A stretch of 64,000 bases of DNA, taken from positions 1,504,001 to 1,568,000 of the forward strand of contig CBDCDZ010000004.1 of assembly GCA_965215565.1 (NCBI GenBank), given 5' to 3'. Position numbers and translations under genes: made by a program. Positions 1 to 64,000 of the stretch are shown here, one piece after another. The stretch comes from Trueperaceae bacterium (GTDB taxonomy: Bacteria > Deinococcota > Deinococci > Deinococcales > Trueperaceae). Numbering within the stretch: the first letter of the stretch is position 1; the number at the start of each line of letters is the position of its first letter. A model generated the notes under the pieces. It had not been told where the DNA came from, did not search any database, and worked only from the letters and a program-made list of their open reading frames with translations.

Positions 1-186
1 GCTCTGTGAAGCTGAGCCGGAGAGGGAGCGCTGCCGGTCGACTGCGTACACGCGCCCTTTCGCGCCCAAGAGGTCAGCGAGCGCGCGGGTGAATACGCCC
101 GAACCCGCGCCTAAGTCAGCCCAAACGCCGCCCGCGCCGGGCGCGACGCCCGCGCGGATAAGGGAGAGCGCGTCGGCGTGCTCCAT
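1..186 (-). CDS. Class I SAM-dependent methyltransferase, N-terminal part (runs off window)
   Basis: Manual translation from ATG at 186: MEHADALSLIRAGVAPGAGGVWADLGAGSGVFTRALADLLGAKGRVYAVDR. Contains the DLGAGSG SAM motif I and a YAVD motif. Confidence 0.8.
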   Translation of the reverse strand, partial: MEHADALSLIRAGVAPGAGGVWADLGAGSGVFTRALADLLGAKGRVYAVDRQRSLSGSASQS

Positions 187-188
187 CC

Positions 189-734
189 TTAGCGTTCACG
201 AAACCTGTCATATTCGGCGGGTAGCTCGAGCCCAAACCGCTCACAGAGCGCCGCTACGTCGCGGTAATCGTCCATGTCCGGCTCGTAGCCCGTATGGAAT
301 TTGACTATCCACGCTGGTGAGATGCAGCGAACATGCTGATCCGCAATCACGCCGACGCCGGTTAGAGACTCGAGCGGATAAGGACATCCGTACATGTTAT
401 CGCCGTCTGCGTTGAAGAGGTAAGAATGAACGTCCACCATATGCCCGGCATCATCCGCCAGGACGAAGTTACACGCCCGCGTGTCGTCCCGCAAAATCTC
501 TTTGTAACTTCTGCTGCGAAGAAGCTCACGCAGCCTGGGCACGTCGCCATGCGACACCGCGATATCTAAGTCTTCATGCGCCCTCGTTTGTTCACCGAGC
601 AATGCGTCTACGCCCCAGCCGCCGTCTACGTGGGTGACGACTCCGTTATTTGTAAGAAACGCGGCGAGCGCGGCGGCGTCAGGCGCGCTCATCTCGACGT
701 TCTGCTCAGCGCGGTAGTCTTCGATAGTTTTCAT
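189..734 (-). CDS. Nucleotidyltransferase, ANT(2'')/Lnu-like family
   Basis: DGGWGVDALLGEQTRAHEDLDI motif; C-terminal KFHTGYE...D.RD. Confidence 0.8.
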   Translation of the reverse strand: MKTIEDYRAEQNVEMSAPDAAALAAFLTNNGVVTHVDGGWGVDALLGEQTRAHEDLDIAVSHGDVPRLRELLRSRSYKEILRDDTRACNFVLADDAGHMVDVHSYLFNADGDNMYGCPYPLESLTGVGVIADQHVRCISPAWIVKFHTGYEPDMDDYRDVAALCERFGLELPAEYDRFRER

Positions 735-1050
735 GGTAAAGCCTCTTATCGCGGCGCAAGGTGACAGTTAAGTGCCCGGCAGAGCAACCTCGTATAGCCT
801 TATGATAGCAGGTATCATCTGGTCAGCTACACTCTCACTAAAAAGAACATCGTCTAGCACGCACTTTCAGGGATGAAGTTCCGTTACAGCGAAGCTGTGA
901 AATCTGCGGAGAAGTGTAGCAATGATAAGTGGAACTGCTATAAGTAAGCGCAACTGTACCCATAACGTATCCATCAACTGCGCTTCGAAGTAGCGAGCAG
1001 TCTCAAGTTGAACGACTCGGGGCACGCGGCATCTGTTAAGCTACCCCTCC

Positions 1051-2256
1051 ATGCCCTCGCGCTTCGTTGTCTTCCTCGCCTTTTTGCCCGCCTACTTCCT
1101 CTCCTATTTTCTGCGCTCTACAAACGCCGTCATCGCCGAAGACCTGACGCGCGACCTCTCGCTCACCGCGTCGCAGTTGGGGCTCATGACGAGCCTTTTT
1201 TTTGCCGCGTTCGCCGCCGCGCAGCTTCCCATCGGCTCGCTCCTAGACCGCTACGGTCCGAGGTGGATGACGCCACTTCTGATGCTCTTCGCGGTGCTGG
1301 GCAGCCTCGTGTTCGGTTTCGGGGAGTCGTTCACGGCTCTGGCTGTCGGCAGGACGCTCATCGGTCTGGGCGTCGCGGGCATCTTGATGGGGGCGCTCAA
1401 GTCGTTTAGCGGCTGGTTTTCGCCTAGCAGCTTTACGAGGGTCTCGAGCCTCTACCTCTCGCTGGGCTCGCTGGGCGCACTCACCGCCGCGACACCTCTC
1501 GCCCTACTGAGTGCATCCTTCGGCTGGCGCAGCGTCTTCTTCGGCGGCGCAGCCGTGATTCTCCTGAGCGCCCTACTCATCTTATGGCTAGGGCGCGACG
1601 CGCCCACTACGGTGGAACAAACGGGTGAACAAGGCAAGGGCAGCTTCGCGGACATCTTTCGCAGCTTGGCGTTCTGGCGCGTCGCCTGTTTGAACTTCGC
1701 GCTCGTCGGCAGCTTGTTCGCCTATCAGAGCCTCTGGGCGGGACCTTTCTTGAGCGACGTGTTGGGGCTTTCCAGCGTGGCCGTCGGCAACCTCTTGCTC
1801 GTCTTGAGCGGCGGCATCACGCTGGGCTATTTCGTCGCCGGATTTTTAGGAGAACGTTTCGGCTTGGGGCGCGTGCTCGCCGTTGCTGCGCTCGTCTTCA
1901 CGCTGACGCAAGTCGGTTTGGCGCTCTTCGACTCGAGCTGGTCTCGCCCCGTCCTCACGCTCCTCTTCGCCGCCTTTAGCGTTTCGTCCGCCTTCGCCGT
2001 GCTGATGTTCGCGCAGCTTAGGACCATCTTCCCGCTGCACCTCACTGGGCGGGCGATCACAGCGGTCAACCTCTTCGGCATCGGCGGCAGCGCCCTTTTG
2101 CAGTGGGGTTTGGGGCTCCTCATCGAAGGGGTGGCGGGGAGCCAGAGCGGACCCTATCCGCCAGAGGCGTACAGCGCCGCCTTTTTCTTCACCGCCGCGC
2201 TCTCGTTCGCCGCGCTGCTCTTCTATCTGCCGCTCCTCAGGGGCGCGAAAGCGTAG
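1051..2256 (+). CDS. MFS transporter
   Basis: About 12 hydrophobic segments; motif A GSLLDRYGPR. Confidence 0.9.
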   Translation: MPSRFVVFLAFLPAYFLSYFLRSTNAVIAEDLTRDLSLTASQLGLMTSLFFAAFAAAQLPIGSLLDRYGPRWMTPLLMLFAVLGSLVFGFGESFTALAVGRTLIGLGVAGILMGALKSFSGWFSPSSFTRVSSLYLSLGSLGALTAATPLALLSASFGWRSVFFGGAAVILLSALLILWLGRDAPTTVEQTGEQGKGSFADIFRSLAFWRVACLNFALVGSLFAYQSLWAGPFLSDVLGLSSVAVGNLLLVLSGGITLGYFVAGFLGERFGLGRVLAVAALVFTLTQVGLALFDSSWSRPVLTLLFAAFSVSSAFAVLMFAQLRTIFPLHLTGRAITAVNLFGIGGSALLQWGLGLLIEGVAGSQSGPYPPEAYSAAFFFTAALSFAALLFYLPLLRGAKA

Positions 2257-2265
2257 AATCAGCTC

Positions 2266-3285
2266 ATGTCAGAAACGAAATCCGCAGCATATAAACGCGC
2301 TGGCGTTGATTTAGAGGCGAGTGAACAGACGCTAAATTTAATCAAAGACGCTGTGAAGCGCACCTACACCCCTAACGTCTTAGCAGGGCTCGGCGCGTTC
2401 GGCGGACTTTACAACGCAAATGATCTCAAGAGGTTGAATAACCCCGTGCTCGTCGCCTCGACGGACGGCGTCGGCACGAAGACGAAAGTCGCGGCGGCGT
2501 TAGGAAGAACCTATACGCTCGGCTTCGACATCGTGCACCACTGCGTGAACGATATTCTAGTGCAGGGCGCGAAACCGCTCTTTTTTTTAGATTATGTGGC
2601 GGCGGCGAGGCTCGAGCCTCCTCTCATCGCGGACCTCATCACCGGCATCGCCGAGGCGTGCGAATCGCTCGGCATTCCCCTCTTGGGCGGCGAAACCGCC
2701 GAGATGCCCGGCGTTTACGCGGAAGGCGAATTCGACTTAGTCGGCACCATCATCGGCTTAGTCGATAAAGGTAAAATCGTAGATGGCTCTCAGATTAAGC
2801 CAGGCGACAAACTTCTCGCGCTCATGTCGGGCGGCTTGCAGACGAACGGCTTCAGCTTGGCGCGGCGCGCGTTGGCGGGTAAGTTACACAATGCTTTTGG
2901 CGAAAGTGCCGTGGGCGAAACGCTGCTCACGCCGCACCGCTCGTATTTGGAAACCGTCACGCCTCTTTTGGAAAGAGGTCTCGTACGCGGCATGGCGCAC
3001 ATCACGGGCGGCGGTCTGCCGGGGAACGTGCCGCGCATCTTACCGGACGGGCTCGGCGCGAGGGTTGAAAGAGGGAGTTGGAACGTGCCAGAGATTTTTG
3101 GGCTTATTCAAAGAGAGGGTCAAGTGGATGAAGCGGAGATGTTCGACGTTTTCAACATGGGCGTCGGCTTCGTGCTCGTCGTCTCGCCTGAAGAAATTGA
3201 AGAGGTGCAGCGCTTGGCGGCGGAACCGCTTTATCTAATCGGTGAAGTCGTCGAAGGTAGCGGCGTAGAGATCAGTTATGCTTGA
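2266..3285 (+). CDS. purM: Phosphoribosylformylglycinamidine cyclo-ligase (AIR synthetase)
   Basis: YKRAGVD, STDGVGTK, GGETAEMPG, HITGGG, FNMGVG motifs. Confidence 0.97.
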   Translation: MSETKSAAYKRAGVDLEASEQTLNLIKDAVKRTYTPNVLAGLGAFGGLYNANDLKRLNNPVLVASTDGVGTKTKVAAALGRTYTLGFDIVHHCVNDILVQGAKPLFFLDYVAAARLEPPLIADLITGIAEACESLGIPLLGGETAEMPGVYAEGEFDLVGTIIGLVDKGKIVDGSQIKPGDKLLALMSGGLQTNGFSLARRALAGKLHNAFGESAVGETLLTPHRSYLETVTPLLERGLVRGMAHITGGGLPGNVPRILPDGLGARVERGSWNVPEIFGLIQREGQVDEAEMFDVFNMGVGFVLVVSPEEIEEVQRLAAEPLYLIGEVVEGSGVEISYA

Positions 3286-3382
3286 TGTTGACACGTGCGA
3301 AATAAGCCAACGCGCTGGCGAGCAAAGGAAAGGCTAGGTACGTAAGACACCTAGCCACCTCCATAGGGAGGATTTTATATAC

Positions 3383-3928
3383 CTAGAAGAAAGCAATAGC
3401 TGCTTGTAAGCAGACCACTAGCTCCTCTAGGTTTTCCTGCCGGTTAAAGATGCCGCGTACACCCCGTTTGAGGGCTCCACGGGCACGAGCGGAGACCGCA
3501 AGCGCCTCGGTGACTAAAACGGTCCTGACCTGAGGCGATGGATTTACTTCAATGCCCATCAGATGGGCTTCTATATAATCCATCTCTGAGGATTCAAGCT
3601 CAATTTGAGGTGGATACTCGCACCGCTTCTTTTCGAAACGCTCTTCGTATTCCTCTTCAAATTGAGGATAGATATCCTCAACCAGTATTTGAAGAGCGAC
3701 GGAGGTGTCCCACATCCTCTTCATGTCCTCGGGATAGTCTACCTGTTTCGATTTCAGGTATTCTTCCCAGAACTCCAGCTCTCGCCGGAGCATTTGAGCC
3801 ACAATGTCGAGCAACTCCTCCTTAGTCATTGCCTCGAGGGAGGCGTTGACCCTTTGAAGCATCACCGGATCACCGGTGGTGATTGCCACCGCTGCGTCTT
3901 TGACAAGCTTCGTAATCTTTTCGTCCAC
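3383..3928 (-). CDS. Hypothetical acidic helical protein
   Basis: 181-aa ORF filling the intergenic gap; no recognised motif. Confidence 0.5.
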   Translation of the reverse strand: MDEKITKLVKDAAVAITTGDPVMLQRVNASLEAMTKEELLDIVAQMLRRELEFWEEYLKSKQVDYPEDMKRMWDTSVALQILVEDIYPQFEEEYEERFEKKRCEYPPQIELESSEMDYIEAHLMGIEVNPSPQVRTVLVTEALAVSARARGALKRGVRGIFNRQENLEELVVCLQAAIAFF

Positions 3929-4025
3929 GGTAATGTAGTCGGTAAAGTTGACCTGTTATTTTTAGCATATTTAGCGCAGCCTCAAGACTTTAAGGATTAA
4001 ATCCTCTCAAATACCAGCTACAGAG

Positions 4026-4535
4026 CTATCGCAGAGCTATTTTGGTTGACGAAACGCAGAAGTGCACTACGCCCGCCCCGTAGAGGTCCACCGCGCACAG
4101 CTTCATACCGACTTTTTCTAACACGGCGACAGACGCCTTATTTTCCGGCACAGCCGCCCCATAAAAGGTCTTAGCAAGCTCTAACTTGAAGCCTTCCTCG
4201 AGACACGCCCGCGCCGCCTTTAGCGCCAGCCCGCGTCCCCACACCTCTTGAATGAGACCGTAGCGAAGGTCTATGTAAGAGGTATCACGGACGAACTCGA
4301 GCCCCACATAGCCAACCGTCTGCGAGTTTAGGGTCAAGAGGTACGAACCGAACCCGTGCGTTTCCCAGTGCGCGATTCTATCGCGCAAGTATCCTTCAAT
4401 CATCGCTTTGGGGTAGGGGCCTTCGTTCGGCAAGAAGCGCGTTAATATAGGGTCAGAGAGGTAAGTGCGGAAAAAGTCTAAGTCGTCAGGCGTGGGCTTG
4501 CGGTAGATGAGGGGCGGACGCTCGAGCATGGTCAA
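4026..4535 (-). CDS. GNAT acetyltransferase (RimJ/RimL-like)
   Basis: WGRGLA and NKASVAVLEKVGM motifs. Confidence 0.88.
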   Translation of the reverse strand: MTMLERPPLIYRKPTPDDLDFFRTYLSDPILTRFLPNEGPYPKAMIEGYLRDRIAHWETHGFGSYLLTLNSQTVGYVGLEFVRDTSYIDLRYGLIQEVWGRGLALKAARACLEEGFKLELAKTFYGAAVPENKASVAVLEKVGMKLCAVDLYGAGVVHFCVSSTKIALR

Positions 4536-5713
4536 GCCGCGAAGAGCCGCGCCTGTTCCGCCACCTCTTTGAGAGCGTCAGCGGTGTACTCGAGCATCTC
4601 CTCCGTCACGCCGCGCCCGAGTGAGAAGCGCACGCTCGCTTTAGCTTGGGCGTAAGGGAGCCCCATCGCCAAGAGGACGTGGCTCGGCTCCAACGTCCCA
4701 GCAGCGCACGCCGAGCCCGAACTCGCCGCGATTCCTCGGCTGTCGAGCCCCATCAGCAGCGCCTCACCATCCGCGCCCGCTACGCTGACGTTCACGTGCT
4801 TAGGACCTCTCGGCGCGTGCACCGCGTTGAGCGAGACGCCCTCGATTTGGAGGAGGCGGCGCTCTAACCTGTCTCTAAGTCTTGTGATGACCTCTTTATC
4901 TTCGTTCAGACGCGCTCGCACAAGTTCCGCCGCCTTGCCCATCCCTACGATGGCGGGCACGTTGAGCGTTCCCGCCCGTAGCCCGCGCTCCTGCTCGCCG
5001 CCCAAGAGGAAGGGGGGCAGCTCTAACCCCTCTCGCACGTAGAGTACGCCAACCCCTTTGGGTCCGTGCGCTTTGTGCCCGGAGATAGCGAGCATGTCCA
5101 CGCCCAGCGTCTTCACATCAACGTCCAGCGTACCGAACGCCTGCACCGCGTCGCAAAAGAGAAGTGCGCCCGCGTCATGAACGACGCGGCTGATAGCAGG
5201 AATGTCGGTAACGACGCCCGTCTCGTTATTCACGAGCATGAGCGCGACGAGCGCGGTGTCGGGGCGGAGGGCGTTTTTAACCGCGTCAGGGGTAATTTCG
5301 CCGTGCGCATTGGGCTTTAGGTAGGTGACAGGATGACCTTGCTGCTCCAAAACCTTGCACGTCGTCAAGACCGCCGAATGCTCCAAGGCGCTCGTGACGA
5401 TGTGCTGACCCGGCTGAAGCTGCGCCACTGCCCTTAAAGCGTGGTTGTCCGCCTCGGTTGCGCCCGAGGTGAAGATGAGTTCTTTGGGCTGCGCGCCGAG
5501 CGCTTCGGCAACCGCTTCACGCGCGCCCTCCACCGCCCGCCGCGCCCGCCGACCGTAGCCGTGCAAGCTGGACGGGTTCGCGAAGTCACCGCACATAGAG
5601 GGCAGCATCGCTTCTAAGACCTGCGGGTCCAAAGGCGTCGTCGCCGCGTAATCGAGATAAACATTCACGGATAAACCTCTCAACAAAACAAGGGGTTGCA
5701 ACCCCTTGTTCAT
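4532..5713 (-). CDS. iscS: Cysteine desulfurase (IscS/NifS); true start probably slightly downstream, at VNVYLDYAATT
   Basis: YLDYAATTP, SGHK (PLP lysine), SSGSAC (catalytic Cys). Confidence 0.93.
   Translation of the reverse strand: MNKGLQPLVLLRGLSVNVYLDYAATTPLDPQVLEAMLPSMCGDFANPSSLHGYGRRARRAVEGAREAVAEALGAQPKELIFTSGATEADNHALRAVAQLQPGQHIVTSALEHSAVLTTCKVLEQQGHPVTYLKPNAHGEITPDAVKNALRPDTALVALMLVNNETGVVTDIPAISRVVHDAGALLFCDAVQAFGTLDVDVKTLGVDMLAISGHKAHGPKGVGVLYVREGLELPPFLLGGEQERGLRAGTLNVPAIVGMGKAAELVRARLNEDKEVITRLRDRLERRLLQIEGVSLNAVHAPRGPKHVNVSVAGADGEALLMGLDSRGIAASSGSACAAGTLEPSHVLLAMGLPYAQAKASVRFSLGRGVTEEMLEYTADALKEVAEQARLFAA
5687..5710. repeat. REP-like hairpin AACAAGGGGTTGCAACCCCTTGTT; second copy at 58451-58474
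   Basis: Perfect inverted repeat; near-identical CAAGGGGTTTCAACCCCTTGTTCA at 58451. Confidence 0.6.
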
Positions 5714-5776
5714 ATTCTGGAACCTCTCACCTAAACTGATGCAAATGTAACTGAAGTGGGCTAAGCTCGGCTGAAC

Positions 5777-6223
5777 CTAATTTGCGCTCGTGAACTGTTC
5801 GGGGAGGGTCTCGAGCTGCAAAAGTTGCCGCTCCGCGACGAGGTGCGCCAGCGTCGCCCTGCCGAGCACACCCCGCACCGCCTCGTCCACGCGGTTCCAC
5901 AGCGATTCCGTCGAGCAGTGTCCGGTGTGTTCGCACGCGCTTTCGTCTTCGATGCAGGCGACGGGCGCGAGGCTGCCCTCCATCAGCTCGACGACTTCTA
6001 ATGCGGTGATTTCGTTCATAGGGCGCGCCAAGCGGTAGCCGCCGTACGCGCCGCGCACCGACTCGACGATACCCGCGCGGCGCAGCACGGCGACGATCTG
6101 CTCCAAGTAGTGCTGGCTGATGCTCTGCCGCTCCGCCACGACTTTGAGGCTCGTCGGCGCGTCGCTCAGGGCGATTTCAACAAGCGCCCGCATTCCGTAC
6201 TGTGCTCTCGTGGATACCCACAT
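5777..6223 (-). CDS. Rrf2-family regulator (IscR/CymR-like)
   Basis: YLEQI...SVRGAYGGYRLA, three Cys; directly upstream of iscS. Confidence 0.92.
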   Translation of the reverse strand: MWVSTRAQYGMRALVEIALSDAPTSLKVVAERQSISQHYLEQIVAVLRRAGIVESVRGAYGGYRLARPMNEITALEVVELMEGSLAPVACIEDESACEHTGHCSTESLWNRVDEAVRGVLGRATLAHLVAERQLLQLETLPEQFTSAN

Positions 6224-6488
6224 AGCCTCTCCTTAATTTGTAGCGTTTCCTGCGAGTATCATCTTTGAACGCGCGTGCTAGTCAATATTTATCCAAGTGA
6301 TACTAAAGTGAAGTTTAGATGTCGTACTTTTGACATCTAAACCGCGCGGATGCGCGTACCCTCAGACGCTCTCAATTTACGACATCGTTCTTTCAGTTCA
6401 GTATGAGAGCGTTTATAACCGGATGATACCCGCGACCGTCAATCTCGGGTATTCTGTAGGGAATTATACGCTATCTGCGTGCGGAGCG

Positions 6489-6872
6489 TCAAGAAATCGG
6501 AACGGTTCCGATTTCACAGGGCTCATCCAAACGGCTCTTTGCAAGCTCCACGAGTTGGCTAGGGCGAAAGGGTTTGTGGAGCGACGCGCTCTGGCGCACC
6601 TGCGTGGACGCCCGCTTGGGGCGGCGGCTCAGAAAGATGAGGGGTATGGCTGCGGTTTCGGGTGCGCCGCGCAACACCTCGGCGGGGAAGGTACCGCCCA
6701 CTTTGGGCAGCGTTCTGTCTAAAACGATGAGGTCAGGCGCAAAGGTACGCGCGAGCGAGACGCCCTCGCTCGCGGAGGCGGCGACGAGCACGTCGTAGCC
6801 TGCGGCGAGAAAGGATCGCTCGAGCCGCGCCAACAAAAACCGCTCATCGTCGATTAGAAGCACCCGTGGCAT
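6489..6872 (-). CDS. Single-domain response regulator receiver
   Basis: VLLIDDE, PDLIVLD, KPF motifs. Confidence 0.85.
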   Translation of the reverse strand: MPRVLLIDDERFLLARLERSFLAAGYDVLVAASASEGVSLARTFAPDLIVLDRTLPKVGGTFPAEVLRGAPETAAIPLIFLSRRPKRASTQVRQSASLHKPFRPSQLVELAKSRLDEPCEIGTVPIS

Positions 6873-6912
6873 GTCCTAATCTAACGCGGCAACTGTGACA
6901 CGTCTGTGCGCA

Positions 6913-7947
6913 TTACCTCTCGAGGTACCCCAGCGGGTCCGCCGCGTACCCGTTAAAGCGCAGTTCGAAGTGCAGATGAGGTCCGGTGGACGCGCCCGTG
7001 CTGCCGACTTCGCCCAACACGTCCCCCTGCTGCACCCGCTGACCTCTCGAGACCGCAACGCGGCGCATGTGTGCGTAGCGGGTCTGTGCGCCGTTCGGAT
7101 GCTCGAGGTAGACGACGTAACCGTATGAGCCGCCCCAGCCCGAGCGTGTCACAACGCCGTCTTGCACCGCGAGAATCGGCGTACCGGGAGGCGCAGCGAT
7201 GTCCACGCCCGCGTGAAAGGTGTTGCCCCGCACCGAGATATTTCTGCGCCCGAAGCGCGAACTGACGCGCCCTTTTCTCGACAAGGGCCAGATGTAATTC
7301 TGTGCGGGCGGCTTATAGTTACGCAAAAGCTGCGGCGCACGGCTGACGAGTTGGACACTCTGCGCTTGAAGTTGGGCGCGGCGCTCAGTAGTTGAAGCGG
7401 GGGCTGAAGTGGGAAGTTCTTCGTTTGGCGCGGAGGTCAACCGTGTGGTGCTCAAGGCTCGAGCCGGTAAGAACACCCGCTGACCCGCCGCCAAGCTAGA
7501 GGCGTCCGTAAAACCGTTGAGCTTAATCAGTTCTTTGGGCGAGAGGCCGTACTCGAGCGCGAGCCCCAAGAGGTTCTGCCCCGCTTCTAAAGTCGTGAGC
7601 ACGCCGCGCTGGGGTGGAATGATGAGCGTGCCGCCGGGCAGCAGCGATGCACCAGGGGTGAGATTGGGATTGACGGCTTCCAGCGTCGCCACATCTAAGT
7701 CATAGCGCGTCGCTATACTCGCCCAGGTCTCCCCCGCCCCAACCGTATGTACTTTGAACGAGGGCGGCAAGCCGGGGACGCTTGTATTCGGAAGCTGCAA
7801 AGTCTGTCCGACACGAATGACCGTGCTGTTCAAACCGTTGAGCCGCATGAGGTCAGCGACGCTCGAGTCGTAACGCGCCGCCAACGCCGCGAGCGTATCA
7901 CCAGAAACAACCGTGTGCGTTTGTGCGGACGTGATAGCGAAAGACAA
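6913..7947 (-). CDS. LysM-repeat M23 peptidase (start uncertain)
   Basis: Three LysM-like repeats; HAGVD, YAHM, STGPHLHFE. Confidence 0.92.
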   Translation of the reverse strand: MSFAITSAQTHTVVSGDTLAALAARYDSSVADLMRLNGLNSTVIRVGQTLQLPNTSVPGLPPSFKVHTVGAGETWASIATRYDLDVATLEAVNPNLTPGASLLPGGTLIIPPQRGVLTTLEAGQNLLGLALEYGLSPKELIKLNGFTDASSLAAGQRVFLPARALSTTRLTSAPNEELPTSAPASTTERRAQLQAQSVQLVSRAPQLLRNYKPPAQNYIWPLSRKGRVSSRFGRRNISVRGNTFHAGVDIAAPPGTPILAVQDGVVTRSGWGGSYGYVVYLEHPNGAQTRYAHMRRVAVSRGQRVQQGDVLGEVGSTGASTGPHLHFELRFNGYAADPLGYLER

Positions 7948-8119
7948 AAAAAAGAGGAGCAGGATGCTTATCGCAAGCCCCTTGCACCTCTTTTTAACAG
8001 TGACGTTCGTTGTGACGCCTATTGTAACAAAGGTATTCAGAACGCTAGCCCCGGAGGTAATTTTGCAGCCTAGTTCCGCTAAACAATGAGACTAAGCTGC
8101 AATCACCTCAACGCTAGCA

Positions 8120-9742
8120 TTACCCCTGACCCAAGGTTGACAAAAAGTCCGCATTGCTCTTTGTGCGCCCTAAGCGCGACAAGAGCATGTCCATCGCTTC
8201 GGCGGGGTCCATATCGCTGATGACCTTGCGCAGGAGCCACATCTTGGCTAAGACCTCTTCACCCAGGAGCAAATCTTCGCGGCGCGTGCTCGACTTCAAA
8301 ATGTCGATGGCGGGGAAGATGCGGCGCTCTTCCAAGCGGCGCGAGAGGTGCAGTTCCATGTTGCCCGTGCCCTTAAATTCCTCGAAGATAACGTCGTCCA
8401 TGCGCGAACCTGTCTCGACCAACGCCGTCGCCATGATGGACAGCGAACCGCCCCCGCGAATATTGCGCGCCGCGCCTAAAAAACGCTTAGGCCAGTGCAG
8501 CGCCGAGGAATCGAGACCGCCCGAGAGCGTGCGGCCTGTCGGCGGCGTGACCAAGTTGTTCGCTCGCGCTAAGCGCGTGATCGAATCGAGGAGAATCATC
8601 ACGTGCCCACCCTCTTCGACGATGCGGCGACTTCTCTCGTGCACGAATTCCGCCACGCGGATGTGATTCGTGGGCGGCTCGTCAAAGGTGCTCGCAATCA
8701 CCTCGACGCCCGAGACCGACTCGCGAAAGTCCGTGACCTCTTCGGGGCGCTCGTCCACTAGGAGGACGATAACGGTGATGTCAGGCTCGTTGGTGACAAC
8801 GGAGTTGGCGATCTTTTTGAGAAGCGTCGTTTTACCCGCTTTGGGCGGCGCGACGATCAGCCCACGCTGACCGCGCCCAATAGGAGCTAAGAGGTCGATG
8901 ACGCGAGCAGCAACTTCGTTTTGAGTGGTCTCTAACTGAATCCGCTCCTCGGGGAACGTCGGCACGAGGTCATCGAAACGGGGGCGCTTCGCGGCTTGGA
9001 AGGGGTCTACCCCGTTGACCGCTTCGACGCGGATGAGGGTGCCGTAGCGCTCGTTGTCACGCGGCTTGCGCGACTTGCCTAAGATCATATCGCCGGTGCG
9101 GAGCTTGAACTGCTTGATGAGCCCGGCGGAAACGATGACCGAGCGGGTGTTGTTTTGCAGCAGAGACTCCTGCAAAAAGCCGTAACCGTCACTGGAGATT
9201 TCCAGGTATCCTTTGACGAGCTTGAGCCCTTCACCCTCCGCCGAGCGCTCCAAAATCGCCACAGAGAGGTCCTCTTTGTCCATCTGGCGGTAGTCCGAGA
9301 GCCCGACCTCTTTCGCTAAGAGGTGCAACTCGGGCAAGATTTTAGACTGTAAGTCGCGGTAGTTGAGGCTCTGCCGCCGGGAGCGCTGGCTGCGCCCGCG
9401 TCCGCGCCGAGTCTGTCGCTCTTTGCTCTTGGTCTCATCGGCTTCGCCGCTCTCCGCGTCGCTCTCATCCGCCGCCTGGCTCACCTCTTCTTCGGCGCTC
9501 TCTTCGGGCTTGGGCGCTTGCTTCTTGGGGCGTCCGCGCTTTTTAGGTAGAGCCTCCGTTTGAGTTTCTACCTCTTCAGCTTGCGCTTCGGCCGCTTCAC
9601 CCACACTGCTGGTCTCATCGGTCTTTTTCTTGCGCCCGCTTCCTTTCGGACGCCCGCGCCGTTTGGGTTTTTCGGCTTCGGTCTGCTCGCTACCTTGCGC
9701 GACAGTCTCGTCCACCGTGTCCACTTCTTGTACTTTGGTCAT
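8120..9742 (-). CDS. rho: Transcription termination factor Rho with a long charged N-terminal extension
   Basis: DGYGFL, APPKAGKT, DSITRLARA, EEFKGTGNME. Confidence 0.98.
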   Translation of the reverse strand: MTKVQEVDTVDETVAQGSEQTEAEKPKRRGRPKGSGRKKKTDETSSVGEAAEAQAEEVETQTEALPKKRGRPKKQAPKPEESAEEEVSQAADESDAESGEADETKSKERQTRRGRGRSQRSRRQSLNYRDLQSKILPELHLLAKEVGLSDYRQMDKEDLSVAILERSAEGEGLKLVKGYLEISSDGYGFLQESLLQNNTRSVIVSAGLIKQFKLRTGDMILGKSRKPRDNERYGTLIRVEAVNGVDPFQAAKRPRFDDLVPTFPEERIQLETTQNEVAARVIDLLAPIGRGQRGLIVAPPKAGKTTLLKKIANSVVTNEPDITVIVLLVDERPEEVTDFRESVSGVEVIASTFDEPPTNHIRVAEFVHERSRRIVEEGGHVMILLDSITRLARANNLVTPPTGRTLSGGLDSSALHWPKRFLGAARNIRGGGSLSIMATALVETGSRMDDVIFEEFKGTGNMELHLSRRLEERRIFPAIDILKSSTRREDLLLGEEVLAKMWLLRKVISDMDPAEAMDMLLSRLGRTKSNADFLSTLGQG

Positions 9743-10429
9743 ATGCGCTCCACTCGCGCAGCGTTCCGGCTGCGGTTAGATTGATTCGGTTGGGTTAATT
9801 TCACTGCCGCGCCCGCAAAGCTCAGAAGGTGGCTAGACGCGGCGACGTTTACAAACACTGTTTCAGGCGTTGCTTTGAATAAAGTTGCAGCGAAGGGCCC
9901 ACAAGGTTTGCAAGAAAAATTCATACGTACTCCTGGTGTGTACGCCGCAAAGGTATCCGGTCCGAGTATTTTTAGCGGCACCTGGACGGGCCCCACACCT
10001 TGCAAAACAGCCGAGGGCAAACGCACTAGATAAGATGACATGTGCATTACTAAAGACTCAAACTGTACAGTATTTCGTTTATGGCTATACATATATGCCT
10101 CAAACGCTCTTAGATAGAGGGAAGTCGCGACCTGATTCGCTTGGGTTGAGTTGCCACAAGTAGATGCTATTACCACATAAGCAGTCGTCACGTGAGCGCG
10201 TAAGCCGCGCCCGTGCAAAACCTTAAACTCGGATGCTTCACCTTAACACGTCACAAAGAAAATACCAAGTTATTTAGGGATTGTCAGCGGGTATGCAGCG
10301 CAGCGTATTGACGCCGTGTAAAGAGGCTGCTACGCTCTAGTATATGCAGGTTTCCGCACGATGTAAAGCGTTCTGACGACACAATTCTTTATAGAGTTTA
10401 TAGAGGCATCTTTAGCGGAGCCTGTAAAA

Positions 10430-10765
10430 AGCGATGACGGGAACGAGTAACCGGCAGTCTGAGCGAGCAGCGAGTTGGGGACGGTGAGAGCCCAGCGGCG
10501 AAGCGTCGGCGAATATCCTCCTCGAGCTGCGTACCTAAAAGTAGCCGTTAGCCCTTAGCAATTAGGTCTTAGCCAAGAAAAGCCAACCGCTAATCGCTAC
10601 CAAGTAAGTAGCGCCGTGCTCCGCACGTCATAGCGGAAGACTTTTCGCCCGCACATGCGAGAAGTCACCGAGGTCAAGATTGCGAAATCTTGGTAAAGTT
10701 GGGTGGTATCACGCTTATCTATACTTTAGGCGTCCCAATGCTTAGCGGCGTGGGGCGCTTTTTTC
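10430..10765 (+). promoter_or_regulatory. Ile T-box riboswitch leader
   Basis: AGTA and GGTGA stem-I motifs; specifier GAAT-ATC (Ile codon at 10515-10517); T-box GGGTGGTATCACG at 10701; terminator GCGTCCCA...TGGGGCGC-TTTTTT; upstream of ileS. Confidence 0.88.
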
Positions 10766-10842
10766 TTGCTCCAAAGACAAAAGAGGTAAGAGGTGGAAAA
10801 CTAGTTTTCATCTCCAAGTTTCTCCTTTTCACTGAGGTGCGT

Positions 10843-13800
10843 ATGTTCAAAAATGTTAGTAGCGCAAATTTTCCTAAGCTCGAGCAAGAGGTCAGCCAGT
10901 TCTGGCGCGAGCAGGATATCTTTCGCAAGTCGGTGGACAAACCTTCTGATAAAGGCGACTACATCTTTTATGAAGGTCCGCCCACCGCGAACGGCAAGCC
11001 GGGCGTGCACCATGTCATCTCGAGAGCCTTCAAAGACCTCTTCCCCCGCTTCAAGACGATGCAGGGCTATAGAGTCGGGCGCAAAGGCGGCTGGGACACG
11101 CACGGTTTACCTGTCGAGTTGGAAATCGAAAAGAAGCTCGGCTTCAGCGGTAAAAAAGACATCGAAAACTTTGGCATCGGCGAATTCAACAAACTCGCCA
11201 AAGAATCGGCGTTCGAGTACATCCAAGAGTGGAACGCCATGACCGAGCGCATCGGCTTTTGGCTCGACTTGCAAGACCCGTACGTTACGTACGAAAACTC
11301 GTATATCGAGTCGTGCTGGTGGGTGATGAAGTCACTGTGGGAGCGTGGGCTTCTATTCGAAGACTACAAGGTGACGATGCACTGCCCGCGCTGTAACACC
11401 TCACTGGCGGACCATGAGGTTTCGCAGGGCTACAAGGATGACGTGGATGACCCCTCGGTCTATCCCAAGTTCCCGGCGCATAAGGATAGGCTCTTGGAGC
11501 TTGGCATTTTGGAGGACGACTCGAGAGAGGTCTACGTTTTAGCTTGGACCACGACGCCCTGGACGCTCGCGGCGAACACAGGGTTAGCCGTGAAAGCCGA
11601 CGCGCAGTACGGGCTTTACGACGCGCCGCGCACGCATGATGGCAAAGAGGTCCGCGAAGAGCGCGACCTCTACATCATCGCTACGGAGTTGGAGGAACAC
11701 GTCTTCGGCGAACACGCTACGCTCCTCAAGACCTTTTCGGGTGACACGCTTGTCGGGCTGACTTACAATCCCATCCTGCAAGGGCGCGTTCCGGCAGGTG
11801 AGGACACCGCCAAAGGCTTCCGCGTCATCGCCGACGAGATGGTGAGCTTGGACGACGGTACGGGCGTCGTCCACTTAGCGCCCGCTTACGGCGATTTGGA
11901 ACTCGGCAAGACCTACGGGCTACCCACGCTCTTCTCCGTTGACCTCTCGGGTGAGATGTATCCAGAGGTGAAGCTCGAGGATAGTAGCGCCGACGGACCC
12001 TACACCGGACAGTTCTTCAAAAAAGCGGACAAGCACATCTCGAGGGATTTACTGGAAAACGGGCTCATGTACCGCGCCGGACGCCTCAAGCACACCTACC
12101 CCTTCTGCTGGCGCTGCGACACCGCGCTGCTCTTCTACGCGAAAAGCTCGTGGTACGTGCGCACAACGGCGGTGAAAGACAAGCTCTTAGCGAACAACCA
12201 GGACATCAACTGGTACCCCGAACACATTAAAGGGGGACGCTTCGGGCGGTGGTTGGAGAACAACGTCGATTGGGCCTTGTCCAGAGAGCGGTATTGGGGC
12301 GCGCCGCTGCCGATTTGGGTCTCTGAGGACGGACAAGAGCAGCACTGCGTGGGAAGCGTCGCGGAACTCTCCGAACTGACCGGGCAAGATTTTTCGGATT
12401 TAGAACTCCACCGCCCTTATGTTGACGACATCACCTTCCAAAAAGATGGGAAGACGTTTAAGCGTCTTCCCTACACCGTAGACGTCTGGTTCGAGTCTGG
12501 CGCAATGCCCTACGCGCAGTGGCACTACCCCTTTGAGAACGAGGACAAACTCGCGCCGAACTTCCCCGCGGACTACATCTGCGAGGCGGTTGACCAGACA
12601 AGAGGGTGGTTCTATAGCCTCCACGCCATCGCCACCCTCTTGACCGACTCGGGTAACGGGGAACGGCAGCCCGGTACGCTTGCGCACATCGAGCAAGACA
12701 CCTCCGCTTTTAAGAACTGCATCGTTTTAGGTCATATCACCGACGAAAAGGGCAACAAGATGTCCAAATCTCGCGGCAACGCTGTTGACCCTTGGAAGGT
12801 GCTGGAGGAGCAAGGAGCCGACGCGCTGAGGTGGTACTTGTACGCCGCCTCGCCGCCCGGCAACCAGAAGCGGTTCTCGCAGAACTTAGTAGACGAGACC
12901 CTGCGCGACTTCTTCATGACCTTGTGGAACACGTACAGCTTTTTCGTCTTATACGCGAATCTGGACAAGCCCAACTTGACGCAAGAGGTTCCGGTTGGTG
13001 AAAGGGCAGAAATCGACCGCTGGCTCGTGTCTAAAGTCAACGCACTGGCGCAAGAGGTTACGGAGAACTTGGAGGGATATGACCCGACTAGCTCGAGCCG
13101 CGCGGTCCGCAATTTCGTAGTGGATGACCTCTCGAACTGGTACGTGCGCAGAAACCGCCGCCGCTTCTGGAAGTCCGAGAGCGACACGGACAAGCTCGCC
13201 GCTTATAAAACGCTCCACGAAGCCCTCGTAACGGTGGCAAAACTGATGGCTCCGATGGCTCCTTTTACGAGCGAACATCTGTACCAAAACTTAGTCCTTT
13301 CCGTTTTTCCGAACGAACCCGAATCCGTCCACCTGGCAAGCTGGCCCACCTTCGACACCTCTTTAATCGACACCGAGCTGTTGCGCGATATGAACGCGCT
13401 CATCCGCGTCGTCGAACTCGGGCGGGGAGCGCGAGCCGCCTCGGGGATGAAGACGCGCCAACCTCTTCCCGAGGTCTTGGTGCGCGTGCGGAGCAGCGAG
13501 GAGTTGCAGGGATTGAAGCGACTCGAGCCTCAACTCCTGGAAGAACTCAACGTCAAAAAGGCGACCTACTTAGACGTTACCGCTGACTTTGTGGATTACA
13601 ACGTCAAACCCAACTTGCCCTTAATCGGCAAACGCCTGGGCAAGCTCGTCCCGGAGATGAAACGCAAGCTCGCAGAGGTGGACGGCAAAGAGATCGCTCG
13701 CAACATCCGCGAAGGAAAAGAAACCGTGCTAGAACTCGGCGGCGAAGAGCACACCTTTGAGCCCGAAGCGTTTCTGATCGACGCGAAAAGCCCCGAAGGG

Positions 13801-14145
13801 TACGCGGCTTTAGAGGAGCGCGGTTACTTAGCGGCGCTAAACACGCAGCTCACGCCCGAGCTGGAGCAAGAGGGTTTGATGCGCGATGTGATTCGGCTCG
13901 TGCAAAATGCGCGGAAGAATGCGGGGTTGGAGGTGTCCGACAAGATTGTGCTGGGGTTAGGGACCTCCGGCGAGGTGCAAGCAGCTTTGGAGACGCACCG
14001 AGAGACCGTTCAAAATGAGGTTTTAGCGGAGAGCTTGGAGTTTTCACCTGTGGAGGATGCGCTTCACAGTGAGCAAGAAGAGGTTGAGGGGACATCTGTT
14101 GTGATCAGCTTGAAGAAGGCGGAGGTTGCAGCCGAAACAGCGTAA
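10843..14145 (+). CDS. ileS: Isoleucyl-tRNA synthetase, type 2 (IleRS2)
   Basis: FYEGPPTANGKPGVHH, GWDTHGLPVE, WTTTPWTL, KMSKS. ATG at 10843 follows GAGGTG; the ORF-track start at 10690 lies inside the T-box. Confidence 0.97.
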   Translation: MFKNVSSANFPKLEQEVSQFWREQDIFRKSVDKPSDKGDYIFYEGPPTANGKPGVHHVISRAFKDLFPRFKTMQGYRVGRKGGWDTHGLPVELEIEKKLGFSGKKDIENFGIGEFNKLAKESAFEYIQEWNAMTERIGFWLDLQDPYVTYENSYIESCWWVMKSLWERGLLFEDYKVTMHCPRCNTSLADHEVSQGYKDDVDDPSVYPKFPAHKDRLLELGILEDDSREVYVLAWTTTPWTLAANTGLAVKADAQYGLYDAPRTHDGKEVREERDLYIIATELEEHVFGEHATLLKTFSGDTLVGLTYNPILQGRVPAGEDTAKGFRVIADEMVSLDDGTGVVHLAPAYGDLELGKTYGLPTLFSVDLSGEMYPEVKLEDSSADGPYTGQFFKKADKHISRDLLENGLMYRAGRLKHTYPFCWRCDTALLFYAKSSWYVRTTAVKDKLLANNQDINWYPEHIKGGRFGRWLENNVDWALSRERYWGAPLPIWVSEDGQEQHCVGSVAELSELTGQDFSDLELHRPYVDDITFQKDGKTFKRLPYTVDVWFESGAMPYAQWHYPFENEDKLAPNFPADYICEAVDQTRGWFYSLHAIATLLTDSGNGERQPGTLAHIEQDTSAFKNCIVLGHITDEKGNKMSKSRGNAVDPWKVLEEQGADALRWYLYAASPPGNQKRFSQNLVDETLRDFFMTLWNTYSFFVLYANLDKPNLTQEVPVGERAEIDRWLVSKVNALAQEVTENLEGYDPTSSSRAVRNFVVDDLSNWYVRRNRRRFWKSESDTDKLAAYKTLHEALVTVAKLMAPMAPFTSEHLYQNLVLSVFPNEPESVHLASWPTFDTSLIDTELLRDMNALIRVVELGRGARAASGMKTRQPLPEVLVRVRSSEELQGLKRLEPQLLEELNVKKATYLDVTADFVDYNVKPNLPLIGKRLGKLVPEMKRKLAEVDGKEIARNIREGKETVLELGGEEHTFEPEAFLIDAKSPEGYAALEERGYLAALNTQLTPELEQEGLMRDVIRLVQNARKNAGLEVSDKIVLGLGTSGEVQAALETHRETVQNEVLAESLEFSPVEDALHSEQEEVEGTSVVISLKKAEVAAETA

Positions 14146-14159
14146 AAATGTCGGACTCG

Positions 14160-14194
14160 AAGAGGTGTAGAAAAGTTTTTACACCTCTTTTTTT
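14160..14194 (+). terminator. Intrinsic terminator after ileS
   Basis: AAGAGGTGTAGAAA...TTTTTACACCTCTT followed by a T run. Confidence 0.85.
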
Positions 14195-14213
14195 ATCATT
14201 AGACCGTACTTGC

Positions 14214-14784
14214 TCATCCTCGGTCTTTTCTTTTGTAAAGCTCGTCGGAATAAGCCTGTAGACGCTGAACTAAGCGAAAAATTGTGGTTGCTGGATTACA
14301 TTGAGCCGGTGTCTTTCCAGTCGAGTTGTTCAGTAACTTCTCCGCATTGCTGATAGCCGTGGATGTGAGTTTTCTCAAAACTTCGTAGTGTCCTCTCCTC
14401 TTGTTAAAATCTGGAATTGTAGAGTTGAGAACCTTCACGTAATCTTTAGGGGCTGACGCGGATACGTGATAGTTGAAATGCAGCACAAACCAAAGCTCGA
14501 AACAACTATTGGACCATCCCGCATCCATTCCCGATTTCTCACCAAGCTGTTTAATGACGTTGTTGAAGCTTTGATCGTCTATCTAGTCTTTATCGAAAAT
14601 ACACCAGACCTCATCATAGCTCCCACGCTTTTTATACCCTTCAGCCTTGCGAAGCAGAGTTTTAGGATCGTTGCCTACGCCCGATACTTCTACCTGCGCA
14701 TTAACACGTAGGTCTCGCGCAAGTGAGTTGAAATAGTTTGGCTCTGTCTCTTCTCCCTCACAGATTATAAGAAAGACTTTTCTA
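14214..14784 (-). pseudogene. RloB-family protein; in-frame TAG at 14583-14585 and 5' end cut by IS5
   Basis: FLIICEGEETEPNYF, VWCIFDKD, WSNSCFELWFVLHF, NPATTIFRLV. The two ORF-track fragments share one frame. Confidence 0.85.
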
Positions 14785-15694
14785 GAGGGTGTTTGAGAAA
14801 TCCCCCCACCTATGTTTAGGTAGGGGGTGAATGGTACAGCGAAAGCAGTATACAACGGACATGAAAGAGAAAGAGTGGCGGTTGCTCGAGCCCTACTTAG
14901 CGAAACTGATGCCTGAGCCAAAACGAGGACGTAGAACAAGCTATAAGCTCAGGCGGCTGATTGACGCAGTACGCTACGTTTTGAGAAACGGCTGCACCTG
15001 GCGAGATTTGCCAGGGGATTTTCCCCCCGTGGCAGAGTGTGTACTATCACTTTGCAAAGTGGCGCACCACGGGCACTTCCTTCGGTCGCAAAGCAGGGTT
15101 GTGGCGCAAACTGAACAAGCATCTTAGACGCAAGCTGCGTAAGACGTTAGGACGCAACCAAGAGCCAAGTGCTGGTTGCGCGGATAGTCAATCAGTTAAA
15201 GCAGGTAGCTTGCACACCAACGGCTACGACGGTGCAAAAAGTATCAACGGTAGAAAAAGGCATCTACTTGTAGATACGCTTGGGCTGGTGCTAAGCGTGT
15301 TGGTGACGAAAGCGAATATGCCTGAACGCAAGGGGCTATCACGTCTGCTTCAGAAAAGTAGGTACGCGCTGCCGAGGCTTCACCATCTGTGGCTTGATAG
15401 GGGTTACAAGGGTATTGCCTTCGTTAAGCGCATCCTCTTGTGTTTCGGCGTGGTACTTGAGATTGTAGCGCGTCGCAACAGCAAACACTTTGGGCTACAA
15501 GCGAGACGTTGGGTTGTCGAGAGGACTTTTGCATGGCTCGGAAACTACCGCCGTCTCAGCAAAGACTATGAAACCCTTCCCTCATCAAGCGAGGCGTTCA
15601 TCTACCTGGCAAGCTGTGACCTCATGACTAAGCGTCTCGCTAAAACTAATCACGCGCCCTGGAGAAAGAGGTGAGTCTATTCCAAAACACCCTC
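14785..15694 (+). mobile_element. IS5-family insertion sequence (~910 bp)
   Basis: Inverted ends GAGGGTGTTTGAGAA / TTCCAAAACACCCTC, each flanked by TA; encloses the split transposase. Confidence 0.88.
14831..15674 (+). CDS. IS5-family transposase in two frames (14831-15127 and 15039-15674)
   Basis: YVLRNGCTWRDLPGDFP, DSQSVK, GRKRHLLVDTLG, RWVVERTFAWL...RRLSKDYE. Confidence 0.9.
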
Positions 15695-15764
15695 TAGCTA
15701 CAGAATTGGTAGCCGAGGTCGTTCCCGTCGATATATAGACCTGCTAGGAACTGTGGCCTGCACT

Positions 15765-17291
15765 TTACCGCTGGGCGACAGAGGTAAATTTTTTTAGGTG
15801 TGACGAAACAATATCCTGGTTGCGATTCAGCAAAGCCGTTCGCTCTCGGAGCGGGAGGTTGTGATACCCCGCTATATCGAGTGTATCAATGGAAGTTGCG
15901 TCTAAGCGAATCCGACTATACTTAACGTTACCGTAACTATTGTTGAGTCGCGACGTATCGTCCAGGAGTTTGCTGTGCGCATAGGTTTCTAGTAGTGCGT
16001 TGAGGCGGTCCTCTTCATCCTCTTCAAAAGGTGGGTAAGAGAACGGGTCATGGACAGTTTGCCAGGCGGGACTACGCTTCTCCTCAGGCGTCGCACCCAG
16101 CGCTAAGCCAAGAGTTAAGCCAGTTTCGAACACGTCCCAAGGTACGTTATTGTATATGCCGCCATCGATCCATATGCCCGTAAGCTCTTCGGGGCTCAGC
16201 GCCCAAGACTCTGCCTCAGACATCTTTTTGGCTTTCTCGAAGGATATAAGAGTTGGTCTAAATAGGAGTGGGAAGCTCGCCGAGATGCGTACGGCGTCCG
16301 CTACTGCCATCGTAGGAGTAGTGCGGGCGCTAAACACGTGGCTCATTTGTGTCTCGAGGTTGGCCCCGGTGAGTCTCAGGTCGATGCCAAAGCACTCTTT
16401 ATGGCGGGCGAACGACACCCTCATTCGCTGGGCTTCTGATAAGTCCTCAATCCGTTTTACTCCGAAATACACACGGTTGTCCTCATGAATCAGCTCACGC
16501 TCACTAGGCCTCAGCTTTGAATAGATGAGCTGACTCACGAGTTGTACTAGAGACTGCCCCTTAAAGAAACCGAGGTATCTATAAACTGTTTCAGGTATAT
16601 CGTCACCTGCAAGTTTTTGCAACCTGTTCTTATCTAAGGTAGATAGTCCGTTCGCACCGCCCCTTGGCGCGCGCCGCGAGCTCTCACGGAAGAGTTCAGC
16701 TAACACATCATGTATTTCCGACTCCACAGCATACCTAAGGGCGAAGAAGCCAACGTTCCTAGCTACCACTTTGCCTCGTGTGCCAAAAAAAACCCAGCCT
16801 CCTTTCCGTATGTATTGCCTACGGGTATCGACAGTCAGAGGCGCTGATTTTTTAACACCCCATATCGCGCCCTCCCGCTTAGCAGGCTTGTGATCGTAGG
16901 CGAAGTTCTGATCCAATGTAGGTATACCCGCGCTAGCAGCACTTTGGAAGTTCACTACAGCTTTGAGCATTGCGTTGCTGTCGAGCAGCTTAGCCTTCAA
17001 TTCTGCTGAAGTGTAACCCGATGCGGTGAGCGCGGCAATGAGCGAACCGATGCTTGTGCCCGAGAGTCCGATTGTCCCCGGTACGAGTCTACTAAGGCGT
17101 TTGAGAAGGTGACCCTCACGGTAGCTATAGTCTCCGTAAATAAGCACACCCGCTTTCTCCAGTCCAGCGAGCGCCCCTACGTGGGCAACGCCTTTTGCGC
17201 CGCCACCACCGAAGGCGATATTAGCGATATCCTTCAGACGATGTCCTCCTCGGCGCTTTTTGGGAAGCCCGCGGCTGCTTTGCAGGCTCAC
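15765..17291 (-). CDS. Patatin-like phospholipase
   Basis: GGGGAKG, GTSIG nucleophile elbow, DGG motif, AVRISASFP. Confidence 0.88.
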   Translation of the reverse strand: MSLQSSRGLPKKRRGGHRLKDIANIAFGGGGAKGVAHVGALAGLEKAGVLIYGDYSYREGHLLKRLSRLVPGTIGLSGTSIGSLIAALTASGYTSAELKAKLLDSNAMLKAVVNFQSAASAGIPTLDQNFAYDHKPAKREGAIWGVKKSAPLTVDTRRQYIRKGGWVFFGTRGKVVARNVGFFALRYAVESEIHDVLAELFRESSRRAPRGGANGLSTLDKNRLQKLAGDDIPETVYRYLGFFKGQSLVQLVSQLIYSKLRPSERELIHEDNRVYFGVKRIEDLSEAQRMRVSFARHKECFGIDLRLTGANLETQMSHVFSARTTPTMAVADAVRISASFPLLFRPTLISFEKAKKMSEAESWALSPEELTGIWIDGGIYNNVPWDVFETGLTLGLALGATPEEKRSPAWQTVHDPFSYPPFEEDEEDRLNALLETYAHSKLLDDTSRLNNSYGNVKYSRIRLDATSIDTLDIAGYHNLPLRERTALLNRNQDIVSSHLKKFTSVAQR

Positions 17292-20218
17292 GTCTTAGCC
17301 TCGTTTAGGTCCGAGCCCTCCTGCAAGATAACTAGGTTCGTTGGTACGGTCACCTCGAAGGGCTTTCCTACATCGACGGGACCTTCGGTTTGCCTCTGCT
17401 TTCTGAGGACAGAAGCCTCCAAGGATGCGATCAACAACTCGCGAAGGATGACGTTAGGTGGTTCGGACGTAAATAGCTCAGGCTTAAGTGAGCCTCCAGT
17501 CATCTGTAGCAGGCTGACAGCAGCAGCGGCGTAGAACTCGTGCCCAGGTCTGACCGGGAGGGTGACGTGTGCTGAGCCCGCTTGAAGAAACCTTCTATGT
17601 TCTGGGTCAGGATCGTCGGCTTTGAGAAGTTGGTCCCAACGATCCAGGTTCGCCCAGAAGTAGGGTGCTAGCTCGAAGACCATGTGCTCCCACTCAAAAG
17701 CCGTCTCGAAAAACCTGATGAGGGGTCCGTGTGCAGCGGCCTTCACGACGTCGGGGCTAAAGCCATCCTGGGCAAGTGAGCCCGTGTCGGGCTTGCTACC
17801 GCGTAATAAGGTGACCACGCCCCGCTTGATCTCGTCCCTCTCAACTTCTCGATTAGTAGTAGGGTTGCGCCCGTCGATGCTCGTCCCTTGCGCCACCTCT
17901 TCGGCAGCCAGCGCTTCTAGGTAGGCTGCCTGCCGCTGTCTGTACGCCTCCATGATGGCGGTATATACCTCGTAACGCCAGGTGTTCCAGGTCTCCTTTG
18001 TAGGTGTGCAGAGAGCCTCGATGACCAGGGGACCATGAGCGGCGGCGACTAAACCTACCGAGGAGAGATAATTGTGTTCTTCTGTCTCTAACGAAATAGC
18101 TGAAACATACAGGTCACCGCCTGCACCGTAGCGCTCTATAAGGTCAACAGCCCGACCCATTCCGGCCCGCACTTTGAAGCCACCCAGCATTTGACCAGTG
18201 CGGACGTAATCTGAACCATAAACTTTCACATGCTGCTCTGCCCCAACTTTCTCAGCTCTATGCTTGTCGAAAGATACAGCTATGGTCGTGTTGAAACCTA
18301 GGGAGGTGCCCCAGACTCTAAGCGCCTCGTAACCATCCGGAACCTTGAGTATGCCCTCATCCCAAGCGACCTGAACGCTCCGGATCGCGTCCGTATTCGA
18401 GTCGACGCGGCGGCTCACCTCGTCTCTCTCGAGGTTAGGCTCCTCGTCGAACTTAAGCGTCAGGGAGACTACCTTTTTCTCGGGAAGCGGTTCGACCGCG
18501 GCACCGTACCGGGCCGCGACGACGCGCCACAGATCGTTAATCGGATCGATATCGGATAGTTCGAGAGGTTTACCATTCACCCTCGGCGGCTCCGGCTTGT
18601 CCAGAACCAGCACCTGACCGACGGGTTGGCTGGCAATCCTGAGGAGATTAGCTCCTGGCTCAGGAAGGACAAACTCGAGCATTAGCCTAACACCATAGTT
18701 ACGAACCTGGACGCTGTAAACCTTATCGACATAGCGGTAGATTCCAACGGTGTGACCGTTAGCGTTCCGGTTGTCAATCTCGTGAGAGTTTGTCTCCTCG
18801 ACCGACTCCACTCGGCGGGTAAGGCGCTGCTCCCTAAAGGTACGCTGTATCCGGGCAGTTGCCAAGCTGGACACCGTTTTCGCGTATTCACTAGCGGTCG
18901 TGCTGACAGACTCACTAAACGTGGTTAAGGAAAAGTCAGCGTAGGTCTCTACGTTTACCGAGGGTCCGTAGCTCGCATCCAGCTTTAGGCCGGCACGCTT
19001 CTCGACCTCTGAGCGCTGCACGTCACGCGCTTCTCTCGTTAAACCAAATCTCTCTTCTGTCTGGAGTTCCTCCTCTGTAGCCTCAAGGATGCTTGTCTCC
19101 ACAAAGGTGACGTCCTCGCGTAGCGTATTTCTAATATGCTCCCTCACCCGGCGCTCGCCCTTAAGGGCGTTCTCGATGTGAGCAATCTCTCCTGCTTCGT
19201 ATCTCTTTAGGTCACGCTCCGCTACCTCGAGGTCAGAGACCTTAAACCCTTGAACGTAGCCCCCCTTGAATTCAGTGAGCGCTTGCGGTCCACTAGCGGA
19301 TGCGGTCGCACTCATCACAATCATCCCACTCCGGACCACAGGTGCACTCGCGGGAGCTACTGAGACCTCGGCATTAAGCAGCATTTGCCTATCGAGTTCA
19401 TTCACTGCCTCTGAAATGGATGTGTCAGCGCTGAGCTGAAGAGATTTTAGTTGGCTGACCTCAGTCTCCTTGAGGGGGACGTCACTGATAACTACAGTCT
19501 GCGGAGGTTCTGCTCTGCCGGGACTATCTCCGGTCGTGTCATCTTGAGGGAGACTTACATCTTGCATGAATCTTTGCTGCTGAAGTGTGAGTGTTGGGCT
19601 GGACGGACTTAAGCTTATCAGACGCCGCTTCAATGCCTGAAGCTGAACCAAGCTCGGGACCGGCGAATCTATTTCAAAAGTCTCAGGCTCAGACATTGTG
19701 TTGCTCTGTGGACCTGGCGCAAACTTAAGATTGAGGGGGAGGACGGGACGCTTGCCAGCTGCTTTACTGACGGCAAGTAGATACTTTACGGCCTGCTTCG
19801 ATGAACCTTGTTCACCTAGTATTAAATCGCTGGCTTCGCTAGCTGCTCCCCTAGCGAGGAGAGACTGGAAGGCCTCGCTAGCCACAACCTCTTGCGGGTC
19901 GCGCTCGAGGATGATGCTTGCCTCCTTAGCTACCTGCTCCTGAGGTGCGTGGGAATTTTGCTTTTGCCACTCGGCTAACGTTTTGTAATTGTCGGGCACG
20001 TCCTCAGGGTCTAGATACTCATCTGAAGCTTTGTTGCGCGTGGCAGCTCGTTCCGCCTCTTCGCGTGTTTTCGCCTCTCTAAGTTCTCTCATAGAAGGAG
20101 TTTCTCTATCCTCAGGGTTGAGGAGAACACCCAACTTCTCTAAAAAATTCTCGTCTGGTGGTCTGACGATGTGGAAACGGAAAACTTCTCTACCCATTGG
20201 ACCTTCTCCGCTCGGCAA
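17288..20218 (-). CDS. Large hypothetical protein (976 aa), translationally coupled to the patatin gene
   Basis: Long ORF with 4-nt stop/start overlap; function not recognised. Confidence 0.8.
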   Translation of the reverse strand: MPSGEGPMGREVFRFHIVRPPDENFLEKLGVLLNPEDRETPSMRELREAKTREEAERAATRNKASDEYLDPEDVPDNYKTLAEWQKQNSHAPQEQVAKEASIILERDPQEVVASEAFQSLLARGAASEASDLILGEQGSSKQAVKYLLAVSKAAGKRPVLPLNLKFAPGPQSNTMSEPETFEIDSPVPSLVQLQALKRRLISLSPSSPTLTLQQQRFMQDVSLPQDDTTGDSPGRAEPPQTVVISDVPLKETEVSQLKSLQLSADTSISEAVNELDRQMLLNAEVSVAPASAPVVRSGMIVMSATASASGPQALTEFKGGYVQGFKVSDLEVAERDLKRYEAGEIAHIENALKGERRVREHIRNTLREDVTFVETSILEATEEELQTEERFGLTREARDVQRSEVEKRAGLKLDASYGPSVNVETYADFSLTTFSESVSTTASEYAKTVSSLATARIQRTFREQRLTRRVESVEETNSHEIDNRNANGHTVGIYRYVDKVYSVQVRNYGVRLMLEFVLPEPGANLLRIASQPVGQVLVLDKPEPPRVNGKPLELSDIDPINDLWRVVAARYGAAVEPLPEKKVVSLTLKFDEEPNLERDEVSRRVDSNTDAIRSVQVAWDEGILKVPDGYEALRVWGTSLGFNTTIAVSFDKHRAEKVGAEQHVKVYGSDYVRTGQMLGGFKVRAGMGRAVDLIERYGAGGDLYVSAISLETEEHNYLSSVGLVAAAHGPLVIEALCTPTKETWNTWRYEVYTAIMEAYRQRQAAYLEALAAEEVAQGTSIDGRNPTTNREVERDEIKRGVVTLLRGSKPDTGSLAQDGFSPDVVKAAAHGPLIRFFETAFEWEHMVFELAPYFWANLDRWDQLLKADDPDPEHRRFLQAGSAHVTLPVRPGHEFYAAAAVSLLQMTGGSLKPELFTSEPPNVILRELLIASLEASVLRKQRQTEGPVDVGKPFEVTVPTNLVILQEGSDLNEAKT

Positions 20219-20513
20219 GAACTATGCTTGTCTTCAAACCTTGGATGCCCAGAGTATACCATCATGTGGCTAAGTACAACCACAGGTATCTTTGTAGCCG
20301 AACTAGCGCTCAGCTGAGCTTCTTATGTGCCCTATCAACATAACACCACAAAGTGACGAGCAGTGGGTTTCACCGAAGTCCGAACGCACTCATTGAAATC
20401 CGTAGTTCTTTCTACTCGCTACGCTTGGGGTAATCCCTAGGGGAGTTACCCGAAAGCCGTATTACATCGTTATTCGACCTTCCCCTCAACCCTTCTTCAA
20501 CACACAAACCTAT

Positions 20514-20543
20514 TGTGCAGCAGACGCGCGCGTTCGTCGCACA
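20514..20543. repeat. 30-bp 12-6-12 palindrome, copy 1 (TGTGCAGCAGAC GCGCGC GTTCGTCGCACA)
   Basis: Direct reading; one of seven related intergenic sites. Confidence 0.85.
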
Positions 20544-20661
20544 AAAAGATAGGTTCCGTTCCTGTGCCCCTCTATACAAATGTTCAGTCCGAGCGAACAG
20601 GAGCGGTTCATAGCAGACCGCTCCTGTTCACCTGATTCAGACAGAACGCCTCTGTTTGTCC

Positions 20662-22293
20662 CTACTCCCCGGCGACCTCGAAGACGCGCGTCGCCCGGAA
20701 GGTCTGAGCGTACTGGTCGGTCGTCTCTACGCGGACCTGGTGCACGCCGGGCGCTAGGTCGTCCGGCAGGGGTGCGGTCCAGATGTGCGACGAGTCGATA
20801 GGACCGGGCATCTCCTCGGGGAAACGCTCCTGCAGCTCGCTGATGTAGGGGGCGCCGCGCAGGGTGCGCTCCATCGTCCGCATCTCGCCCCCGTCGATCT
20901 GATAGCGGACGCTGGAAAGCTCGCTGCCGTTAAAGACGTTGGCGACGACTTGCGGTCCGGACCACTGCGCGGGGTCGAGGGTGTTGCCGTCCTGCTGCGC
21001 CTGGGCGACGCTGATGTTCATCTGATAGTCGGCGGCTTCGCCCGCCCCTTTGAGCCGCTCGCGGTAGGCGTTACCCTCAAAGGAGAGGACGTGATGACCG
21101 TTAGGCAGCCCGTCACGAGTGGTGGTGATGGGGATGCCGCGCTCGTCTTCGGGTCCGCCCCACCAGATACCCGAGAGGGTCGTCAGGGTGATGTGATGCA
21201 GCGGGTTGGGCGCTTGAAAGCCGTCTGCTTCGCCGAAGTAACTGTGCTCGGTCTTAGCGTGGACGTGGCCCGAGATGGAGAGCACCCGCTCGCGCCCCGC
21301 CAAGACCTCGAAGAGTGCCTCGCGGTCGGCGGTGTTGATGCCGGCGCTGTCTTCGCGCCCTTGGTCGATCAGGGGGATGTGCATGGCTAAGACGATGAGC
21401 TTGTCCTCCGGGACGAAGCGCAGGTCGTTCTCGAGCCAAGAGAGCTGCGCTTCGCCGATATACCCGCGGTAGCCGCCTGATTCGCCGTCCTCCACCCCGA
21501 AGTACTCGACGTTGTCCAATACCACAAAGTGCGCCTGCCCGTAATCGAACGAGTAGTAGGGCGGGCCGTAGACGCGCTTATAGGTCTCTAGCGAGTAGGC
21601 GTCGTCCGGCGACTGAAAGTTCAGGTCGTGGTTGCCCGGCACGTTCCAGAAGGGGACGCCAATCGTCGCGACGATCTGATTGTAGCGCTCGAACAGGGAC
21701 AGATCGTCGTACATGATGTCGCCGACGGTGATGCCGAAGGCGGCGTCCGTACCGACGATCTCCGTAATCACGTCGTCGCGGATGTAGTCGAGTTCGGTGT
21801 CGTCGCGGGGTTGTGGGTCAGCGAAGGCGAGCGCCTCAAACGGCTCATCCACCTCGGACGCTTGCAGCGGAAAGTCCACCGAGTCGGGCAGCGGACCTGT
21901 CGGCTCGATGCCGTCAAAGTCGAGGTCTAAGTCTTCGGGCGTGCCGTTAGGCTGGTGGATGTAGTAGAACTGCGGCAGCATCACCTCGTTCACCGGGACC
22001 ATGTAGCCAGCGGGTTTGGTGACGAACATGATTATCTCGTCACGAGCGGGCAGCTCATAGCGACCGCTATCGTCTGTTTGCACCACCTCGAGCCCGTTCG
22101 AGACTGACACGCCTGCGACCCCCGGTTCGCCTTCGTCGCGCTGCCGGTTCTCGTCGAGGTCGTGATAGACGACACCCGAAACGCTCTGCCCTGATGCCTG
22201 GGCACCGCCCGTTTCAGCGCCTCCGGTCTCTTGTGCCTGCCCAACCGTGAGCGCTAATAAGCTGGCGAATAACAGTTCTTTGATAGGTAGCAT
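20662..22293 (-). CDS. Secreted calcineurin-like metallophosphoesterase
   Basis: ADPQ, GDIMYD, PGNHD, MHIP, SGHVH motifs; signal peptide from ATG 22293 after GAGGAG. Confidence 0.88.
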   Translation of the reverse strand: MLPIKELLFASLLALTVGQAQETGGAETGGAQASGQSVSGVVYHDLDENRQRDEGEPGVAGVSVSNGLEVVQTDDSGRYELPARDEIIMFVTKPAGYMVPVNEVMLPQFYYIHQPNGTPEDLDLDFDGIEPTGPLPDSVDFPLQASEVDEPFEALAFADPQPRDDTELDYIRDDVITEIVGTDAAFGITVGDIMYDDLSLFERYNQIVATIGVPFWNVPGNHDLNFQSPDDAYSLETYKRVYGPPYYSFDYGQAHFVVLDNVEYFGVEDGESGGYRGYIGEAQLSWLENDLRFVPEDKLIVLAMHIPLIDQGREDSAGINTADREALFEVLAGRERVLSISGHVHAKTEHSYFGEADGFQAPNPLHHITLTTLSGIWWGGPEDERGIPITTTRDGLPNGHHVLSFEGNAYRERLKGAGEAADYQMNISVAQAQQDGNTLDPAQWSGPQVVANVFNGSELSSVRYQIDGGEMRTMERTLRGAPYISELQERFPEEMPGPIDSSHIWTAPLPDDLAPGVHQVRVETTDQYAQTFRATRVFEVAGE

Positions 22294-22429
22294 AAACCCT
22301 CTCCTCACTGCGTCATTGAGTGTCAGTCTAGCTACCGGTAGCTGAAGTGACCCTAGCAAGCCTATGTCAGAGGGGCGTAAGGGAACACTGTAGACACGCT
22401 GACAGACAAGTGGAAGCAGATTCAGCGCT

Positions 22430-22459
22430 TCTGCGACGAACGCGCGCGTCTCTCGCACA
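22430..22459. repeat. 30-bp palindrome, copy 2 (TCTGCGACGAAC GCGCGC GTCTCTCGCACA)
   Basis: Direct reading. Confidence 0.85.
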
Positions 22460-22717
22460 AGACTTCAGCTATCTGGTCGCCGTAAATATGGTCCGCGCTG
22501 CTGAGCAACCGGCCTGACTCGAGCAGGTGCTCCGCCTTCAGCTACGTACTTGGCGTAGTTTTTGCTCACATAGACGATGTTTTCAAGTTCACACGGTGCA
22601 AGTAGCGTCACATCGGAGAGCATCACGGTAAGACTGCTGCGTTCAACCAGCAAATTTGTTAGAAGATAGACGGTGCTACCCTTCAATTCTCCCCAATTCA
22701 CGCCGTTTTCGTTAACG

Positions 22718-23899
22718 TCAGGTTTCTTCGTCTATAAAAAGTACATCGCGCACGAGACCGCGGCTGTCCGCCTGACCGCCAAGCGAACCTGCCAGGGTGC
22801 CGAACGCGGCGACGAACAGGCTCAGCTTGATATGGTCGAGCGTTCGCACCGCCGGGTCTACGGTCGGCCACGTCTCCATAAGTTGACGCGGAAAAATCGT
22901 AGCGACGCCCGTGTAGACGAGCGCGGCGAAGGCGGCAAAGATAAACAGCACCGTCAGCGTAAGGCTGAGCAGGATAGCCGCCCCGGTGACGACGCTCGAC
23001 TCGGCTAAACGTCGGCCCCTGCGCCGGGGTACGCCGAAAGCGAAGGCGCGGTAGAGCGCAAACGTTCCCACCGCTACGGACACACCCGCAAACAAGAAGA
23101 GCTGATACAGCTCGACGGTGCTCGCTACGTCCCACATCTCCGGGCTGAAAAACACGACGATGATAACCGACAGCGCTGCGGTAATCAGGGTGGGCAGGCG
23201 CGTCGCCAAACGCAGCGGGTTCGCCCTAGCTACAGCGTAAGCGATACTACGCCAGTCGCTCCGAAGCGTGCGCAGCACGAAACCCCAGCGGTTGCCCTGG
23301 CTCGTGCGCTCGTGCGCTTCACGTGGCAGGGCTAGGCGCACGTGGTTCCGCTGTTCGGGCGTCAGCGTCGCCATCGCGCCCAAATCGTCTACGCTTTCAA
23401 AATCGTACATCGCGTTGTGCGCCTCGTCCGAGTGCGGCAAGTTGAGAAGATGACCGAGCGTATGCAGCAGGAGGTGATTTAGGCGCTGCACGGTGAGCGC
23501 CTCGTCCGCTTCTTCCCCCCAAAAAGCGGGCTCGAGCCGCTTCGTCGAGATGACGCCGATGTTGGTCAGCTGACTCGGCAGGGCGAGGGTGTAAGAAAGT
23601 GTGGTGGCGGCGAGGTCGACTTCAGTGACGATGAGGAGAAAGTCGGCGTTACGCTCGAGTTTTTCGCTCACGCCGAGGCGCAGAAAGTCGAGCGGCGCGT
23701 AGGCTCCGGCGGTCGGGGTGAGGTGCGGTCCGTCGAAACGGAGTAGGTCAACACGCAGCCCTAGTTCGGTGCCAAGCGCCTTGTCAAACGCCGTCACCGC
23801 CTCGTTCGCCAGCCTCTCGAAACGCTCCGAGTGCTTGCCCTCCACGTCTATCGTCATCACACCGACGACGTACTCACGGCTCGAGGGGGTCTTAGACAT
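22718..23899 (-). CDS. Membrane protein with an N-terminal zincin/archaemetzincin-like domain
   Basis: HTLGHLLNLPH...AM (metzincin-like motif lacking the catalytic Glu) plus 4 C-terminal TM segments. Confidence 0.65.
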   Translation of the reverse strand: MSKTPSSREYVVGVMTIDVEGKHSERFERLANEAVTAFDKALGTELGLRVDLLRFDGPHLTPTAGAYAPLDFLRLGVSEKLERNADFLLIVTEVDLAATTLSYTLALPSQLTNIGVISTKRLEPAFWGEEADEALTVQRLNHLLLHTLGHLLNLPHSDEAHNAMYDFESVDDLGAMATLTPEQRNHVRLALPREAHERTSQGNRWGFVLRTLRSDWRSIAYAVARANPLRLATRLPTLITAALSVIIVVFFSPEMWDVASTVELYQLFLFAGVSVAVGTFALYRAFAFGVPRRRGRRLAESSVVTGAAILLSLTLTVLFIFAAFAALVYTGVATIFPRQLMETWPTVDPAVRTLDHIKLSLFVAAFGTLAGSLGGQADSRGLVRDVLFIDEET

Positions 23900-24322
23900 G
23901 GTTGCTCACTAAGCTGAGTATACGTGACGCGCCTGTGCCAGTTCGGGACAGTTCCCTCAATCAGAAAATTTCTTACGCTAAGGCAAGCTGCCCCGTTTAC
24001 AGCATTCGGTTCGTTTTGATCAGTTGTGTCGGGAACGTTCTACTTGTGAACTAGACACTCAAACCGTCCGAAGAGCAAAGACAGGGCAGCTACGCTTAGT
24101 GCAGCAAAGCTTATTCAGGACTCAACTTATTCGCTTACCGTTAATTTTTTCCAAGCAGGGAACTACCCCTATTTGCGATGTCCCTACGCGGAGAGATGTT
24201 CACTGAGAACTTGATACGGTGATGGAGCTACAACACGCTTGGCTGAATGGCGAGCAAGGGCACCGGATTAGCGGTTCAAGGACCACTAGCGCCCTTTTGC
24301 TTACTCAAGCTGCATAAGTCCT

Positions 24323-24352
24323 TCTGCAACAGTTGCGCGCGTCACACGCATA
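24323..24352. repeat. 30-bp palindrome, copy 3, degenerate (TCTGCAACAGTT GCGCGC GTCACACGCATA)
   Basis: Same length, same GCGCGC core, same TxTGC...GCAxA ends. Confidence 0.6.
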
Positions 24353-24477
24353 GTGGTCCAATCGGTCTTGCCACAACCTCAGCCTCTTCTCCTGCGTGTA
24401 AGAATGCTGTGAGAGGGACGCTTCTACACTGATGGGACCTGGGCGCAACGGTGCGCCTTTAGGGAAGGGGTAGCGTC

Positions 24478-26487
24478 ATGTCCTGTTCGCACTGCCGCAC
24501 GATTCACAAACTGGAAGACGGGGGCAACGTCTTGCGCCTCGCTCACCCACTCGGTCATACGCGGCAGAAGCTGCGGCGCGCCCTAACAGAGCGCTACACA
24601 GTCACCGAGGTGAGTCAGGACGGCCTCAGCGTCACCGTGCCGCCGGGCTCGCTAGGTGAGTTGGCTAACCTGCTCGAGGGTAGTCTTAGCGCCGCCGAGC
24701 GCGAGAGCTGCCAAGCCTTGCTGCTAGCCGAAGGAGAAACGCCCAGCCTCGACAAGCTGTCACAAGTTCAACCTCTAACAGCGCTTCTCGCCAAGGTCCG
24801 CTCGGGCTGGCTCATCGACATGCTCCACGAGGACGCCTTCTACGCCGACTTCCAACCGATTGTATCGGCGGCAGAGCCAAGCCGCGCTTTTGCTTACGAA
24901 TGCCTGCTGCGCGGTCACGACGCACAGGGACAGGTCGTCCCACCAAGCCTAATCTTCGGGGCCGCGCGGAGCGCCGGGTTACTCTTCCACCTCGACCGCG
25001 CTGCCCGGCTGACTGCCATCCGCGACGCTCAGCGGCACGGGGTCGCCACACCTATCTTTATCAACTTCAACCCGACCTCGATCTACGACCCCGCCTTCTG
25101 CCTCAAGACGACCATCAAAGCGATCGAAGAGGCGCACATCTCAGCGGACCGGATCGTCTTCGAGGTGGTCGAAAGCGACGCCGTAGGCGACCCGGCACAC
25201 CTTCTCAACATTGTCCGCTTCTACCGCGAACAGGGCTTTCGCATTGCCATAGACGACTTCGGCGCGGGCTACAGCTCGATCAACCTCCTCACTCAGCTCA
25301 GACCGGACTTCGTCAAGTTCGACCGGGAGCTGATCCGCTTTATTGACCAGGAGCCCTACAAACAGAAGGTGCTGAGCAAGCTTATCGAGATGTCGCGCGA
25401 GCTAGGCGTGCGAACTCTCGGCGAGGGAGTCGAGCGGGAGGAGGAGTTTCTCTGGTTACGGGAGCGGGGCGTGGACCTTTTTCAAGGTTTCTTCTTCGCC
25501 AAGCCAGCCAGTCCGCCCGAGCAGCCGCAGGTCGTCCTCACCTTCGACAAACACCACTCGACATCACAGCTTGTACCGGAAGGGCTCGACATCGACCTCT
25601 CCTTCAGCTTAGACGACCGCTCGCTCCAGGGCGTGCTCGACTCGCTGAATGAGCAGGTCGCGGTGCTAGAGCGGAGCGGCAAGATCGTGATGGTCAACCG
25701 GGCGTGGCGTCAGGTCGGCGGCCTGGAGGCGCAAAACACCCGCTTTACCGGGGTTAATTACCTCGATGTCTGCCGCTTAGCGGTCGACACAGGTGATCAA
25801 GACGCCTTACGGAGCTACGAAGGAATACGCGGGGTATTGAGCGGTCAAGCGTCCGAATTCAGCCTCGAGTACCCTTGCGAAACGCCCCAGGGGAAGCGCT
25901 GGTTCCTAATGAAGGTGACGCCTTTAAGTGAGGGGCGCGGCGCGGTGGTACTGCACGTGGACATCACCGAGCGCAGGCAGCAGGAAGCGCAGGTCAACCA
26001 TCTCGCCAGCTTCGATCAACTTACGGGGGCGGCGAACCGCCACCATTTCTATGCGCAGGCTCAGCAGGTACTCAAGGAAGCTGAGCGTGAGATGCTCCCC
26101 TTCTCCCTGCTCTACCTCGACCTGGACGGCTTCAAAGGGATCAACGACCGCTTTGGCCACACTTGCGGCGATCAGCTTCTGCAACATGTGAGTGGGCGGC
26201 TACAGGGGCTGCTGCGCGAGGGTGACCTCTTAGCTCGTTTTGGCGGCGACGAGTTCGTGGTACTGCTGCGTGGTGTCTCCGGCGTTGACATCAACTCGGT
26301 CGCAGCGCGCTTCGGCCACACCCTCGAACAGCCCTTCGTAGTCAGCGAGCATACGTTCATCTGTAGCGGCAGCTTAGGCGCAGCCTCGTATCCAAAGCAG
26401 GGGCTTACGGTAGACGACCTCCTGCAGCGCGCGGACGAGGCAATGTACCAGACTAAGGCGCAGCGTAAGGCGAAAACTTCGGTGTAG
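24478..26487 (+). CDS. EAL-PAS-GGDEF c-di-GMP signalling protein
   Basis: FQPIV, ECLLR, DDFGAGYS, EGVE; DLDGFKGINDRFGH, GGDEF. Confidence 0.95.
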   Translation: MSCSHCRTIHKLEDGGNVLRLAHPLGHTRQKLRRALTERYTVTEVSQDGLSVTVPPGSLGELANLLEGSLSAAERESCQALLLAEGETPSLDKLSQVQPLTALLAKVRSGWLIDMLHEDAFYADFQPIVSAAEPSRAFAYECLLRGHDAQGQVVPPSLIFGAARSAGLLFHLDRAARLTAIRDAQRHGVATPIFINFNPTSIYDPAFCLKTTIKAIEEAHISADRIVFEVVESDAVGDPAHLLNIVRFYREQGFRIAIDDFGAGYSSINLLTQLRPDFVKFDRELIRFIDQEPYKQKVLSKLIEMSRELGVRTLGEGVEREEEFLWLRERGVDLFQGFFFAKPASPPEQPQVVLTFDKHHSTSQLVPEGLDIDLSFSLDDRSLQGVLDSLNEQVAVLERSGKIVMVNRAWRQVGGLEAQNTRFTGVNYLDVCRLAVDTGDQDALRSYEGIRGVLSGQASEFSLEYPCETPQGKRWFLMKVTPLSEGRGAVVLHVDITERRQQEAQVNHLASFDQLTGAANRHHFYAQAQQVLKEAEREMLPFSLLYLDLDGFKGINDRFGHTCGDQLLQHVSGRLQGLLREGDLLARFGGDEFVVLLRGVSGVDINSVAARFGHTLEQPFVVSEHTFICSGSLGAASYPKQGLTVDDLLQRADEAMYQTKAQRKAKTSV

Positions 26488-26530
26488 CTAGCTCCTTGCG
26501 AGGTCAGACAAGACGTTTGAGCCCTGCTTT

Positions 26531-26560
26531 TTTGCAACGAACGCGCGCGTTCGTTGCAAA
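26531..26560. repeat. 30-bp palindrome, copy 4, perfect (TTTGCAACGAAC GCGCGC GTTCGTTGCAAA)
   Basis: Direct reading. Confidence 0.85.
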
Positions 26561-26591
26561 AAGCTCAGAGTTTTTTGCTCTATACAACGCT

Positions 26592-27413
26592 CTAACTGCT
26601 AGACCGAAACCGAACTGCCGCCCCGCTCTCAGGCACCGTGTTGAGGTCACTCACCTTGCCCACGAGAAGCTTCTCCCCGACATGCATCATGAAGTGTTCG
26701 CCGCCCTGTCCTACGAAGGTGCCTTCGTAGAGTCGCCCCGGCTCGGTCGTGGCGAGGTAGCGCTCGTTCCAGTTGAAGGACTCGGACTCGAGAAAGGAGA
26801 TCGCCTCTCGCATCGGAGCGACACGCTCAGGGTCGCTGATCTCGTTCACGAGCCGCCGCATCATGTCGCGCTGCCCTCGCGAGGCTTCGATGCTCGCTAG
26901 AATCATCCGCTCGCGGCTCACAACGTCGAAGGTGAGGGTGTGACCCTCCGCTTTCGCCAGCGCTTCGACGAATACCCGCTGGGTGCGCCCGTTTCCCTCT
27001 CTAAAGGGGTGGAGTTGGTTGATGTCGCTGAGGAGGTTGGCGGCTCGTACAGAGAAGGTTGGGCGGTCTAAGCCTCGGTACTCGTCAACCTCCGATAGAG
27101 AGGTGAAGATGCGCTCGGCTTCATCCTCGAGTTCAGCGACGGGCGTGAACTGGTGCAGCGGCCCGCCTATCTGAGCGGCTTTGTAGAGTTCGGTGATGCG
27201 CGGCTCGCCGGCCCAGGAATAGATATCTTGGAAGAGGTAGTGATGCGTCGCCTTGAAGCGCGCGTAGGTGAAAGGACCTTGGGGACCGTCTTCCTCGACC
27301 GTTGCGAGCCGGTAGTCGGTAAAGTCCGCTTCGAGCTGGCTGAGCACTTGCGGATCGGTGACGCCTAGGTTGTTCTTGAGGGTGCCGTTCGGCTGAAGGT
27401 AGGGGTCACTCAC
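26592..27413 (-). CDS. Fic-domain toxin (VbhT/FicT-like)
   Basis: HPFREGNGRTQR Fic motif; LFQDIYSWAGEPR. Confidence 0.93.
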   Translation of the reverse strand: MSDPYLQPNGTLKNNLGVTDPQVLSQLEADFTDYRLATVEEDGPQGPFTYARFKATHHYLFQDIYSWAGEPRITELYKAAQIGGPLHQFTPVAELEDEAERIFTSLSEVDEYRGLDRPTFSVRAANLLSDINQLHPFREGNGRTQRVFVEALAKAEGHTLTFDVVSRERMILASIEASRGQRDMMRRLVNEISDPERVAPMREAISFLESESFNWNERYLATTEPGRLYEGTFVGQGGEHFMMHVGEKLLVGKVSDLNTVPESGAAVRFRSSS

Positions 27414-27609
27414 TCCGATTATGCAAGGCTCTGAGTTCGGCGAGCCAGGTCTTTTTGTCTATCTCTCCGCTGACCCACTTCGCTTTCAGCACCTGTGCCG
27501 CGTCAGAAGGGGTCAGCCCCTCCAGGCGTAGGTGGGCGGCAGCAGAGCGAGCAACCTCACGGCGGCGTTCTAGCTCGGCCGGGCTGAGCATCGGTGTCTT
27601 GACGGTCAT
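27406..27609 (-). CDS. VbhA/FicA-like antitoxin
   Basis: 67 aa, AHLRLEG inhibitory motif, overlaps the start of fic. Confidence 0.85.
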   Translation of the reverse strand: MTVKTPMLSPAELERRREVARSAAAHLRLEGLTPSDAAQVLKAKWVSGEIDKKTWLAELRALHNRSE

Positions 27610-27684
27610 ATGGCGAGTATACCACGGGCAGCGTCGCCCTGAAGGGCGTCTTTGGCATTGGAAACGGTTGCTTTAGGCGACGCT

Positions 27685-27714
27685 TCTGCGACAGACGTGC
27701 GCATTCGTCGCACA
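27685..27714. repeat. 30-bp palindrome, copy 5 (TCTGCGACAGAC GTGCGC ATTCGTCGCACA)
   Basis: Direct reading. Confidence 0.8.
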
Positions 27715-27829
27715 AGGGCTAATCCCGACTAAGAGGAAGGGAGAGTTACCCCTGTCGCTCATCCCTACACTGTAGATGACAGCGCTCAGTAGTAGCGGCT
27801 ATCCTGCAGTGAGCCTTCGTTCAATTACT

Positions 27830-29668
27830 CTAAGCAGACGCAACGAGCGGCGCGCCCACCGCTGCCGAGGTCTCCTCAATGCGTACGCGGTTCACCGGTA
27901 CACGCAGCCGCTTGACTAGCTCTTTATCGTCGCCTTCAGGTTTTGACTTGTCCACTTTGTAGGCGGTGTATTCGCAGTAAGAGGCTGTGAACTCCACAGT
28001 GGCGTAGCCCCAGTCCTCGGAGTTGAAGAACTGGATGTGCGGGTTGGTTATGCGCACGAGGGTTTCTAACCCTTGCTGCTCCAACTGCTCGACCTCTTGC
28101 GGGCTCAAGCTCTGCGTTCCGAACGACTCGCCGAGCGAACCTCTGCCCCCACCTACCCCAATGAGTTCAGCAAAGTTCGCGGACGTGACTGCTGGCGTCA
28201 TGAATTCCACACCGACAAGGTTGCGCGGGTCAATGTTGAAGGGGTCTCTATCGTAGTCCACCTTGAGGTACGAGGCGATGTAGGTGTGCAGGTCGCCCGT
28301 CAGCACGACTAGGTTCTTCACGTTAGCCTCTTTCAGCTCTCGCATGATCCGCTCGCGTTCGGCTTCGTAGCCGTCCCAAGCGTCCAGGTTGAGGTAGAGC
28401 GCGGTCCCGTCGCCTAGCCCGACTTTGAGAGGTCCCTGAAAGACCTCGTTGCCCCACACCTTCCAGGTCGCCTCGGAATTTTCGATGCCGCTAAGGAGTC
28501 TATCGCGCTGCTGCGGCCCTAACATGCTGCGCTCCGGGTCATCCTGCTCGGGACAGCCCAGCGTGAAGTAGCGCTCGCCTACATCGCCGGTGCCGCAAGG
28601 GGGTGGATCGCGGTAGGAGCGTTCGTCGGTCATGAAGAGGTCCACGAGGTTACCGAAGGCGAGCTGGCGGCGAATGTCTAAAAACTGGCGCGGGTCGTCG
28701 GCGTTTTCTTGCAGAGTGACTCTCGCTGGCATATATTCTGCCCACGCCCGCCGCGCGTCGAAAGCGAGGCCGTTGCGCACCTCCCTAGATGCATCACCAT
28801 ACGGGTGGTCAGGCACGCCTACGCAGCCGTCCGCGTAGTCCCAGTAGCAGTCGTTGGCGGTCTCGTGGTCGTCCCAGATAGCGATGAGGGTGTGCTGCTC
28901 TAAGAGCTTTTGCAAAAAGCCGTCGCTTCGGTAGAGTTTGTAGATGAAACGGTAGTCCTCTAAGTTCAGCGCCGCTTCGCCGCCACTTGGCAAGGAAAAG
29001 GTGCGGTCTTCGAAGGGTTGACGCTGAAAGCGCGGGTCGCCCGAAGTCTCGTAGATGAAATCGCCTAGGTGGACGACGAAGTCCACGTCATCTTGGGCGA
29101 GCTGCGCCAAGGCCCCGTAATACCCATTGGTGTAGTCCTGACAAGTGATGACGCCCAACTTGAGGCGTTCGGTCTCCTCACCTCTTGCCGGAGCTGTGCG
29201 ACAACGTCCGACTTGGCTGCCCGTCTTCCGGTAGGCGAAGCGGTAGTAGAGGCGCGTATTGGGAGGCAGCTTGCCGTCTAGGTCCAACTTAACTGTGTAG
29301 TCGTTCTCCGGCCTGATGTCACTGCCCTTGACGCGACCTCTCGCCACGACATTTCTAAAGTCCGGGTCGCGCGCCACCTCGAAGGCGAGCTTCTTGTTCT
29401 TCTTATAGGCCGCTGGGTCGATGCGCGTCCAGAGCATCACGCCTGAGGGCGTGGGGTCGCCCGAAGCTACCGACAGGCTAAAGACTTCTTTCGGATCACG
29501 GTCTTTTTGGAGCGTCGCGAACTCGTCCGCGACGTCCTCATCTTCGCCACTAAAGGCAGGTACGCTTTCTAACTCGCTACACGCTGTGAGGATATAGGGC
29601 GTTGCCAACGCTAAACTCGTCACGCCCATCCGCTTCAGAAACGTCCGCCGGTCGAACTGCTCCATCAT
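27830..29668 (-). CDS. phoD: PhoD-family alkaline phosphatase, Tat-exported
   Basis: RRTFLK Tat motif, SVASGDP, HLGDFIYE, WDDHE, DAWDGY, TGDLH. Confidence 0.93.
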   Translation of the reverse strand: MMEQFDRRTFLKRMGVTSLALATPYILTACSELESVPAFSGEDEDVADEFATLQKDRDPKEVFSLSVASGDPTPSGVMLWTRIDPAAYKKNKKLAFEVARDPDFRNVVARGRVKGSDIRPENDYTVKLDLDGKLPPNTRLYYRFAYRKTGSQVGRCRTAPARGEETERLKLGVITCQDYTNGYYGALAQLAQDDVDFVVHLGDFIYETSGDPRFQRQPFEDRTFSLPSGGEAALNLEDYRFIYKLYRSDGFLQKLLEQHTLIAIWDDHETANDCYWDYADGCVGVPDHPYGDASREVRNGLAFDARRAWAEYMPARVTLQENADDPRQFLDIRRQLAFGNLVDLFMTDERSYRDPPPCGTGDVGERYFTLGCPEQDDPERSMLGPQQRDRLLSGIENSEATWKVWGNEVFQGPLKVGLGDGTALYLNLDAWDGYEAERERIMRELKEANVKNLVVLTGDLHTYIASYLKVDYDRDPFNIDPRNLVGVEFMTPAVTSANFAELIGVGGGRGSLGESFGTQSLSPQEVEQLEQQGLETLVRITNPHIQFFNSEDWGYATVEFTASYCEYTAYKVDKSKPEGDDKELVKRLRVPVNRVRIEETSAAVGAPLVASA

Positions 29669-29767
29669 TCACCCCTCGAGCTGAAATTATTAGACTCTAC
29701 AGCGTGAGGTTCAGACGACTGTCAGGCGAGGTCTTCGACCTGGAGTTAGCTCTTGATGCAGTTTCGC

Positions 29768-29797
29768 TGTGCGTGAGTAGCGCGCAACTCACGCACA
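29768..29797. repeat. 30-bp palindrome, copy 6 (TGTGCGTGAGTA GCGCGC AACTCACGCACA)
   Basis: Same ends and core; arm interiors differ but remain self-complementary. Confidence 0.7.
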
Positions 29798-29869
29798 GCA
29801 CTAAATAACCACTTGAGTGTCGAAGCCGTAGCGTAGCGCCGCCGCAACGGTGCGGCGGCTCATCAGCCT

Positions 29870-30493
29870 TCACTTCGCACAGCCGTCGATCACTGTGCGC
29901 ACTGTGAACGCCGCCATCTCCGGGGCACTTTTCTCGTGAGCCTGGAGCAGCTCAGGGCGTGTGAGCGCCTCGAGCGCCGCGAGTAACAGTTCGACGACTA
30001 AAGGTGACGACAGGTCCGGGCGCAGTACGCCTTCTTGCTTGCCCTCTTCCAGAAGCAGGTTAAGTGTACGCCCCACCGTGTCTCGCCGGAACGTCACGAG
30101 GTAGTTCCACACCCGCGGCGCGTTGCGGCTGACGTCCTCTAAAGCCGACGCTTCGAGCCACCCCAGACGCACGTGCACGTTCTGCAAGAACCTCTCTAAC
30201 TTGCTGTGGAATGCTCCCTCGCCCTGAACAGTCTGCTCGATGTCTGCCTGAAAGCTTTCCAGATACTGCTCTAGCGCGTGTTGGAAAAGCGCCTCTTTAC
30301 TGCTGAAGTGCTCGTAGAGCGTCTTTTTACTGATGCGAAGCTCGCGGCTCAGCGCGTCCATCGGGACGTTACTATAGCCCTCGGTGAGAAAGCGCCGCAG
30401 CGCCAACGTTGAGATGCGCTGCGCGGTGTCGGCCTGAGGCGCTTTTGCTGCGTAGCTCGTGGTTTCAATCGTCATCGTATCCAAGTCTAACAA
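29870..30493 (-). CDS. TetR-family regulator
   Basis: GYSNVPMDALSRELRISKKTLYEHFSSKEALF HTH. Confidence 0.92.
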   Translation of the reverse strand: MLDLDTMTIETTSYAAKAPQADTAQRISTLALRRFLTEGYSNVPMDALSRELRISKKTLYEHFSSKEALFQHALEQYLESFQADIEQTVQGEGAFHSKLERFLQNVHVRLGWLEASALEDVSRNAPRVWNYLVTFRRDTVGRTLNLLLEEGKQEGVLRPDLSSPLVVELLLAALEALTRPELLQAHEKSAPEMAAFTVRTVIDGCAK

Positions 30494-30501
30494 AAGTGAG
30501 T

Positions 30502-30942
30502 TTACGACCGCGACGCGCGCTTTCGCTCTGAGCCGGTCGCGAGTTCGCGCTTATGCGCAATGCCAACGAACGCCAAGAGCGCGAGCAGAACGGCGGGCGT
30601 CATCACCTTGTTCGCGGGGTCGTTGATTTTCGCGTGCGTGGCGACTGCCCCCGTCATGGTCGCGCTAAGTAAGACGCTTGCAAGCGGTGTCAGAGCAGGA
30701 CGAACAAAACCTAAGAGGAGTCCAAGCGCACCCCCCACCTCAACCGCGCCTGTCACCACGCGAAACCACTGCGGGTAGCGGAAACGGTCGAAGTCATCGA
30801 CCATGTCGTTCGCTCCCGCAAGCTTGGAGCCGCCCGAGCCTAGAAACATCAGTCCTAATAGTGTTTGTAAAATTCTTAGTGTCCACGTCATGAATCTGCT
30901 CCTTATCTTTGTCTTTTTGACTCGGGTCTTACTTTTAAGCAT
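30502..30942 (-). CDS. DoxX-family membrane protein
   Basis: FLGSGGSKL...YPQWFRVVTGAVEVGGALGLL...GAVATH. Confidence 0.88.
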   Translation of the reverse strand: MLKSKTRVKKTKIRSRFMTWTLRILQTLLGLMFLGSGGSKLAGANDMVDDFDRFRYPQWFRVVTGAVEVGGALGLLLGFVRPALTPLASVLLSATMTGAVATHAKINDPANKVMTPAVLLALLAFVGIAHKRELATGSERKRASRS

Positions 30943-32596
30943 TCGTAGACGAGTTAATCCTCGAGGACGCCACGTCAGTCCGGCGCTGCACCCAGCGTTT
31001 CTGCACCTCTCCGAGTCCTCTCTGATACCCTTTGCGGTGGAACGCTAAGTAACCGTCTGGTCTAACCAGAAGCGCACTACCGTCTCTCGCCCCAAGCTTG
31101 TCTCTAAACAGGCGCGTGTAATCGGCGAGTATCGGTACGTCTCCCGCTTTAGGCGTGCCTTGCCCAAGGATGCCGAACACTCTAACGGCTTCCTCCGCTT
31201 CGGCTTGCACCTTGCGTCCTATCTCCGCGAGATACCCCGTGAGATCATCGCCCGCTCTCTCCGTACCGATAAAGATGAAGAGCGTGTAGCCAGGTCTCAA
31301 GAGGTCGAAAAGCCGTACGCGGTTCTCTTCGTCAGCACCAGCCCAGCCATGCGGCGCAGCGAGGGCGAGGTCCGGCACGCGGTCGCCCGCTCGGAGCGCA
31401 CCGGGATGGGGAATATCGCGTAAGTCCTGCTTGAGTTCGCCGCGCGCTCTGGCAGCGTCCTTGTAGCTGATACTGACGCCCGAAAGCCCTTCAGAGAGCG
31501 CTTTTTGTACCGGCAGACGGGGAACGAGGGTTTTGACCAGGAGTTCCCTCGCATTCCGCAGGGTGTTGTTGCGGATGATGAGGCTCCGCAAAATTTTGTC
31601 GCTCGTCTCTACGGCGCGTTTGCCAATAGGGTGACGTTCTTGCTCGTAGGTATCCAGGAGTGACGCGGGAGCCTGCCCGTTCACGACATAGGCAAGCTTC
31701 CAGCCCAGATTAAAGGCGTCTTGAATCCCTGTGTTCATCCCCTGCCCGCCCGCTGGACTATGCACGTGCGCGGCGTCACCTGCTAGAAAGACGTTGCCCC
31801 GGCGGTAGCGGTTCGCTTGGCGAATGCCTGAACCCCAGCGCGAGAGCCAGCGGGGTTCTAAGAGGGTCGGCTGCGTCGGAATCAGCGCGTTCACTGATTC
31901 CTGCATCGTCTCTTGCGCCAAGGGCTCCTTTGCCGACTCGTCTTGATACTTCCAATCGGCAGTCACGAAGCGGAAGTAGTCGTCCTTGAAGGGCACGATA
32001 AAGGCGAGCCCGCGCTCCGAGGAGTACTGCGAGATGCCGCCCTTAGGCAGCCCGCCGTCCACCTTGGCTTCAGCGGTGAAAAAGACGTAGTCGTACGGCT
32101 CGCCCTCAAAAGGGATGTCGGCGGCGCGGCGCACGGTGCTGTGCGCCCCGTCGGTGCCGACGAGGTAATGTGCCGAGACCGTTTCTTCCTGAGCGTTGGG
32201 ATGCTCGAGCCTCGCTACCACCCCGTCGCCTCGCTCTTCTAAGTGCTCCTCTAAAAGCCGTTCGCTCTCGTTTTGAGGAATAACCAAGATAAAGGGGAAG
32301 CGGCTATCCAGGCGGTGCATCTCGGCGCGAATCGGTTTCTCGGAGTCGGAGCCTAAGTCGATACCGGGAGCTTCGTAGCCCTCTTTAACGAAACGCTCCG
32401 CGACGCCCATGAGGTCGAGCGTTTCTAAGGTGCGGGCGTGCATGACAAGCGCGTTGGAGTGTTGCGCCCTCGGTTTTTTGTCCACGATACGGAAGTTCAC
32501 GTCGCGCCGGGCAAGTTCGATTGCCGTTGTAAGTCCAGTGGGTCCTGCGCCGACAATGAGAACGTCAGGGTAGTCCAGCTTCTTCTGATTTTTCAT
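30935..32596 (-). CDS. FAD-dependent monooxygenase (PheA/TfdB-like)
   Basis: GAGPTGL, DGAHSTVR, GDAAHVHSPAGGQGMNTGIQDAFNLGWKL, LVRPDGY. Confidence 0.92.
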   Translation of the reverse strand: MKNQKKLDYPDVLIVGAGPTGLTTAIELARRDVNFRIVDKKPRAQHSNALVMHARTLETLDLMGVAERFVKEGYEAPGIDLGSDSEKPIRAEMHRLDSRFPFILVIPQNESERLLEEHLEERGDGVVARLEHPNAQEETVSAHYLVGTDGAHSTVRRAADIPFEGEPYDYVFFTAEAKVDGGLPKGGISQYSSERGLAFIVPFKDDYFRFVTADWKYQDESAKEPLAQETMQESVNALIPTQPTLLEPRWLSRWGSGIRQANRYRRGNVFLAGDAAHVHSPAGGQGMNTGIQDAFNLGWKLAYVVNGQAPASLLDTYEQERHPIGKRAVETSDKILRSLIIRNNTLRNARELLVKTLVPRLPVQKALSEGLSGVSISYKDAARARGELKQDLRDIPHPGALRAGDRVPDLALAAPHGWAGADEENRVRLFDLLRPGYTLFIFIGTERAGDDLTGYLAEIGRKVQAEAEEAVRVFGILGQGTPKAGDVPILADYTRLFRDKLGARDGSALLVRPDGYLAFHRKGYQRGLGEVQKRWVQRRTDVASSRINSSTNA

Positions 32597-32778
32597 CGTT
32601 CCTCTCCTTGTAAACTAAAAAACTTGCATTGGTTTTATAGTTTATAGAGTAGACGATGATCTACTACGTTGTCAAATGGAAAGGATCATAATATGCCTTT
32701 TCTAAGCTTTGTCTCTCCGAAGAAGCGACGATGAGCCTATTCAACTCAGCAATGAAAGGGATGGGCACGCCGGGGTCT

Positions 32779-32808
32779 TGTGCGAGAGATGCGCGCGTTT
32801 GCTGCACA
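32779..32808. repeat. 30-bp palindrome, copy 7 (TGTGCGAGAGAT GCGCGC GTTTGCTGCACA)
   Basis: Direct reading. Confidence 0.85.
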
Positions 32809-32858
32809 AAACTCTCTAGGGCAGCCCCTTCGGTTCAAACACTATTTAACGGTGTACG

Positions 32859-34007
32859 CTACTCCAGCCTCTCCAACTCGAAGCTGTACCTCACTAAGCT
32901 CGTCCCCTGAGTGCCCGCTCCCACTACCCGGATGAGATAATCCCCGTCCCCCTGCGGCGTGAAGTCGATCTCGGGGAGCGCACCGAAGGTACCGTATAAG
33001 GGGGAGGTCTCTATCGGCTCTTCCTGTCCTACCCGGTAGAACTCGACCCGGTAGGTGCCGTTGTAGCGGTTGTCTTCGTTGTCGTAGCTGAAGCTCAAGA
33101 GGATAGGTTCGTTAAAAGAGCCCGTGAAGCGGTATACGTCATAGGAGCCTGTTGTTACGGCTCCCGTCGCCGTGTCGCCGTAGTCGATGACCGTGGGCGT
33201 CTGTCTCTCCTCGGGCGGTCCGCTCAGGTACTGCGCCCTGACCCGGTAGTCCACCACGTTGTTCTCACCCCGGATGCGCAGGACATAGCCTCCGTCCTCA
33301 GGTGGGGAAAAGCCGATCAAGGGGGCTCGCCCGAAGGTGCCCAAGACGCTGCTGCTGTAGAGCGGTTCTTCCAAGTCGTCGGTGTCGAAGATAAGGATGC
33401 GGTAGTTACCCTGGTTTTCCTCCCCTGTCCCGGTGAAGTCGAAGGTCAGGGGGACGTTGACTTGTCCTACGAAGGTGTAGTCGTCGAAGGCGTTCTCGGC
33501 GACGAGCCCTTCTCTGGCTGTACCCGGCGCAATACTTCCCTCTTCGACCGACCCGACCGAGGTGTAGGTCACCTCGACTGTGGTCGTTTCGTCCTCGGTG
33601 ACGTCTACGGTCGTCTCGCTCTGATTATTCCCCTCGAACGCGCCGCTATAGGTGGCGTCTCTATACTCGACGCTCTCGACCTCGAGGGTGTAGGAGCCGG
33701 TCCTGAGGTCTTGTAAGGTTTGACTGCCTGTTATGGTAGTGCTGTAGTCTTGAGGACCTGCAACGAGGACGCTCGCGTCTGCGCCGTTCGGTAGACCTTC
33801 TACCGTGAATTGCAAACTACCCGTAGGTTCACCTGGCGGAACCTCGATAGGACCGGAAGGGTTCTCAGGCGTGGTGGTCGTTTCGCCACAAGCGACGAGT
33901 AAGCTCAGTAGGAGCAAGCTCAGCAAGACGCTGTACCTCAAAACGACAACGGTGGGTTTTGCATAGGTTCTACGGCTCGAGCGGTTCATCTTTATCTCCT
34001 TTTCCAA
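32859..34007 (-). CDS. Lipoprotein with Ig-like and two PPC-like repeats
   Basis: LLVAC lipobox; duplicated D.Y.F.G....P......F.P..DG.Y.+R+ unit. Confidence 0.75.
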   Translation of the reverse strand: MEKEIKMNRSSRRTYAKPTVVVLRYSVLLSLLLLSLLVACGETTTTPENPSGPIEVPPGEPTGSLQFTVEGLPNGADASVLVAGPQDYSTTITGSQTLQDLRTGSYTLEVESVEYRDATYSGAFEGNNQSETTVDVTEDETTTVEVTYTSVGSVEEGSIAPGTAREGLVAENAFDDYTFVGQVNVPLTFDFTGTGEENQGNYRILIFDTDDLEEPLYSSSVLGTFGRAPLIGFSPPEDGGYVLRIRGENNVVDYRVRAQYLSGPPEERQTPTVIDYGDTATGAVTTGSYDVYRFTGSFNEPILLSFSYDNEDNRYNGTYRVEFYRVGQEEPIETSPLYGTFGALPEIDFTPQGDGDYLIRVVGAGTQGTSLVRYSFELERLE

Positions 34008-34017
34008 CGAAGTGTGT

Positions 34018-34317
34018 TCACGTACCTAATAGCTGCGCTAGGTCCATCCTGAAGTCCACGAACAAGATGCCTAAGATGCAAAACCCGCCGAGGAGGGCAA
34101 GTATCAGCCAGAAGAAGCGGCTGTGCAGGAGGTCACCTAAGTTATCGAAGTGCTCTTTTGTTTCCTTCCTGATATCTTTCAGCTCCTGCCGCACGTCCTC
34201 GTGGCGCAGAGCCATGCGGTAGAGCTGCTTGGCGAGCCGGTCTTGTTCGCGCTCAAGTTCGTCTAGTCGGTACTCACGGGCACTAGCTCTATTTCTGTTG
34301 CGAGTCGCTTCGCTCAT
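34018..34317 (-). CDS. Small coiled-coil protein with a C-terminal TM helix
   Basis: 99-aa ORF overlapping the upstream gene. Confidence 0.6.
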   Translation of the reverse strand: MSEATRNRNRASAREYRLDELEREQDRLAKQLYRMALRHEDVRQELKDIRKETKEHFDNLGDLLHSRFFWLILALLGGFCILGILFVDFRMDLAQLLGT

Positions 34318-34862
34318 ACCGCGAGCTGCGCCGCGTCCCCGGCGAAGTAGGCGAGGACGAGTTCGGTGTTTCTCTCTACCCCGAGCTTCTCGCGGGCATG
34401 CCTGAGGTGCTCACCTGCCGTATAGGGGATGATACCTAAGGATTCGGCTAACATCTCGACGCTCTCCCCGTACACCGTGCGGCGCAGCACCTCGCGTTCT
34501 CTCGGAGTGAGCGGGCTCTTGGCCGGTGGTGGTCCTTCGTAGAAATGCTCGCCGATAGCAACGCGGGAGAGGTAGAAGGCTAGGGCTCGAGCTGGTGGCA
34601 GGCTCGAGGTGACCAACAACCCCTGCGGCTTCAGATCGAGTAAATCTAACAAGTAGTGGATGGAGCGGTTGGCAGTCACGAGGAGCACGGGCAGAGGTAG
34701 CCCAAGTGCGCTCAATACCTTTAGGGCGTAGCCGGGGCGGTCATCGAGTACTAAGCTCACCGGCACGTCGAAGTCGAGCGTGCTCAGACGCTCGGCAACC
34801 GCATCCTTCATGCGCCCCGAAGCGGCGTGGATACTCAGATGACTCTGAAGCTGAGTTGACAC
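34314..34862 (-). CDS. LuxR-type HTH regulator with a degenerate receiver-like N-terminus
   Basis: LTPREREVL...LAESLGI...H...AREKLGV. Confidence 0.8.
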   Translation of the reverse strand: MSTQLQSHLSIHAASGRMKDAVAERLSTLDFDVPVSLVLDDRPGYALKVLSALGLPLPVLLVTANRSIHYLLDLLDLKPQGLLVTSSLPPARALAFYLSRVAIGEHFYEGPPPAKSPLTPREREVLRRTVYGESVEMLAESLGIIPYTAGEHLRHAREKLGVERNTELVLAYFAGDAAQLAV

Positions 34863-34888
34863 AAGCTCCTCCCCCTTAATGTGCCGCG

Positions 34889-35701
34889 TTAGGGTGCCCC
34901 ACCACTGACCCCGATGCCTATAGGTGTCTGCGGCAGGTCCAACGTCTCGGTCGTCGTGAGGAGCATCTCTCCACCCGCTAAACTGGCTGCGCCCGAGACC
35001 TCGAGCAGATTGAGCCCCGCTTGTAAGTCCAGGTCGGTCGTCACCTGCGACCCCTCGCCCGAACAGTAGCCGCTGCCTGCGACCCGGAAGGGCTCAAGTG
35101 CGTAGAGAAGCCCGAGTAAGGTGCGCAACTCGTAGTCGAAGAGCCCGCCCTGCTCGGCGGTGAGGTCTACGATGCCCCAGAACTGCCCATCGGCATAGAG
35201 GGCGAGTTTGAGCAGAACCATCTGGGCACCCGGTGGTGATAGGGAGGGGGCGACCTCGGGGCAGAGTTGGAAGTCGTCCAAACTCGCCTCCTGGTAGAAG
35301 CGCCTGGCGCCCCTCGGTAGCTCTTCGAGCAAGCGGTAGGTCACTTCGCCTATCTCGCTCACCGGGAAGCTGAACACGGTCGTGAGGTTCTCCTCGCTAT
35401 AGTCCTCCGAGGTGACGTCCGCTACGGCGACGGCGTGCACCTCTCCCTCAGCGCCCGAGGGCCAGCCCTCAGGCGGCCACGGGGTCAAGCGGGTGGTTAG
35501 CTCGAGTTGGGCATAAGTGATAGGCGACACTGCCAACAAACATATGAAACTTAGTAGGGCAAGTTTTGAAACAGTACAACGATCCGCCCAAGTTTTTTCA
35601 CGCCTCTCCCTATACGAGCAACTACTAGAAACGCCGAATAACACAATTGACCCCTCTTCTGCAGTACGTGGTGCACGACAAGAAAATTTCTTACGAGTCA
35701 T
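34889..35701 (-). CDS. Hypothetical secreted protein (start uncertain)
   Basis: Signal-like segment LALLSFICLLAVSPITYAQ followed by an acidic domain. Confidence 0.6.
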   Translation of the reverse strand: MTRKKFSCRAPRTAEEGSIVLFGVSSSCSYRERREKTWADRCTVSKLALLSFICLLAVSPITYAQLELTTRLTPWPPEGWPSGAEGEVHAVAVADVTSEDYSEENLTTVFSFPVSEIGEVTYRLLEELPRGARRFYQEASLDDFQLCPEVAPSLSPPGAQMVLLKLALYADGQFWGIVDLTAEQGGLFDYELRTLLGLLYALEPFRVAGSGYCSGEGSQVTTDLDLQAGLNLLEVSGAASLAGGEMLLTTTETLDLPQTPIGIGVSGGAP

Positions 35702-35778
35702 ACCCTAGCATAATTCTCATTAGTATGAGACCCTTACAATGAGTCGCATGTGACGAACTGAGAACGAATGATGATAAT

Positions 35779-36042
35779 GTGTTCAGACCCGATAGTGAGG
35801 AGCTTTCACGTGCTGCGTTCGCCTATAGGAAGCGTGTCGGCAAACACCTCATGAGGCTGCGTAAGCAGAAAGGGTTGAACCAAGACGAATTTGCTTTCAA
35901 CGCAGGGCTTCATCGCTCCCATGTCGGTAAGATTGAGAACGCTACTCTGAACGTCACCCTCGAGTCGCTCTACAAGTACGCGCACGGGCTCGAGATGGAT
36001 GTCTGGGAGATGTTGCGAATCGTCAGCGAGGATGAATTTTAA
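35779..36042 (+). CDS. XRE-family HTH regulator (possible RM controller protein)
   Basis: LRKQKGLNQDEFAFNAGLHRSHVGKIEN; palindrome TCTCAT-TAGT-ATGAGA at 35715-35730 upstream. Confidence 0.85.
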   Translation: MFRPDSEELSRAAFAYRKRVGKHLMRLRKQKGLNQDEFAFNAGLHRSHVGKIENATLNVTLESLYKYAHGLEMDVWEMLRIVSEDEF

Positions 36043-36534
36043 TCCACCTCAGAGACGCATTAGCACCCCTCAAAATGCATGACGTTACAAGGGTAACTAC
36101 GCCGATTTGGGAAAGGCTTCGGAAGAAGAGAAGAGGGCTGAGATAGTGTGTGAGCAAGATTCCAACCCTTGAAAAGATTGTACAAGCGGCTAAAGGTCTA
36201 AGTCTAAGAAAGCAGAGGAAAGCTCTACAAGAATGCAAACCCATGTTTTCAAACAGCTTTATCATCACCTTGGTGGTGTACTAGAAGTTGGCGGGCTTTT
36301 GCTACCTACGCCTAGAAGATGTTGGAAGTCGCGGTATTCTTCGGCGTCACTGTTCCTGCACCTTCAACCTACCCAAGATTACGATATTCACCGCTTTTAA
36401 GAATATTTTAGCGGTACTTTGGCTCCGCATTTATGGCGCTGAGTCATCAATTCTCAGCGCTTCATCTTGCGGGCGCGAGGTTAAGCTGAAAGCACATAAT
36501 TTCAGCCGCCGAAAGGACGCACCTAGACCTCGAT

Positions 36535-39215
36535 ATGACGACCCAACGCGATAAACTCACGCTCGCCCAACTCGAGACCTTCCTCCTCCAAGCCGCCGAC
36601 ATCCTGCGCGGCAAGATGGACGCCAACGACTTCAAAGAGTACATCTTCGGGATGCTCTTCTTGAAGCGCATCCCGACCAGTTCGCTGCCAAGCAGGAAGA
36701 GATGAGGCAAGTTTACAGCCATCTTTCCGAAGAGCTAGTGGACGAACTGCTGACGGAGAAGACAACCTACGGCGAGGCGTTCTTTGTTCCAGAAGAGGCT
36801 CGCTGGAATAGGATCAGAGATTTTCAGCACAATATCGGTGAGCAGTTGAACGTCGCCGTTTCTGCCCTTGAAGAGGCTAACGACACGTTTGAGGGTGTTC
36901 TCAAAGACAAGATCAACTTCAACGCGGCGAGTGGCGGCAAGCGTCTCGTGTCAGACGGACGGCTCAAAGACCTCATCAACCACTTCAATACCATCGTTCT
37001 CACTAACGGCAACTTCGAGTTCCCCGACCTCTTGGGCGCAGCCTACGAGTACCTCATCAAGTTCTTCGCTGACAGCGCTGGTAAAAAGGGCGGCGAGTTC
37101 TACACGCCTGCCGAAGTGGTTCGCCTTATGGTGCAACTCGTCAAGCCCAAACAAGATATGTCCGTGTACGATCCGACCATTGGCTCGGGAGGAATGCTCA
37201 TCCAGTCGGCGCAGTACGTCGAGGAGCAGGGGGAAGACCCTATCAAGCTGAACCTCTTCGGGCAAGAATCCAACCCGGCGACCTGGGCGATCAGCGTGAT
37301 GAACATGATTTTGCACAACCTCGCCTCCGCGAGCATCGAGTACGGCGACACGTTAGAGGAACCCCTACACGTTAGGGACGGGCGTCTGCGGCAGTTCGAC
37401 CGCGTTCTAGCCAACCCACCCTTCTCCCAAAACTACACCCGCGCCAACATGGACTTCACCAACTGCTTCCCCTACGGCTTCGCGCCGGAGACGGGCAAGA
37501 AAGCCGACCTCATGTTCGTCCAGCACATGATCGCCAGCCTCAAGGACACCGGCGTCATGGCGACGGTCATGCCGCACGGCGTGCTCTTTCGGGGCGGCAA
37601 AGAGAAGCAGATTCGCGAGGGGTTCGTCAAAGCGGGCATCGTCGAGGCGATTATCAGCCTACCCCCCTCGCTCTTCTACGGCACGGGCATCCCTGCCTGC
37701 ATTCTCGTCATCAACAAGAACAAGCCCGACGGCTTGCGCAACAAGGTGCTCTTCATCAACGCCGACGCAGAGTACGCCGAGGGCAAGAAGCAGAACAAGC
37801 TGCGCCCCGAGGACATCGAGAAGATCGACTGGGTCTACACCCACAAGCACGAAGCGCCCAAATACTCGCGCCTGGTAGACATAGAAGAGATCAGAGACAA
37901 CGACTACAACCTCAACATCTGCCGCTACGTGGACAACACCCCGCCCCCCGAACCCGAGGACGTGCGGGCGCACCTGGTCGGCGGCGTACCTAAACAAGAG
38001 GTGCAAGCGCAGCAGAAACAGCTCGACAAATTCGACATTATGCCCCTGCTCGTCTTCCAGGAGCGCGACGCCGAGTATTACGACTTTCGGGACGAGATCG
38101 GGAGCCGTGACGACCTCAAGCGCATCATCGAAGAGGACCAGAACGTCAGGGCGACCTACCGCCGCATGATCGAGCGGCTCGAAGGTTGGTGGGTAAAAGC
38201 CCGCGACACCTTCGCCCGCCTCGCCCCGCCGAACGGCGCGGACTACCCACAAGCTAAGCTCCCCGACGTTCGCGCCGACCTGCTCGCCTCACTCAAGGCG
38301 ACGCTACAAGAAGAGCGCGTGCTCGACGACTTCCAGGCGGGCGGCGTCTTCGCCAACTGGTGGGACGCCATCAAGTACGACCTCAAAACTATCGTAGCGA
38401 ACGGTTGGCACCATACCCTCATCCCGGACGAATACCTGATACGCGCCTTTTTTCAAGCCGACCAGGACGCGCTCGACATCCTCGCTAACACGCTCAGTGA
38501 CCAAGAGGCGCAGCTCGACGAGGCGGTGCAAGAGGTAGAATACGAGCCCGAGGAAGACGAGAAGGTCACACCCGCCGTGGTCAAGAACCACCTGACCAGC
38601 GAGATCAAGTCCCTCAAAGAGGACGGCGGTCCGCTGCTTTCCGGGGCGGAAGATGAGTTAGCAGGTTACGAGGCGCAGCTTGGGGCGATTAAGGATGCAG
38701 AAGGCGCGATCAAGAAGACCAAAGCCAAGATCAAAGAGCGTGAGGTGCAGCTCGCTGAGAAGCTGCTGCTGAAGCGCTACGGGGTAGAAGAGGTCACGGC
38801 GGACCTGAATGCTCGGCTCAGGCAGGTGCAAAAAGAGGTCGAGGCGTGGGAGGCGAAGCCGGGCGGTGATGCGAAAGAGGAGAAAGCGCGGAAGAGTGAG
38901 GTGAATAAGCTGGGTAAAGATGTGAAGGCGCTTGAGGGGCAGAGGGAGCGGGCGGAAGGGTTGTTTGGGCAGGTTGGGGGGGTGCTTACGGAGGAGGAAG
39001 CGAAGAATCTCATTCTGCAAAAACACCACGACCTTGTTAGAAGCACGCTTGAACGCTATATGGATCAAGAAAGGCGCATTCTACTCAGTAGTTTCAACAA
39101 CCTGAATGAGAAATACTCTACTTCAGCCTATGAATTAGAGGCTGATCGAGAGGACACAATGACTCAGCTTCAGGTAATCATGAAACAGCTAAATTATACC
39201 GAGGCGGTAGCGTGA
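36535..39215 (+). pseudogene. hsdM: Type I RM methyltransferase with a frameshift near 36672
   Basis: ATG 36535 gives [46 protein letters not shown]; the frame then shifts into the 36702 ORF with GEFYTP, DPTIGSGG, NPPF. Confidence 0.9.
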
Positions 39216-40549
39216 GAGGTTGGAAAAGGCAAAAGATAGGGCAGTTATTCGAGTACACAATTCCAGGAGATTGGGGCGGAACTCCTTCTACGAATAGCTC
39301 TGTGCCCGTAGTTCGTTCGACTAACTTTAGGAACGATGGCAGGCTAGATTTGAGCGACATCGTGTACAGAAGTGTTAGTCCCAAAAGCCTGAGTGTGCGT
39401 GAAGTAAATCAAGGAGACGTGCTCATTGAAAAATCAGGAGGTAGCCCAAACCAGCCCGCAGGTAGAGTTGTTTTCTGCGATCAAGAGTTTGGAGGCACGT
39501 GTTCCAACTTTATAGAAGTTGCCAAGATCAAACAAGGTTTCGACAACAGGTTTATTTTCTACCTCTTGTATTTCCTTTACCAGACAGGTCTCGTACTTAA
39601 ATACCAGCAGCAAACAACTGGGATAATTAACTTTAAGCTCAATCAGTACATGGATGAGTTTGTGGAAGTGCCTGGTTCAAAACAAGAGCAAAAAGAGATA
39701 GCTGATGTATTAACAAATATAGACACCGCCATCACTCAAACCGAGGCGCTTATCGCCAAGTACCAGCGTGTCCGCACCGGGCTCATGCAGGACTTGCTGA
39801 CGAAAGGCGTTGACAAAGAGGGGCGCATCCGCTCCGAGGAGACGCACGAGTTTAAGGACTCGCCGCTGGGGAGGATTCCGGTGGAGTGGGATATGGCATC
39901 TATAGCTGATACTGCTAGCAAAAGCCAGGGCTCAACTTCAATTGGACCATTCGGTAGCGATTTACTTGCTAGCGACTATAGGGACCAAGGAGTTCCGGTC
40001 GTTTTTGTTCGAGATATTAAAAGCGATGGTTTCATTTGGAAAAGCGAAGTATACCTGGATCAAGAAAAAGCGGAGAAGCTCGCTGCACACTCCGTACTTC
40101 CGGGTGATGTAATCGCCACAAAAATGGGATTACCGCCCTGTATCTCATGCGTTTACCCGTTAAATATGCCTCCCGGCATCATTACCGCTGATGTAATTCG
40201 ACTTCGTCCAAACTTGGAGATAGCCAATGCTGAATGGCTTGCTCAGTATCTAAATTTTACACCCGTGCGGAATCAGGTTAAAGCAATTACAGGAGGTGTG
40301 ACGCGACCAAAGGTTACGCTTAGAGACTTCAGAAATTTACTCATTGCTCTTCCTAGAATTAGCGAGCAATCTCAAATCCTAAGTATTTTGCGCAAAAATC
40401 AGCAACGAGTTGAGTGCGAAGAGGAGTACGTAAGTAAGCTTAATCATCTGAAAAGTGGTCTCATGCAAGACCTCTTAACAGGTAAAGTTTCCGTTGACGC
40501 GCTTCTTAACCAAACTGAGTCTCAAACACCGGAGGTTGTCGCCTCATGA
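39212..40549 (+). CDS. hsdS: Type I RM specificity subunit
   Basis: Two TRDs with EQ..I...L / GLMQDLLT conserved repeats; KDSPLGRIPVEW. Confidence 0.93.
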   Translation: MRGWKRQKIGQLFEYTIPGDWGGTPSTNSSVPVVRSTNFRNDGRLDLSDIVYRSVSPKSLSVREVNQGDVLIEKSGGSPNQPAGRVVFCDQEFGGTCSNFIEVAKIKQGFDNRFIFYLLYFLYQTGLVLKYQQQTTGIINFKLNQYMDEFVEVPGSKQEQKEIADVLTNIDTAITQTEALIAKYQRVRTGLMQDLLTKGVDKEGRIRSEETHEFKDSPLGRIPVEWDMASIADTASKSQGSTSIGPFGSDLLASDYRDQGVPVVFVRDIKSDGFIWKSEVYLDQEKAEKLAAHSVLPGDVIATKMGLPPCISCVYPLNMPPGIITADVIRLRPNLEIANAEWLAQYLNFTPVRNQVKAITGGVTRPKVTLRDFRNLLIALPRISEQSQILSILRKNQQRVECEEEYVSKLNHLKSGLMQDLLTGKVSVDALLNQTESQTPEVVAS

Positions 40550-43500
40550 TCAAGCCGGATAAGAAGGTCACGCCTAAGCGTCAGAGTGAGCGGCGGAGCG
40601 TTGAGTTGCCGCTGCTAGAGCAGCTCAGGGGCTTGGGCTGGGAGGTGCTGGACCTGGAGATGAAGCAGGAGCCCGCCGACTCGTACCGGGAGAGCTTCAC
40701 GCAGGTCATCCTGGAGCCTCGGCTGCGCGAGGCGCTGCTGCGTATCAATCCTTGGTTGGAGAGCAGTCAGATTACGGAGTTGGTGCGGCGCATCACGCCC
40801 ACGACGGGGAGCCTCTTCGAGAACAACCAGCATATTTTAGACCTGCTCTTAGACGGCACGCCGCTGGACAAGAACCACCAGACGGGCGACCAGAGCCCGA
40901 CGGCTCGCTACGTGGACTTCGACCACATCGAGAACAACGACTTCTTAGCGGTCTGTCAGTTCAAGGTGCGTATCCTCGGCACGGAGAAGCACATCATCCC
41001 GGATGTGGTGTGCTTTTTGAACGGGTTGCCTATCGCCGTCATCGAGTGCAAGTCGCCCAAAGCGCAAGACCCGATTCCCGAAGCGATTGACCAGATGCTG
41101 CGCTACAGCGAACAGCGCGATGAGGGGAGCGAGGGCAACAAGACGCTCTTCTACTACAACCAGTTTTTAGTCGCCACTTGCCGTAACGAGGCGAAGTTTG
41201 GCACGATCAGCAGCCGCAGCGCCAAGCACTACTTCCGCTGGGCTGACCCCTACCCGCGCGAGCTTGACGACATCCGCGAGGGGCAGGCGAGCCCGAACGA
41301 CCAGTTGCGTCTCGTGGCGGGGATGTTTGACCGCCGTAACCTCTTGGACCTCATCCGCGTCTTCACCCTCTTCGTGGAGGATGATAAGGGTAAGCGCATC
41401 AAGGTCGTGGGGCGTTACCAGCAGTTTAGAGCGGTCAAGAAGGCGGCGCGGCGGCTTTTAGATGGCAATAACAAACTACAGCGCGGCGGCATCATCTGGC
41501 ATACGCAGGGCTCCGGCAAGTCGCTCACGATGGTCTTTTTGGTGCGGGAGATGTACCTGCAAGACACGCTCAAGAGTTGGAAGGTCGTCTTCGTCACGGA
41601 CCGGACGCAGCTTCAGGACCAGCTCACGAGTACGACCAAAGCCATCGGCAAGACGGTGCAGGTGGCGGACAGCATCAACAAGCTCAAGGCGCTGTTGCCC
41701 ACCGACTCCTCGGACCTCGTGATGGCGATGATCCATAAGTTTCAGGAGCGGGAGTTGAAGACGAGCGTCTTTGAAGAGATGAACCCAAGTACGAACATCC
41801 TCGTGCTGACGGACGAGGCGCACCGCTCGCAGTACAGCTTGCTGGCGGGGAATCTGAACCGAGCACTGCCCAACGCCACGGAGATCGGCTTTACGGGCAC
41901 GCCCATCGACAAAACCGAGCAGAAGTACGGCGACTACATCGATAAGTACACCATGCGGCAGTCTATCGAGGACGGGGTGACGCTCGAGATCGTCTACGAA
42001 GGACGCACCAACAACGCCGAAGTGGACGATCAAGGCAAAGCGAACGAGTTGTTTGAGGATGTGTTCAGCGAGTACGACTTGGGCGAGCGGCTGCAAGTGT
42101 TGGGCTACGGTGGCAAAGACGCTTTCTTGGAGGCGCAAGAGGTCATCAACGCGAAAGCGCTCGACATGGTCAGGCACTACGCCGAGCATGTGTTTCCCAA
42201 CGGCTTTAAGGCGCAGGTGGTGGCGACCTCTCGCGAAGCCGCGCACCGCTACGGGCTAGCGCTCAAAGACGCCCTCTCAAGAGTCCACGCCGAACTGGAG
42301 CAGAATAACCCGCTCAACGTCGATCTGAAGAGGTTACAGCAACTTGAGGTCGCGGTGGTCATTTCTGGCGGCAGTCATAACGACAAGCCTTATCTCAAGA
42401 AGCACGCCGACGCTACGAGCACAGGAAGGACATCGCCGGCTTCAAGCTCGCCTTCGGCAGCGAAAACGAGGACGGTGTAGAGGGTAACGTCGGTTTTCTC
42501 GTCGTGAACAACATGCTACTAACTGGGTTCGACGCGCCCATCGAGCAGGTCATGTATCTGGACAAGGTCAGCGTGGCGCACAACTTGCTACAAGCTATCG
42601 CCCGCGTGAACCGCGTCGGACCGGATGGGAAGGACAAGGGCTTTGTGGTGGATTATGTGGGCGTCGGTCATCACCTGAAACGAGCCCTAGATGACTATCA
42701 TGAGCGCGAGCAGAAGGAGATTCTCGAGTCGCTGAGCGACCCAGCGCAGGAGTTAGAAGACCTCAGACAGGCGCGTGATGCGGTCTGGGCACTCCTGGAG
42801 CGGTCGGGCGTCCACGACCTGCACGACTACGACGCCTTCTATGACCTCTTCTACGACGAGGAGACGCGCTTCGAGTACATCTTGGCGTTCCGTAAGTTCA
42901 CTAAGGCGTTCAACCTCGTGCTCCCCCGCAAGGAGGCGCTCGACTACCTGGAGGAGTATCTGCAATTCGCCGAGATCAACGTCAAGGCGATGCAGCACCT
43001 GCGCGACAGCCGCCTCAGCATGAAAGGTATCCCCGAGAAGCTGCGCAAGATTACTGACGCCCACCTCAAATCTCAGGACATCGAGCAGAAGGTCGCGCCC
43101 ATTTCAATTATGGATGACGATTTCTTACAGCATGTCGGTAAGAAAAAGCGCACCAAAACCAAAGCCGCCGAGATCGAGCACGGCATCCGGCACCATATCG
43201 ACACGCACCTTGACGAGGACCCTGAACTCTACGCCTCGTTTGCCGAAGCGCTCCAGGAGATCATCAAGACTTTTAAGGACAACTGGCAGAAGATTTACGA
43301 GGAATTGGAAAAGCTCCGGCAACGCATGAAGAACGCGGCGAAAGAGCCAACCTATGGTCTGCACCGCAAGAAGCAGATGCCCCTCTTTCGCATTTTGCAT
43401 AAGGAGATTTACGATGACCAGCCACTAGACAGCGACAACATCTCGTCGCTCGTACCCCTCACGCAGGAGATCACACTCATCTTGGAACGTGAATTGCAGC

Positions 43501-43679
43501 TCTCAGGCTTCTGGGACAACGTGATCGCCCGCAACAGGCTTAAGGGCGAACTTCAGAAAACCCTTCTCTCACCTGAAAACGCTAAACTACCTAATGTGGT
43601 CAAGAAGCGTAACGAGGTCATCACGCGGGTCATGGAGGTGGCGGAGCGCAACCACGACGCCATCCTCTACGCGGCGTAG
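40546..43679 (+). pseudogene. hsdR: Type I RM restriction subunit with a frameshift near 42410
   Basis: PD...NGLPIAVIECK, WHTQGSGKS, DEAH, FTGTP; the second frame has MLLTGFDAP and QAIARVNR. Confidence 0.9.
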
Positions 43680-43685
43680 GTCGCT

Positions 43686-44366
43686 ATGAAACTTAACTAC
43701 AGCGTCGTCTACTCTGACCGCCGGAAGACGGTGGGCATCACCGTCGAGCGTGACCGTTCAGTCGTGGTGCGAGCCCCCCGCCGCGCCACGGCGGACCAGA
43801 TCGAGCGCGTGGTGCAGCAGAAGAAGCTGTGGATTTATGAAAAGCTACGCCATCCGCAGAAGTATAACCTCGCCGAAGCGAAGCCTAAAGAGTTCGTTTC
43901 TGGCGAGTCTATCCTCTACTTGGGGCGCAACTACCGCCTGGAGATCGTCGATGACGACTTTGCAGGCGTGCGCTTCGAGAACGGCTTTTGCCTATCGCGA
44001 CAGTCTCAGCCGGACGCGCAAGTGTTCTTGGAGGCGTGGTTCAAGGAGCGGGCGGCGGAGAAGATCACGCCTCTAGTGCGAGAGGTCGCAGAGAATTTAG
44101 GGGTAGCCTATAACCGCATCATGATCTCTGACTTGCAGTACCGCTGGGGCTCGTGTACGCCTAATGACAACCTCAACTTCAACTGGCGGCTGATCCGAGC
44201 CCCGATGTTTGTTATTAGGTACGTCGTCGCGCACGAGCTGACGCATCTTTTAGAGCCAAACCACACACCTCGGTTCTGGAACATCGTTCATGTACAGGTG
44301 CCGCGCTACGCTAGGGCTAAAGCGTGGCTGAAAGCGCATGGACTGACATTATACAAAGGGGTCTAG
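43686..44366 (+). CDS. YgjP/M48-like metallo-hydrolase typical of type I RM loci
   Basis: WGSC, YVVAHELTHL..NH...FW. Confidence 0.9.
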   Translation: MKLNYSVVYSDRRKTVGITVERDRSVVVRAPRRATADQIERVVQQKKLWIYEKLRHPQKYNLAEAKPKEFVSGESILYLGRNYRLEIVDDDFAGVRFENGFCLSRQSQPDAQVFLEAWFKERAAEKITPLVREVAENLGVAYNRIMISDLQYRWGSCTPNDNLNFNWRLIRAPMFVIRYVVAHELTHLLEPNHTPRFWNIVHVQVPRYARAKAWLKAHGLTLYKGV

Positions 44367-44420
44367 CATGTGCTCCTTCACCGCAAGGATGCTTGGATCG
44401 TCCTGATGGTTTAACTCAGC

Positions 44421-45023
44421 TCATAGCGGTCTAACAACATCATTCTCTTTCATTGTGACTATATGGTCGATGTTTTTGAAGTTTTGGGCGTTCGAAAAAT
44501 CTGCTGTGGGGTCTCGTTTTGCGAGCCGATATAGCATCAGTCTGAGAAAAAGAGCTCGCCAGTCTTTATTCTGCTGCTTGCCTATTTTCTTAGTCTTGGC
44601 AACCGATTGAGGAAACGCTCGCCAGAGTACGCCCCAGGTAAATTCGCAATCAAAGTAGGCTTTTCTGTAACGATAGTGAGTTGTTCGGCTAACTTTCCAA
44701 CGGCTACACACCCTGTCAATAGAGCGAGAATTGTAGTGCTGATCAAACAGAATCAAGGCCATAAGCGGCTTATTGAGCTTGAGAGGACGACCTCGCCCGT
44801 CGAGTTCAAAGATTTTAGATATAGTGCTTGGATTCCCTCGTTTGTAGTTAGTTGACTGATTTTTTGACGCAAGGCTGCCACAGGGGTGATGGCATTGGCG
44901 GAGCCAGTTCGGAAAATTGATTCTAGTTGGGTGACGACCACCGCGCTGATACGCTGTTGCGGCAGATCGGTGTGGACGGAAGGTCCTACAGCCATGAGGT
45001 TTGTGGAAACTCTCCGTATGCAC
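44421..45023 (-). CDS. Possible Hin/resolvase-type HTH protein divergent from tnsA (true start probably well downstream of 45023)
   Basis: GRGRPLKL...SIDRVCSRWKVSRTTHYRYRK resembles the GRPxKL...SxxxIAxxxGVSRxTxYRY pattern. Confidence 0.45.
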   Translation of the reverse strand: MHTESFHKPHGCRTFRPHRSAATAYQRGGRHPTRINFPNWLRQCHHPCGSLASKNQSTNYKRGNPSTISKIFELDGRGRPLKLNKPLMALILFDQHYNSRSIDRVCSRWKVSRTTHYRYRKAYFDCEFTWGVLWRAFPQSVAKTKKIGKQQNKDWRALFLRLMLYRLAKRDPTADFSNAQNFKNIDHIVTMKENDVVRPL

Positions 45024-45575
45024 TCTTATGTTCGGAATGTTGTTGAGGAACCTTGTCAGATAACGTACAAAGATGGCGCTGGAAAGACTCGCCGTTACAC
45101 TCCCGATTTCCTCGTCGTATACGAATTGCCGGAGGAATATAGCTACTCCTCCACTGTCCTCTATGAGATTAAGTGGTCTGGCGACTTACGTGAGAACTAC
45201 GAAAAATACGAGGAACGCTTTGCGGCGGCATATAAGTATGCCGCTGAGCGTGGCTGGCGCTTTCGTGTAATTACCGAGAAGCGCATAGACCGTTATCATC
45301 GCTCCGCCACGCTTTTACATCGCTTCCTGCGCCGCAAACTCGAATACGAACACGTGAGATACGTTCTCGATACTGTCACGTTAGAGCCGGGCATCACAGC
45401 TCACGATTTTCTAGATGCGGAGTTGAGCCCCGTCGATCCCTTTAACTTGCTTACGACTATCTGGACGTTACTCGCGCGTGAGCAGATCAGCGCGGAGTTA
45501 GAGGGCGGCATAACAAATCGGACACCCTTATTCCCGGCTCGCGCCGGAAATCCTTGGGCTAGACCTGTCCTATGA
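44886..45575 (+). CDS. tnsA: TnsA-like endonuclease
   Basis: EEPCQITY...RRYTPDFLV...YEIK...AAERGWRFRVITE (PD-(D/E)xK TnsA pattern). Confidence 0.88.
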   Translation: MMALAEPVRKIDSSWVTTTALIRCCGRSVWTEGPTAMRFVETLRMHSYVRNVVEEPCQITYKDGAGKTRRYTPDFLVVYELPEEYSYSSTVLYEIKWSGDLRENYEKYEERFAAAYKYAAERGWRFRVITEKRIDRYHRSATLLHRFLRRKLEYEHVRYVLDTVTLEPGITAHDFLDAELSPVDPFNLLTTIWTLLAREQISAELEGGITNRTPLFPARAGNPWARPVL

Positions 45576-48083
45576 GCCGTTTAAGACTGTTGGCGCGCAC
45601 CAAAGTGTCTTACGCAGGCTATGACTGGGAGATCGTAACAGTAGATAACAGACAGAAGCTTACATCTCTAAAGCGCGAAAATGGAATCACTTGCCTCGCG
45701 CCGACTTCGGAACTCGGTTCACCTGGTCGACATAAAATACCTGTTCCAAGCGAATACGAAGCGCTGCCTGAAAACATAAAGAATCTTTACGGTGATCTAG
45801 TAGCCTTAGACCGAACCGCAAAGGACAAGGAGCGCTTAGCCAAAAAAAACAGCTGTAGTAGGTCCACCGTCTACCGCCAACTCGAGAAGGCAAGAAGAGG
45901 TCCTGAAGAACTCAAGCGGAAACGGCGTGCGGACTTCGGAAACTCCAGCTTCGAGACGAGAGTCAAAGATATTATTGAGGCCGAAGTCAAAAGGGCACCT
46001 GCGTTTAGGAGCAACAGGGAAATCGCCAAACGTGCATTGAACGAGATGCACAAGCCGGACAAGGACGACAAGTACATAGAGAAAATTCCGAGCAAGTCGA
46101 CAGTACTTCGGTATGTGAGTCGGGAGCGCGGCAAGGTGCCTTACGATCCTTCCAAAGACGCACCCCATGTCAAACCGATACACCCCTTTGATGAACTCGA
46201 GATGGATTCGACTCAGGCAGATACCTATGTCGTATATGACGACTATAAGGAGGGTCGCCCCTGGCTTACATCAGTCGTTGAGGTTCTAACCGGTCTGCGG
46301 TGGATACTTGTCACGCGCGAAGAACCTAGCTCGCGTATAACAGGGTTGCTTATCATCATGGTCGTATTCGGTTTGGACCTCCCGCACGTTAAAAACAAAC
46401 CTCCGAACGGTTTATTTGAAAAGCTGTTGGTAGTGGCTCACCTCAGACTGCCAACCTTAACCTCCAGGTTGTAGCTAACGAGGAACATATGCAGGCAGAT
46501 CAGGCAGATAAGGTGCATGTGCTGGGCTTTAGAGAAGGACAAGGTCTTTCTGACAAAGCGGGCGAGGCGCTGACGAATTGTGTTGTTGAAACGTTCAACG
46601 TGAGCCGTAAGTCCAGTTTCTTTGCCGACAGCCTGATGTTGCTCGTCGGGGATAACAGCTTGATAAGCTTCCCAAAAGTCACTGAAGACGAGACCTTTTT
46701 TGTAGGCGTTAGGTACGTTGCCCCAAAGCTTCTTGCACGTAGCGCTACCGCGTCCTCCTATGACGCAAGCAACGACTTGCCTGGTCTGTTTGCAAAGAGC
46801 CAGCCATATCCAGAGCTTTTTAGCTTTGCAGCTTACAAACGACCACATTTCGTCGAGTTCAAGCTCTACAGCTCCAGGTACTTTAGGAGCTATGAGTGTA
46901 TCGCTAAGGGGAGGCGTTATCTTGGCTTTTTTTGAGCCAGGCGTCCAGTGTGTTACGTGATATCCCAAACGTTCTAGCGACACCGCGCATACTAGAGCGC
47001 TCTTGATAAGCTTTAAGAATCTCTTCCTTTCTCTCTTTACTGTAGCCGTAATTTGGGTTCTCTAAACTCGCTCGGTTGCATTCCTTACAGTGGTAGCGCT
47101 GTTTGCCATTAGGGGCTTTGCCGTTCTTCTTTACGTTCTCGCTGCCGCAGTGATAACACTGTACTGTCTGAGTAACCATCCCTTAGCTTAGCAGTTCGTG
47201 TTGAGCCACTACCAAGCTGTTCACAGATAGCGGCAAAGCGCTGAAAAACCTGAGTACAGAATCGCTGAATGAGAAGCATGATCTAACACTAAAATACCGT
47301 CCAAAGGGAAAATCCTGGTATGGCGGCACGGTAGAGACACTGTTCAATAACGACAGCGAATTCGTGAAAGAGTTTATGGGAGCTGTGGTCGATAGCGACG
47401 GCAGCGGTCGCAAGCGGAAATCAGGCAAAGCTGAGTACACCTTTGAGGAGTATAAGCGCTTGGTAGAGGGATACACTTACGATCATCTCAATATGACTCC
47501 TCGGACCGGCGAGGAGTTGTCTCCACTCGACAAGTTTTATGTGCTCCTTGTAGACCCTCCCGGCGGGGCAGGCTTAGGTAGCCTCGACCAGGTTCCGAAA
47601 GAGGAACACCAGCAGTTCAAACTCGACTGTATGCCGTTCATCACGAGAACAGTATCAAAGGATGGCGTTCGAGATGATTACACTATCTATAAGAGCGGTG
47701 CGCAAAGACGACTTATCGGCAAAAAGGTGGTTGCACGCTATGACCCGTCGGGCTATACCGATGTTATGCATGTCTGGGACGAGGAGAGCGCAGCCTATAT
47801 CGAATTTAGACCGAACTACGAAAGTCTTCCCAAGATGACACGGAAGGATCGCAAACGGGTTGTCAAAACTTTGAATAAGCTAGGTGTTGAACCTAGCATG
47901 GAAAGCATTGCTGAGAAGTATCGTGAGCTTGTAGAACAGGAGGCAGTCGAAGCCACGCAGCGAGCACCCGCCGAACTCACTTCTACTGAGGACGACACTC
48001 CCCACCCCCGCCATATTCGGGCATACGAGCTAGAAGACGACCTCGGCGACGAGATGCCCTACATTAGCCACAGGGACGGCTGA
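45572..48083 (+). pseudogene. tnsB: TnsB DDE transposase interrupted by IS1 (572 aa after IS removal)
   Basis: HTH SRSTVYRQL, PSKSTVLRY, EMDSTQAD, rejoined KLFTDSG, GGTVETLF, Mu-like C-terminal RYDP; both halves are in frame across the 8-bp TSD. Confidence 0.9.
46429..47213 (-). mobile_element. IS1-family element (785 bp) with insA (46904-47179) and insB (46438-~46930)
   Basis: IRs GGTAGTGGCTCA / TGAGCCACTACC; 8-bp TSD AAGCTGTT (46421-46428 and 47214-47221); zinc ribbon plus HTH; ELDEMWSFV...SDFW...ERFNNTIRQRLARFVRKTLSFSK; A7 slippery site. Confidence 0.95.
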
Positions 48084-48084
48084 G

Positions 48085-49053
48085 ATGCGTAGGTCTGCTC
48101 TCGCAACTCACTACCTGGATGCACCTCTCGAGAAACGTATCGAACTTGTGGAGAACCATCCCTTCGTCGGCTGGCCTGCTGCTCACGACTTCTTTAAGCG
48201 AATAGATAGGATGCTTCTTGCTCGCCGGAAACGGTACCAAAAGCACCCAAATATGCACCTATACGGAAGAGCACACCACGGTAAAACAGAATGCTTGCGT
48301 GAGCTCCAGAAGCGTTATCCAAGAGGCGAGTTTAAGGGCGGATACGAACAGAGACCCGTCGTGTACCTACAGGCGGAGAGTGGAGACCGACCCGAAGACC
48401 TGTACAAGCGTTTGCTGGAGGAACTGAACCTGATGCTAGCCGCAACGACCAAAGATGAGGTTAGGAAACAGCTTATGGTACTCGTTCCCGCAATGGGCGT
48501 GAGGGTGCTGGCGGTCGATGAAATGCAAGATTTGGATGCAGGCGAAGGAAGCCGGTTCAAGCCAGTGATCAATCACCTCAAGGCGAGGAGCAACGACCTC
48601 GGGTTAGTTGTTGTTACAGCAGGGGTCGAGGGCTCGAGCGACGTCGTGCGGAATTCGGATCAACTGAAGAGTAGGTTCAAAGAGTTTAAACTACCTACCT
48701 GGCAGGTAAGAAAATTGTCGGACGAGACCAAGAAAAAGATGCCCGAAAAAGAGCTAGAGGAGATCAAAGGAGAGATTAGGGGGTATAGGCTATGGCTTAG
48801 AGGTATGGAATCGCATATGCCCTTGCCAGAGGCATCGAAGCTCGAAGATTTGTGGGAAAGCATTATCTTCCTAGCCGAATTCATGAGTCAGAACAGTAGT
48901 AAGACCCCTAAAGAATTTAAAGAGAAGCCGAAGCGCGGAGCACCGATAGGCTACGTCCGCGACCTCATTGTGGGTGCGTGTGTTCTGGCAATGGAGCAGG
49001 ACTGCTCAAAAATCATTCCAGATCACCTAGAAACCGTGGCGAGCAAATGGTAA
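48085..49053 (+). CDS. tnsC: TnsC/TniB-family AAA+ ATPase
   Basis: Walker A GRAHHGKT, Walker B VLAVDEMQ, QLKSRF. Confidence 0.88.
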   Translation: MRRSALATHYLDAPLEKRIELVENHPFVGWPAAHDFFKRIDRMLLARRKRYQKHPNMHLYGRAHHGKTECLRELQKRYPRGEFKGGYEQRPVVYLQAESGDRPEDLYKRLLEELNLMLAATTKDEVRKQLMVLVPAMGVRVLAVDEMQDLDAGEGSRFKPVINHLKARSNDLGLVVVTAGVEGSSDVVRNSDQLKSRFKEFKLPTWQVRKLSDETKKKMPEKELEEIKGEIRGYRLWLRGMESHMPLPEASKLEDLWESIIFLAEFMSQNSSKTPKEFKEKPKRGAPIGYVRDLIVGACVLAMEQDCSKIIPDHLETVASKW

Positions 49054-50744
49054 CTTTCGATCTCCGTAAGGATGGCTGGATACCTGTGCTAGACGGCGAC
49101 ACTTGGCGGCTCGTCGGTATACGCGAAGCTTTCGCAAAAGGCGACGAACTACAGCTTGCCTGTGCAGACCCATTGGAAGAGGTCGTTATCGTCAGGCTGC
49201 TCGGGGAAGTCGTGAGAGGAGCCGCTGGGGGATGCGTAACCGAAGCCTCGCCCAGCTACGAAAGGATAAGCCGCTACCTCACACGCTATCCGCTCTACTT
49301 CATTCACCCTACGCATCCCTTCTACCAGATATGGGACCTTACGTGCAATACAAGCTGGATAACGCTCCATCCTTCCAAGAACAGTATGGACACGCGGGTC
49401 GTCCACGACCATAGTCGCGTCGACAGGCCCCCTCCCCTCACGGAAGACGAGGCGGTGAGACTCCACCTGCAGGCTCAATCGTTCGCGCCGACCGCCTTAC
49501 GCAGGGGAGGCTATGGCTACACAGTCAATGGGCCGCTCCTTAATCTCGTTGTGACACACGTTCTAGGTCCTAACCTTACAAGCACGATATTTGCAAATTC
49601 ACCGCGGTGAGAACGCGAGGTTAAACCCATATGGCGAACGAAGATAAACACGATTGCGTCTGTTCTCGCCGCCCGCGACAACAAAGTTGTGTTGAGCCCA
49701 TACACGCCTCTCACACGGATGCTTCGTTTCGAGCAAGATGGCTACACGTTCAAAATCGGGCACGCGCACGGGCTTCGCCCTAACCGCTTAAATGACCCGA
49801 TGCTCTCATTCACTGAGCGGGGCAAACCTCTACCTTGGAAGGCGTGCCACGATAGCCTCGCTTACCTGCAAAGAGTCCACCGCATTGGTGGCGTAACTCC
49901 ACTCGTAACATCGCGGGCGAGGCAAGCCGTTGAGAACCCCAACGACTATCGTGTTGCCGTCACCTACATGGTCGCCGATAAAGCTAAGCCTGTGACAGTG
50001 AAGAGGTTTACCCTTCCTCTGGTAGTCCCAACAGGCGAGTTCGCGAACAGAGTTTGTGATTCTTTAGAGGTAGCGCTCAAGGATTTGAAGAGGCGTTTGC
50101 GGTACTTAGGTATACGTGAAGAACAAATCGAAGACGCAAGCCGGACTCTAAGGACGCGCCTAGCCGACACATTACCCCAGCATTTAAGATCAGGAAGCGA
50201 GGCGTTGTGGAAGGAGGAAGTGAGGACAACTATGACCGAGGTTGAGCAGCATATCAATGTTCTAGCATGGCCCAAACCTCAACCAGCAAAGCGACGAGAG
50301 CCAAGTTCACGCGATGAAAGCTTCATTCGATGGTTGACTGTATTGTCCCAACCCGAACGCAGGGCGTTTAAGACTTTACCCGAGTCGCCGCGCTACCCGA
50401 CTTACCGATTTAGGCGTTTTCTGTACGAGAGAGATGGCCCTGAAGTCTTGCGCGCCTTTTCACTCGTCGCGCACTTGTACGCGAACAATGGCGGCTCCGG
50501 CGACATGCCACTCGCCGAGCGACTCGCGACGGACGCCTTAGATATTCCGCTCGCGCATCTCTCAGCAGCCGACACCTGGGAGGTTCTCTCCAGCATCTTA
50601 CGTAGCACTATAGGCGACCTCAAAGAACCGCCCGACTGGGTATATCTCCTCTACGACCTGAGGCGCTGGAATGGCCCAACAGGTCAAGTCGTAAAAGCAT
50701 GGAAATCAGATTATAAGCGTACGTTTCAGAGGAGGCACGCATGA
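49047..50744 (+). pseudogene. cas8e: Type I-E Cas8e(Cse1)-Cas11(Cse2) fusion with an in-frame TGA at 49608-49610
   Basis: FDLRKDGWIPV...RLL, HPTHPFYQ, GPNLTSTI..N, PIW, YTPLTRMLR, NDPM (Cse1). C-terminal FIRWL...LVAHLYA...DWVYLLYDLRRW...V..AWKSDY (Cse2). The two ORF-track pieces share one frame. Confidence 0.82.
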
Positions 50745-51850
50745 GAGTCGAGATTCATACTCTGAGGATGTTGGGGCCAAGCTCTGTCAATAATGGGAAA
50801 GACAGACTGCCCAAACACTGCACCTACGGTGGGGTTCGGCGCACTCGCGTAAGTGCGGAGGCGCAGAGGCACGTGATCAGACAAGCGTTCAGAAAGTCGC
50901 TGGAGAGTTCCGCACCGTCCACGCGGATGCTTCTCGGCGAGCTTAGAGGCGCGCTTAAAGCTCGCAAGGAGTTACAACCGCCTAACGGGGTGCGGATCGA
51001 CCTTCTGGCCAGGAAGACGCTCGCGTTTCTCAAGCTAGAGGCCGACGAACACGGAGTGAGCAGGGTCCAGGTGAGATATGCTGAGGGAGCGTTCGCCCGG
51101 CTCGCCGAGGTCGTAGCGACCCACCGAGAGACCATCTTAACCAAGGAGAAAGTCACAAAGAGGCTGGAATGGGAGCTAGCAAACGCCCTTTTCGGTCCGA
51201 CGAATACCGAACTTCACGTGTTTGGCCGTTACCTCGCCGCCTTCCCGGATGTCGAAATCTTCTTATGTCTCGATGTCGCTAGCGCAGTATGCGTCAGCGC
51301 TTCGCCTCTGGAGGAAAACTTCTTCTCCTCAATCGATGACATTGCGAGTAAAGACCCTAACTCGCCCTACGGCATTGCTCACACCAACACCAACTACTTC
51401 AGCTCGCCAAATTTCTACGGATTCACTTCTATCGACTTGGCGCAACTCTGCGCGAACCACGGCAAGGAGGGTGTCGAACAGATCGTTAAGACACTCATCG
51501 ACCTTGTCGTCTATCAGTTTCCCAAAGCTAAGCATACGTCGTCAGCACCGTACGCGGTTCCTTACCTCGTGACGCTTGCAGCGGGTGAGGGGGCATGTTC
51601 GCATTCGGCATTGCAGGCGTTCGACGAGCCAGTAAGGTCCAGTGGGGGTATTAGAAAGCGGGCAGTGAAACGCTTCCATGAGCACTGGGAACGAAGCCAC
51701 AGCACATTCGCGCCCGCTCGCTATGCGACGCTCGCCACTGCGAGCTTAATCGACATACCCGAAAACAGTGTTCTTAACCCAATGTCTTATAACAACGCGA
51801 AAGAGGAGGTGATGGCGTGGACAACCCAATCGCTTACACGCTGCTCCTAG
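50741..51850 (+). CDS. cas7: Type I-E Cas7 (Cse4/CasC)
   Basis: IHTL....PSSVNNGKDRLPKHCTYGGVRRTRVSAEAQR, FGR, FFSSIDD. Confidence 0.9.
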   Translation: MRVEIHTLRMLGPSSVNNGKDRLPKHCTYGGVRRTRVSAEAQRHVIRQAFRKSLESSAPSTRMLLGELRGALKARKELQPPNGVRIDLLARKTLAFLKLEADEHGVSRVQVRYAEGAFARLAEVVATHRETILTKEKVTKRLEWELANALFGPTNTELHVFGRYLAAFPDVEIFLCLDVASAVCVSASPLEENFFSSIDDIASKDPNSPYGIAHTNTNYFSSPNFYGFTSIDLAQLCANHGKEGVEQIVKTLIDLVVYQFPKAKHTSSAPYAVPYLVTLAAGEGACSHSALQAFDEPVRSSGGIRKRAVKRFHEHWERSHSTFAPARYATLATASLIDIPENSVLNPMSYNNAKEEVMAWTTQSLTRCS

Positions 51851-52449
51851 TCCTATCTGGCCCAATGCAGTCGTGGGGCGGGCGCACCTACACCGAGCGG
51901 ACAACCAACCTCACTCCAACTAAAAGCGGTGTCGTCGGGCTCATAGCCGCAGTACTAGGACGACGTCGAGATGAGGATATAAGTGACCTCGCCACTTTAA
52001 GAATGGGCGTACGCGTGGACCGGGCAGGGCTCCTCGAGACGGAATTCATCACCGGCCAAAATATCATCTCGGCGGACGGCACGAAGGTCCATGCCAGCTC
52101 GTCAACCGTAAAGCACTACCTAGCGGATGCTGTTTTTCTGGTCGGACTTGAGGGTGCACGGTGGACGCTCGAGTCTATTCGCGAGACGGTTGAGATGCCA
52201 CGCTTCCCTCTTTACCTCGGGCGACGTGGGTACGTTGCAGACAGACCTATTTATCTCAGCGACGGATTTCAACAAACGAACCTCGAGAGTTCGCTTAGAG
52301 AGTACGAACTCGTTGGACCTCGACGAACGGACGCATTTGAGGTCGAAGTTGAGGTAACTTCGGGCGGTGATTTGGTCTTCGACCAACCTATAGGACCTCG
52401 GCGCTTCGGTCCGCGGCGCGTAAAACGGTACAGGCTATGGCGGTTGTGA
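51817..52449 (+). CDS. cas5: Type I-E Cas5 (CasD)
   Basis: LLLVLSGPMQSWG...PTKSGVVGLIAAVLGRRR, YLADAVFLVGL, PLYLGRR. Confidence 0.95.
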   Translation: MDNPIAYTLLLVLSGPMQSWGGRTYTERTTNLTPTKSGVVGLIAAVLGRRRDEDISDLATLRMGVRVDRAGLLETEFITGQNIISADGTKVHASSSTVKHYLADAVFLVGLEGARWTLESIRETVEMPRFPLYLGRRGYVADRPIYLSDGFQQTNLESSLREYELVGPRRTDAFEVEVEVTSGGDLVFDQPIGPRRFGPRRVKRYRLWRL

Positions 52450-53039
52450 TACTGACAGAATTCGATCTCAATCTATCCAATCCCAACGTGAGCCGTGACG
52501 TTTTCGACAGATACAGTGCACATCAAACGATGAAGCGGCTGACGGAAAGTTCTATTGGACGTGCGCTCTGGCTCCTGCGCGCGAGAGAGAGTTCGGCGCG
52601 GCTCGTGGTACAGACCGAAACGCCCATCTCTGAGGAAACTGTCAACGCTCTTATCAAGTCAGGTTACGCTTTGCGGGTACGTCAGCAGGCGCTGATTCTT
52701 GAGTACCCGCGCGATGCTGTGCTTTACTTCTATCTCGAGGCGAACGCGGTGCGCCGTGGAAAGATCGTCCGGCCTGCTATTGAGCGAGAAGAGAGGTTGA
52801 GTTGGCTAGAAGAGAGGCTAAAAGGCGCCGGAACCAAACTCATCGATGTTGAGGTGTTAAGAAGTCACACATGTGACGTTGTTCCAAAGGACTACAAGCT
52901 CTATACGGTAACCTATCACGGTTTGATATGCGTCAAGAACCCAAAGGAGGCTTCAAGGTCGTTGCGCAAAGGCATAGGACGCTCTAAGCACCTCGGATGC
53001 GGTCTGCTTCTTACGAAGGCAGTAGACTTAGGGGTATAA
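52437..53039 (+). CDS. cas6e: Type I-E Cas6e (Cse3/CasE)
   Basis: DRYSAHQ, LEAN, C-terminal GIGRSKHLGCGLL glycine loop. Confidence 0.92.
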   Translation: MAVVILTEFDLNLSNPNVSRDVFDRYSAHQTMKRLTESSIGRALWLLRARESSARLVVQTETPISEETVNALIKSGYALRVRQQALILEYPRDAVLYFYLEANAVRRGKIVRPAIEREERLSWLEERLKGAGTKLIDVEVLRSHTCDVVPKDYKLYTVTYHGLICVKNPKEASRSLRKGIGRSKHLGCGLLLTKAVDLGV

Positions 53040-53066
53040 AATTTTCGCGAATTCCATCATAATAGA

Positions 53067-53157
53067 GTTGTTTCCGCACGCGCGGGGGTGAACGGCCCAG
53101 GTTGGCCAGACCGGGATCCAGTCCCAATATATTCCCCGTGCGAGTGGAGACGGAACA
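53067..53157 (+). CRISPR. One-spacer mini-array: repeat 53067-53095, spacer 53096-53128, degenerate repeat 53129-53157
   Basis: GTTGTTTCCGCACGCGCGGGGGTGAACGG (29 nt, I-E hairpin), spacer CCCAGGTTGGCCAGACCGGGATCCAGTCCCAAT, then ATATTCCCCGTGCGAGTGGAGACGGAACA; starts 27 bp after cas6e. Confidence 0.88.
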
Positions 53158-53163
53158 AAAATA

Positions 53164-53922
53164 TCAGCGAGATAAATAATACAACCACTCAAACGCTGTC
53201 AAGCGCCAGTACCGATCTTTTAGATTAAAGCCAAAGCTGTGACCCGCGCTCTGGGATTCGATCATCTTCTGAAGCCTCTTATTATAACGCAAGTTGTCCA
53301 GCAACTGCCTAGACTTAAAATGAATCGTATTGCGAGGCGAAGAGATAACTGCTTCAATAAGAGCGTCGTGAAAGTGGTAAAGGTCATCATCAATCCATCC
53401 GACGGGTTCGGTAGGCGCGTCTGCTAAATCATCACCACAGCAGTAACAGTAGCATTCAGAGTTCCACCGTTGCTCGTGACGGGCGTAGATATCAACTTGA
53501 GCACCACACTCCGCACAATCATCTCGAAGAAGACAGCGATGAATGCTGCACACTTCAACGACATCAACGTACCAAACTTTTCGAAACCACCTGAACTCGA
53601 AACAGCAGAGCGGGCAGAAGCGCGGCGTTTTCCGAATCACTCGCGACGCCGAACCAGAACAACCCAGTTCTCCTACTCGCCTCGGAATCAGGGCGTCCAA
53701 GATGATTGACTCATCGGCCTGAACTCCATCGGCTAGGACGGAATAAAGATTCGACCGCTTTGCTTTGATGATGTCAGGTGCGTTAGAAATACCATAAACC
53801 CTATGAGATTTCTTCAACCGAGCTATGAATCGTTCGACTGAAAGACCGTTGCCGTAACTCAGTCTGGCAAGGTAGGAAGTAAAGGCTTCGCCTTCATCGG
53901 GTTTGTCTCTAAACGCCCACAC
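53164..53922 (-). CDS. tniQ: TniQ-family target-selector protein
   Basis: PDEGEAFTSYLARLSYGN, RFCPLC, W...VEVCSIHRCLLRDDCAECG, CYCCGDDL zinc-finger pattern. Confidence 0.9.
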   Translation of the reverse strand: MWAFRDKPDEGEAFTSYLARLSYGNGLSVERFIARLKKSHRVYGISNAPDIIKAKRSNLYSVLADGVQADESIILDALIPRRVGELGCSGSASRVIRKTPRFCPLCCFEFRWFRKVWYVDVVEVCSIHRCLLRDDCAECGAQVDIYARHEQRWNSECYCYCCGDDLADAPTEPVGWIDDDLYHFHDALIEAVISSPRNTIHFKSRQLLDNLRYNKRLQKMIESQSAGHSFGFNLKDRYWRLTAFEWLYYLSR

Positions 53923-53939
53923 TACATATCATGTCATTA

Positions 53940-54017
53940 GTGTAGACTGCAAAGGTGAGTTTCAAGTACTGTTCGCAAATAACTCGATTCAATTCGCAAA
54001 TAGCGTGATTTTTGACA
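53940..54017 (-). mobile_element. Tn7-like transposon end with tandem TnsB-site repeats
   Basis: Minus strand reads TGTCAAA-AATCACGCTATTTGCGAA-TTG-AATCGAGTTATTTGCGAA (15/18 identical repeats); terminal TGT at 54017. Confidence 0.75.
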
Positions 54018-54530
54018 AGAGCCAACCCCAAACGCCAAGAAACCCTCATCGTCGTCGGACTTGACCCCGGCTTAGCCAACTTGGGCCTGGGCGCGATTCG
54101 CGAAACGGGCAAAGAGGTCACGCATTTAGGCAGCACGCTGGTACGTACAAACAGCCGCACGGATCAAGCGGAGCGTTTGGCGGCGATTTACACCGAGATG
54201 ACCGACTTCTTGAAGGCGCATCGCCCCGACGTGCTCGCCATCGAAGGGCAGTATTTTCACCGCCAGCGCGACGTGGCGTTTAAGGTAGGGCAGGCTTTGG
54301 GCGTGTGCCTTTTAGCCGCGCAGCAACAGGGCGTCGAGACCGTTGAGTACGGACCGATGCAGGTCAAGCAGGCGCTCGTGGGCACGGGGCGCGCGAGCAA
54401 GGCCCAGGTGGGCTACATGGTTCGCGCCATGTTAGGTCTCACCCAGACCCCCGAGAGCCACCACGTCGCCGACGCGCTCGCGCTCGCGCTGACGCATCTG
54501 AGCGCGCGGCAACTGCAGTCGCTGGGTTAA
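54012..54530 (+). CDS. ruvC: Holliday junction resolvase RuvC
   Basis: GLDPGLANLG, LAIEGQY, YGPMQVKQALVGTGRASKAQV, DALALAL. Confidence 0.96.
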   Translation: MTRANPKRQETLIVVGLDPGLANLGLGAIRETGKEVTHLGSTLVRTNSRTDQAERLAAIYTEMTDFLKAHRPDVLAIEGQYFHRQRDVAFKVGQALGVCLLAAQQQGVETVEYGPMQVKQALVGTGRASKAQVGYMVRAMLGLTQTPESHHVADALALALTHLSARQLQSLG

Positions 54531-57500
54531 TCGGACGAAGAGGTTGCGGTCTCCTCTCTCGTTTCGGCTGATTCAGGCTTGTCCGAGCCTTCTTCCTTCT
54601 TAGTCTTCGCACCGGTTTTCTCCGTAGTTGTTTTCTTCGCCGTGGTCTGCTTAGTTGCGGTCTTTTTCGCCTCTACCTTCTCAGCGTGGGCTTTTTCGCC
54701 GGCGGATTTTTTTGCGCCATTCTTCGTTTCTGCCTTTTTCGTCCCTGCCTTTTTTGCTGTAGACTTCTTGGCGGACGCTTTCGCCGTCTTCTTCACTTTG
54801 GACTTAGGCTTGTCCTCTTCTAAAAGTCCATCGACTCTGTACTCCGAACGCGCTTCCGCCGCCGCGAAGTCTTTGAGCCCCTGGTGAATCTTTTTCAGCC
54901 CCGCGTCAATCTCTTTCGCTTTCAGCACGCTCAAGTTGAGAATGGCGACGCAGGCGAGGCGCGCGGTGAGTTCGCGGTAGGATTCTTTGTTGAAGTAGCG
55001 CACCCCTTCGTGCGCGTTGACGCCTAAGAAGGTCTGCGCCTCTTCGTCATCCATAAGGAGTTCGAGCAGTTTTTCAGCGGGCTTTCGGTCCTCGTCTTCT
55101 AGCTCGTACCAGTTCTTGTAGCGCACCAGGAGTTTAACGAGACGTAACACGCGCTCAGCGTTTAAGCCTAAATCGCCAAAGACATTCTCGATAACTCTAT
55201 CCAAACGCCAGCGATAAATCGCGGTGAGGCTCGCCTCGTTCGAACCGTCGCCCGTGAGGTGTCCGAGCGCGTGCACGCTAAGCCAGGCGTAGAGGCTGCC
55301 GCTCATCTCTGGGGTGAGGTTATCGGAGAGGATGGACTCGACTTCTCCACCCTTCTTGAACTTGGGCGCGAGGGTATTCAGGGAAGGGAGCGGCAGCAGT
55401 TGCCCGAGTTCGGTGGTGAAGCGCTCCAAAAGAGGTTGTGTGTCGCCCGTCCGCGCCTCCTCAGGAATGAAGTTTAGAGTCGCCTCTAAAAACGCTCCGT
55501 AATGTTCCGGCAAGGTTGCTTGCGCTTTGCTCTGACCCCTCTCGCTCTGCACCCGGCTGCGCAAACCGAGGATAACCTCTTTGCTGAGCACGTTGCTAAA
55601 AGCATCGTGGAGCGGTTGTAAGCGTAAGAACGCAATCTCTTCTTCGATGCTCGGCACGCCGCGGCCGCCGAGTTGGTCGTGAATTTTGGCGTAGGTGCCG
55701 TCATGATCGTGGGCTTCGCGAAAGTCTAAGAATACCTGGTACTTGAAAGCTTCTAATTCCAGATAGAACCCGTTCGCCAAATCCGTGCTTCGGCGGATGA
55801 ACTCCAAGTTCGACACCTGATCGCGGAAAATCGTGAAGTCGTTTCCGTGCGCCCGGAGACCGAGCCCAGCTTTGAGGTCACGCGAGGGCTGCATCCCGCC
55901 CTCTTTGGTGGCGTGCGGCGCGGCGTCTTTGATCCAGCCCTTAGCCTGTGAAAATTTGTTGTTAAAAACGACCAAAGAGGCTCTGTCACCCACGCGGTTC
56001 GAGTAGGCGTACACGTCCTCGTTGACGCCACCTCCTTGCGTATGCACGTCGTAGAGGAGGAAGTTCTCTACCTCGGCGAACTGCTCGCGGCGGTGCATCA
56101 GCGGGAAGACCTCGCGGTAGTGGCGGTCGATGAGCCAGCCGCTCGGGTTCTCTTCGCGCTTGGCGCGCTTGAATTCCATGCCGTACTTCTCTTCGAAGCC
56201 TTCGACCTGACCGTGACCAAACATCGGCAGTCCGGGCATCGTCACCATCACGGTGCAGACGCCAAAGTACTTGTCGTCTTGTCCAAACTGCGCAATCGCC
56301 GTTTCTTCGTCGGGGTTGCTCATGAAGTTGACGTAGCGCTTCAAGATGTTGGGCTCGAACTCCAAGACGTTTTTGATGGAGCGGCGGTACTTGGCGTTGT
56401 CCTCGTCTTTGAACATGTGCATAAAGGCGCTGTTGTAAACGCGGTGCATCCCGAGCGTGCGAACGAAGTAGCCTTCCATCATCCAGAACGCTTCGGCTAA
56501 GAGGAGTGTGTCGGGCACCTCTTCGGCGACGCGGTCCACGACTTCACGCCAGAACTCTTCGGGGATGGCGGCGTTAAAGTCGTCCGTGGTCAGGGTGCCG
56601 TACTGCGCCCGCGACGCAATCGCGCCGCCCGAGCCGGGCTCGGGGAACCAGAGCCTTTGGATGTGGCGCTTGGCGAGCGTCATCGCCGCGTCGAAGCGGA
56701 TGATGGGCGAGAGCCTCGCAACGTGCAAGATGGTCTGGATGATGGCTTCGCGCGCCTCGGCGTTCAGGTAGTTGAGCTGCGCCGTATCGTTCCAGGGCAT
56801 CGAGGTGCCGTCGTTGCCGTGATAGATGTAACGCTCGTTTCCAGTGTGGTAGTCCACGCGCTTAAAGACGACGGCGGCATCTGAGGAGTCGTAGTAGTGG
56901 TCCTCCAAAAAGATGCCGACGCGCTCATCGTTGGATAAATCAGGTCCGTTAAAGGTGTAGCTCGGGTAGGGCGAGTGGTCTAACTGCAAGAACCAGTCCG
57001 GGTGCTCCACCACCCAGCGTCCGTCGATGCCGACGTGGTTGGGGACCATGTCCGACGCCATGCGGACGCCGCGCTCCCAGGCGCGCCACTTGAGGTTGTC
57101 GTACGCCTCTTGTCCGCCCAAGTCCGAGGCGATCTGGTAGTCGTATAAGGAGTACGCCGACGCCACCGCGTCGGGGTTGCCGCGCATGTTCTTAACCTTT
57201 TTAGAGGCTGCCGAACGCTCCCATAAGCCGATGAGCCAAAGGCCCGTAAAGCCGCGCCGCGCGAGTTCGTCCAGTTCTTCGTCGGGCACTTGGTCAAGTC
57301 GGGAGATGTCGCGGTTATAGAACCTCGAGAGCTGTCCCAGCCATACAAACGTGCTTTTGGCGAGCATGACCACGCGGGGCATCCACGACGAGTCGGGCGA
57401 GAAGCGCTCGTACTCAATCTGCTCGAACGCACCAACCGAACCGTACTCAGCGCGTGGGTCGATGACCTGCGCCGGACCCGGACCCCCGCCGAAGCGCTCG

Positions 57501-58297
57501 CGGCGCTCCTCTTGAATCGTACCTAAAGTCTGCATCAAGCGGCGCATCAAGCCTTCGAACCGCCCCTCGCTCAAGGCGGGCCACTGAGCGCGCAAGAACT
57601 CCAACTGCCCATCTAAAGAGGTCGGATGCGAACGAAGCGGTCCGCGCAGCACGTCTAGGAGTTTCTTGCCGCCGAAACCAGGCTCGTCTTCGAAAAAGGC
57701 TTCCAGCGTCTCGATCATCTGCTTGTACGCCGTGTGCTGCTCTAGGTCCTCGTCGTCAAACAACTCGACGAAGCGCTCCATCGCCGGGTTCTCGTTCGCC
57801 ATGCGCAGGAGCAGAAGTTCTTCGAAGACTATTTGGCGGTGCGGAATGCTCTTGGAACTGCCCGCGAGGTATTCCTTGACCGTTCTTTTGTTCGTATAGA
57901 CAACCTTAGCGGGGAAGTCTTGAGCGTAGCGCTCTAAGGTGTTCTCTAACTCGTCGCCCAATGATTCTTCCAAATGCGCGTACGCCCGCTCGATCGCCGC
58001 GCCGTCCGTCTCTTGCAAGTAGAGCGAGACCAAAAGCCGCAGCAGTTCCTGAACGAGCCCCGCCGCGTAGAGTTCGCCCGCCGAAATCGCGGACTGCGGG
58101 TAACGCTTGGTGTCGCGAACGTCGTTGATCTGCTGCGCGACGCGCTGCGCCGCTGCAAAGTCGGTCAGGACTAGGTTGCCGTGCTCGGAAAAGAGGTCAG
58201 CAGCGAATCCGTAGCGCGCTCTCGCTTTCTTAGAAACGGGAATCTCTAAGCTGTCGTCCTCTTTTAACTGCTGAAAATAGTACGTGCGTAGTGCCAT
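54527..58297 (-). CDS. Large GH13 alpha-amylase-family protein with a Lys-rich tail
   Basis: SDMVPNH, WNDTAQLNY, IRFDAAM, LAEAFW, FMSNPDEE. Confidence 0.9.
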   Translation of the reverse strand: MALRTYYFQQLKEDDSLEIPVSKKARARYGFAADLFSEHGNLVLTDFAAAQRVAQQINDVRDTKRYPQSAISAGELYAAGLVQELLRLLVSLYLQETDGAAIERAYAHLEESLGDELENTLERYAQDFPAKVVYTNKRTVKEYLAGSSKSIPHRQIVFEELLLLRMANENPAMERFVELFDDEDLEQHTAYKQMIETLEAFFEDEPGFGGKKLLDVLRGPLRSHPTSLDGQLEFLRAQWPALSEGRFEGLMRRLMQTLGTIQEERRERFGGGPGPAQVIDPRAEYGSVGAFEQIEYERFSPDSSWMPRVVMLAKSTFVWLGQLSRFYNRDISRLDQVPDEELDELARRGFTGLWLIGLWERSAASKKVKNMRGNPDAVASAYSLYDYQIASDLGGQEAYDNLKWRAWERGVRMASDMVPNHVGIDGRWVVEHPDWFLQLDHSPYPSYTFNGPDLSNDERVGIFLEDHYYDSSDAAVVFKRVDYHTGNERYIYHGNDGTSMPWNDTAQLNYLNAEAREAIIQTILHVARLSPIIRFDAAMTLAKRHIQRLWFPEPGSGGAIASRAQYGTLTTDDFNAAIPEEFWREVVDRVAEEVPDTLLLAEAFWMMEGYFVRTLGMHRVYNSAFMHMFKDEDNAKYRRSIKNVLEFEPNILKRYVNFMSNPDEETAIAQFGQDDKYFGVCTVMVTMPGLPMFGHGQVEGFEEKYGMEFKRAKREENPSGWLIDRHYREVFPLMHRREQFAEVENFLLYDVHTQGGGVNEDVYAYSNRVGDRASLVVFNNKFSQAKGWIKDAAPHATKEGGMQPSRDLKAGLGLRAHGNDFTIFRDQVSNLEFIRRSTDLANGFYLELEAFKYQVFLDFREAHDHDGTYAKIHDQLGGRGVPSIEEEIAFLRLQPLHDAFSNVLSKEVILGLRSRVQSERGQSKAQATLPEHYGAFLEATLNFIPEEARTGDTQPLLERFTTELGQLLPLPSLNTLAPKFKKGGEVESILSDNLTPEMSGSLYAWLSVHALGHLTGDGSNEASLTAIYRWRLDRVIENVFGDLGLNAERVLRLVKLLVRYKNWYELEDEDRKPAEKLLELLMDDEEAQTFLGVNAHEGVRYFNKESYRELTARLACVAILNLSVLKAKEIDAGLKKIHQGLKDFAAAEARSEYRVDGLLEEDKPKSKVKKTAKASAKKSTAKKAGTKKAETKNGAKKSAGEKAHAEKVEAKKTATKQTTAKKTTTEKTGAKTKKEEGSDKPESAETREETATSSSD

Positions 58298-58602
58298 GTG
58301 CGTCCTCTCGTCAGGTGTTTACATGATAAAGATGCGGGCTTGCCCGCTGCGTTTGTCTAGCAGCTTAGCACGCATAAAGCACCTCTTCCCTGCTGGAGAG
58401 GCTACGGTTCGGGCGGTGCCTTGCGGTTCGTAATGACGCTGATGTCAGAGCAAGGGGTTTCAACCCCTTGTTCACCTCCCTGTTCAGTGTGCAGAAATAG
58501 CAAGGAGCACATGGCAGCGTTTGGCTCAGCCATCACTACACTCAGGTGTGACCACGCCCGCGCAAAAGAGCGCAGCTTCACGCGCCGAAACTCGCGCGAC
58601 GT

Positions 58603-59802
58603 TTAGGGAAAAACCTCGCCCACCCACTTGAGCGGGTCTGTCGAAACGGTGTTCACGCGCATCTCCCAGTGCAGGTGCGGTCCCGTCGAGAGCCCCGTCG
58701 AGCCTACTTCACCGATCTTCTGACCGCGCTCGACCTCTTCGCCAGCCGACACCCCTATCTGCGACTGATGGAGATAAAAGCTGTAGACGCCCGCGCCGTG
58801 GTCCAGCACGACGAGGCCGCCTTTGATGGGGTAGAAGTCCGCGATGAGCACTCTGCCGTTGTTGGTAGCTAGAATCGGCGTGCCGGTGGGCGCGGCAATA
58901 TCTGCACCGTGATGGTACGAGACGCGCCCACCCGGAGCGTAGCGGCGCGGCGTGCCGTAGCCGCTCGTGCTGCGTCCCTGGATAGGCAGCAAGAAGGGTT
59001 CGTCCCAGAGTGGATTGCCGCCCAGCGAAGCGTTAAACGCCGCTGCGACGGCTTGCGCCTCCAACTCCTTATTCTCCGGGGTGGACGAGCTAAGCGCGCT
59101 CGCGGGGATGCGCAACTCTTGCACGGGGCGCGGGTCGCTCTGCACGTTCAGGGTGCGCTCGACGGTGACTTCGCGTCCGTATTGATCTAAGAGGGAGACT
59201 TGGAGCCCCTCCCCCGCCGCCTCAGCGCCTAGAGGCACACTCGTCAGCGCGACTGCTTCGTTCTCTGTATAAAAGACAGGTAACGCCTCACCGTTTAACG
59301 TTACCCTAACCTCTTCAACGCCTAGACTCTCCGGCGGCAGCGCAACGCGCACACTTACAGGATCGCCGGGAATCACCGAATCTGTGACCTGAACTTGCGG
59401 TTGCAGTTCGGGCAAGCCGAAGAGGGTGTAGCTGTACGTACTTGCGTTATTCGCCGCGTCCGTTGCGGTAATCTCTAAAACTTCTTTTCCCGCAATGACA
59501 GGTAATGCGAGGTCCACGTTCTGCCCGACCTCTTGAAGTTGTGTGTCGCCGTAGTTCACCTCGTAGGTGACGGGTTCGCTCGAGCTTAACGTCAGTTGGA
59601 GCGGTTGCCCCACCGGAAGCTGCCCCTCAGAGAAGTCTTCACCCGCTTGCAAGACGAAGACCTCGGGCGGCGTTCTGTCGAGCCAGCCTTGCGCGGCGGC
59701 GAGCGCAAAGGTCATCGCAACGAGCAGAAGAAGCGCGAGGATACGGCGGCGGTTGCGCACGGACAGCTTGAAAGAAAGAGGTGACGAAGGCATCTGCATC
59801 AC
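58603..59802 (-). CDS. M23-family peptidase
   Basis: HHGADIAAP, YLHQS, STGPHLHWE. Confidence 0.92.
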   Translation of the reverse strand: MMQMPSSPLSFKLSVRNRRRILALLLLVAMTFALAAAQGWLDRTPPEVFVLQAGEDFSEGQLPVGQPLQLTLSSSEPVTYEVNYGDTQLQEVGQNVDLALPVIAGKEVLEITATDAANNASTYSYTLFGLPELQPQVQVTDSVIPGDPVSVRVALPPESLGVEEVRVTLNGEALPVFYTENEAVALTSVPLGAEAAGEGLQVSLLDQYGREVTVERTLNVQSDPRPVQELRIPASALSSSTPENKELEAQAVAAAFNASLGGNPLWDEPFLLPIQGRSTSGYGTPRRYAPGGRVSYHHGADIAAPTGTPILATNNGRVLIADFYPIKGGLVVLDHGAGVYSFYLHQSQIGVSAGEEVERGQKIGEVGSTGLSTGPHLHWEMRVNTVSTDPLKWVGEVFP

Positions 59803-60341
59803 TCGTCGCTCTGGCTCGTCACGAAAGGGAGATTGCGGTAGACGTGGGAGATGTCCAAGCCGTAGCCGTAGACAAAGGCATCATCAATTTCGAAGCCTAG
59901 ATAGTCCACAGGCACCTCGACCATCCTGCGCGAAGGTTTGGAGAGGAGCGTCGCCACCTTAACCGAAAGAGGTCCGCGCCCCGTGAGGTAACTCAAGAGG
60001 TACTGCATGGTGAGCCCCGTGTCCACGATGTCCTCGACTAAGAGCACGTGCTTATTTTTTAATGACTGCTCCAAGTCCTTGATGAGCCGCACTTCGCCTG
60101 AGGTTTCGGTGCGAGAGCCATACGACGACACCGACAAAAAGTCCATCGTTAAGGGCGCGTCAATCGCCCGCACTAGGTCCGCCATAAAGATAAACGCGCC
60201 GTTCAAGACGCAGATGAGGTGAAGCGGTTTGCCCTGGTAGTCTTCGGTGATGCGCTTGCCGAGTTCGTCAACGCGCTCGGTAATCTCGGTTTGGCTGAGT
60301 TGCACACTGCCTTCGCCGTACTCAAAAATCGTTTTACTCAC
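59799..60341 (-). CDS. hpt: Hypoxanthine phosphoribosyltransferase
   Basis: VLNGAFIFMADL, LVEDIVDTGLT, FVYGYGLD. Confidence 0.96.
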   Translation of the reverse strand: MSKTIFEYGEGSVQLSQTEITERVDELGKRITEDYQGKPLHLICVLNGAFIFMADLVRAIDAPLTMDFLSVSSYGSRTETSGEVRLIKDLEQSLKNKHVLLVEDIVDTGLTMQYLLSYLTGRGPLSVKVATLLSKPSRRMVEVPVDYLGFEIDDAFVYGYGLDISHVYRNLPFVTSQSDE

Positions 60342-61171
60342 GGTTTGCGCCCGGCTTTGTTGGGTGATTTTTTAGGGCTCGACCTCTTGCTTTCTGACTT
60401 CTTAGCCTCTGACCTCTTGCTGTTTGACCTCTTATCATGCCCTCGAGTATAGCCGAGTCGCGCGACCTCTTTCGCCTCCAAAAGACGATACTCGCCACTT
60501 TTTAGCCCGTCTAATCTCAAGCCGCCGACGCGCGTGCGCTTTAAGCGCGTCACGCGGAGCCGAAACGCCGCGAGCATCCGCCGCACCTGATGATTGCGCC
60601 CCTCACCCAAGATGAGGACGCAGCCGCCCTCGGCGCGGTGGGCGCGAACCGCTCTAGCGGGTCCGTCCTCTAAGGTGACACCTCGCTCGAGCCTTTGCAG
60701 CACCTCGCCCGGCACAGGTCTGTCACACCACACGCGGTACTCCTTTTCGTGTTCAAAACGCGGATGCGTGAGTTGCAAGGTGAGTTCGCCATCTGTCGTC
60801 AGCAACAAAAGTCCTTCCGACTCCAAATCCAAACGCCCCACCGGATGCAGTCCGGGCACATCGGGCAAGAAGTCCATCACTGTTTTGCGCCCTCTGTCGT
60901 CCGAAGAGGAGGAGAGAACGCCGACGGGTTTGTAAAAGGCGTAGGTCACGTCATCCTTAGCCTTTTTACGCCCAACAAGCTCACCCGCAACGCGCACCTC
61001 GTCCTGTGGAGACACGCGCATCCCGAGTTCGGCGCGTTGTCCGTTGACCGTGACCTCGCCACTTGTAATGAGGTCTTCGGACTTGCGGCGGCTCGCGACG
61101 CCCGCTTGAGCCAACACCTTTTGTAAACGCTCGCCGTTGTTTGTGTTTGCGTTTTGCAATTGGTTCACCAC
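60338..61171 (-). CDS. rluB: RsuA/RluB-family pseudouridine synthase
   Basis: S4 domain ERLQKVLAQAGVASRR, VGRLD, EGRNHQVRRM. Confidence 0.9.
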   Translation of the reverse strand: MVNQLQNANTNNGERLQKVLAQAGVASRRKSEDLITSGEVTVNGQRAELGMRVSPQDEVRVAGELVGRKKAKDDVTYAFYKPVGVLSSSSDDRGRKTVMDFLPDVPGLHPVGRLDLESEGLLLLTTDGELTLQLTHPRFEHEKEYRVWCDRPVPGEVLQRLERGVTLEDGPARAVRAHRAEGGCVLILGEGRNHQVRRMLAAFRLRVTRLKRTRVGGLRLDGLKSGEYRLLEAKEVARLGYTRGHDKRSNSKRSEAKKSESKRSSPKKSPNKAGRKP

Positions 61172-61315
61172 CTATGAACAGTCACGTGTTGAAGCTGTTA
61201 GCGGTTAGCCATAAGCTTTTAGCTTTTGACTTCGCTAATAGCCAACAGCTAATACCTAAAAGCCCCGTATTACGAAAGTACGCTCCAAAGTAGCAGAGAC
61301 CTCTTACCAACTGAG

Positions 61316-62197
61316 CTACAGATAAAGTGCCCCTTCGCCGACTAAAACGGCCGAGCCGCCTACGTAAACTTCGACGCCTTCCTCACGCCGCTCGAGCGTC
61401 ACCAACACCTCACTCGGCCTGCCCATCTCCACCCCTTGGTGGCTTATGAGCGAAGCTCTATCGTCCGAAAATCTAAGTTGATCATGTTCTGCCAAGTACC
61501 AGCCGAGCGGTCCGTGGGCGCTGCCCGTCGCGGGGTCTTCCGCGACGCCCACCGCCGCGCCGAACATGCGGCAGCGCACGTCCACGCCGCGCACCTCATT
61601 GGTGAAGACGAACGCGCCGACGCTCTCTTGGTCTCCTAAAACTCGTTTGAGTGCGGAAGCGTTGAGCTTGACCTGAGCGAGCGCGTCCAAAGAGGTTACG
61701 GGAACGATGAGAAAGGGATTGCCAGCGCTGACAATCTGTGCGGGTAAGTCTGAGAAGTCGCCCTCTTCTAACCCTAATGCTTCGGCGAAAACCGTTGCAT
61801 CTGAATACGTTTCTACAAGTTTGGGCACACCCTGATTCATCCACACCCGCTTGAGCTTGTCGCCGCTCCGCTCCAAACCCATGCGCACGACGCCGATGGG
61901 AAGCTCGAGCCCCATCATCACCTCGTCCGTAATCTCGCCAAGCTGATGCAGCGCGTACACGCTCCCCACACTCGGATGACCCGCCATCGGCAGCTCCCTA
62001 GTCGGCGTAAAGTACCGCGCTCTCGCGTCTGCCTTTTTGGACGGTAGCAAAAAGCTCGTCTCGGAGAGGTTGAACTCTTTGGCGATTCCCTGCATCTGCG
62101 CGTCAGAGAGCTTGGCGGCGTCCGGTACGACAGCGAGCGGGTTGCCCGCTAAGGCTTTTTTGGTAAAGACATCCCAGAGTTGATAGGCGAGTTGCAT
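61316..62197 (-). CDS. PhzF-family isomerase
   Basis: GNPLAVV, NLSET, ELPMAGHP, EDPATGSA, QGVEMGRPS. Confidence 0.93.
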   Translation of the reverse strand: MQLAYQLWDVFTKKALAGNPLAVVPDAAKLSDAQMQGIAKEFNLSETSFLLPSKKADARARYFTPTRELPMAGHPSVGSVYALHQLGEITDEVMMGLELPIGVVRMGLERSGDKLKRVWMNQGVPKLVETYSDATVFAEALGLEEGDFSDLPAQIVSAGNPFLIVPVTSLDALAQVKLNASALKRVLGDQESVGAFVFTNEVRGVDVRCRMFGAAVGVAEDPATGSAHGPLGWYLAEHDQLRFSDDRASLISHQGVEMGRPSEVLVTLERREEGVEVYVGGSAVLVGEGALYL

Positions 62198-62317
62198 AAG
62201 ACAGTGTAACGCGCGGCAGCTTAATTAGTGAGTTGAAAGAGGGTTCAGGTGTTGGAAGTTGAAAGCAATGAGGCTAAAGGGTTTCACTCATTGCTCAGAA
62301 TTCATTGCTGATATACC

Positions 62318-62587
62318 TCAGCGCTTCTTACGGCTCCGAGACGAAATAGCCGTGGCATCTAGCTCGAGGCTCTTCGCTTCATCATCGTACTGATAGGTGG
62401 GGACGCCCGCCGCACCAATCTGTTCCGCCAAGTCCTCATCTTTGACCACCGCGTAGTTTTTGCCCTTCACGCTGACCGCTTGCACCTTGCCCTCATCCGC
62501 CGCCCACTTCCACAGTTCCATCAAACTTGGGTTTTTGAGCAGCACGTTACCCGTGACCTCTTTAGCGTCGAACGCGGGATAGACCAT
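62318..62587 (-). CDS. Hypothetical protein
   Basis: 89-aa ORF with TAAACT 5 nt before the ATG. Confidence 0.65.
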   Translation of the reverse strand: MVYPAFDAKEVTGNVLLKNPSLMELWKWAADEGKVQAVSVKGKNYAVVKDEDLAEQIGAAGVPTYQYDDEAKSLELDATAISSRSRKKR

Positions 62588-62624
62588 AGTGCAGTTTACG
62601 CTTAAACGGCAGTGTTTTTAGCGC

Positions 62625-63773
62625 TCACGACTTCAAAAGGATAGCGGGAATTTCGTAACGCGGACCCGTGAGCGGCAAATGAACACTCACAGTTGTCCCC
62701 TCGCCGAGTTCTGACTCGACGGTCATCTCGCCCCCTAGCGCCGACACGTACTCGTCCGTGCCGACGAGCCCGAAGTGATCTTCGCGGGCCAATGCACCAT
62801 AGGAGTTAGGAACTTCAAAGCCACGTCCGTTGTCTCGAATTTGCAACTCGGCTTCATCCGCATCGTCATCAAAAGAGAGCGTTACGCTGATTTTCGAGGC
62901 CTGCGCGTGCGTGGCGGCGTTGCGCAGTGCCTCTTGGGTAGCGCGAAATAAGCAGAGCGAGAGCTGCTGCGCGGTCTTGTCGTCTTTAGGCAAGTAGCCG
63001 TTGCTTTCGGCTAGCTCGAGCCTAATCTCCGGCACGTCGCCGCCCCTCTCTTTGGTAAAGTTCTCTACGTAGTTCTCAATCGCGGCGCTGAGCCCGAGTT
63101 CGGCGAGTCCGGCGGGGCGCAGCCCGCGGATCACGCCGCGCAGTCTCTTTGACACCTCGAGCACCTCTTGTTGGTAGCCCTTAAAGGTCTCAGAGGCGCT
63201 ACGACCGCATGTGTCACACGTTTTCGCCTCTTTGCTCTCCTGCGCCAGCTTGTACGATAGCCCGATGAGCCCCTGCACCGCGTCGTCGTGGAGTTCGCGC
63301 GCTAGGGACAGACGTTCGCGTTCGCGCATCTGGGCGAGCCTGAGGCGGGCTTGCTCGAGTTGCGACTGCACCTCCCTAAGCTCGGTGATATCCGAGAAGG
63401 TGAAGATTGCACACGCTTCGCCTCTAAGGTCAATGGGTTTTGCCAACATAATAACGCGCTTTTTGTCACCGGATTTCGTCTCGAGGTTCATCTCGGTTTG
63501 CCGAATGGTTCTGTTCTGCCGCAACTCGGTGAGCACCCGCTCGAATTCGGACGTCGTGTCGTAAGGCTGCACCTCGTAAAACGTACGCTCTAATAAATCC
63601 GCTTTTTCATACCCTAGAACGTCTAAAAACCCGTCGTTCACCGCTACGTGCTGCACGTTGCTGAGCCGCACGATGACTGACGGAGCGGGCGTCGTCTCAA
63701 ATACGACAGAAAAACACTCTTCAGCTTTTGCCTGCGTCACCCTCGCTTCACTTTCACCGTTTCGCTCTGCCAT
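62625..63773 (-). CDS. PAS-domain sensor histidine kinase (NarX/HisKA_3 type)
   Basis: ERLSLARELHD, QEALRNA..HA, DNGRGF, GEGT. Confidence 0.92.
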   Translation of the reverse strand: MAERNGESEARVTQAKAEECFSVVFETTPAPSVIVRLSNVQHVAVNDGFLDVLGYEKADLLERTFYEVQPYDTTSEFERVLTELRQNRTIRQTEMNLETKSGDKKRVIMLAKPIDLRGEACAIFTFSDITELREVQSQLEQARLRLAQMRERERLSLARELHDDAVQGLIGLSYKLAQESKEAKTCDTCGRSASETFKGYQQEVLEVSKRLRGVIRGLRPAGLAELGLSAAIENYVENFTKERGGDVPEIRLELAESNGYLPKDDKTAQQLSLCLFRATQEALRNAATHAQASKISVTLSFDDDADEAELQIRDNGRGFEVPNSYGALAREDHFGLVGTDEYVSALGGEMTVESELGEGTTVSVHLPLTGPRYEIPAILLKS

Positions 63774-64000
63774 ATGTCGCGTCCTCGCGTTTGCTATAGA
63801 TTGCTGCCGCCATTTGGTAGCCTTAGTATCTCATGAAGTGCTCGGTGCTGACAAGGGAAAAGGAACACTTTAGCGCGTCAGGAAAACCCAACTAGCCGAA
63901 ATGCTTCTTTTCGCCCGCCCCGCCTTTACGGCCACCCCAGCTTGTGATAGACTCACCTTTGGTTTTGTGCCACGGCAGACCCCCGACCATCCTGCACGGT

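Follow-up and report, generated by a model that had tools for sequence, protein, structure and literature searches.

The question raised by this locus is whether a Tn7-like transposon can use a type I-E Cascade, lacking Cas3, to choose its insertion site. The locus lies in a window of 64,000 nucleotides, the whole stretch of DNA that was analysed, from the genome of a Trueperaceae bacterium. Judging from the sequence, we consider it very probable that the element is a Tn7-like CRISPR-associated transposon (CAST) in which a Cas3-less I-E Cascade serves as the target selector, and that it belongs to a family whose members contain TniQ. The features are as follows.

14146..44885, no strand: probable cargo of the island; two same-genus genomes lack this region between ileS and ruvC; far boundary undefined
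44886..45575, plus: tnsA (Pfam PF08722), PD...ExK motif present (D74, E94, K96)
45572..48083, plus: tnsB, IS1-interrupted; a single 572-codon frame once the IS is removed, DDE-like motifs near D211, D287 and E324
46429..47213, minus: IS1-family element within tnsB, flanked by an 8-bp target duplication; the chromosome has two further copies at 98.9% identity
48085..49053, plus: tnsC, TniB-type AAA+, Walker A and B intact
49047..50744, plus: fused cas8e-cas11 frame of 565 codons, interrupted by a premature TGA at 49608-49610 (codon 188)
50741..51850, plus: cas7e (Pfam), very divergent, with no more than 33% identity to any of the best 150 non-self representatives
51817..52449, plus: cas5e (Pfam)
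52437..53039, plus: cas6e, His29 and Gly-rich loop conserved
53067..53095, plus: CRISPR repeat 1, I-E-type 7-bp hairpin, unlike the host's canonical repeat
53096..53127, plus: homing spacer, 32 nt, matching ruvC
53128..53156, plus: degenerate terminal repeat, weak hairpin (-4.4 kcal/mol)
53164..53922, minus: short tniQ, 252 aa; zinc-finger cysteines present, TnsD-type C-terminal extension absent
53968..54017, minus: transposon end; 8-bp terminus from the TG at 54017 inward, followed by a pair of TnsB-type sites at 21-bp spacing
54012..54530, plus: host ruvC, the target gene; insertion immediately past the native start codon
54054..54088, minus: protospacer (54085-54054, 24/32 match by spacer alignment) with PAM AGG (54088-54086)

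The gene order, tnsA-tnsB-tnsC-cas8e/cas11-cas7-cas5-cas6e followed by an array with one spacer, a short tniQ in convergent orientation and a Tn7-type end, is that of the first-pass annotation, which had named the element a candidate type I-E CAST. The named gene set was confirmed against the Pfam curated cut-offs, above which every family lies, with E-values of 8e-19 (TnsA_N), 3e-7 (Mu-transpos_C), 9e-34 (TniB) and 3e-11 (TniQ) for the transposition genes, of 3e-19 (Cse1), 2e-6 (Cse2), 4e-47 (CT1975/Cas7), 5e-30 (Cas5) and 1e-20 (Cas6e) for Cascade, and of 3e-43 for the target gene product RuvC. The array, tniQ and end were located at 53067-54017. The junctions are also as described: the cas8e ATG (49047-49) falls within the final tnsC codons (tnsC stop at 49051-53), and the remaining operon junctions overlap or abut. 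The genes form one run in order and junctions but not an intact one, as IS1 splits tnsB and a TGA interrupts cas8e at codon 188.

All five I-E genes (cas8e, cas11, cas7e, cas5e and cas6e) are present, together with a 29-nt hairpin repeat and a 32-nt spacer. The stated absence of cas3, cas1 and cas2 holds throughout the window, where tblastn with the host's own Cas3, Cas1 and Cas2 gave no match; the host genes belong to a separate canonical I-E locus 2.8 Mb away. The Tn7-like genes tnsA, tnsB, tnsC and tniQ are likewise all found, tnsB being broken by IS1, and an intact set exists in the relative G071. The nearest solved-structure relatives of TnsC are the TnsC proteins of Tn6677, the best match, and of ShCAST. 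The predicted TniQ model resembles CAST TniQ structures, and a predicted TniQ-Cas6e complex scored 0.28 against a mark of 0.32. A separate Cas11 could be made from an in-frame ATG at 50232 with a Shine-Dalgarno-like sequence. A promoter scan near the array gave a chance-level result.

The best match of the spacer in the 4.49 Mb searched is ruvC, at 24/32 positions with one mismatch in the seed and 36 bp beyond the transposon end. Taken alone this match is weak, since 1 of 20 shuffled spacers reached eight mismatches somewhere in the chromosome, but none of 2000 shuffles matches as well in the 200-bp flank and none of 200 within 20 kb. A search for the exact source of the spacer through the 363 remaining genomes of the 364 gave no match at three or fewer mismatches. 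Two same-genus genomes, G001 and G002, carry an empty ruvC site; homology breaks exactly at the transposon end and restarts at 54018-54020, and two contigs of sequencing run X5 break at the same point. The PAM is AAG at the orthologous empty sites and AGG at the window target. The last six bases of the transposon end supply an in-frame TTG start, which probably keeps ruvC readable.

Whether this arrangement is peculiar to one locus was addressed by the proposed synteny search, which covered 364 Deinococcota genomes and yielded nine further loci with tniQ beside I-E Cascade genes. Eleven of 20 candidate loci are not CASTs (one is canonical I-E and ten have no Cas matches), and ten low-scoring Cas7 loci (L126-L135), which had no tns or tniQ match, were discarded. 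Homologues that routinely carry cas3, or that lack tns linkage, had been named in advance as evidence against a CAST. In the DNA fetched, none of the nine relatives has a match to Cas3, Cas1 or Cas2, so that the effector lacks them in the window and in all nine; tnsB and tnsC share an operon with Cascade in six of the nine, the DNA fetched for G001 and G018 shows no tns genes, and G279 is cut by a contig end. In G071 every gene is open and looks intact, including a cas8-11 fusion of 590 aa; the gene set lies at about 2,998,280-3,006,870 of contig C2, and the element has two ends about 49 kb apart plus a second tandem end; read from the TG, the ends are flanked by a 4-bp repeat, and the flanking target is an arginase gene. 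A single-sequence fold of its Cas8-11 fusion was unusable (pLDDT 35.9). The G001 insertion site is empty in the window's genome, with homology breaking at the TG end. Low-sensitivity searches added little: TnsC as a single query retrieved only itself, the Cas8-11 read-through retrieved itself and two distant Cas8e proteins, and word-pattern scans gave nothing or G001 only. In a plasmid search, the best 15 of 215 records held Cas7e at about 30% identity.

The homing signature recurs in these relatives and supports the CAST designation. For eight of them flanking sequence was available, and in seven of these the last spacer matches the host gene at the flank (arginase, dam-like, pilT, comM, rqcH, comEA and rtcB), with 2-8 mismatches each; shuffled spacers did equally well in 0 of 200 trials in six relatives and 2 of 200 in one. 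The window and these seven thus combine a short array with an adjacent, correctly oriented match and a PAM, which over the eight spacer-target pairs is AAG in six, AAA in one and AGG in the window. Of 43 mismatches, 19 fall at positions 6n, 33 at positions 3n and 4 in the seed. The distance from protospacer to end varies, being 36 bp in the window, 23 bp in G018, 41-43 bp in G056, G071 and G001, and about 44 bp in G048, which lacks the TG terminus; in G271 and G281 it is not fixed. In the eighth relative, G040, no spacer matches the surrounding 60 kb. The last-spacer match of G279 was not counted, as it is to a near-duplicate spacer inside its own array rather than to a flank. Within the loci analysed, the non-last spacers gave no convincing target; G271 spacer 1 weakly matches a tnsC (10 mismatches). 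The spacer match is consistent with the proposed homing to ruvC, and at least eight genes, ruvC among them, are targets across the family.

There are other possible scenarios. TniQ or another protein might select the site, with the I-E Cascade carried as cargo that represses the flanking gene (CRISPRi-like, compare type IV-A) or keeps competing elements out of the site. A number of the targets, comM, comEA and pilT, function in DNA uptake, and their repression could benefit a mobile element; Cas-less Tn7-like elements in the same genome also adjoin comM and a comEA-like gene (named via sequence motifs), and protospacer distances range from 23 to 44 bp. We nevertheless judge this scenario improbable, because the protospacers lie no more than about 45 bp from the junction and point toward it, five of eight sit at the 3′ end of a gene, a poor place for repression, the TniQ, of which these loci have no second copy, is short and has no DNA-binding extension of the TnsD type, and eight different genes are targeted, each following its own spacer.

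Still less probable is that the Cascade is decayed I-E defence cargo that acquired a flank-matching spacer by accident after insertion. The window copy does bear several lesions, and the host's canonical I-E system with Cas1/Cas2 could add spacers; however, the cas genes form part of the tns operon, with two different layouts; the spacer that matches is in every case the last and hence oldest; its differences from the present host lie at wobble positions, which would fit a source in the ortholog of another host; and the family Cas7 is separate from the host's canonical Cas7, in a tree where the placement of the frameshifted G018 Cas7 was ignored. Seven of eight relatives largely refute this reading. 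An assembly artefact or chimera might be suspected from the near-singleton status of the element's proteins in large databases, and is the least credible of all: a 6167-nt contig of run X1, which may be the source sample, spans 47189-53355 with two letters different, runs X3, X4 and X5, from two other studies, contain near-identical pieces, one X4 contig crosses the end-ruvC junction, and G071 has the same layout.

A CAST with an I-E target selector thus remains our preferred reading, and the window copy is a decayed example of it: IS1 interrupts tnsB, cas8e has a stop, the TnsA motif is altered (Ala36 replaces the second Glu of ESxxE, which is Glu in the seven other TnsA proteins aligned), and motif, weight-matrix and similarity scans did not find the far end. 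The native upstream motif of ruvC, sought for the same purpose, is absent genome-wide at up to three mismatches. From these lesions, it is unlikely to move unaided. A far-end candidate near 24025 was rejected as weak and without target duplication. A 5-bp target duplication was seen at no locus examined, the window lacking its far end and G056 and others showing none. The probable cargo includes, by Pfam, a broken rloB, an IS5-type element, patatin-like, phosphatase, EAL/GGDEF, Fic, TetR and LuxR genes, and a type I restriction-modification system with a frameshifted hsdR. Its segment 32861-35513 resembles cargo of four other Tn7-like loci in the same genome, and segment 27677-29665 has an 89.5% match to a region beside the G001 I-E CAST remnant.

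By analogy with characterised CASTs, Cas6e would process the array, the last spacer would act as homing guide, and Cascade would bind, within a conserved host gene, a protospacer bearing an AAG-type PAM. At the PAM-distal end of Cascade, the short TniQ would form the link to TnsC, which would bring in TnsA and TnsB for insertion about 36-44 bp past the protospacer. The window element would have landed directly after the ruvC start codon, its TTG probably preserving the reading of ruvC, and decayed later.

The first-pass annotation had proposed an independent capture of I-E Cascade; this reading is supported, but there are two transposon backbones, not one. TnsC splits into two unrelated backbones. 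Group A TniQ proteins are 252-297 aa long, and Cas11 is absent from four of six group-B loci; G056 and G048 are group-B elements without cas11. We somewhat favour the view that Deinococcota hold an undescribed family of TniQ-dependent I-E CASTs, formed by two captures, or by one capture and a module swap, on unrelated Tn7 backbones; that each element homes by RNA only to a different conserved gene; that Cas11 was fused to a shortened Cas8e or lost (the four group-B loci), giving a four-protein I-E integrator; and that at least one member, G071, is functional and reprogrammable. The I-E Cascade has been studied more closely than any other, so a natural I-E system coupled to TniQ would yield a programmable integrase that is new and uses an AAG-type PAM, and, if real, would reveal which changes in Cascade allow TniQ recruitment. 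The ten elements, with their eight different homing genes and two backbones, allow direct tests of where homing guides come from and of repeated capture.

Finally, we compare the family with known systems. The literature searched holds no description of a TniQ-coupled, Cas3-less I-E transposon; one review names 'I-E' among Tn7 captures, and its accessible cited sources describe no such system. In the accessible portions of the respective papers, CASTs confirmed in a heterologous host have V-K, I-F3, I-D or I-B effectors (10.1101/2025.08.27.672191), and the sole I-E CAST in the 2025 classification is TniQ-less and Cas3-retaining (PMC12669027). That system, the telomeric Streptomyces variant I-E5, agrees with the I-E link mentioned in the first-pass annotation; as described in the available text, it lacks TniQ, has an active Cas3, is one-ended at telomeres and shows no end-adjacent protospacers (10.1101/2024.11.13.623437; PMC12669027). 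Both it and the present family link I-E Cascade to TnsB/TnsC without cas1-cas2, whereas the present family differs in having TnsA and TniQ, no Cas3, a chromosome-internal position and a protospacer at the junction; the window itself has TniQ and no Cas3. An Rpn-associated I-E Cascade, a putative non-Tn7 CAST with self-targeting spacers in some cases, is likewise Cas3-less, but its partner, in the text available, is an Rpn-family PD-(D/E)xK protein rather than TnsABC/TniQ (10.1101/2021.08.16.456562). I-B CASTs home via a second protein, TnsD, according to the accessible part of PMC11656645, whereas one TniQ is seen per locus here and homing appears RNA-guided. In type I-D CASTs the PAM-to-end distance is 75 +/- 6 bp, against 68 bp in the window element. 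Type I-F3 CASTs (Tn6677, Tn7016 and that of V. parahaemolyticus) share with the present family TnsA, TnsB, TnsC and TniQ, a Cascade without Cas3 or Cas1/2, a short array with a homing guide, and insertion past the PAM-distal end, at 49 bp in the available text of PMC12774636. All Cas matches in the window are to I-E families and not to the I-F set (Cas8f/5, Cas7f and Cas6f); in contrast to I-F3, the present Cascade consists of Cas8e, Cas11, Cas7e, Cas5e and Cas6e with an AAG-like PAM, the TniQ of group A is 252-297 aa long, and the insertion distance is shorter, 36-44 bp in most elements.

The element in the window belongs to a Tn7-like family of type I-E CASTs (CRISPR-associated transposons), and this copy of it has decayed. 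The genes that the first-pass annotation had read from the sequence are all present: TnsA, the TnsB C-terminal domain, TnsC (TniB), Cas8e, Cas11, Cas7e, Cas5e, Cas6e, TniQ and the flanking RuvC score above the Pfam curated cut-offs, and the Cas genes fall into I-E families of NCBIfam. The junctions from tnsA to cas6e overlap or abut, as had been described, and the remaining features named there were likewise found:

53067-53156, 3′ of cas6e: mini-array in which one 32-nt spacer stands between a 29-nt repeat with an I-E-type hairpin and a degenerate repeat
beyond the array, strand opposite to the tnsA-cas6e run: tniQ
54017, past tniQ: transposon end, a TG with two TnsB-type sites spaced 21 bp

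The reported lack of cas3, cas1 and cas2 also held, the host Cas3, Cas1 and Cas2 queries giving no match within the window and a single locus elsewhere in the genome. On the same chromosome, locus L029 (G000:C4:4335000-4354999) is a canonical I-E system; it has cas3, cas1 and cas2 as well as one array of 10 repeats and one of 7, and is a possible in-trans source of spacers. The segment 53067-53156 folds as a single long hairpin in which repeat 1 pairs with degenerate repeat 2 (-44.9 kcal/mol, z -3.7), and the homing guide might be processed less efficiently as a result.

The decay takes several forms. tnsB is split by an IS1 with an 8-bp duplication, and without the IS1 is an open frame of 572 codons with DDE-like motifs; cas8e-cas11 forms a single frame of 565 codons, interrupted by a TGA at codon 188; and TnsA has Ala in place of the second Glu of the ESxxE kept in 7/7 aligned relatives, which we take to be the Tn7 E63 position. 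A 6167-nt contig from run X1, possibly the source sample, covers 47189-53355 with only two differing letters. Neither the far end of the element nor a target duplication was found when looked for. Directly past ileS, rloB is broken (14214-15690), with an IS5-type element on its 5′ side, and this site may be the trace of a deletion that took the far end.

The island's cargo is partly common to other Tn7-like loci. The chromosome carries four further such loci without Cas hits, near 0.83, 1.90, 3.02 and 3.71 Mb, at sites that include glmS, comM and a comEA-like gene (names from motifs), and all four share the lipoprotein/LuxR cargo of 32861-35513. Other features of the window are:

17288-20218 (-): protein of 976 aa, without a Pfam family, whose gene is coupled to a patatin-like one
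29768-32728: 3-kb block with 95% identity to G000:C4:28463-31474
36702-44366: immediately upstream of tnsA, a YgjP-like gene and a type I restriction-modification cluster in which hsdR has a frameshift near 42480
44421-45023 (-): divergent ORF with a weak HTH match, overlapping the tnsA start; a possible regulator, similar to a stretch adjoining another Tn7-like locus

Among 364 Deinococcota genomes, TniQ occurs in 68 and Cas7e in 111. DNA was examined at 20 loci picked by nearby hits or a short TniQ and at 10 low-scoring Cas7 loci, the remaining TniQ loci being compared by coordinates only. A search for related loci in this phylum, as the first-pass annotation had proposed, gave nine in which tniQ stands with I-E Cascade genes and Cas3/1/2 hits are absent from the DNA examined:

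Group A (G071, G001, G018): layout as in the window; G071 complete, G001 a remnant, G018 with no tns seen in the DNA examined
Group B (G056, G048, G040, G271, G281, G279): order tnsABC-tniQ-cas6e-array-cas8e-(cas11)-cas7-cas5; G279 broken off at a contig end

Cas11 is fused to Cas8e in the window, G071 (590 aa) and G281, and separate in G018 and G271; none was detected in G056, G048, G040 or the truncated G279. The G071 element has two ends ~49 kb apart with a 4-bp repeat. Right behind its far end (L117:15100-15190; G071:C2 ~3,047,100) stands a second near-type end, which is a tandem insertion at the same site. Three loci, L126 (G210), L127 (G328) and L128 (G268), hold divergent I-E Cascade genes, with Cas3, Cas1 and tns hits absent from the stretch examined; in L127 cas6 is ahead of cas8, as in group B.

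The family sits on two transposon backbones, because the TnsC tree (quick, 36 rows with long branches, two rows >500 aa omitted, no outside references) separates group A from group B, the latter lying within a well-supported clade with Cas-less elements; forcing the groups together was rejected (p-AU 3.9e-8). A quick Cas7 tree of 62 rows places the window and G071 together with two metagenome proteins (SH-aLRT 92) and group B as a clade (98). Either two captures, or one capture plus a swap, would lie behind the two backbones.

The best spacer match in the 4.49 Mb is in ruvC (54085-54054; 24/32, PAM AGG), oriented to the end 36 bp off. Taken by itself, the match carries limited weight genome-wide: one in 20 shuffled spacers reached it somewhere on the chromosome. 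Near the element, none of 2000 did so in the 200-bp flank, nor any of 200 in 20 kb. In two genomes of the same genus (G001 and G002) ileS and ruvC are ~1 kb apart and similarity to the window picks up at 54018-54020, which suggests an island of about 40 kb (14146-54017). Two contigs of run X5 begin their match exactly at 54018, and one of run X4 has a related transposon end at the same ruvC site. The junction falls just past the native ruvC start codon, and the transposon end provides an in-frame TTG that would rescue ruvC. Orthologous protospacers have the PAM AAG. The spacer's mismatches, together with the atypical repeats, may shield ruvC from attack by the host Cas3 system.

Homing at ruvC, as first proposed, is supported for the window by this match, but the relatives would home to other genes. 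The last spacer matches the boundary gene in seven of the eight relatives with flank available (shuffled spacers were as good in 0/200 for six and 2/200 for one), whereas the spacers of G040 gave no match in 60 kb around the locus. The matched genes are (mismatches in brackets):

at the 3′ end: arginase (2), dam-like methylase (3), rtcB (3), pilT (6), rqcH/NFACT (8)
other: comEA-like gene (6), comM (7 of 27)

Arginase and rtcB are presumed identities, from translated motifs. The PAMs, window included, are six AAG, a canonical I-E PAM, one AAA and one AGG. Of the 43 mismatches, window included, 4 lie in the seed, 33 at positions divisible by three and 19 at positions divisible by six, the ones flipped out in I-E Cascade. 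Protospacer-to-end distances are 36 (window), 23, 41, 42, 43 and ~44, two relatives having no fixed value. The site of the G001 element is unoccupied in G000, and the homology break falls at the TG. A non-homing spacer of G271 (spacer 1) matches tnsC sequence at L106:9699 in its own locus (10 mismatches, PAM AAA), and is possibly aimed at related transposons.

We consider it very probable that this family, the window element included, homes by RNA guidance. The parts, the junction and the spacer-flank matches are seen in the sequence; the steps would follow by likeness to I-F3, I-B and I-D CASTs, as treated in the accessible text of PMC11656645. Cas6e, with His29 and the Gly loop conserved, would process the crRNA, Cascade would bind its target PAM-dependently, TniQ, whose predicted model (pLDDT 77.7) resembles V-K, I-B and I-F TniQ structures, would bridge to TnsC, and TnsA/TnsB would carry out cut-and-paste.

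As to novelty, which the first-pass annotation had left to the literature, no Cas3-less I-E element with TnsA and TniQ is described in the full texts searched (bioRxiv supplements, subscription journals and patents lay outside this scope), and 'I-E' occurs neither in a Tn7 target-selector survey nor in a Tn7 cargo survey. Against novelty counts one review, Koonin and Makarova 2024 (PMC11656645), whose accessible text names 'I-E' among Tn7-like transposon captures, citing three papers; the two of these that were covered, one as a preprint, describe no such system. Going by the accessible portions of the remaining sources, a telomeric I-E CAST (10.1101/2024.11.13.623437) and an Rpn-linked I-E system (10.1101/2021.08.16.456562) have been described, and a 2025 classification (PMC12669027) lists I-F3, I-B, I-D, I-C, IV-A, Mu-linked I-A and I-E5, with I-E4 in its supplement as a PD-DExK variant. 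Its I-E5, as characterized in that portion, is 'lacking TniQ-TnsD' and has active Cas3, whereas the family described here has TniQ and no Cas3.

Follow-up and report, generated by a model that had tools for sequence, protein, structure and literature searches.

A Tn7-like element with type I-E Cascade genes, very probably a decayed CRISPR-associated transposon homing to ruvC, in a Trueperaceae bacterium

Described systems and the content of the locus

Independent captures of CRISPR systems by Tn7-like elements show how an immune complex can become a transposon guide. In the accessible portions of the 2025 classification (PMC12669027), class 1 Tn7-like CRISPR-associated transposons (CASTs) comprise types I-F, I-B, I-D, I-C, and IV-A, with a Mu-linked I-A and I-E5 listed in addition, and the sole I-E variant given there is I-E5, which lacks TniQ and bears Cas3. 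A 2024 review names I-E among the Tn7-like captures, with detail absent (PMC11656645 section 7); "I-E" is absent from the main text and three supplements of Faure 2023, and the available parts of PMC10910872 contain no TniQ-bearing I-E element. In the literature covered here, partly available in excerpt and exclusive of subscription papers, patents, and bioRxiv supplements, an I-E element carrying both TnsA and TniQ is not described, and neither ruvC nor arginase is given as an insertion site; a TniQ-bearing type I-E CAST has apparently not been described before.

We analyzed 64,000 nucleotides of a Trueperaceae genome (contig CBDCDZ010000004.1, positions 1,504,001 to 1,568,000), and "the window" refers to this whole stretch. 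Matches to Thermus suggest that the host is related to Deinococcus-Thermus. Judged from its sequence, one locus in it is very probably a decayed Tn7-like, TniQ-bearing type I-E CAST with RNA-guided homing. Its genes, and those adjoining it, are as follows.

36702..44366, plus strand: type I restriction-modification operon and a YgjP-like gene (Pfam; hsdR in two ORFs)
44421..45023, minus strand: small HTH gene, divergent from tnsA (weak HTH_7 match; real start probably near 44760)
44886..45575, plus strand: tnsA, TnsA-like endonuclease (PF08722, E=8e-19; true start possibly later)
45572..48083, plus strand: tnsB, DDE transposase, interrupted by IS1 (Mu-transpos_C, PF09299, in the 3′ part)
46429..47213, minus strand: IS1-family element within tnsB, 785 bp (InsA and DDE_Tnp_IS1 matches; 8-bp flanking duplication)
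48085..49053, plus strand: tnsC, TniB-type AAA+ ATPase (PF05621, E=9e-34; Walker A and B readable)
49047..50744, plus strand: cas8e-cas11 fusion (Cse1 and Cse2 matches on two pieces; start overlaps the end of tnsC)
50741..51850, plus strand: cas7e, highly diverged (PF09344, E=4e-47)
51817..52449, plus strand: cas5e (PF09704; TIGR01868 above cut-off)
52437..53039, plus strand: cas6e (PF08798; TIGR01907 at cut-off)
53164..53922, minus strand: tniQ, 252 aa, convergent on the array (PF06527, E=3e-11, above cut-off)

The genes tnsA-tnsB-tnsC-cas8e/cas11-cas7-cas5-cas6e form a single overlapping operon, in which the tnsA stop codon overlaps the tnsB ATG, followed by the array and the convergent tniQ. 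All four genes expected of a Tn7-like CAST (tnsA, tnsB, tnsC, and tniQ) are present by Pfam, and assignment to type I-E rests on Cas8e, Cas11, Cas7e, Cas5e, Cas6e, and an I-E repeat (Pfam and NCBIfam), with several scores below curated cut-offs. Neither the ORF list nor Pfam places cas3, cas1, or cas2 in the window element, and cas8 directly follows tnsC.

The window copy is inactive and decayed, with IS1 in tnsB, a stop codon in cas8-cas11, and a second end that was not found. A single in-frame stop (49608-49610) interrupts cas8e-cas11, which nonetheless aligns over its full length, at 28% identity, with an unbroken 590-aa fusion in G044, a genome of the same family and another genus; the tnsB product is 26% identical to the intact TnsB of G044. 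A contig from run X1, possibly the source sample, is identical at the stop at 49608, and in run X4 there is a joint skipping 49262-50286 in cas8-cas11 at a depth of 2.3. The predicted structure of TniQ has a pLDDT of 36, and the model is unusable.

Two features beside the operon may belong to the element. The divergent HTH gene (44421..45023) is a possible regulator of it, and the restriction-modification operon at 36702..44366 is possibly cargo of putative membership: comparison with two same-genus genomes gave matches only in short patches to one (G001) and none to the other (G002). The operon itself looks frameshifted (36540-43679), the hsdM start region and hsdR each lying in two frames.

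As far as the available parts of the sources describe them (PMC11300857, 10.1101/2021.08.16.456562, PMC11406308), type I-F3 CASTs resemble the window element in having tnsABC and tniQ, a Cascade without cas3, cas1, and cas2, and a very short array, and also in a self-targeting spacer next to an atypical repeat, an insertion point tens of base pairs beyond the protospacer, and a conserved host-gene site. Unlike I-F3, the window and G044 elements encode a type I-E effector (Cas8e-Cas11 fusion, Cas6e) with an AGG or AAG PAM, and all Cas matches are to I-E families, not to Cas8f/5f, Cas7f, or Cas6f; their tns and cas genes are joined in a single overlapping operon, the array is followed by a convergent tniQ, and the targets are ruvC and arginase rather than the guaC, yciA, rsmJ, and ffs given for I-F3 in the portions available.

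The telomeric I-E5 CAST of Streptomyces likewise combines tnsB, tnsC, and I-E Cascade genes in an operon, without cas1 or cas2 (10.1101/2024.11.13.623437; PMC12669027, both in part). It is described, in the available text of 10.1101/2024.11.13.623437, as a TnsBC element without TniQ that keeps an active Cas3 and has one end plus a telomere, with no protospacers beside its ends, whereas the window element has TnsA and TniQ, lacks cas3, has a protospacer near its end, and is internal to a 4.39-Mb contig. In type I-B, I-C, and I-D CASTs, too, a Tn7-like element has independently captured a type I effector, with other Cas subtypes; I-B1 also has tniQ beyond the array, according to partial sources, although I-B homing is usually via TnsD and the window element would home by RNA with one short TniQ. 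An Rpn-associated I-E Cascade (10.1101/2021.08.16.456562, in part) also lacks Cas3 and is proposed to mobilize DNA, but it is tied to the Rpn nuclease and not to Tn7 proteins.

The array, its ruvC match, and the insertion junction

The array holds two repeats and one spacer, whose match lies in the neighboring ruvC.

53067..53095, plus strand: CRISPR repeat 1, I-E type (fold with a 7-bp stem and 4-nt loop; 17/29 to the host canonical I-E repeat)
53096..53128, plus strand: single spacer, 33 nt, putative homing guide to ruvC from its match
53129..53157, plus strand: repeat 2, atypical and degenerate (weak hairpin; 13/29 to repeat 1, 19/29 to the host repeat)
54053..54085, minus strand: protospacer in ruvC, over the GLDPG motif (24/33 match to the spacer)
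54086..54088, minus strand: PAM 5′-AGG, flanking the protospacer

Alignment of both repeats with the host canonical I-E repeat fixes the register and direction of the array; the last G of repeat 1 equals the last G of the PAM. The original prediction took the spacer for a homing guide to the GLDPG codons of ruvC, a motif which we take to carry the first catalytic Asp, and realignment reproduced its details. The spacer matches the minus strand of 54053-54085 at 24 of 33 positions with mismatches at 5, 12, 14, 15, 21, 24, 30, 32, and 33; the six within the GLDPGLANLG codons are synonymous, positions 5 and 14 are rG:dT wobbles (in the sequence, a spacer G opposite a protospacer A), and the 5′ flank on the protospacer strand is AGG. 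The codon before GLDPGLANLG differs, reading L in the spacer and V in the host. That AGG functions as an I-E PAM agrees with the accessible text of PMC5904413, in which E. coli Cascade uses AGG and AAG PAMs and every sixth base is flipped out. Beyond the flipped positions there remain the wobbles at 5 and 14, internal mismatches at 15 and 21, and distal ones at 32 and 33, and Cascade may still bind this 24/33 target despite the seed wobble at 5 and the true mismatches at 15, 21, 32, and 33.

When the spacer is compared with the 4.49-Mb genome (8.98 million positions), ruvC 54053-54085 is the top non-self match, but the score of 24/33 is not significant by itself because 9 of 40 shuffled spacers also reach at least 24 somewhere in the genome. 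A match this good at most 200 positions from a fixed point, the transposon end, has a chance of about 0.5-2.5e-5 by a binomial estimate. That end and its surroundings are as follows.

53970..54017, minus strand: transposon end, TGT at 54017 (two TnsB-site-like repeats, offsets 8 and 29; resembles the G044 ends)
54018..54022, plus strand: where a target-site duplication would be expected (its partner copy was not found)
54012..54530, plus strand: host ruvC (TIGR00228 above cut-off; an in-frame TTG from the transposon end replaces the native start, and the native promoter is replaced)

The two TnsB-type sites, 19 bp each, are similar to each other, and the Tn7-type end is separated from the protospacer by 35 bp and from the PAM by 68 bp. 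In G001 and G002, which both lack the Tns/Cas operon, ruvC and ileS are about 1 kb apart, versus 40 kb in the window, and similarity to their ruvC loci begins at 54020 (G001) and 54018 (G002), directly outside the TGT end. The codon immediately before the first matching ruvC codon is ATG in G002 and GTG in G001, so the insertion cut ruvC at its start; the expectation that the element sits just upstream of ruvC thus held in that it adjoins the gene, whereas the insertion falls at the start codon and not cleanly upstream. A contig from run X4, a separate study, spans the end-ruvC junction (53696-54065), and the junction is therefore not an assembly artefact; on these comparisons of sequence it marks a genuine insertion. 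The native sequence that precedes ruvC in the sister species is absent from the window's genome (G000), where motif, profile, and duplication scans for a second end or duplication gave nothing convincing.

ruvC is intact, with 43 synonymous and eight non-synonymous codon differences from G001, and is probably translated from the TTG at 54012, which comes from the transposon end. A promoter-like site at 53903-53932 is at chance level (two found, 1.0 expected). Record 20 of run X4, compared with window 53928-54521, represents an abundant relative that aligns loosely into the end; with its eight additional letters, an ATG remains ahead of the ruvC codons. This may reflect a second insertion, displaced outward by about 8 bp, or else an alignment that was forced.

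The spacer had been proposed to derive from ruvC of another host. We scanned the spacer pattern, with flipped positions masked, over 364 genomes of the phylum, using the reversed pattern as a control: 27 genomes match, one being the spacer itself, and the control gave none. All 26 non-self matches are the ruvC motif (AGG in 13 of 26), which bears out a ruvC origin. Its attribution to another host was not borne out, as no donor was identified among the 364 genomes (best match 27/33) and the identical synonymous pattern arises if the host's own ruvC has drifted. The all-synonymous differences argue against random spacer decay, and a foreign donor and host-gene drift would fit alike. Comparison with mobile elements left the ruvC reading standing, with no full-length match among 50,697 phage records (best 19 nt) or 72,556 plasmids (best 18 nt), and none at all in IMG/VR.

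A second element beside an arginase gene

G044 carries a full-length element with the gene order of the window and whole reading frames, including an intact tnsB and the 590-aa Cas8e-Cas11 fusion. Most of its proteins are 22-35% identical to those of the window (Cas5, 44%), and its TniQ is 272 aa, compared with 252 aa. Its array has three repeats, and the distal spacer has a 29/31 match with PAM AAG at the 3′ end of the neighboring arginase gene (TIGR01229), the mismatches being at 12 and 30 only, both flipped positions; such a match has a chance of about 1e-7 per genome. The target-side end, which resembles the window end, begins 74 bp from the PAM, after the arginase stop codon. The two ends are 48,985 bp apart, and the element is flanked by a 4-bp direct repeat versus the 5 bp expected. 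Beyond the far end, after 4 bp, is a remnant of a second target-side end (G044:C2:3047102-3047160), which suggests repeated insertion at one site. In a sister genome, G005, the arginase site is free of the element, and the G044 spacer matches there at 32/33.

Both elements have the same orientation, and their PAM-to-end offsets, 68 bp in the window and 74 bp in G044, are 6 bp apart. The proposed homing function of the spacer is borne out by the Tn7-type end 35 bp past the protospacer, the junction where sister similarity starts, and G044, whose element adjoins its own spacer-matched gene; it is the operon context, end position, sister breakpoint, ruvC-only matches, and G044 that support homing, not the match score. 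Of the further claim that ruvC is the attachment site, what stands is its use by the window element (end, junction, and spacer match); it is not a family-wide site, as G044 uses arginase.

Spacer 1 of G044 (L041 8302-8332) matches the coaE gene of its own genome at 26/31, antisense, without an I-E PAM and with three seed mismatches. Its direction would put an insertion inside the gene, and no insertion adjoins the match; against coaE in the loci of six other relatives it scores 23-25/31 (L229). Its plasmid matches are short or at chance level only (best 27/30, in a pxpB gene), and across the spacers of both elements, phages, plasmids, and IMG/VR gave no full-length match.

Three further observations concern G044. 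Read by eye, its TnsC (L041 12457-13392) has an unusual Walker A and lacks the acidic pair expected in Walker B. Its cargo, at C2 about 3027000-3046500, appears by eye to include a large defence-like cluster with PAPS-reductase-like and cysteine-desulfurase-like genes and very long ORFs. A two-domain tyrosine recombinase adjoins its tnsA.

Full-length matches to the Cas8e-Cas11 fusion occur in only two of the 364 genomes, the window's and G044, with partial matches in 92; short ENA contigs encode two more fusion proteins, 82% and 62% identical to that of G044. Cse1-Cse2 fusions also occur in other phyla in the ESM Atlas, so the fusion by itself does not set these elements apart. With Cas7, none of the best 150 matches among 1.84 billion representatives exceeds 33% identity, and none of 53 candidates from genome contigs proved a relative with DNA context; a metagenome scan with TniQ gave no relatives among 242 candidates. 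The fusion scan of genome contigs returned 39 loci, none with Tns or TniQ matches, and that of metagenomes one partial match (29%); word-index searches with Cas7 and TnsC returned the query only. A TnsC survey found 37 places, 35 of them other than the two elements, and Cas matches in none of the 34 of those inspected. The window and G044 elements are joined in the TniQ tree (at 96) and the TnsA tree (at 81), whereas the TnsC tree does not join them and a quick Cas7 tree adds an unrelated long row; with their long branches, the trees are compatible with one origin of the two elements.

Competing explanations, a proposed mechanism, and other loci

One alternative, which we judge improbable, is that TniQ or another protein selector chose the site and that the Cas3-less Cascade travels as cargo, binding or repressing the neighboring host gene. 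Self-targeting Cas3-less Cascades can repress transcription; Tn7-like elements with TniQ and without Cas are common in these hosts, as the 34 Cas-free TnsC loci illustrate, and the coaE-matching spacer has no adjoining insertion. However, TniQ proteins of 252 and 272 aa probably leave no room for a DNA-binding extension like that of TnsD, and the cas genes share one operon with tnsC, which they overlap. The two elements sit at genes that are unrelated; in either case the gene matches the spacer of the element beside it, and distance and orientation are as in CASTs.

More doubtful still is that the spacer was taken up from flanking DNA after insertion, for example by host Cas1-Cas2, which would make the match a consequence of location. 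A spacer copied from the flank should be near-identical, whereas the window spacer differs at 9 of 33 positions, six of them synonymous, and the G044 spacer matches the element-free G005 better than its own host; the offset and orientation also recur in two elements. These points weigh against uptake even though spacer acquisition near DNA breaks is known and Cas1 is present elsewhere in both hosts (partial in G000). An accidental resemblance of a phage or plasmid spacer to ruvC, for which the shuffled scores could be cited, is least credible and largely refuted by a spacer that encodes a ruvC peptide, has phylum-wide matches to ruvC only and no full-length phage, plasmid, or IMG/VR match, and has its protospacer 35 bp from a transposon end.

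RNA-guided homing is the explanation we prefer, and of its parts the gene content, match, PAM, end, breakpoint, and second example are seen directly. By analogy with known CASTs, Cas6e would cut the two-repeat transcript, and the Cas3-less Cascade (Cas8e-Cas11, Cas7, Cas5, and Cas6e) would bind the AGG-flanked protospacer at the ruvC 5′ end without cutting. TniQ would bridge Cascade to TnsC, and TnsA/TnsB would insert the element, its tniQ side toward the target, about 35-43 bp past the PAM-distal end or 68-74 bp from the PAM; PMC11656645 section 7 gives 30-50 bp for CASTs, in keeping with these distances. The guides would hit conserved coding motifs near gene ends, facing outward, antisense near the ruvC start and sense near the arginase stop in G044, so that the gene body would be spared. 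A separate I-E locus with an ORF of cas3 size is present in the window's host, and attack on the site by the I-E Cascade-Cas3 of that host may be limited by the atypical repeats and the mismatches, as described for I-F3 in the accessible parts of PMC11406308 and PMC11300857.

Several points count against homing by RNA: there are two elements only with context, the offsets differ (68 versus 74 bp), the window's genome yielded no second end or duplication, the window's guide has its seed wobble and true mismatches, shuffled spacers reach its score, G044 has a 4-bp repeat and a TnsC without a canonical Walker B, the coaE match of the other G044 spacer lacks an I-E PAM and would place an insertion inside the gene, and monophyly rests on long branches. 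With some reserve, we lean toward a fuller account in which a Tn7-like transposon independently captured an I-E Cascade, homes by crRNA only to the edges of housekeeping genes (ruvC, arginase, and perhaps coaE), changes site by swapping spacers, and supplies the ruvC start from its end, with G044 encoding a programmable I-E integrase. Two relatives at two housekeeping genes would illustrate attachment-site switching by spacer change and bear on the source of homing spacers. Type I-E Cascade is the best-studied class 1 effector, and a TniQ-linked I-E system makes testable both the docking of TniQ on a Cas11-containing Cascade and an adaptive role of the Cas8-Cas11 fusion; the full-length G044 element is a candidate programmable integrase.

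The host's canonical I-E locus lies at G000:C4:4338500-4350500 with two arrays; its cas1 has a Pfam match only at positions 147-251, and its cas6 gave no match with the window Cas6 as query. Two more Tn7-like elements (tnsABC-tniQ) without cas matches are at G000:C4:3019000-3024500, which by eye adjoins a comM-like ORF, and at 3708800-3713500. Elsewhere in the window, gene blocks of 15693-32800 recur at 83-98% identity in six or more scattered places in the sister genome G001, and several junctions (near 20513, 22442, 24352, 26560, 27677, 29792, and 32768) carry a short GC-rich palindrome, a pattern suggestive of cassettes that either were mobilized through a repeat-associated mechanism or collected here. 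At 15765-20218, a patatin-like gene beside a 976-aa protein without a Pfam match is 97% identical to a block in G001.
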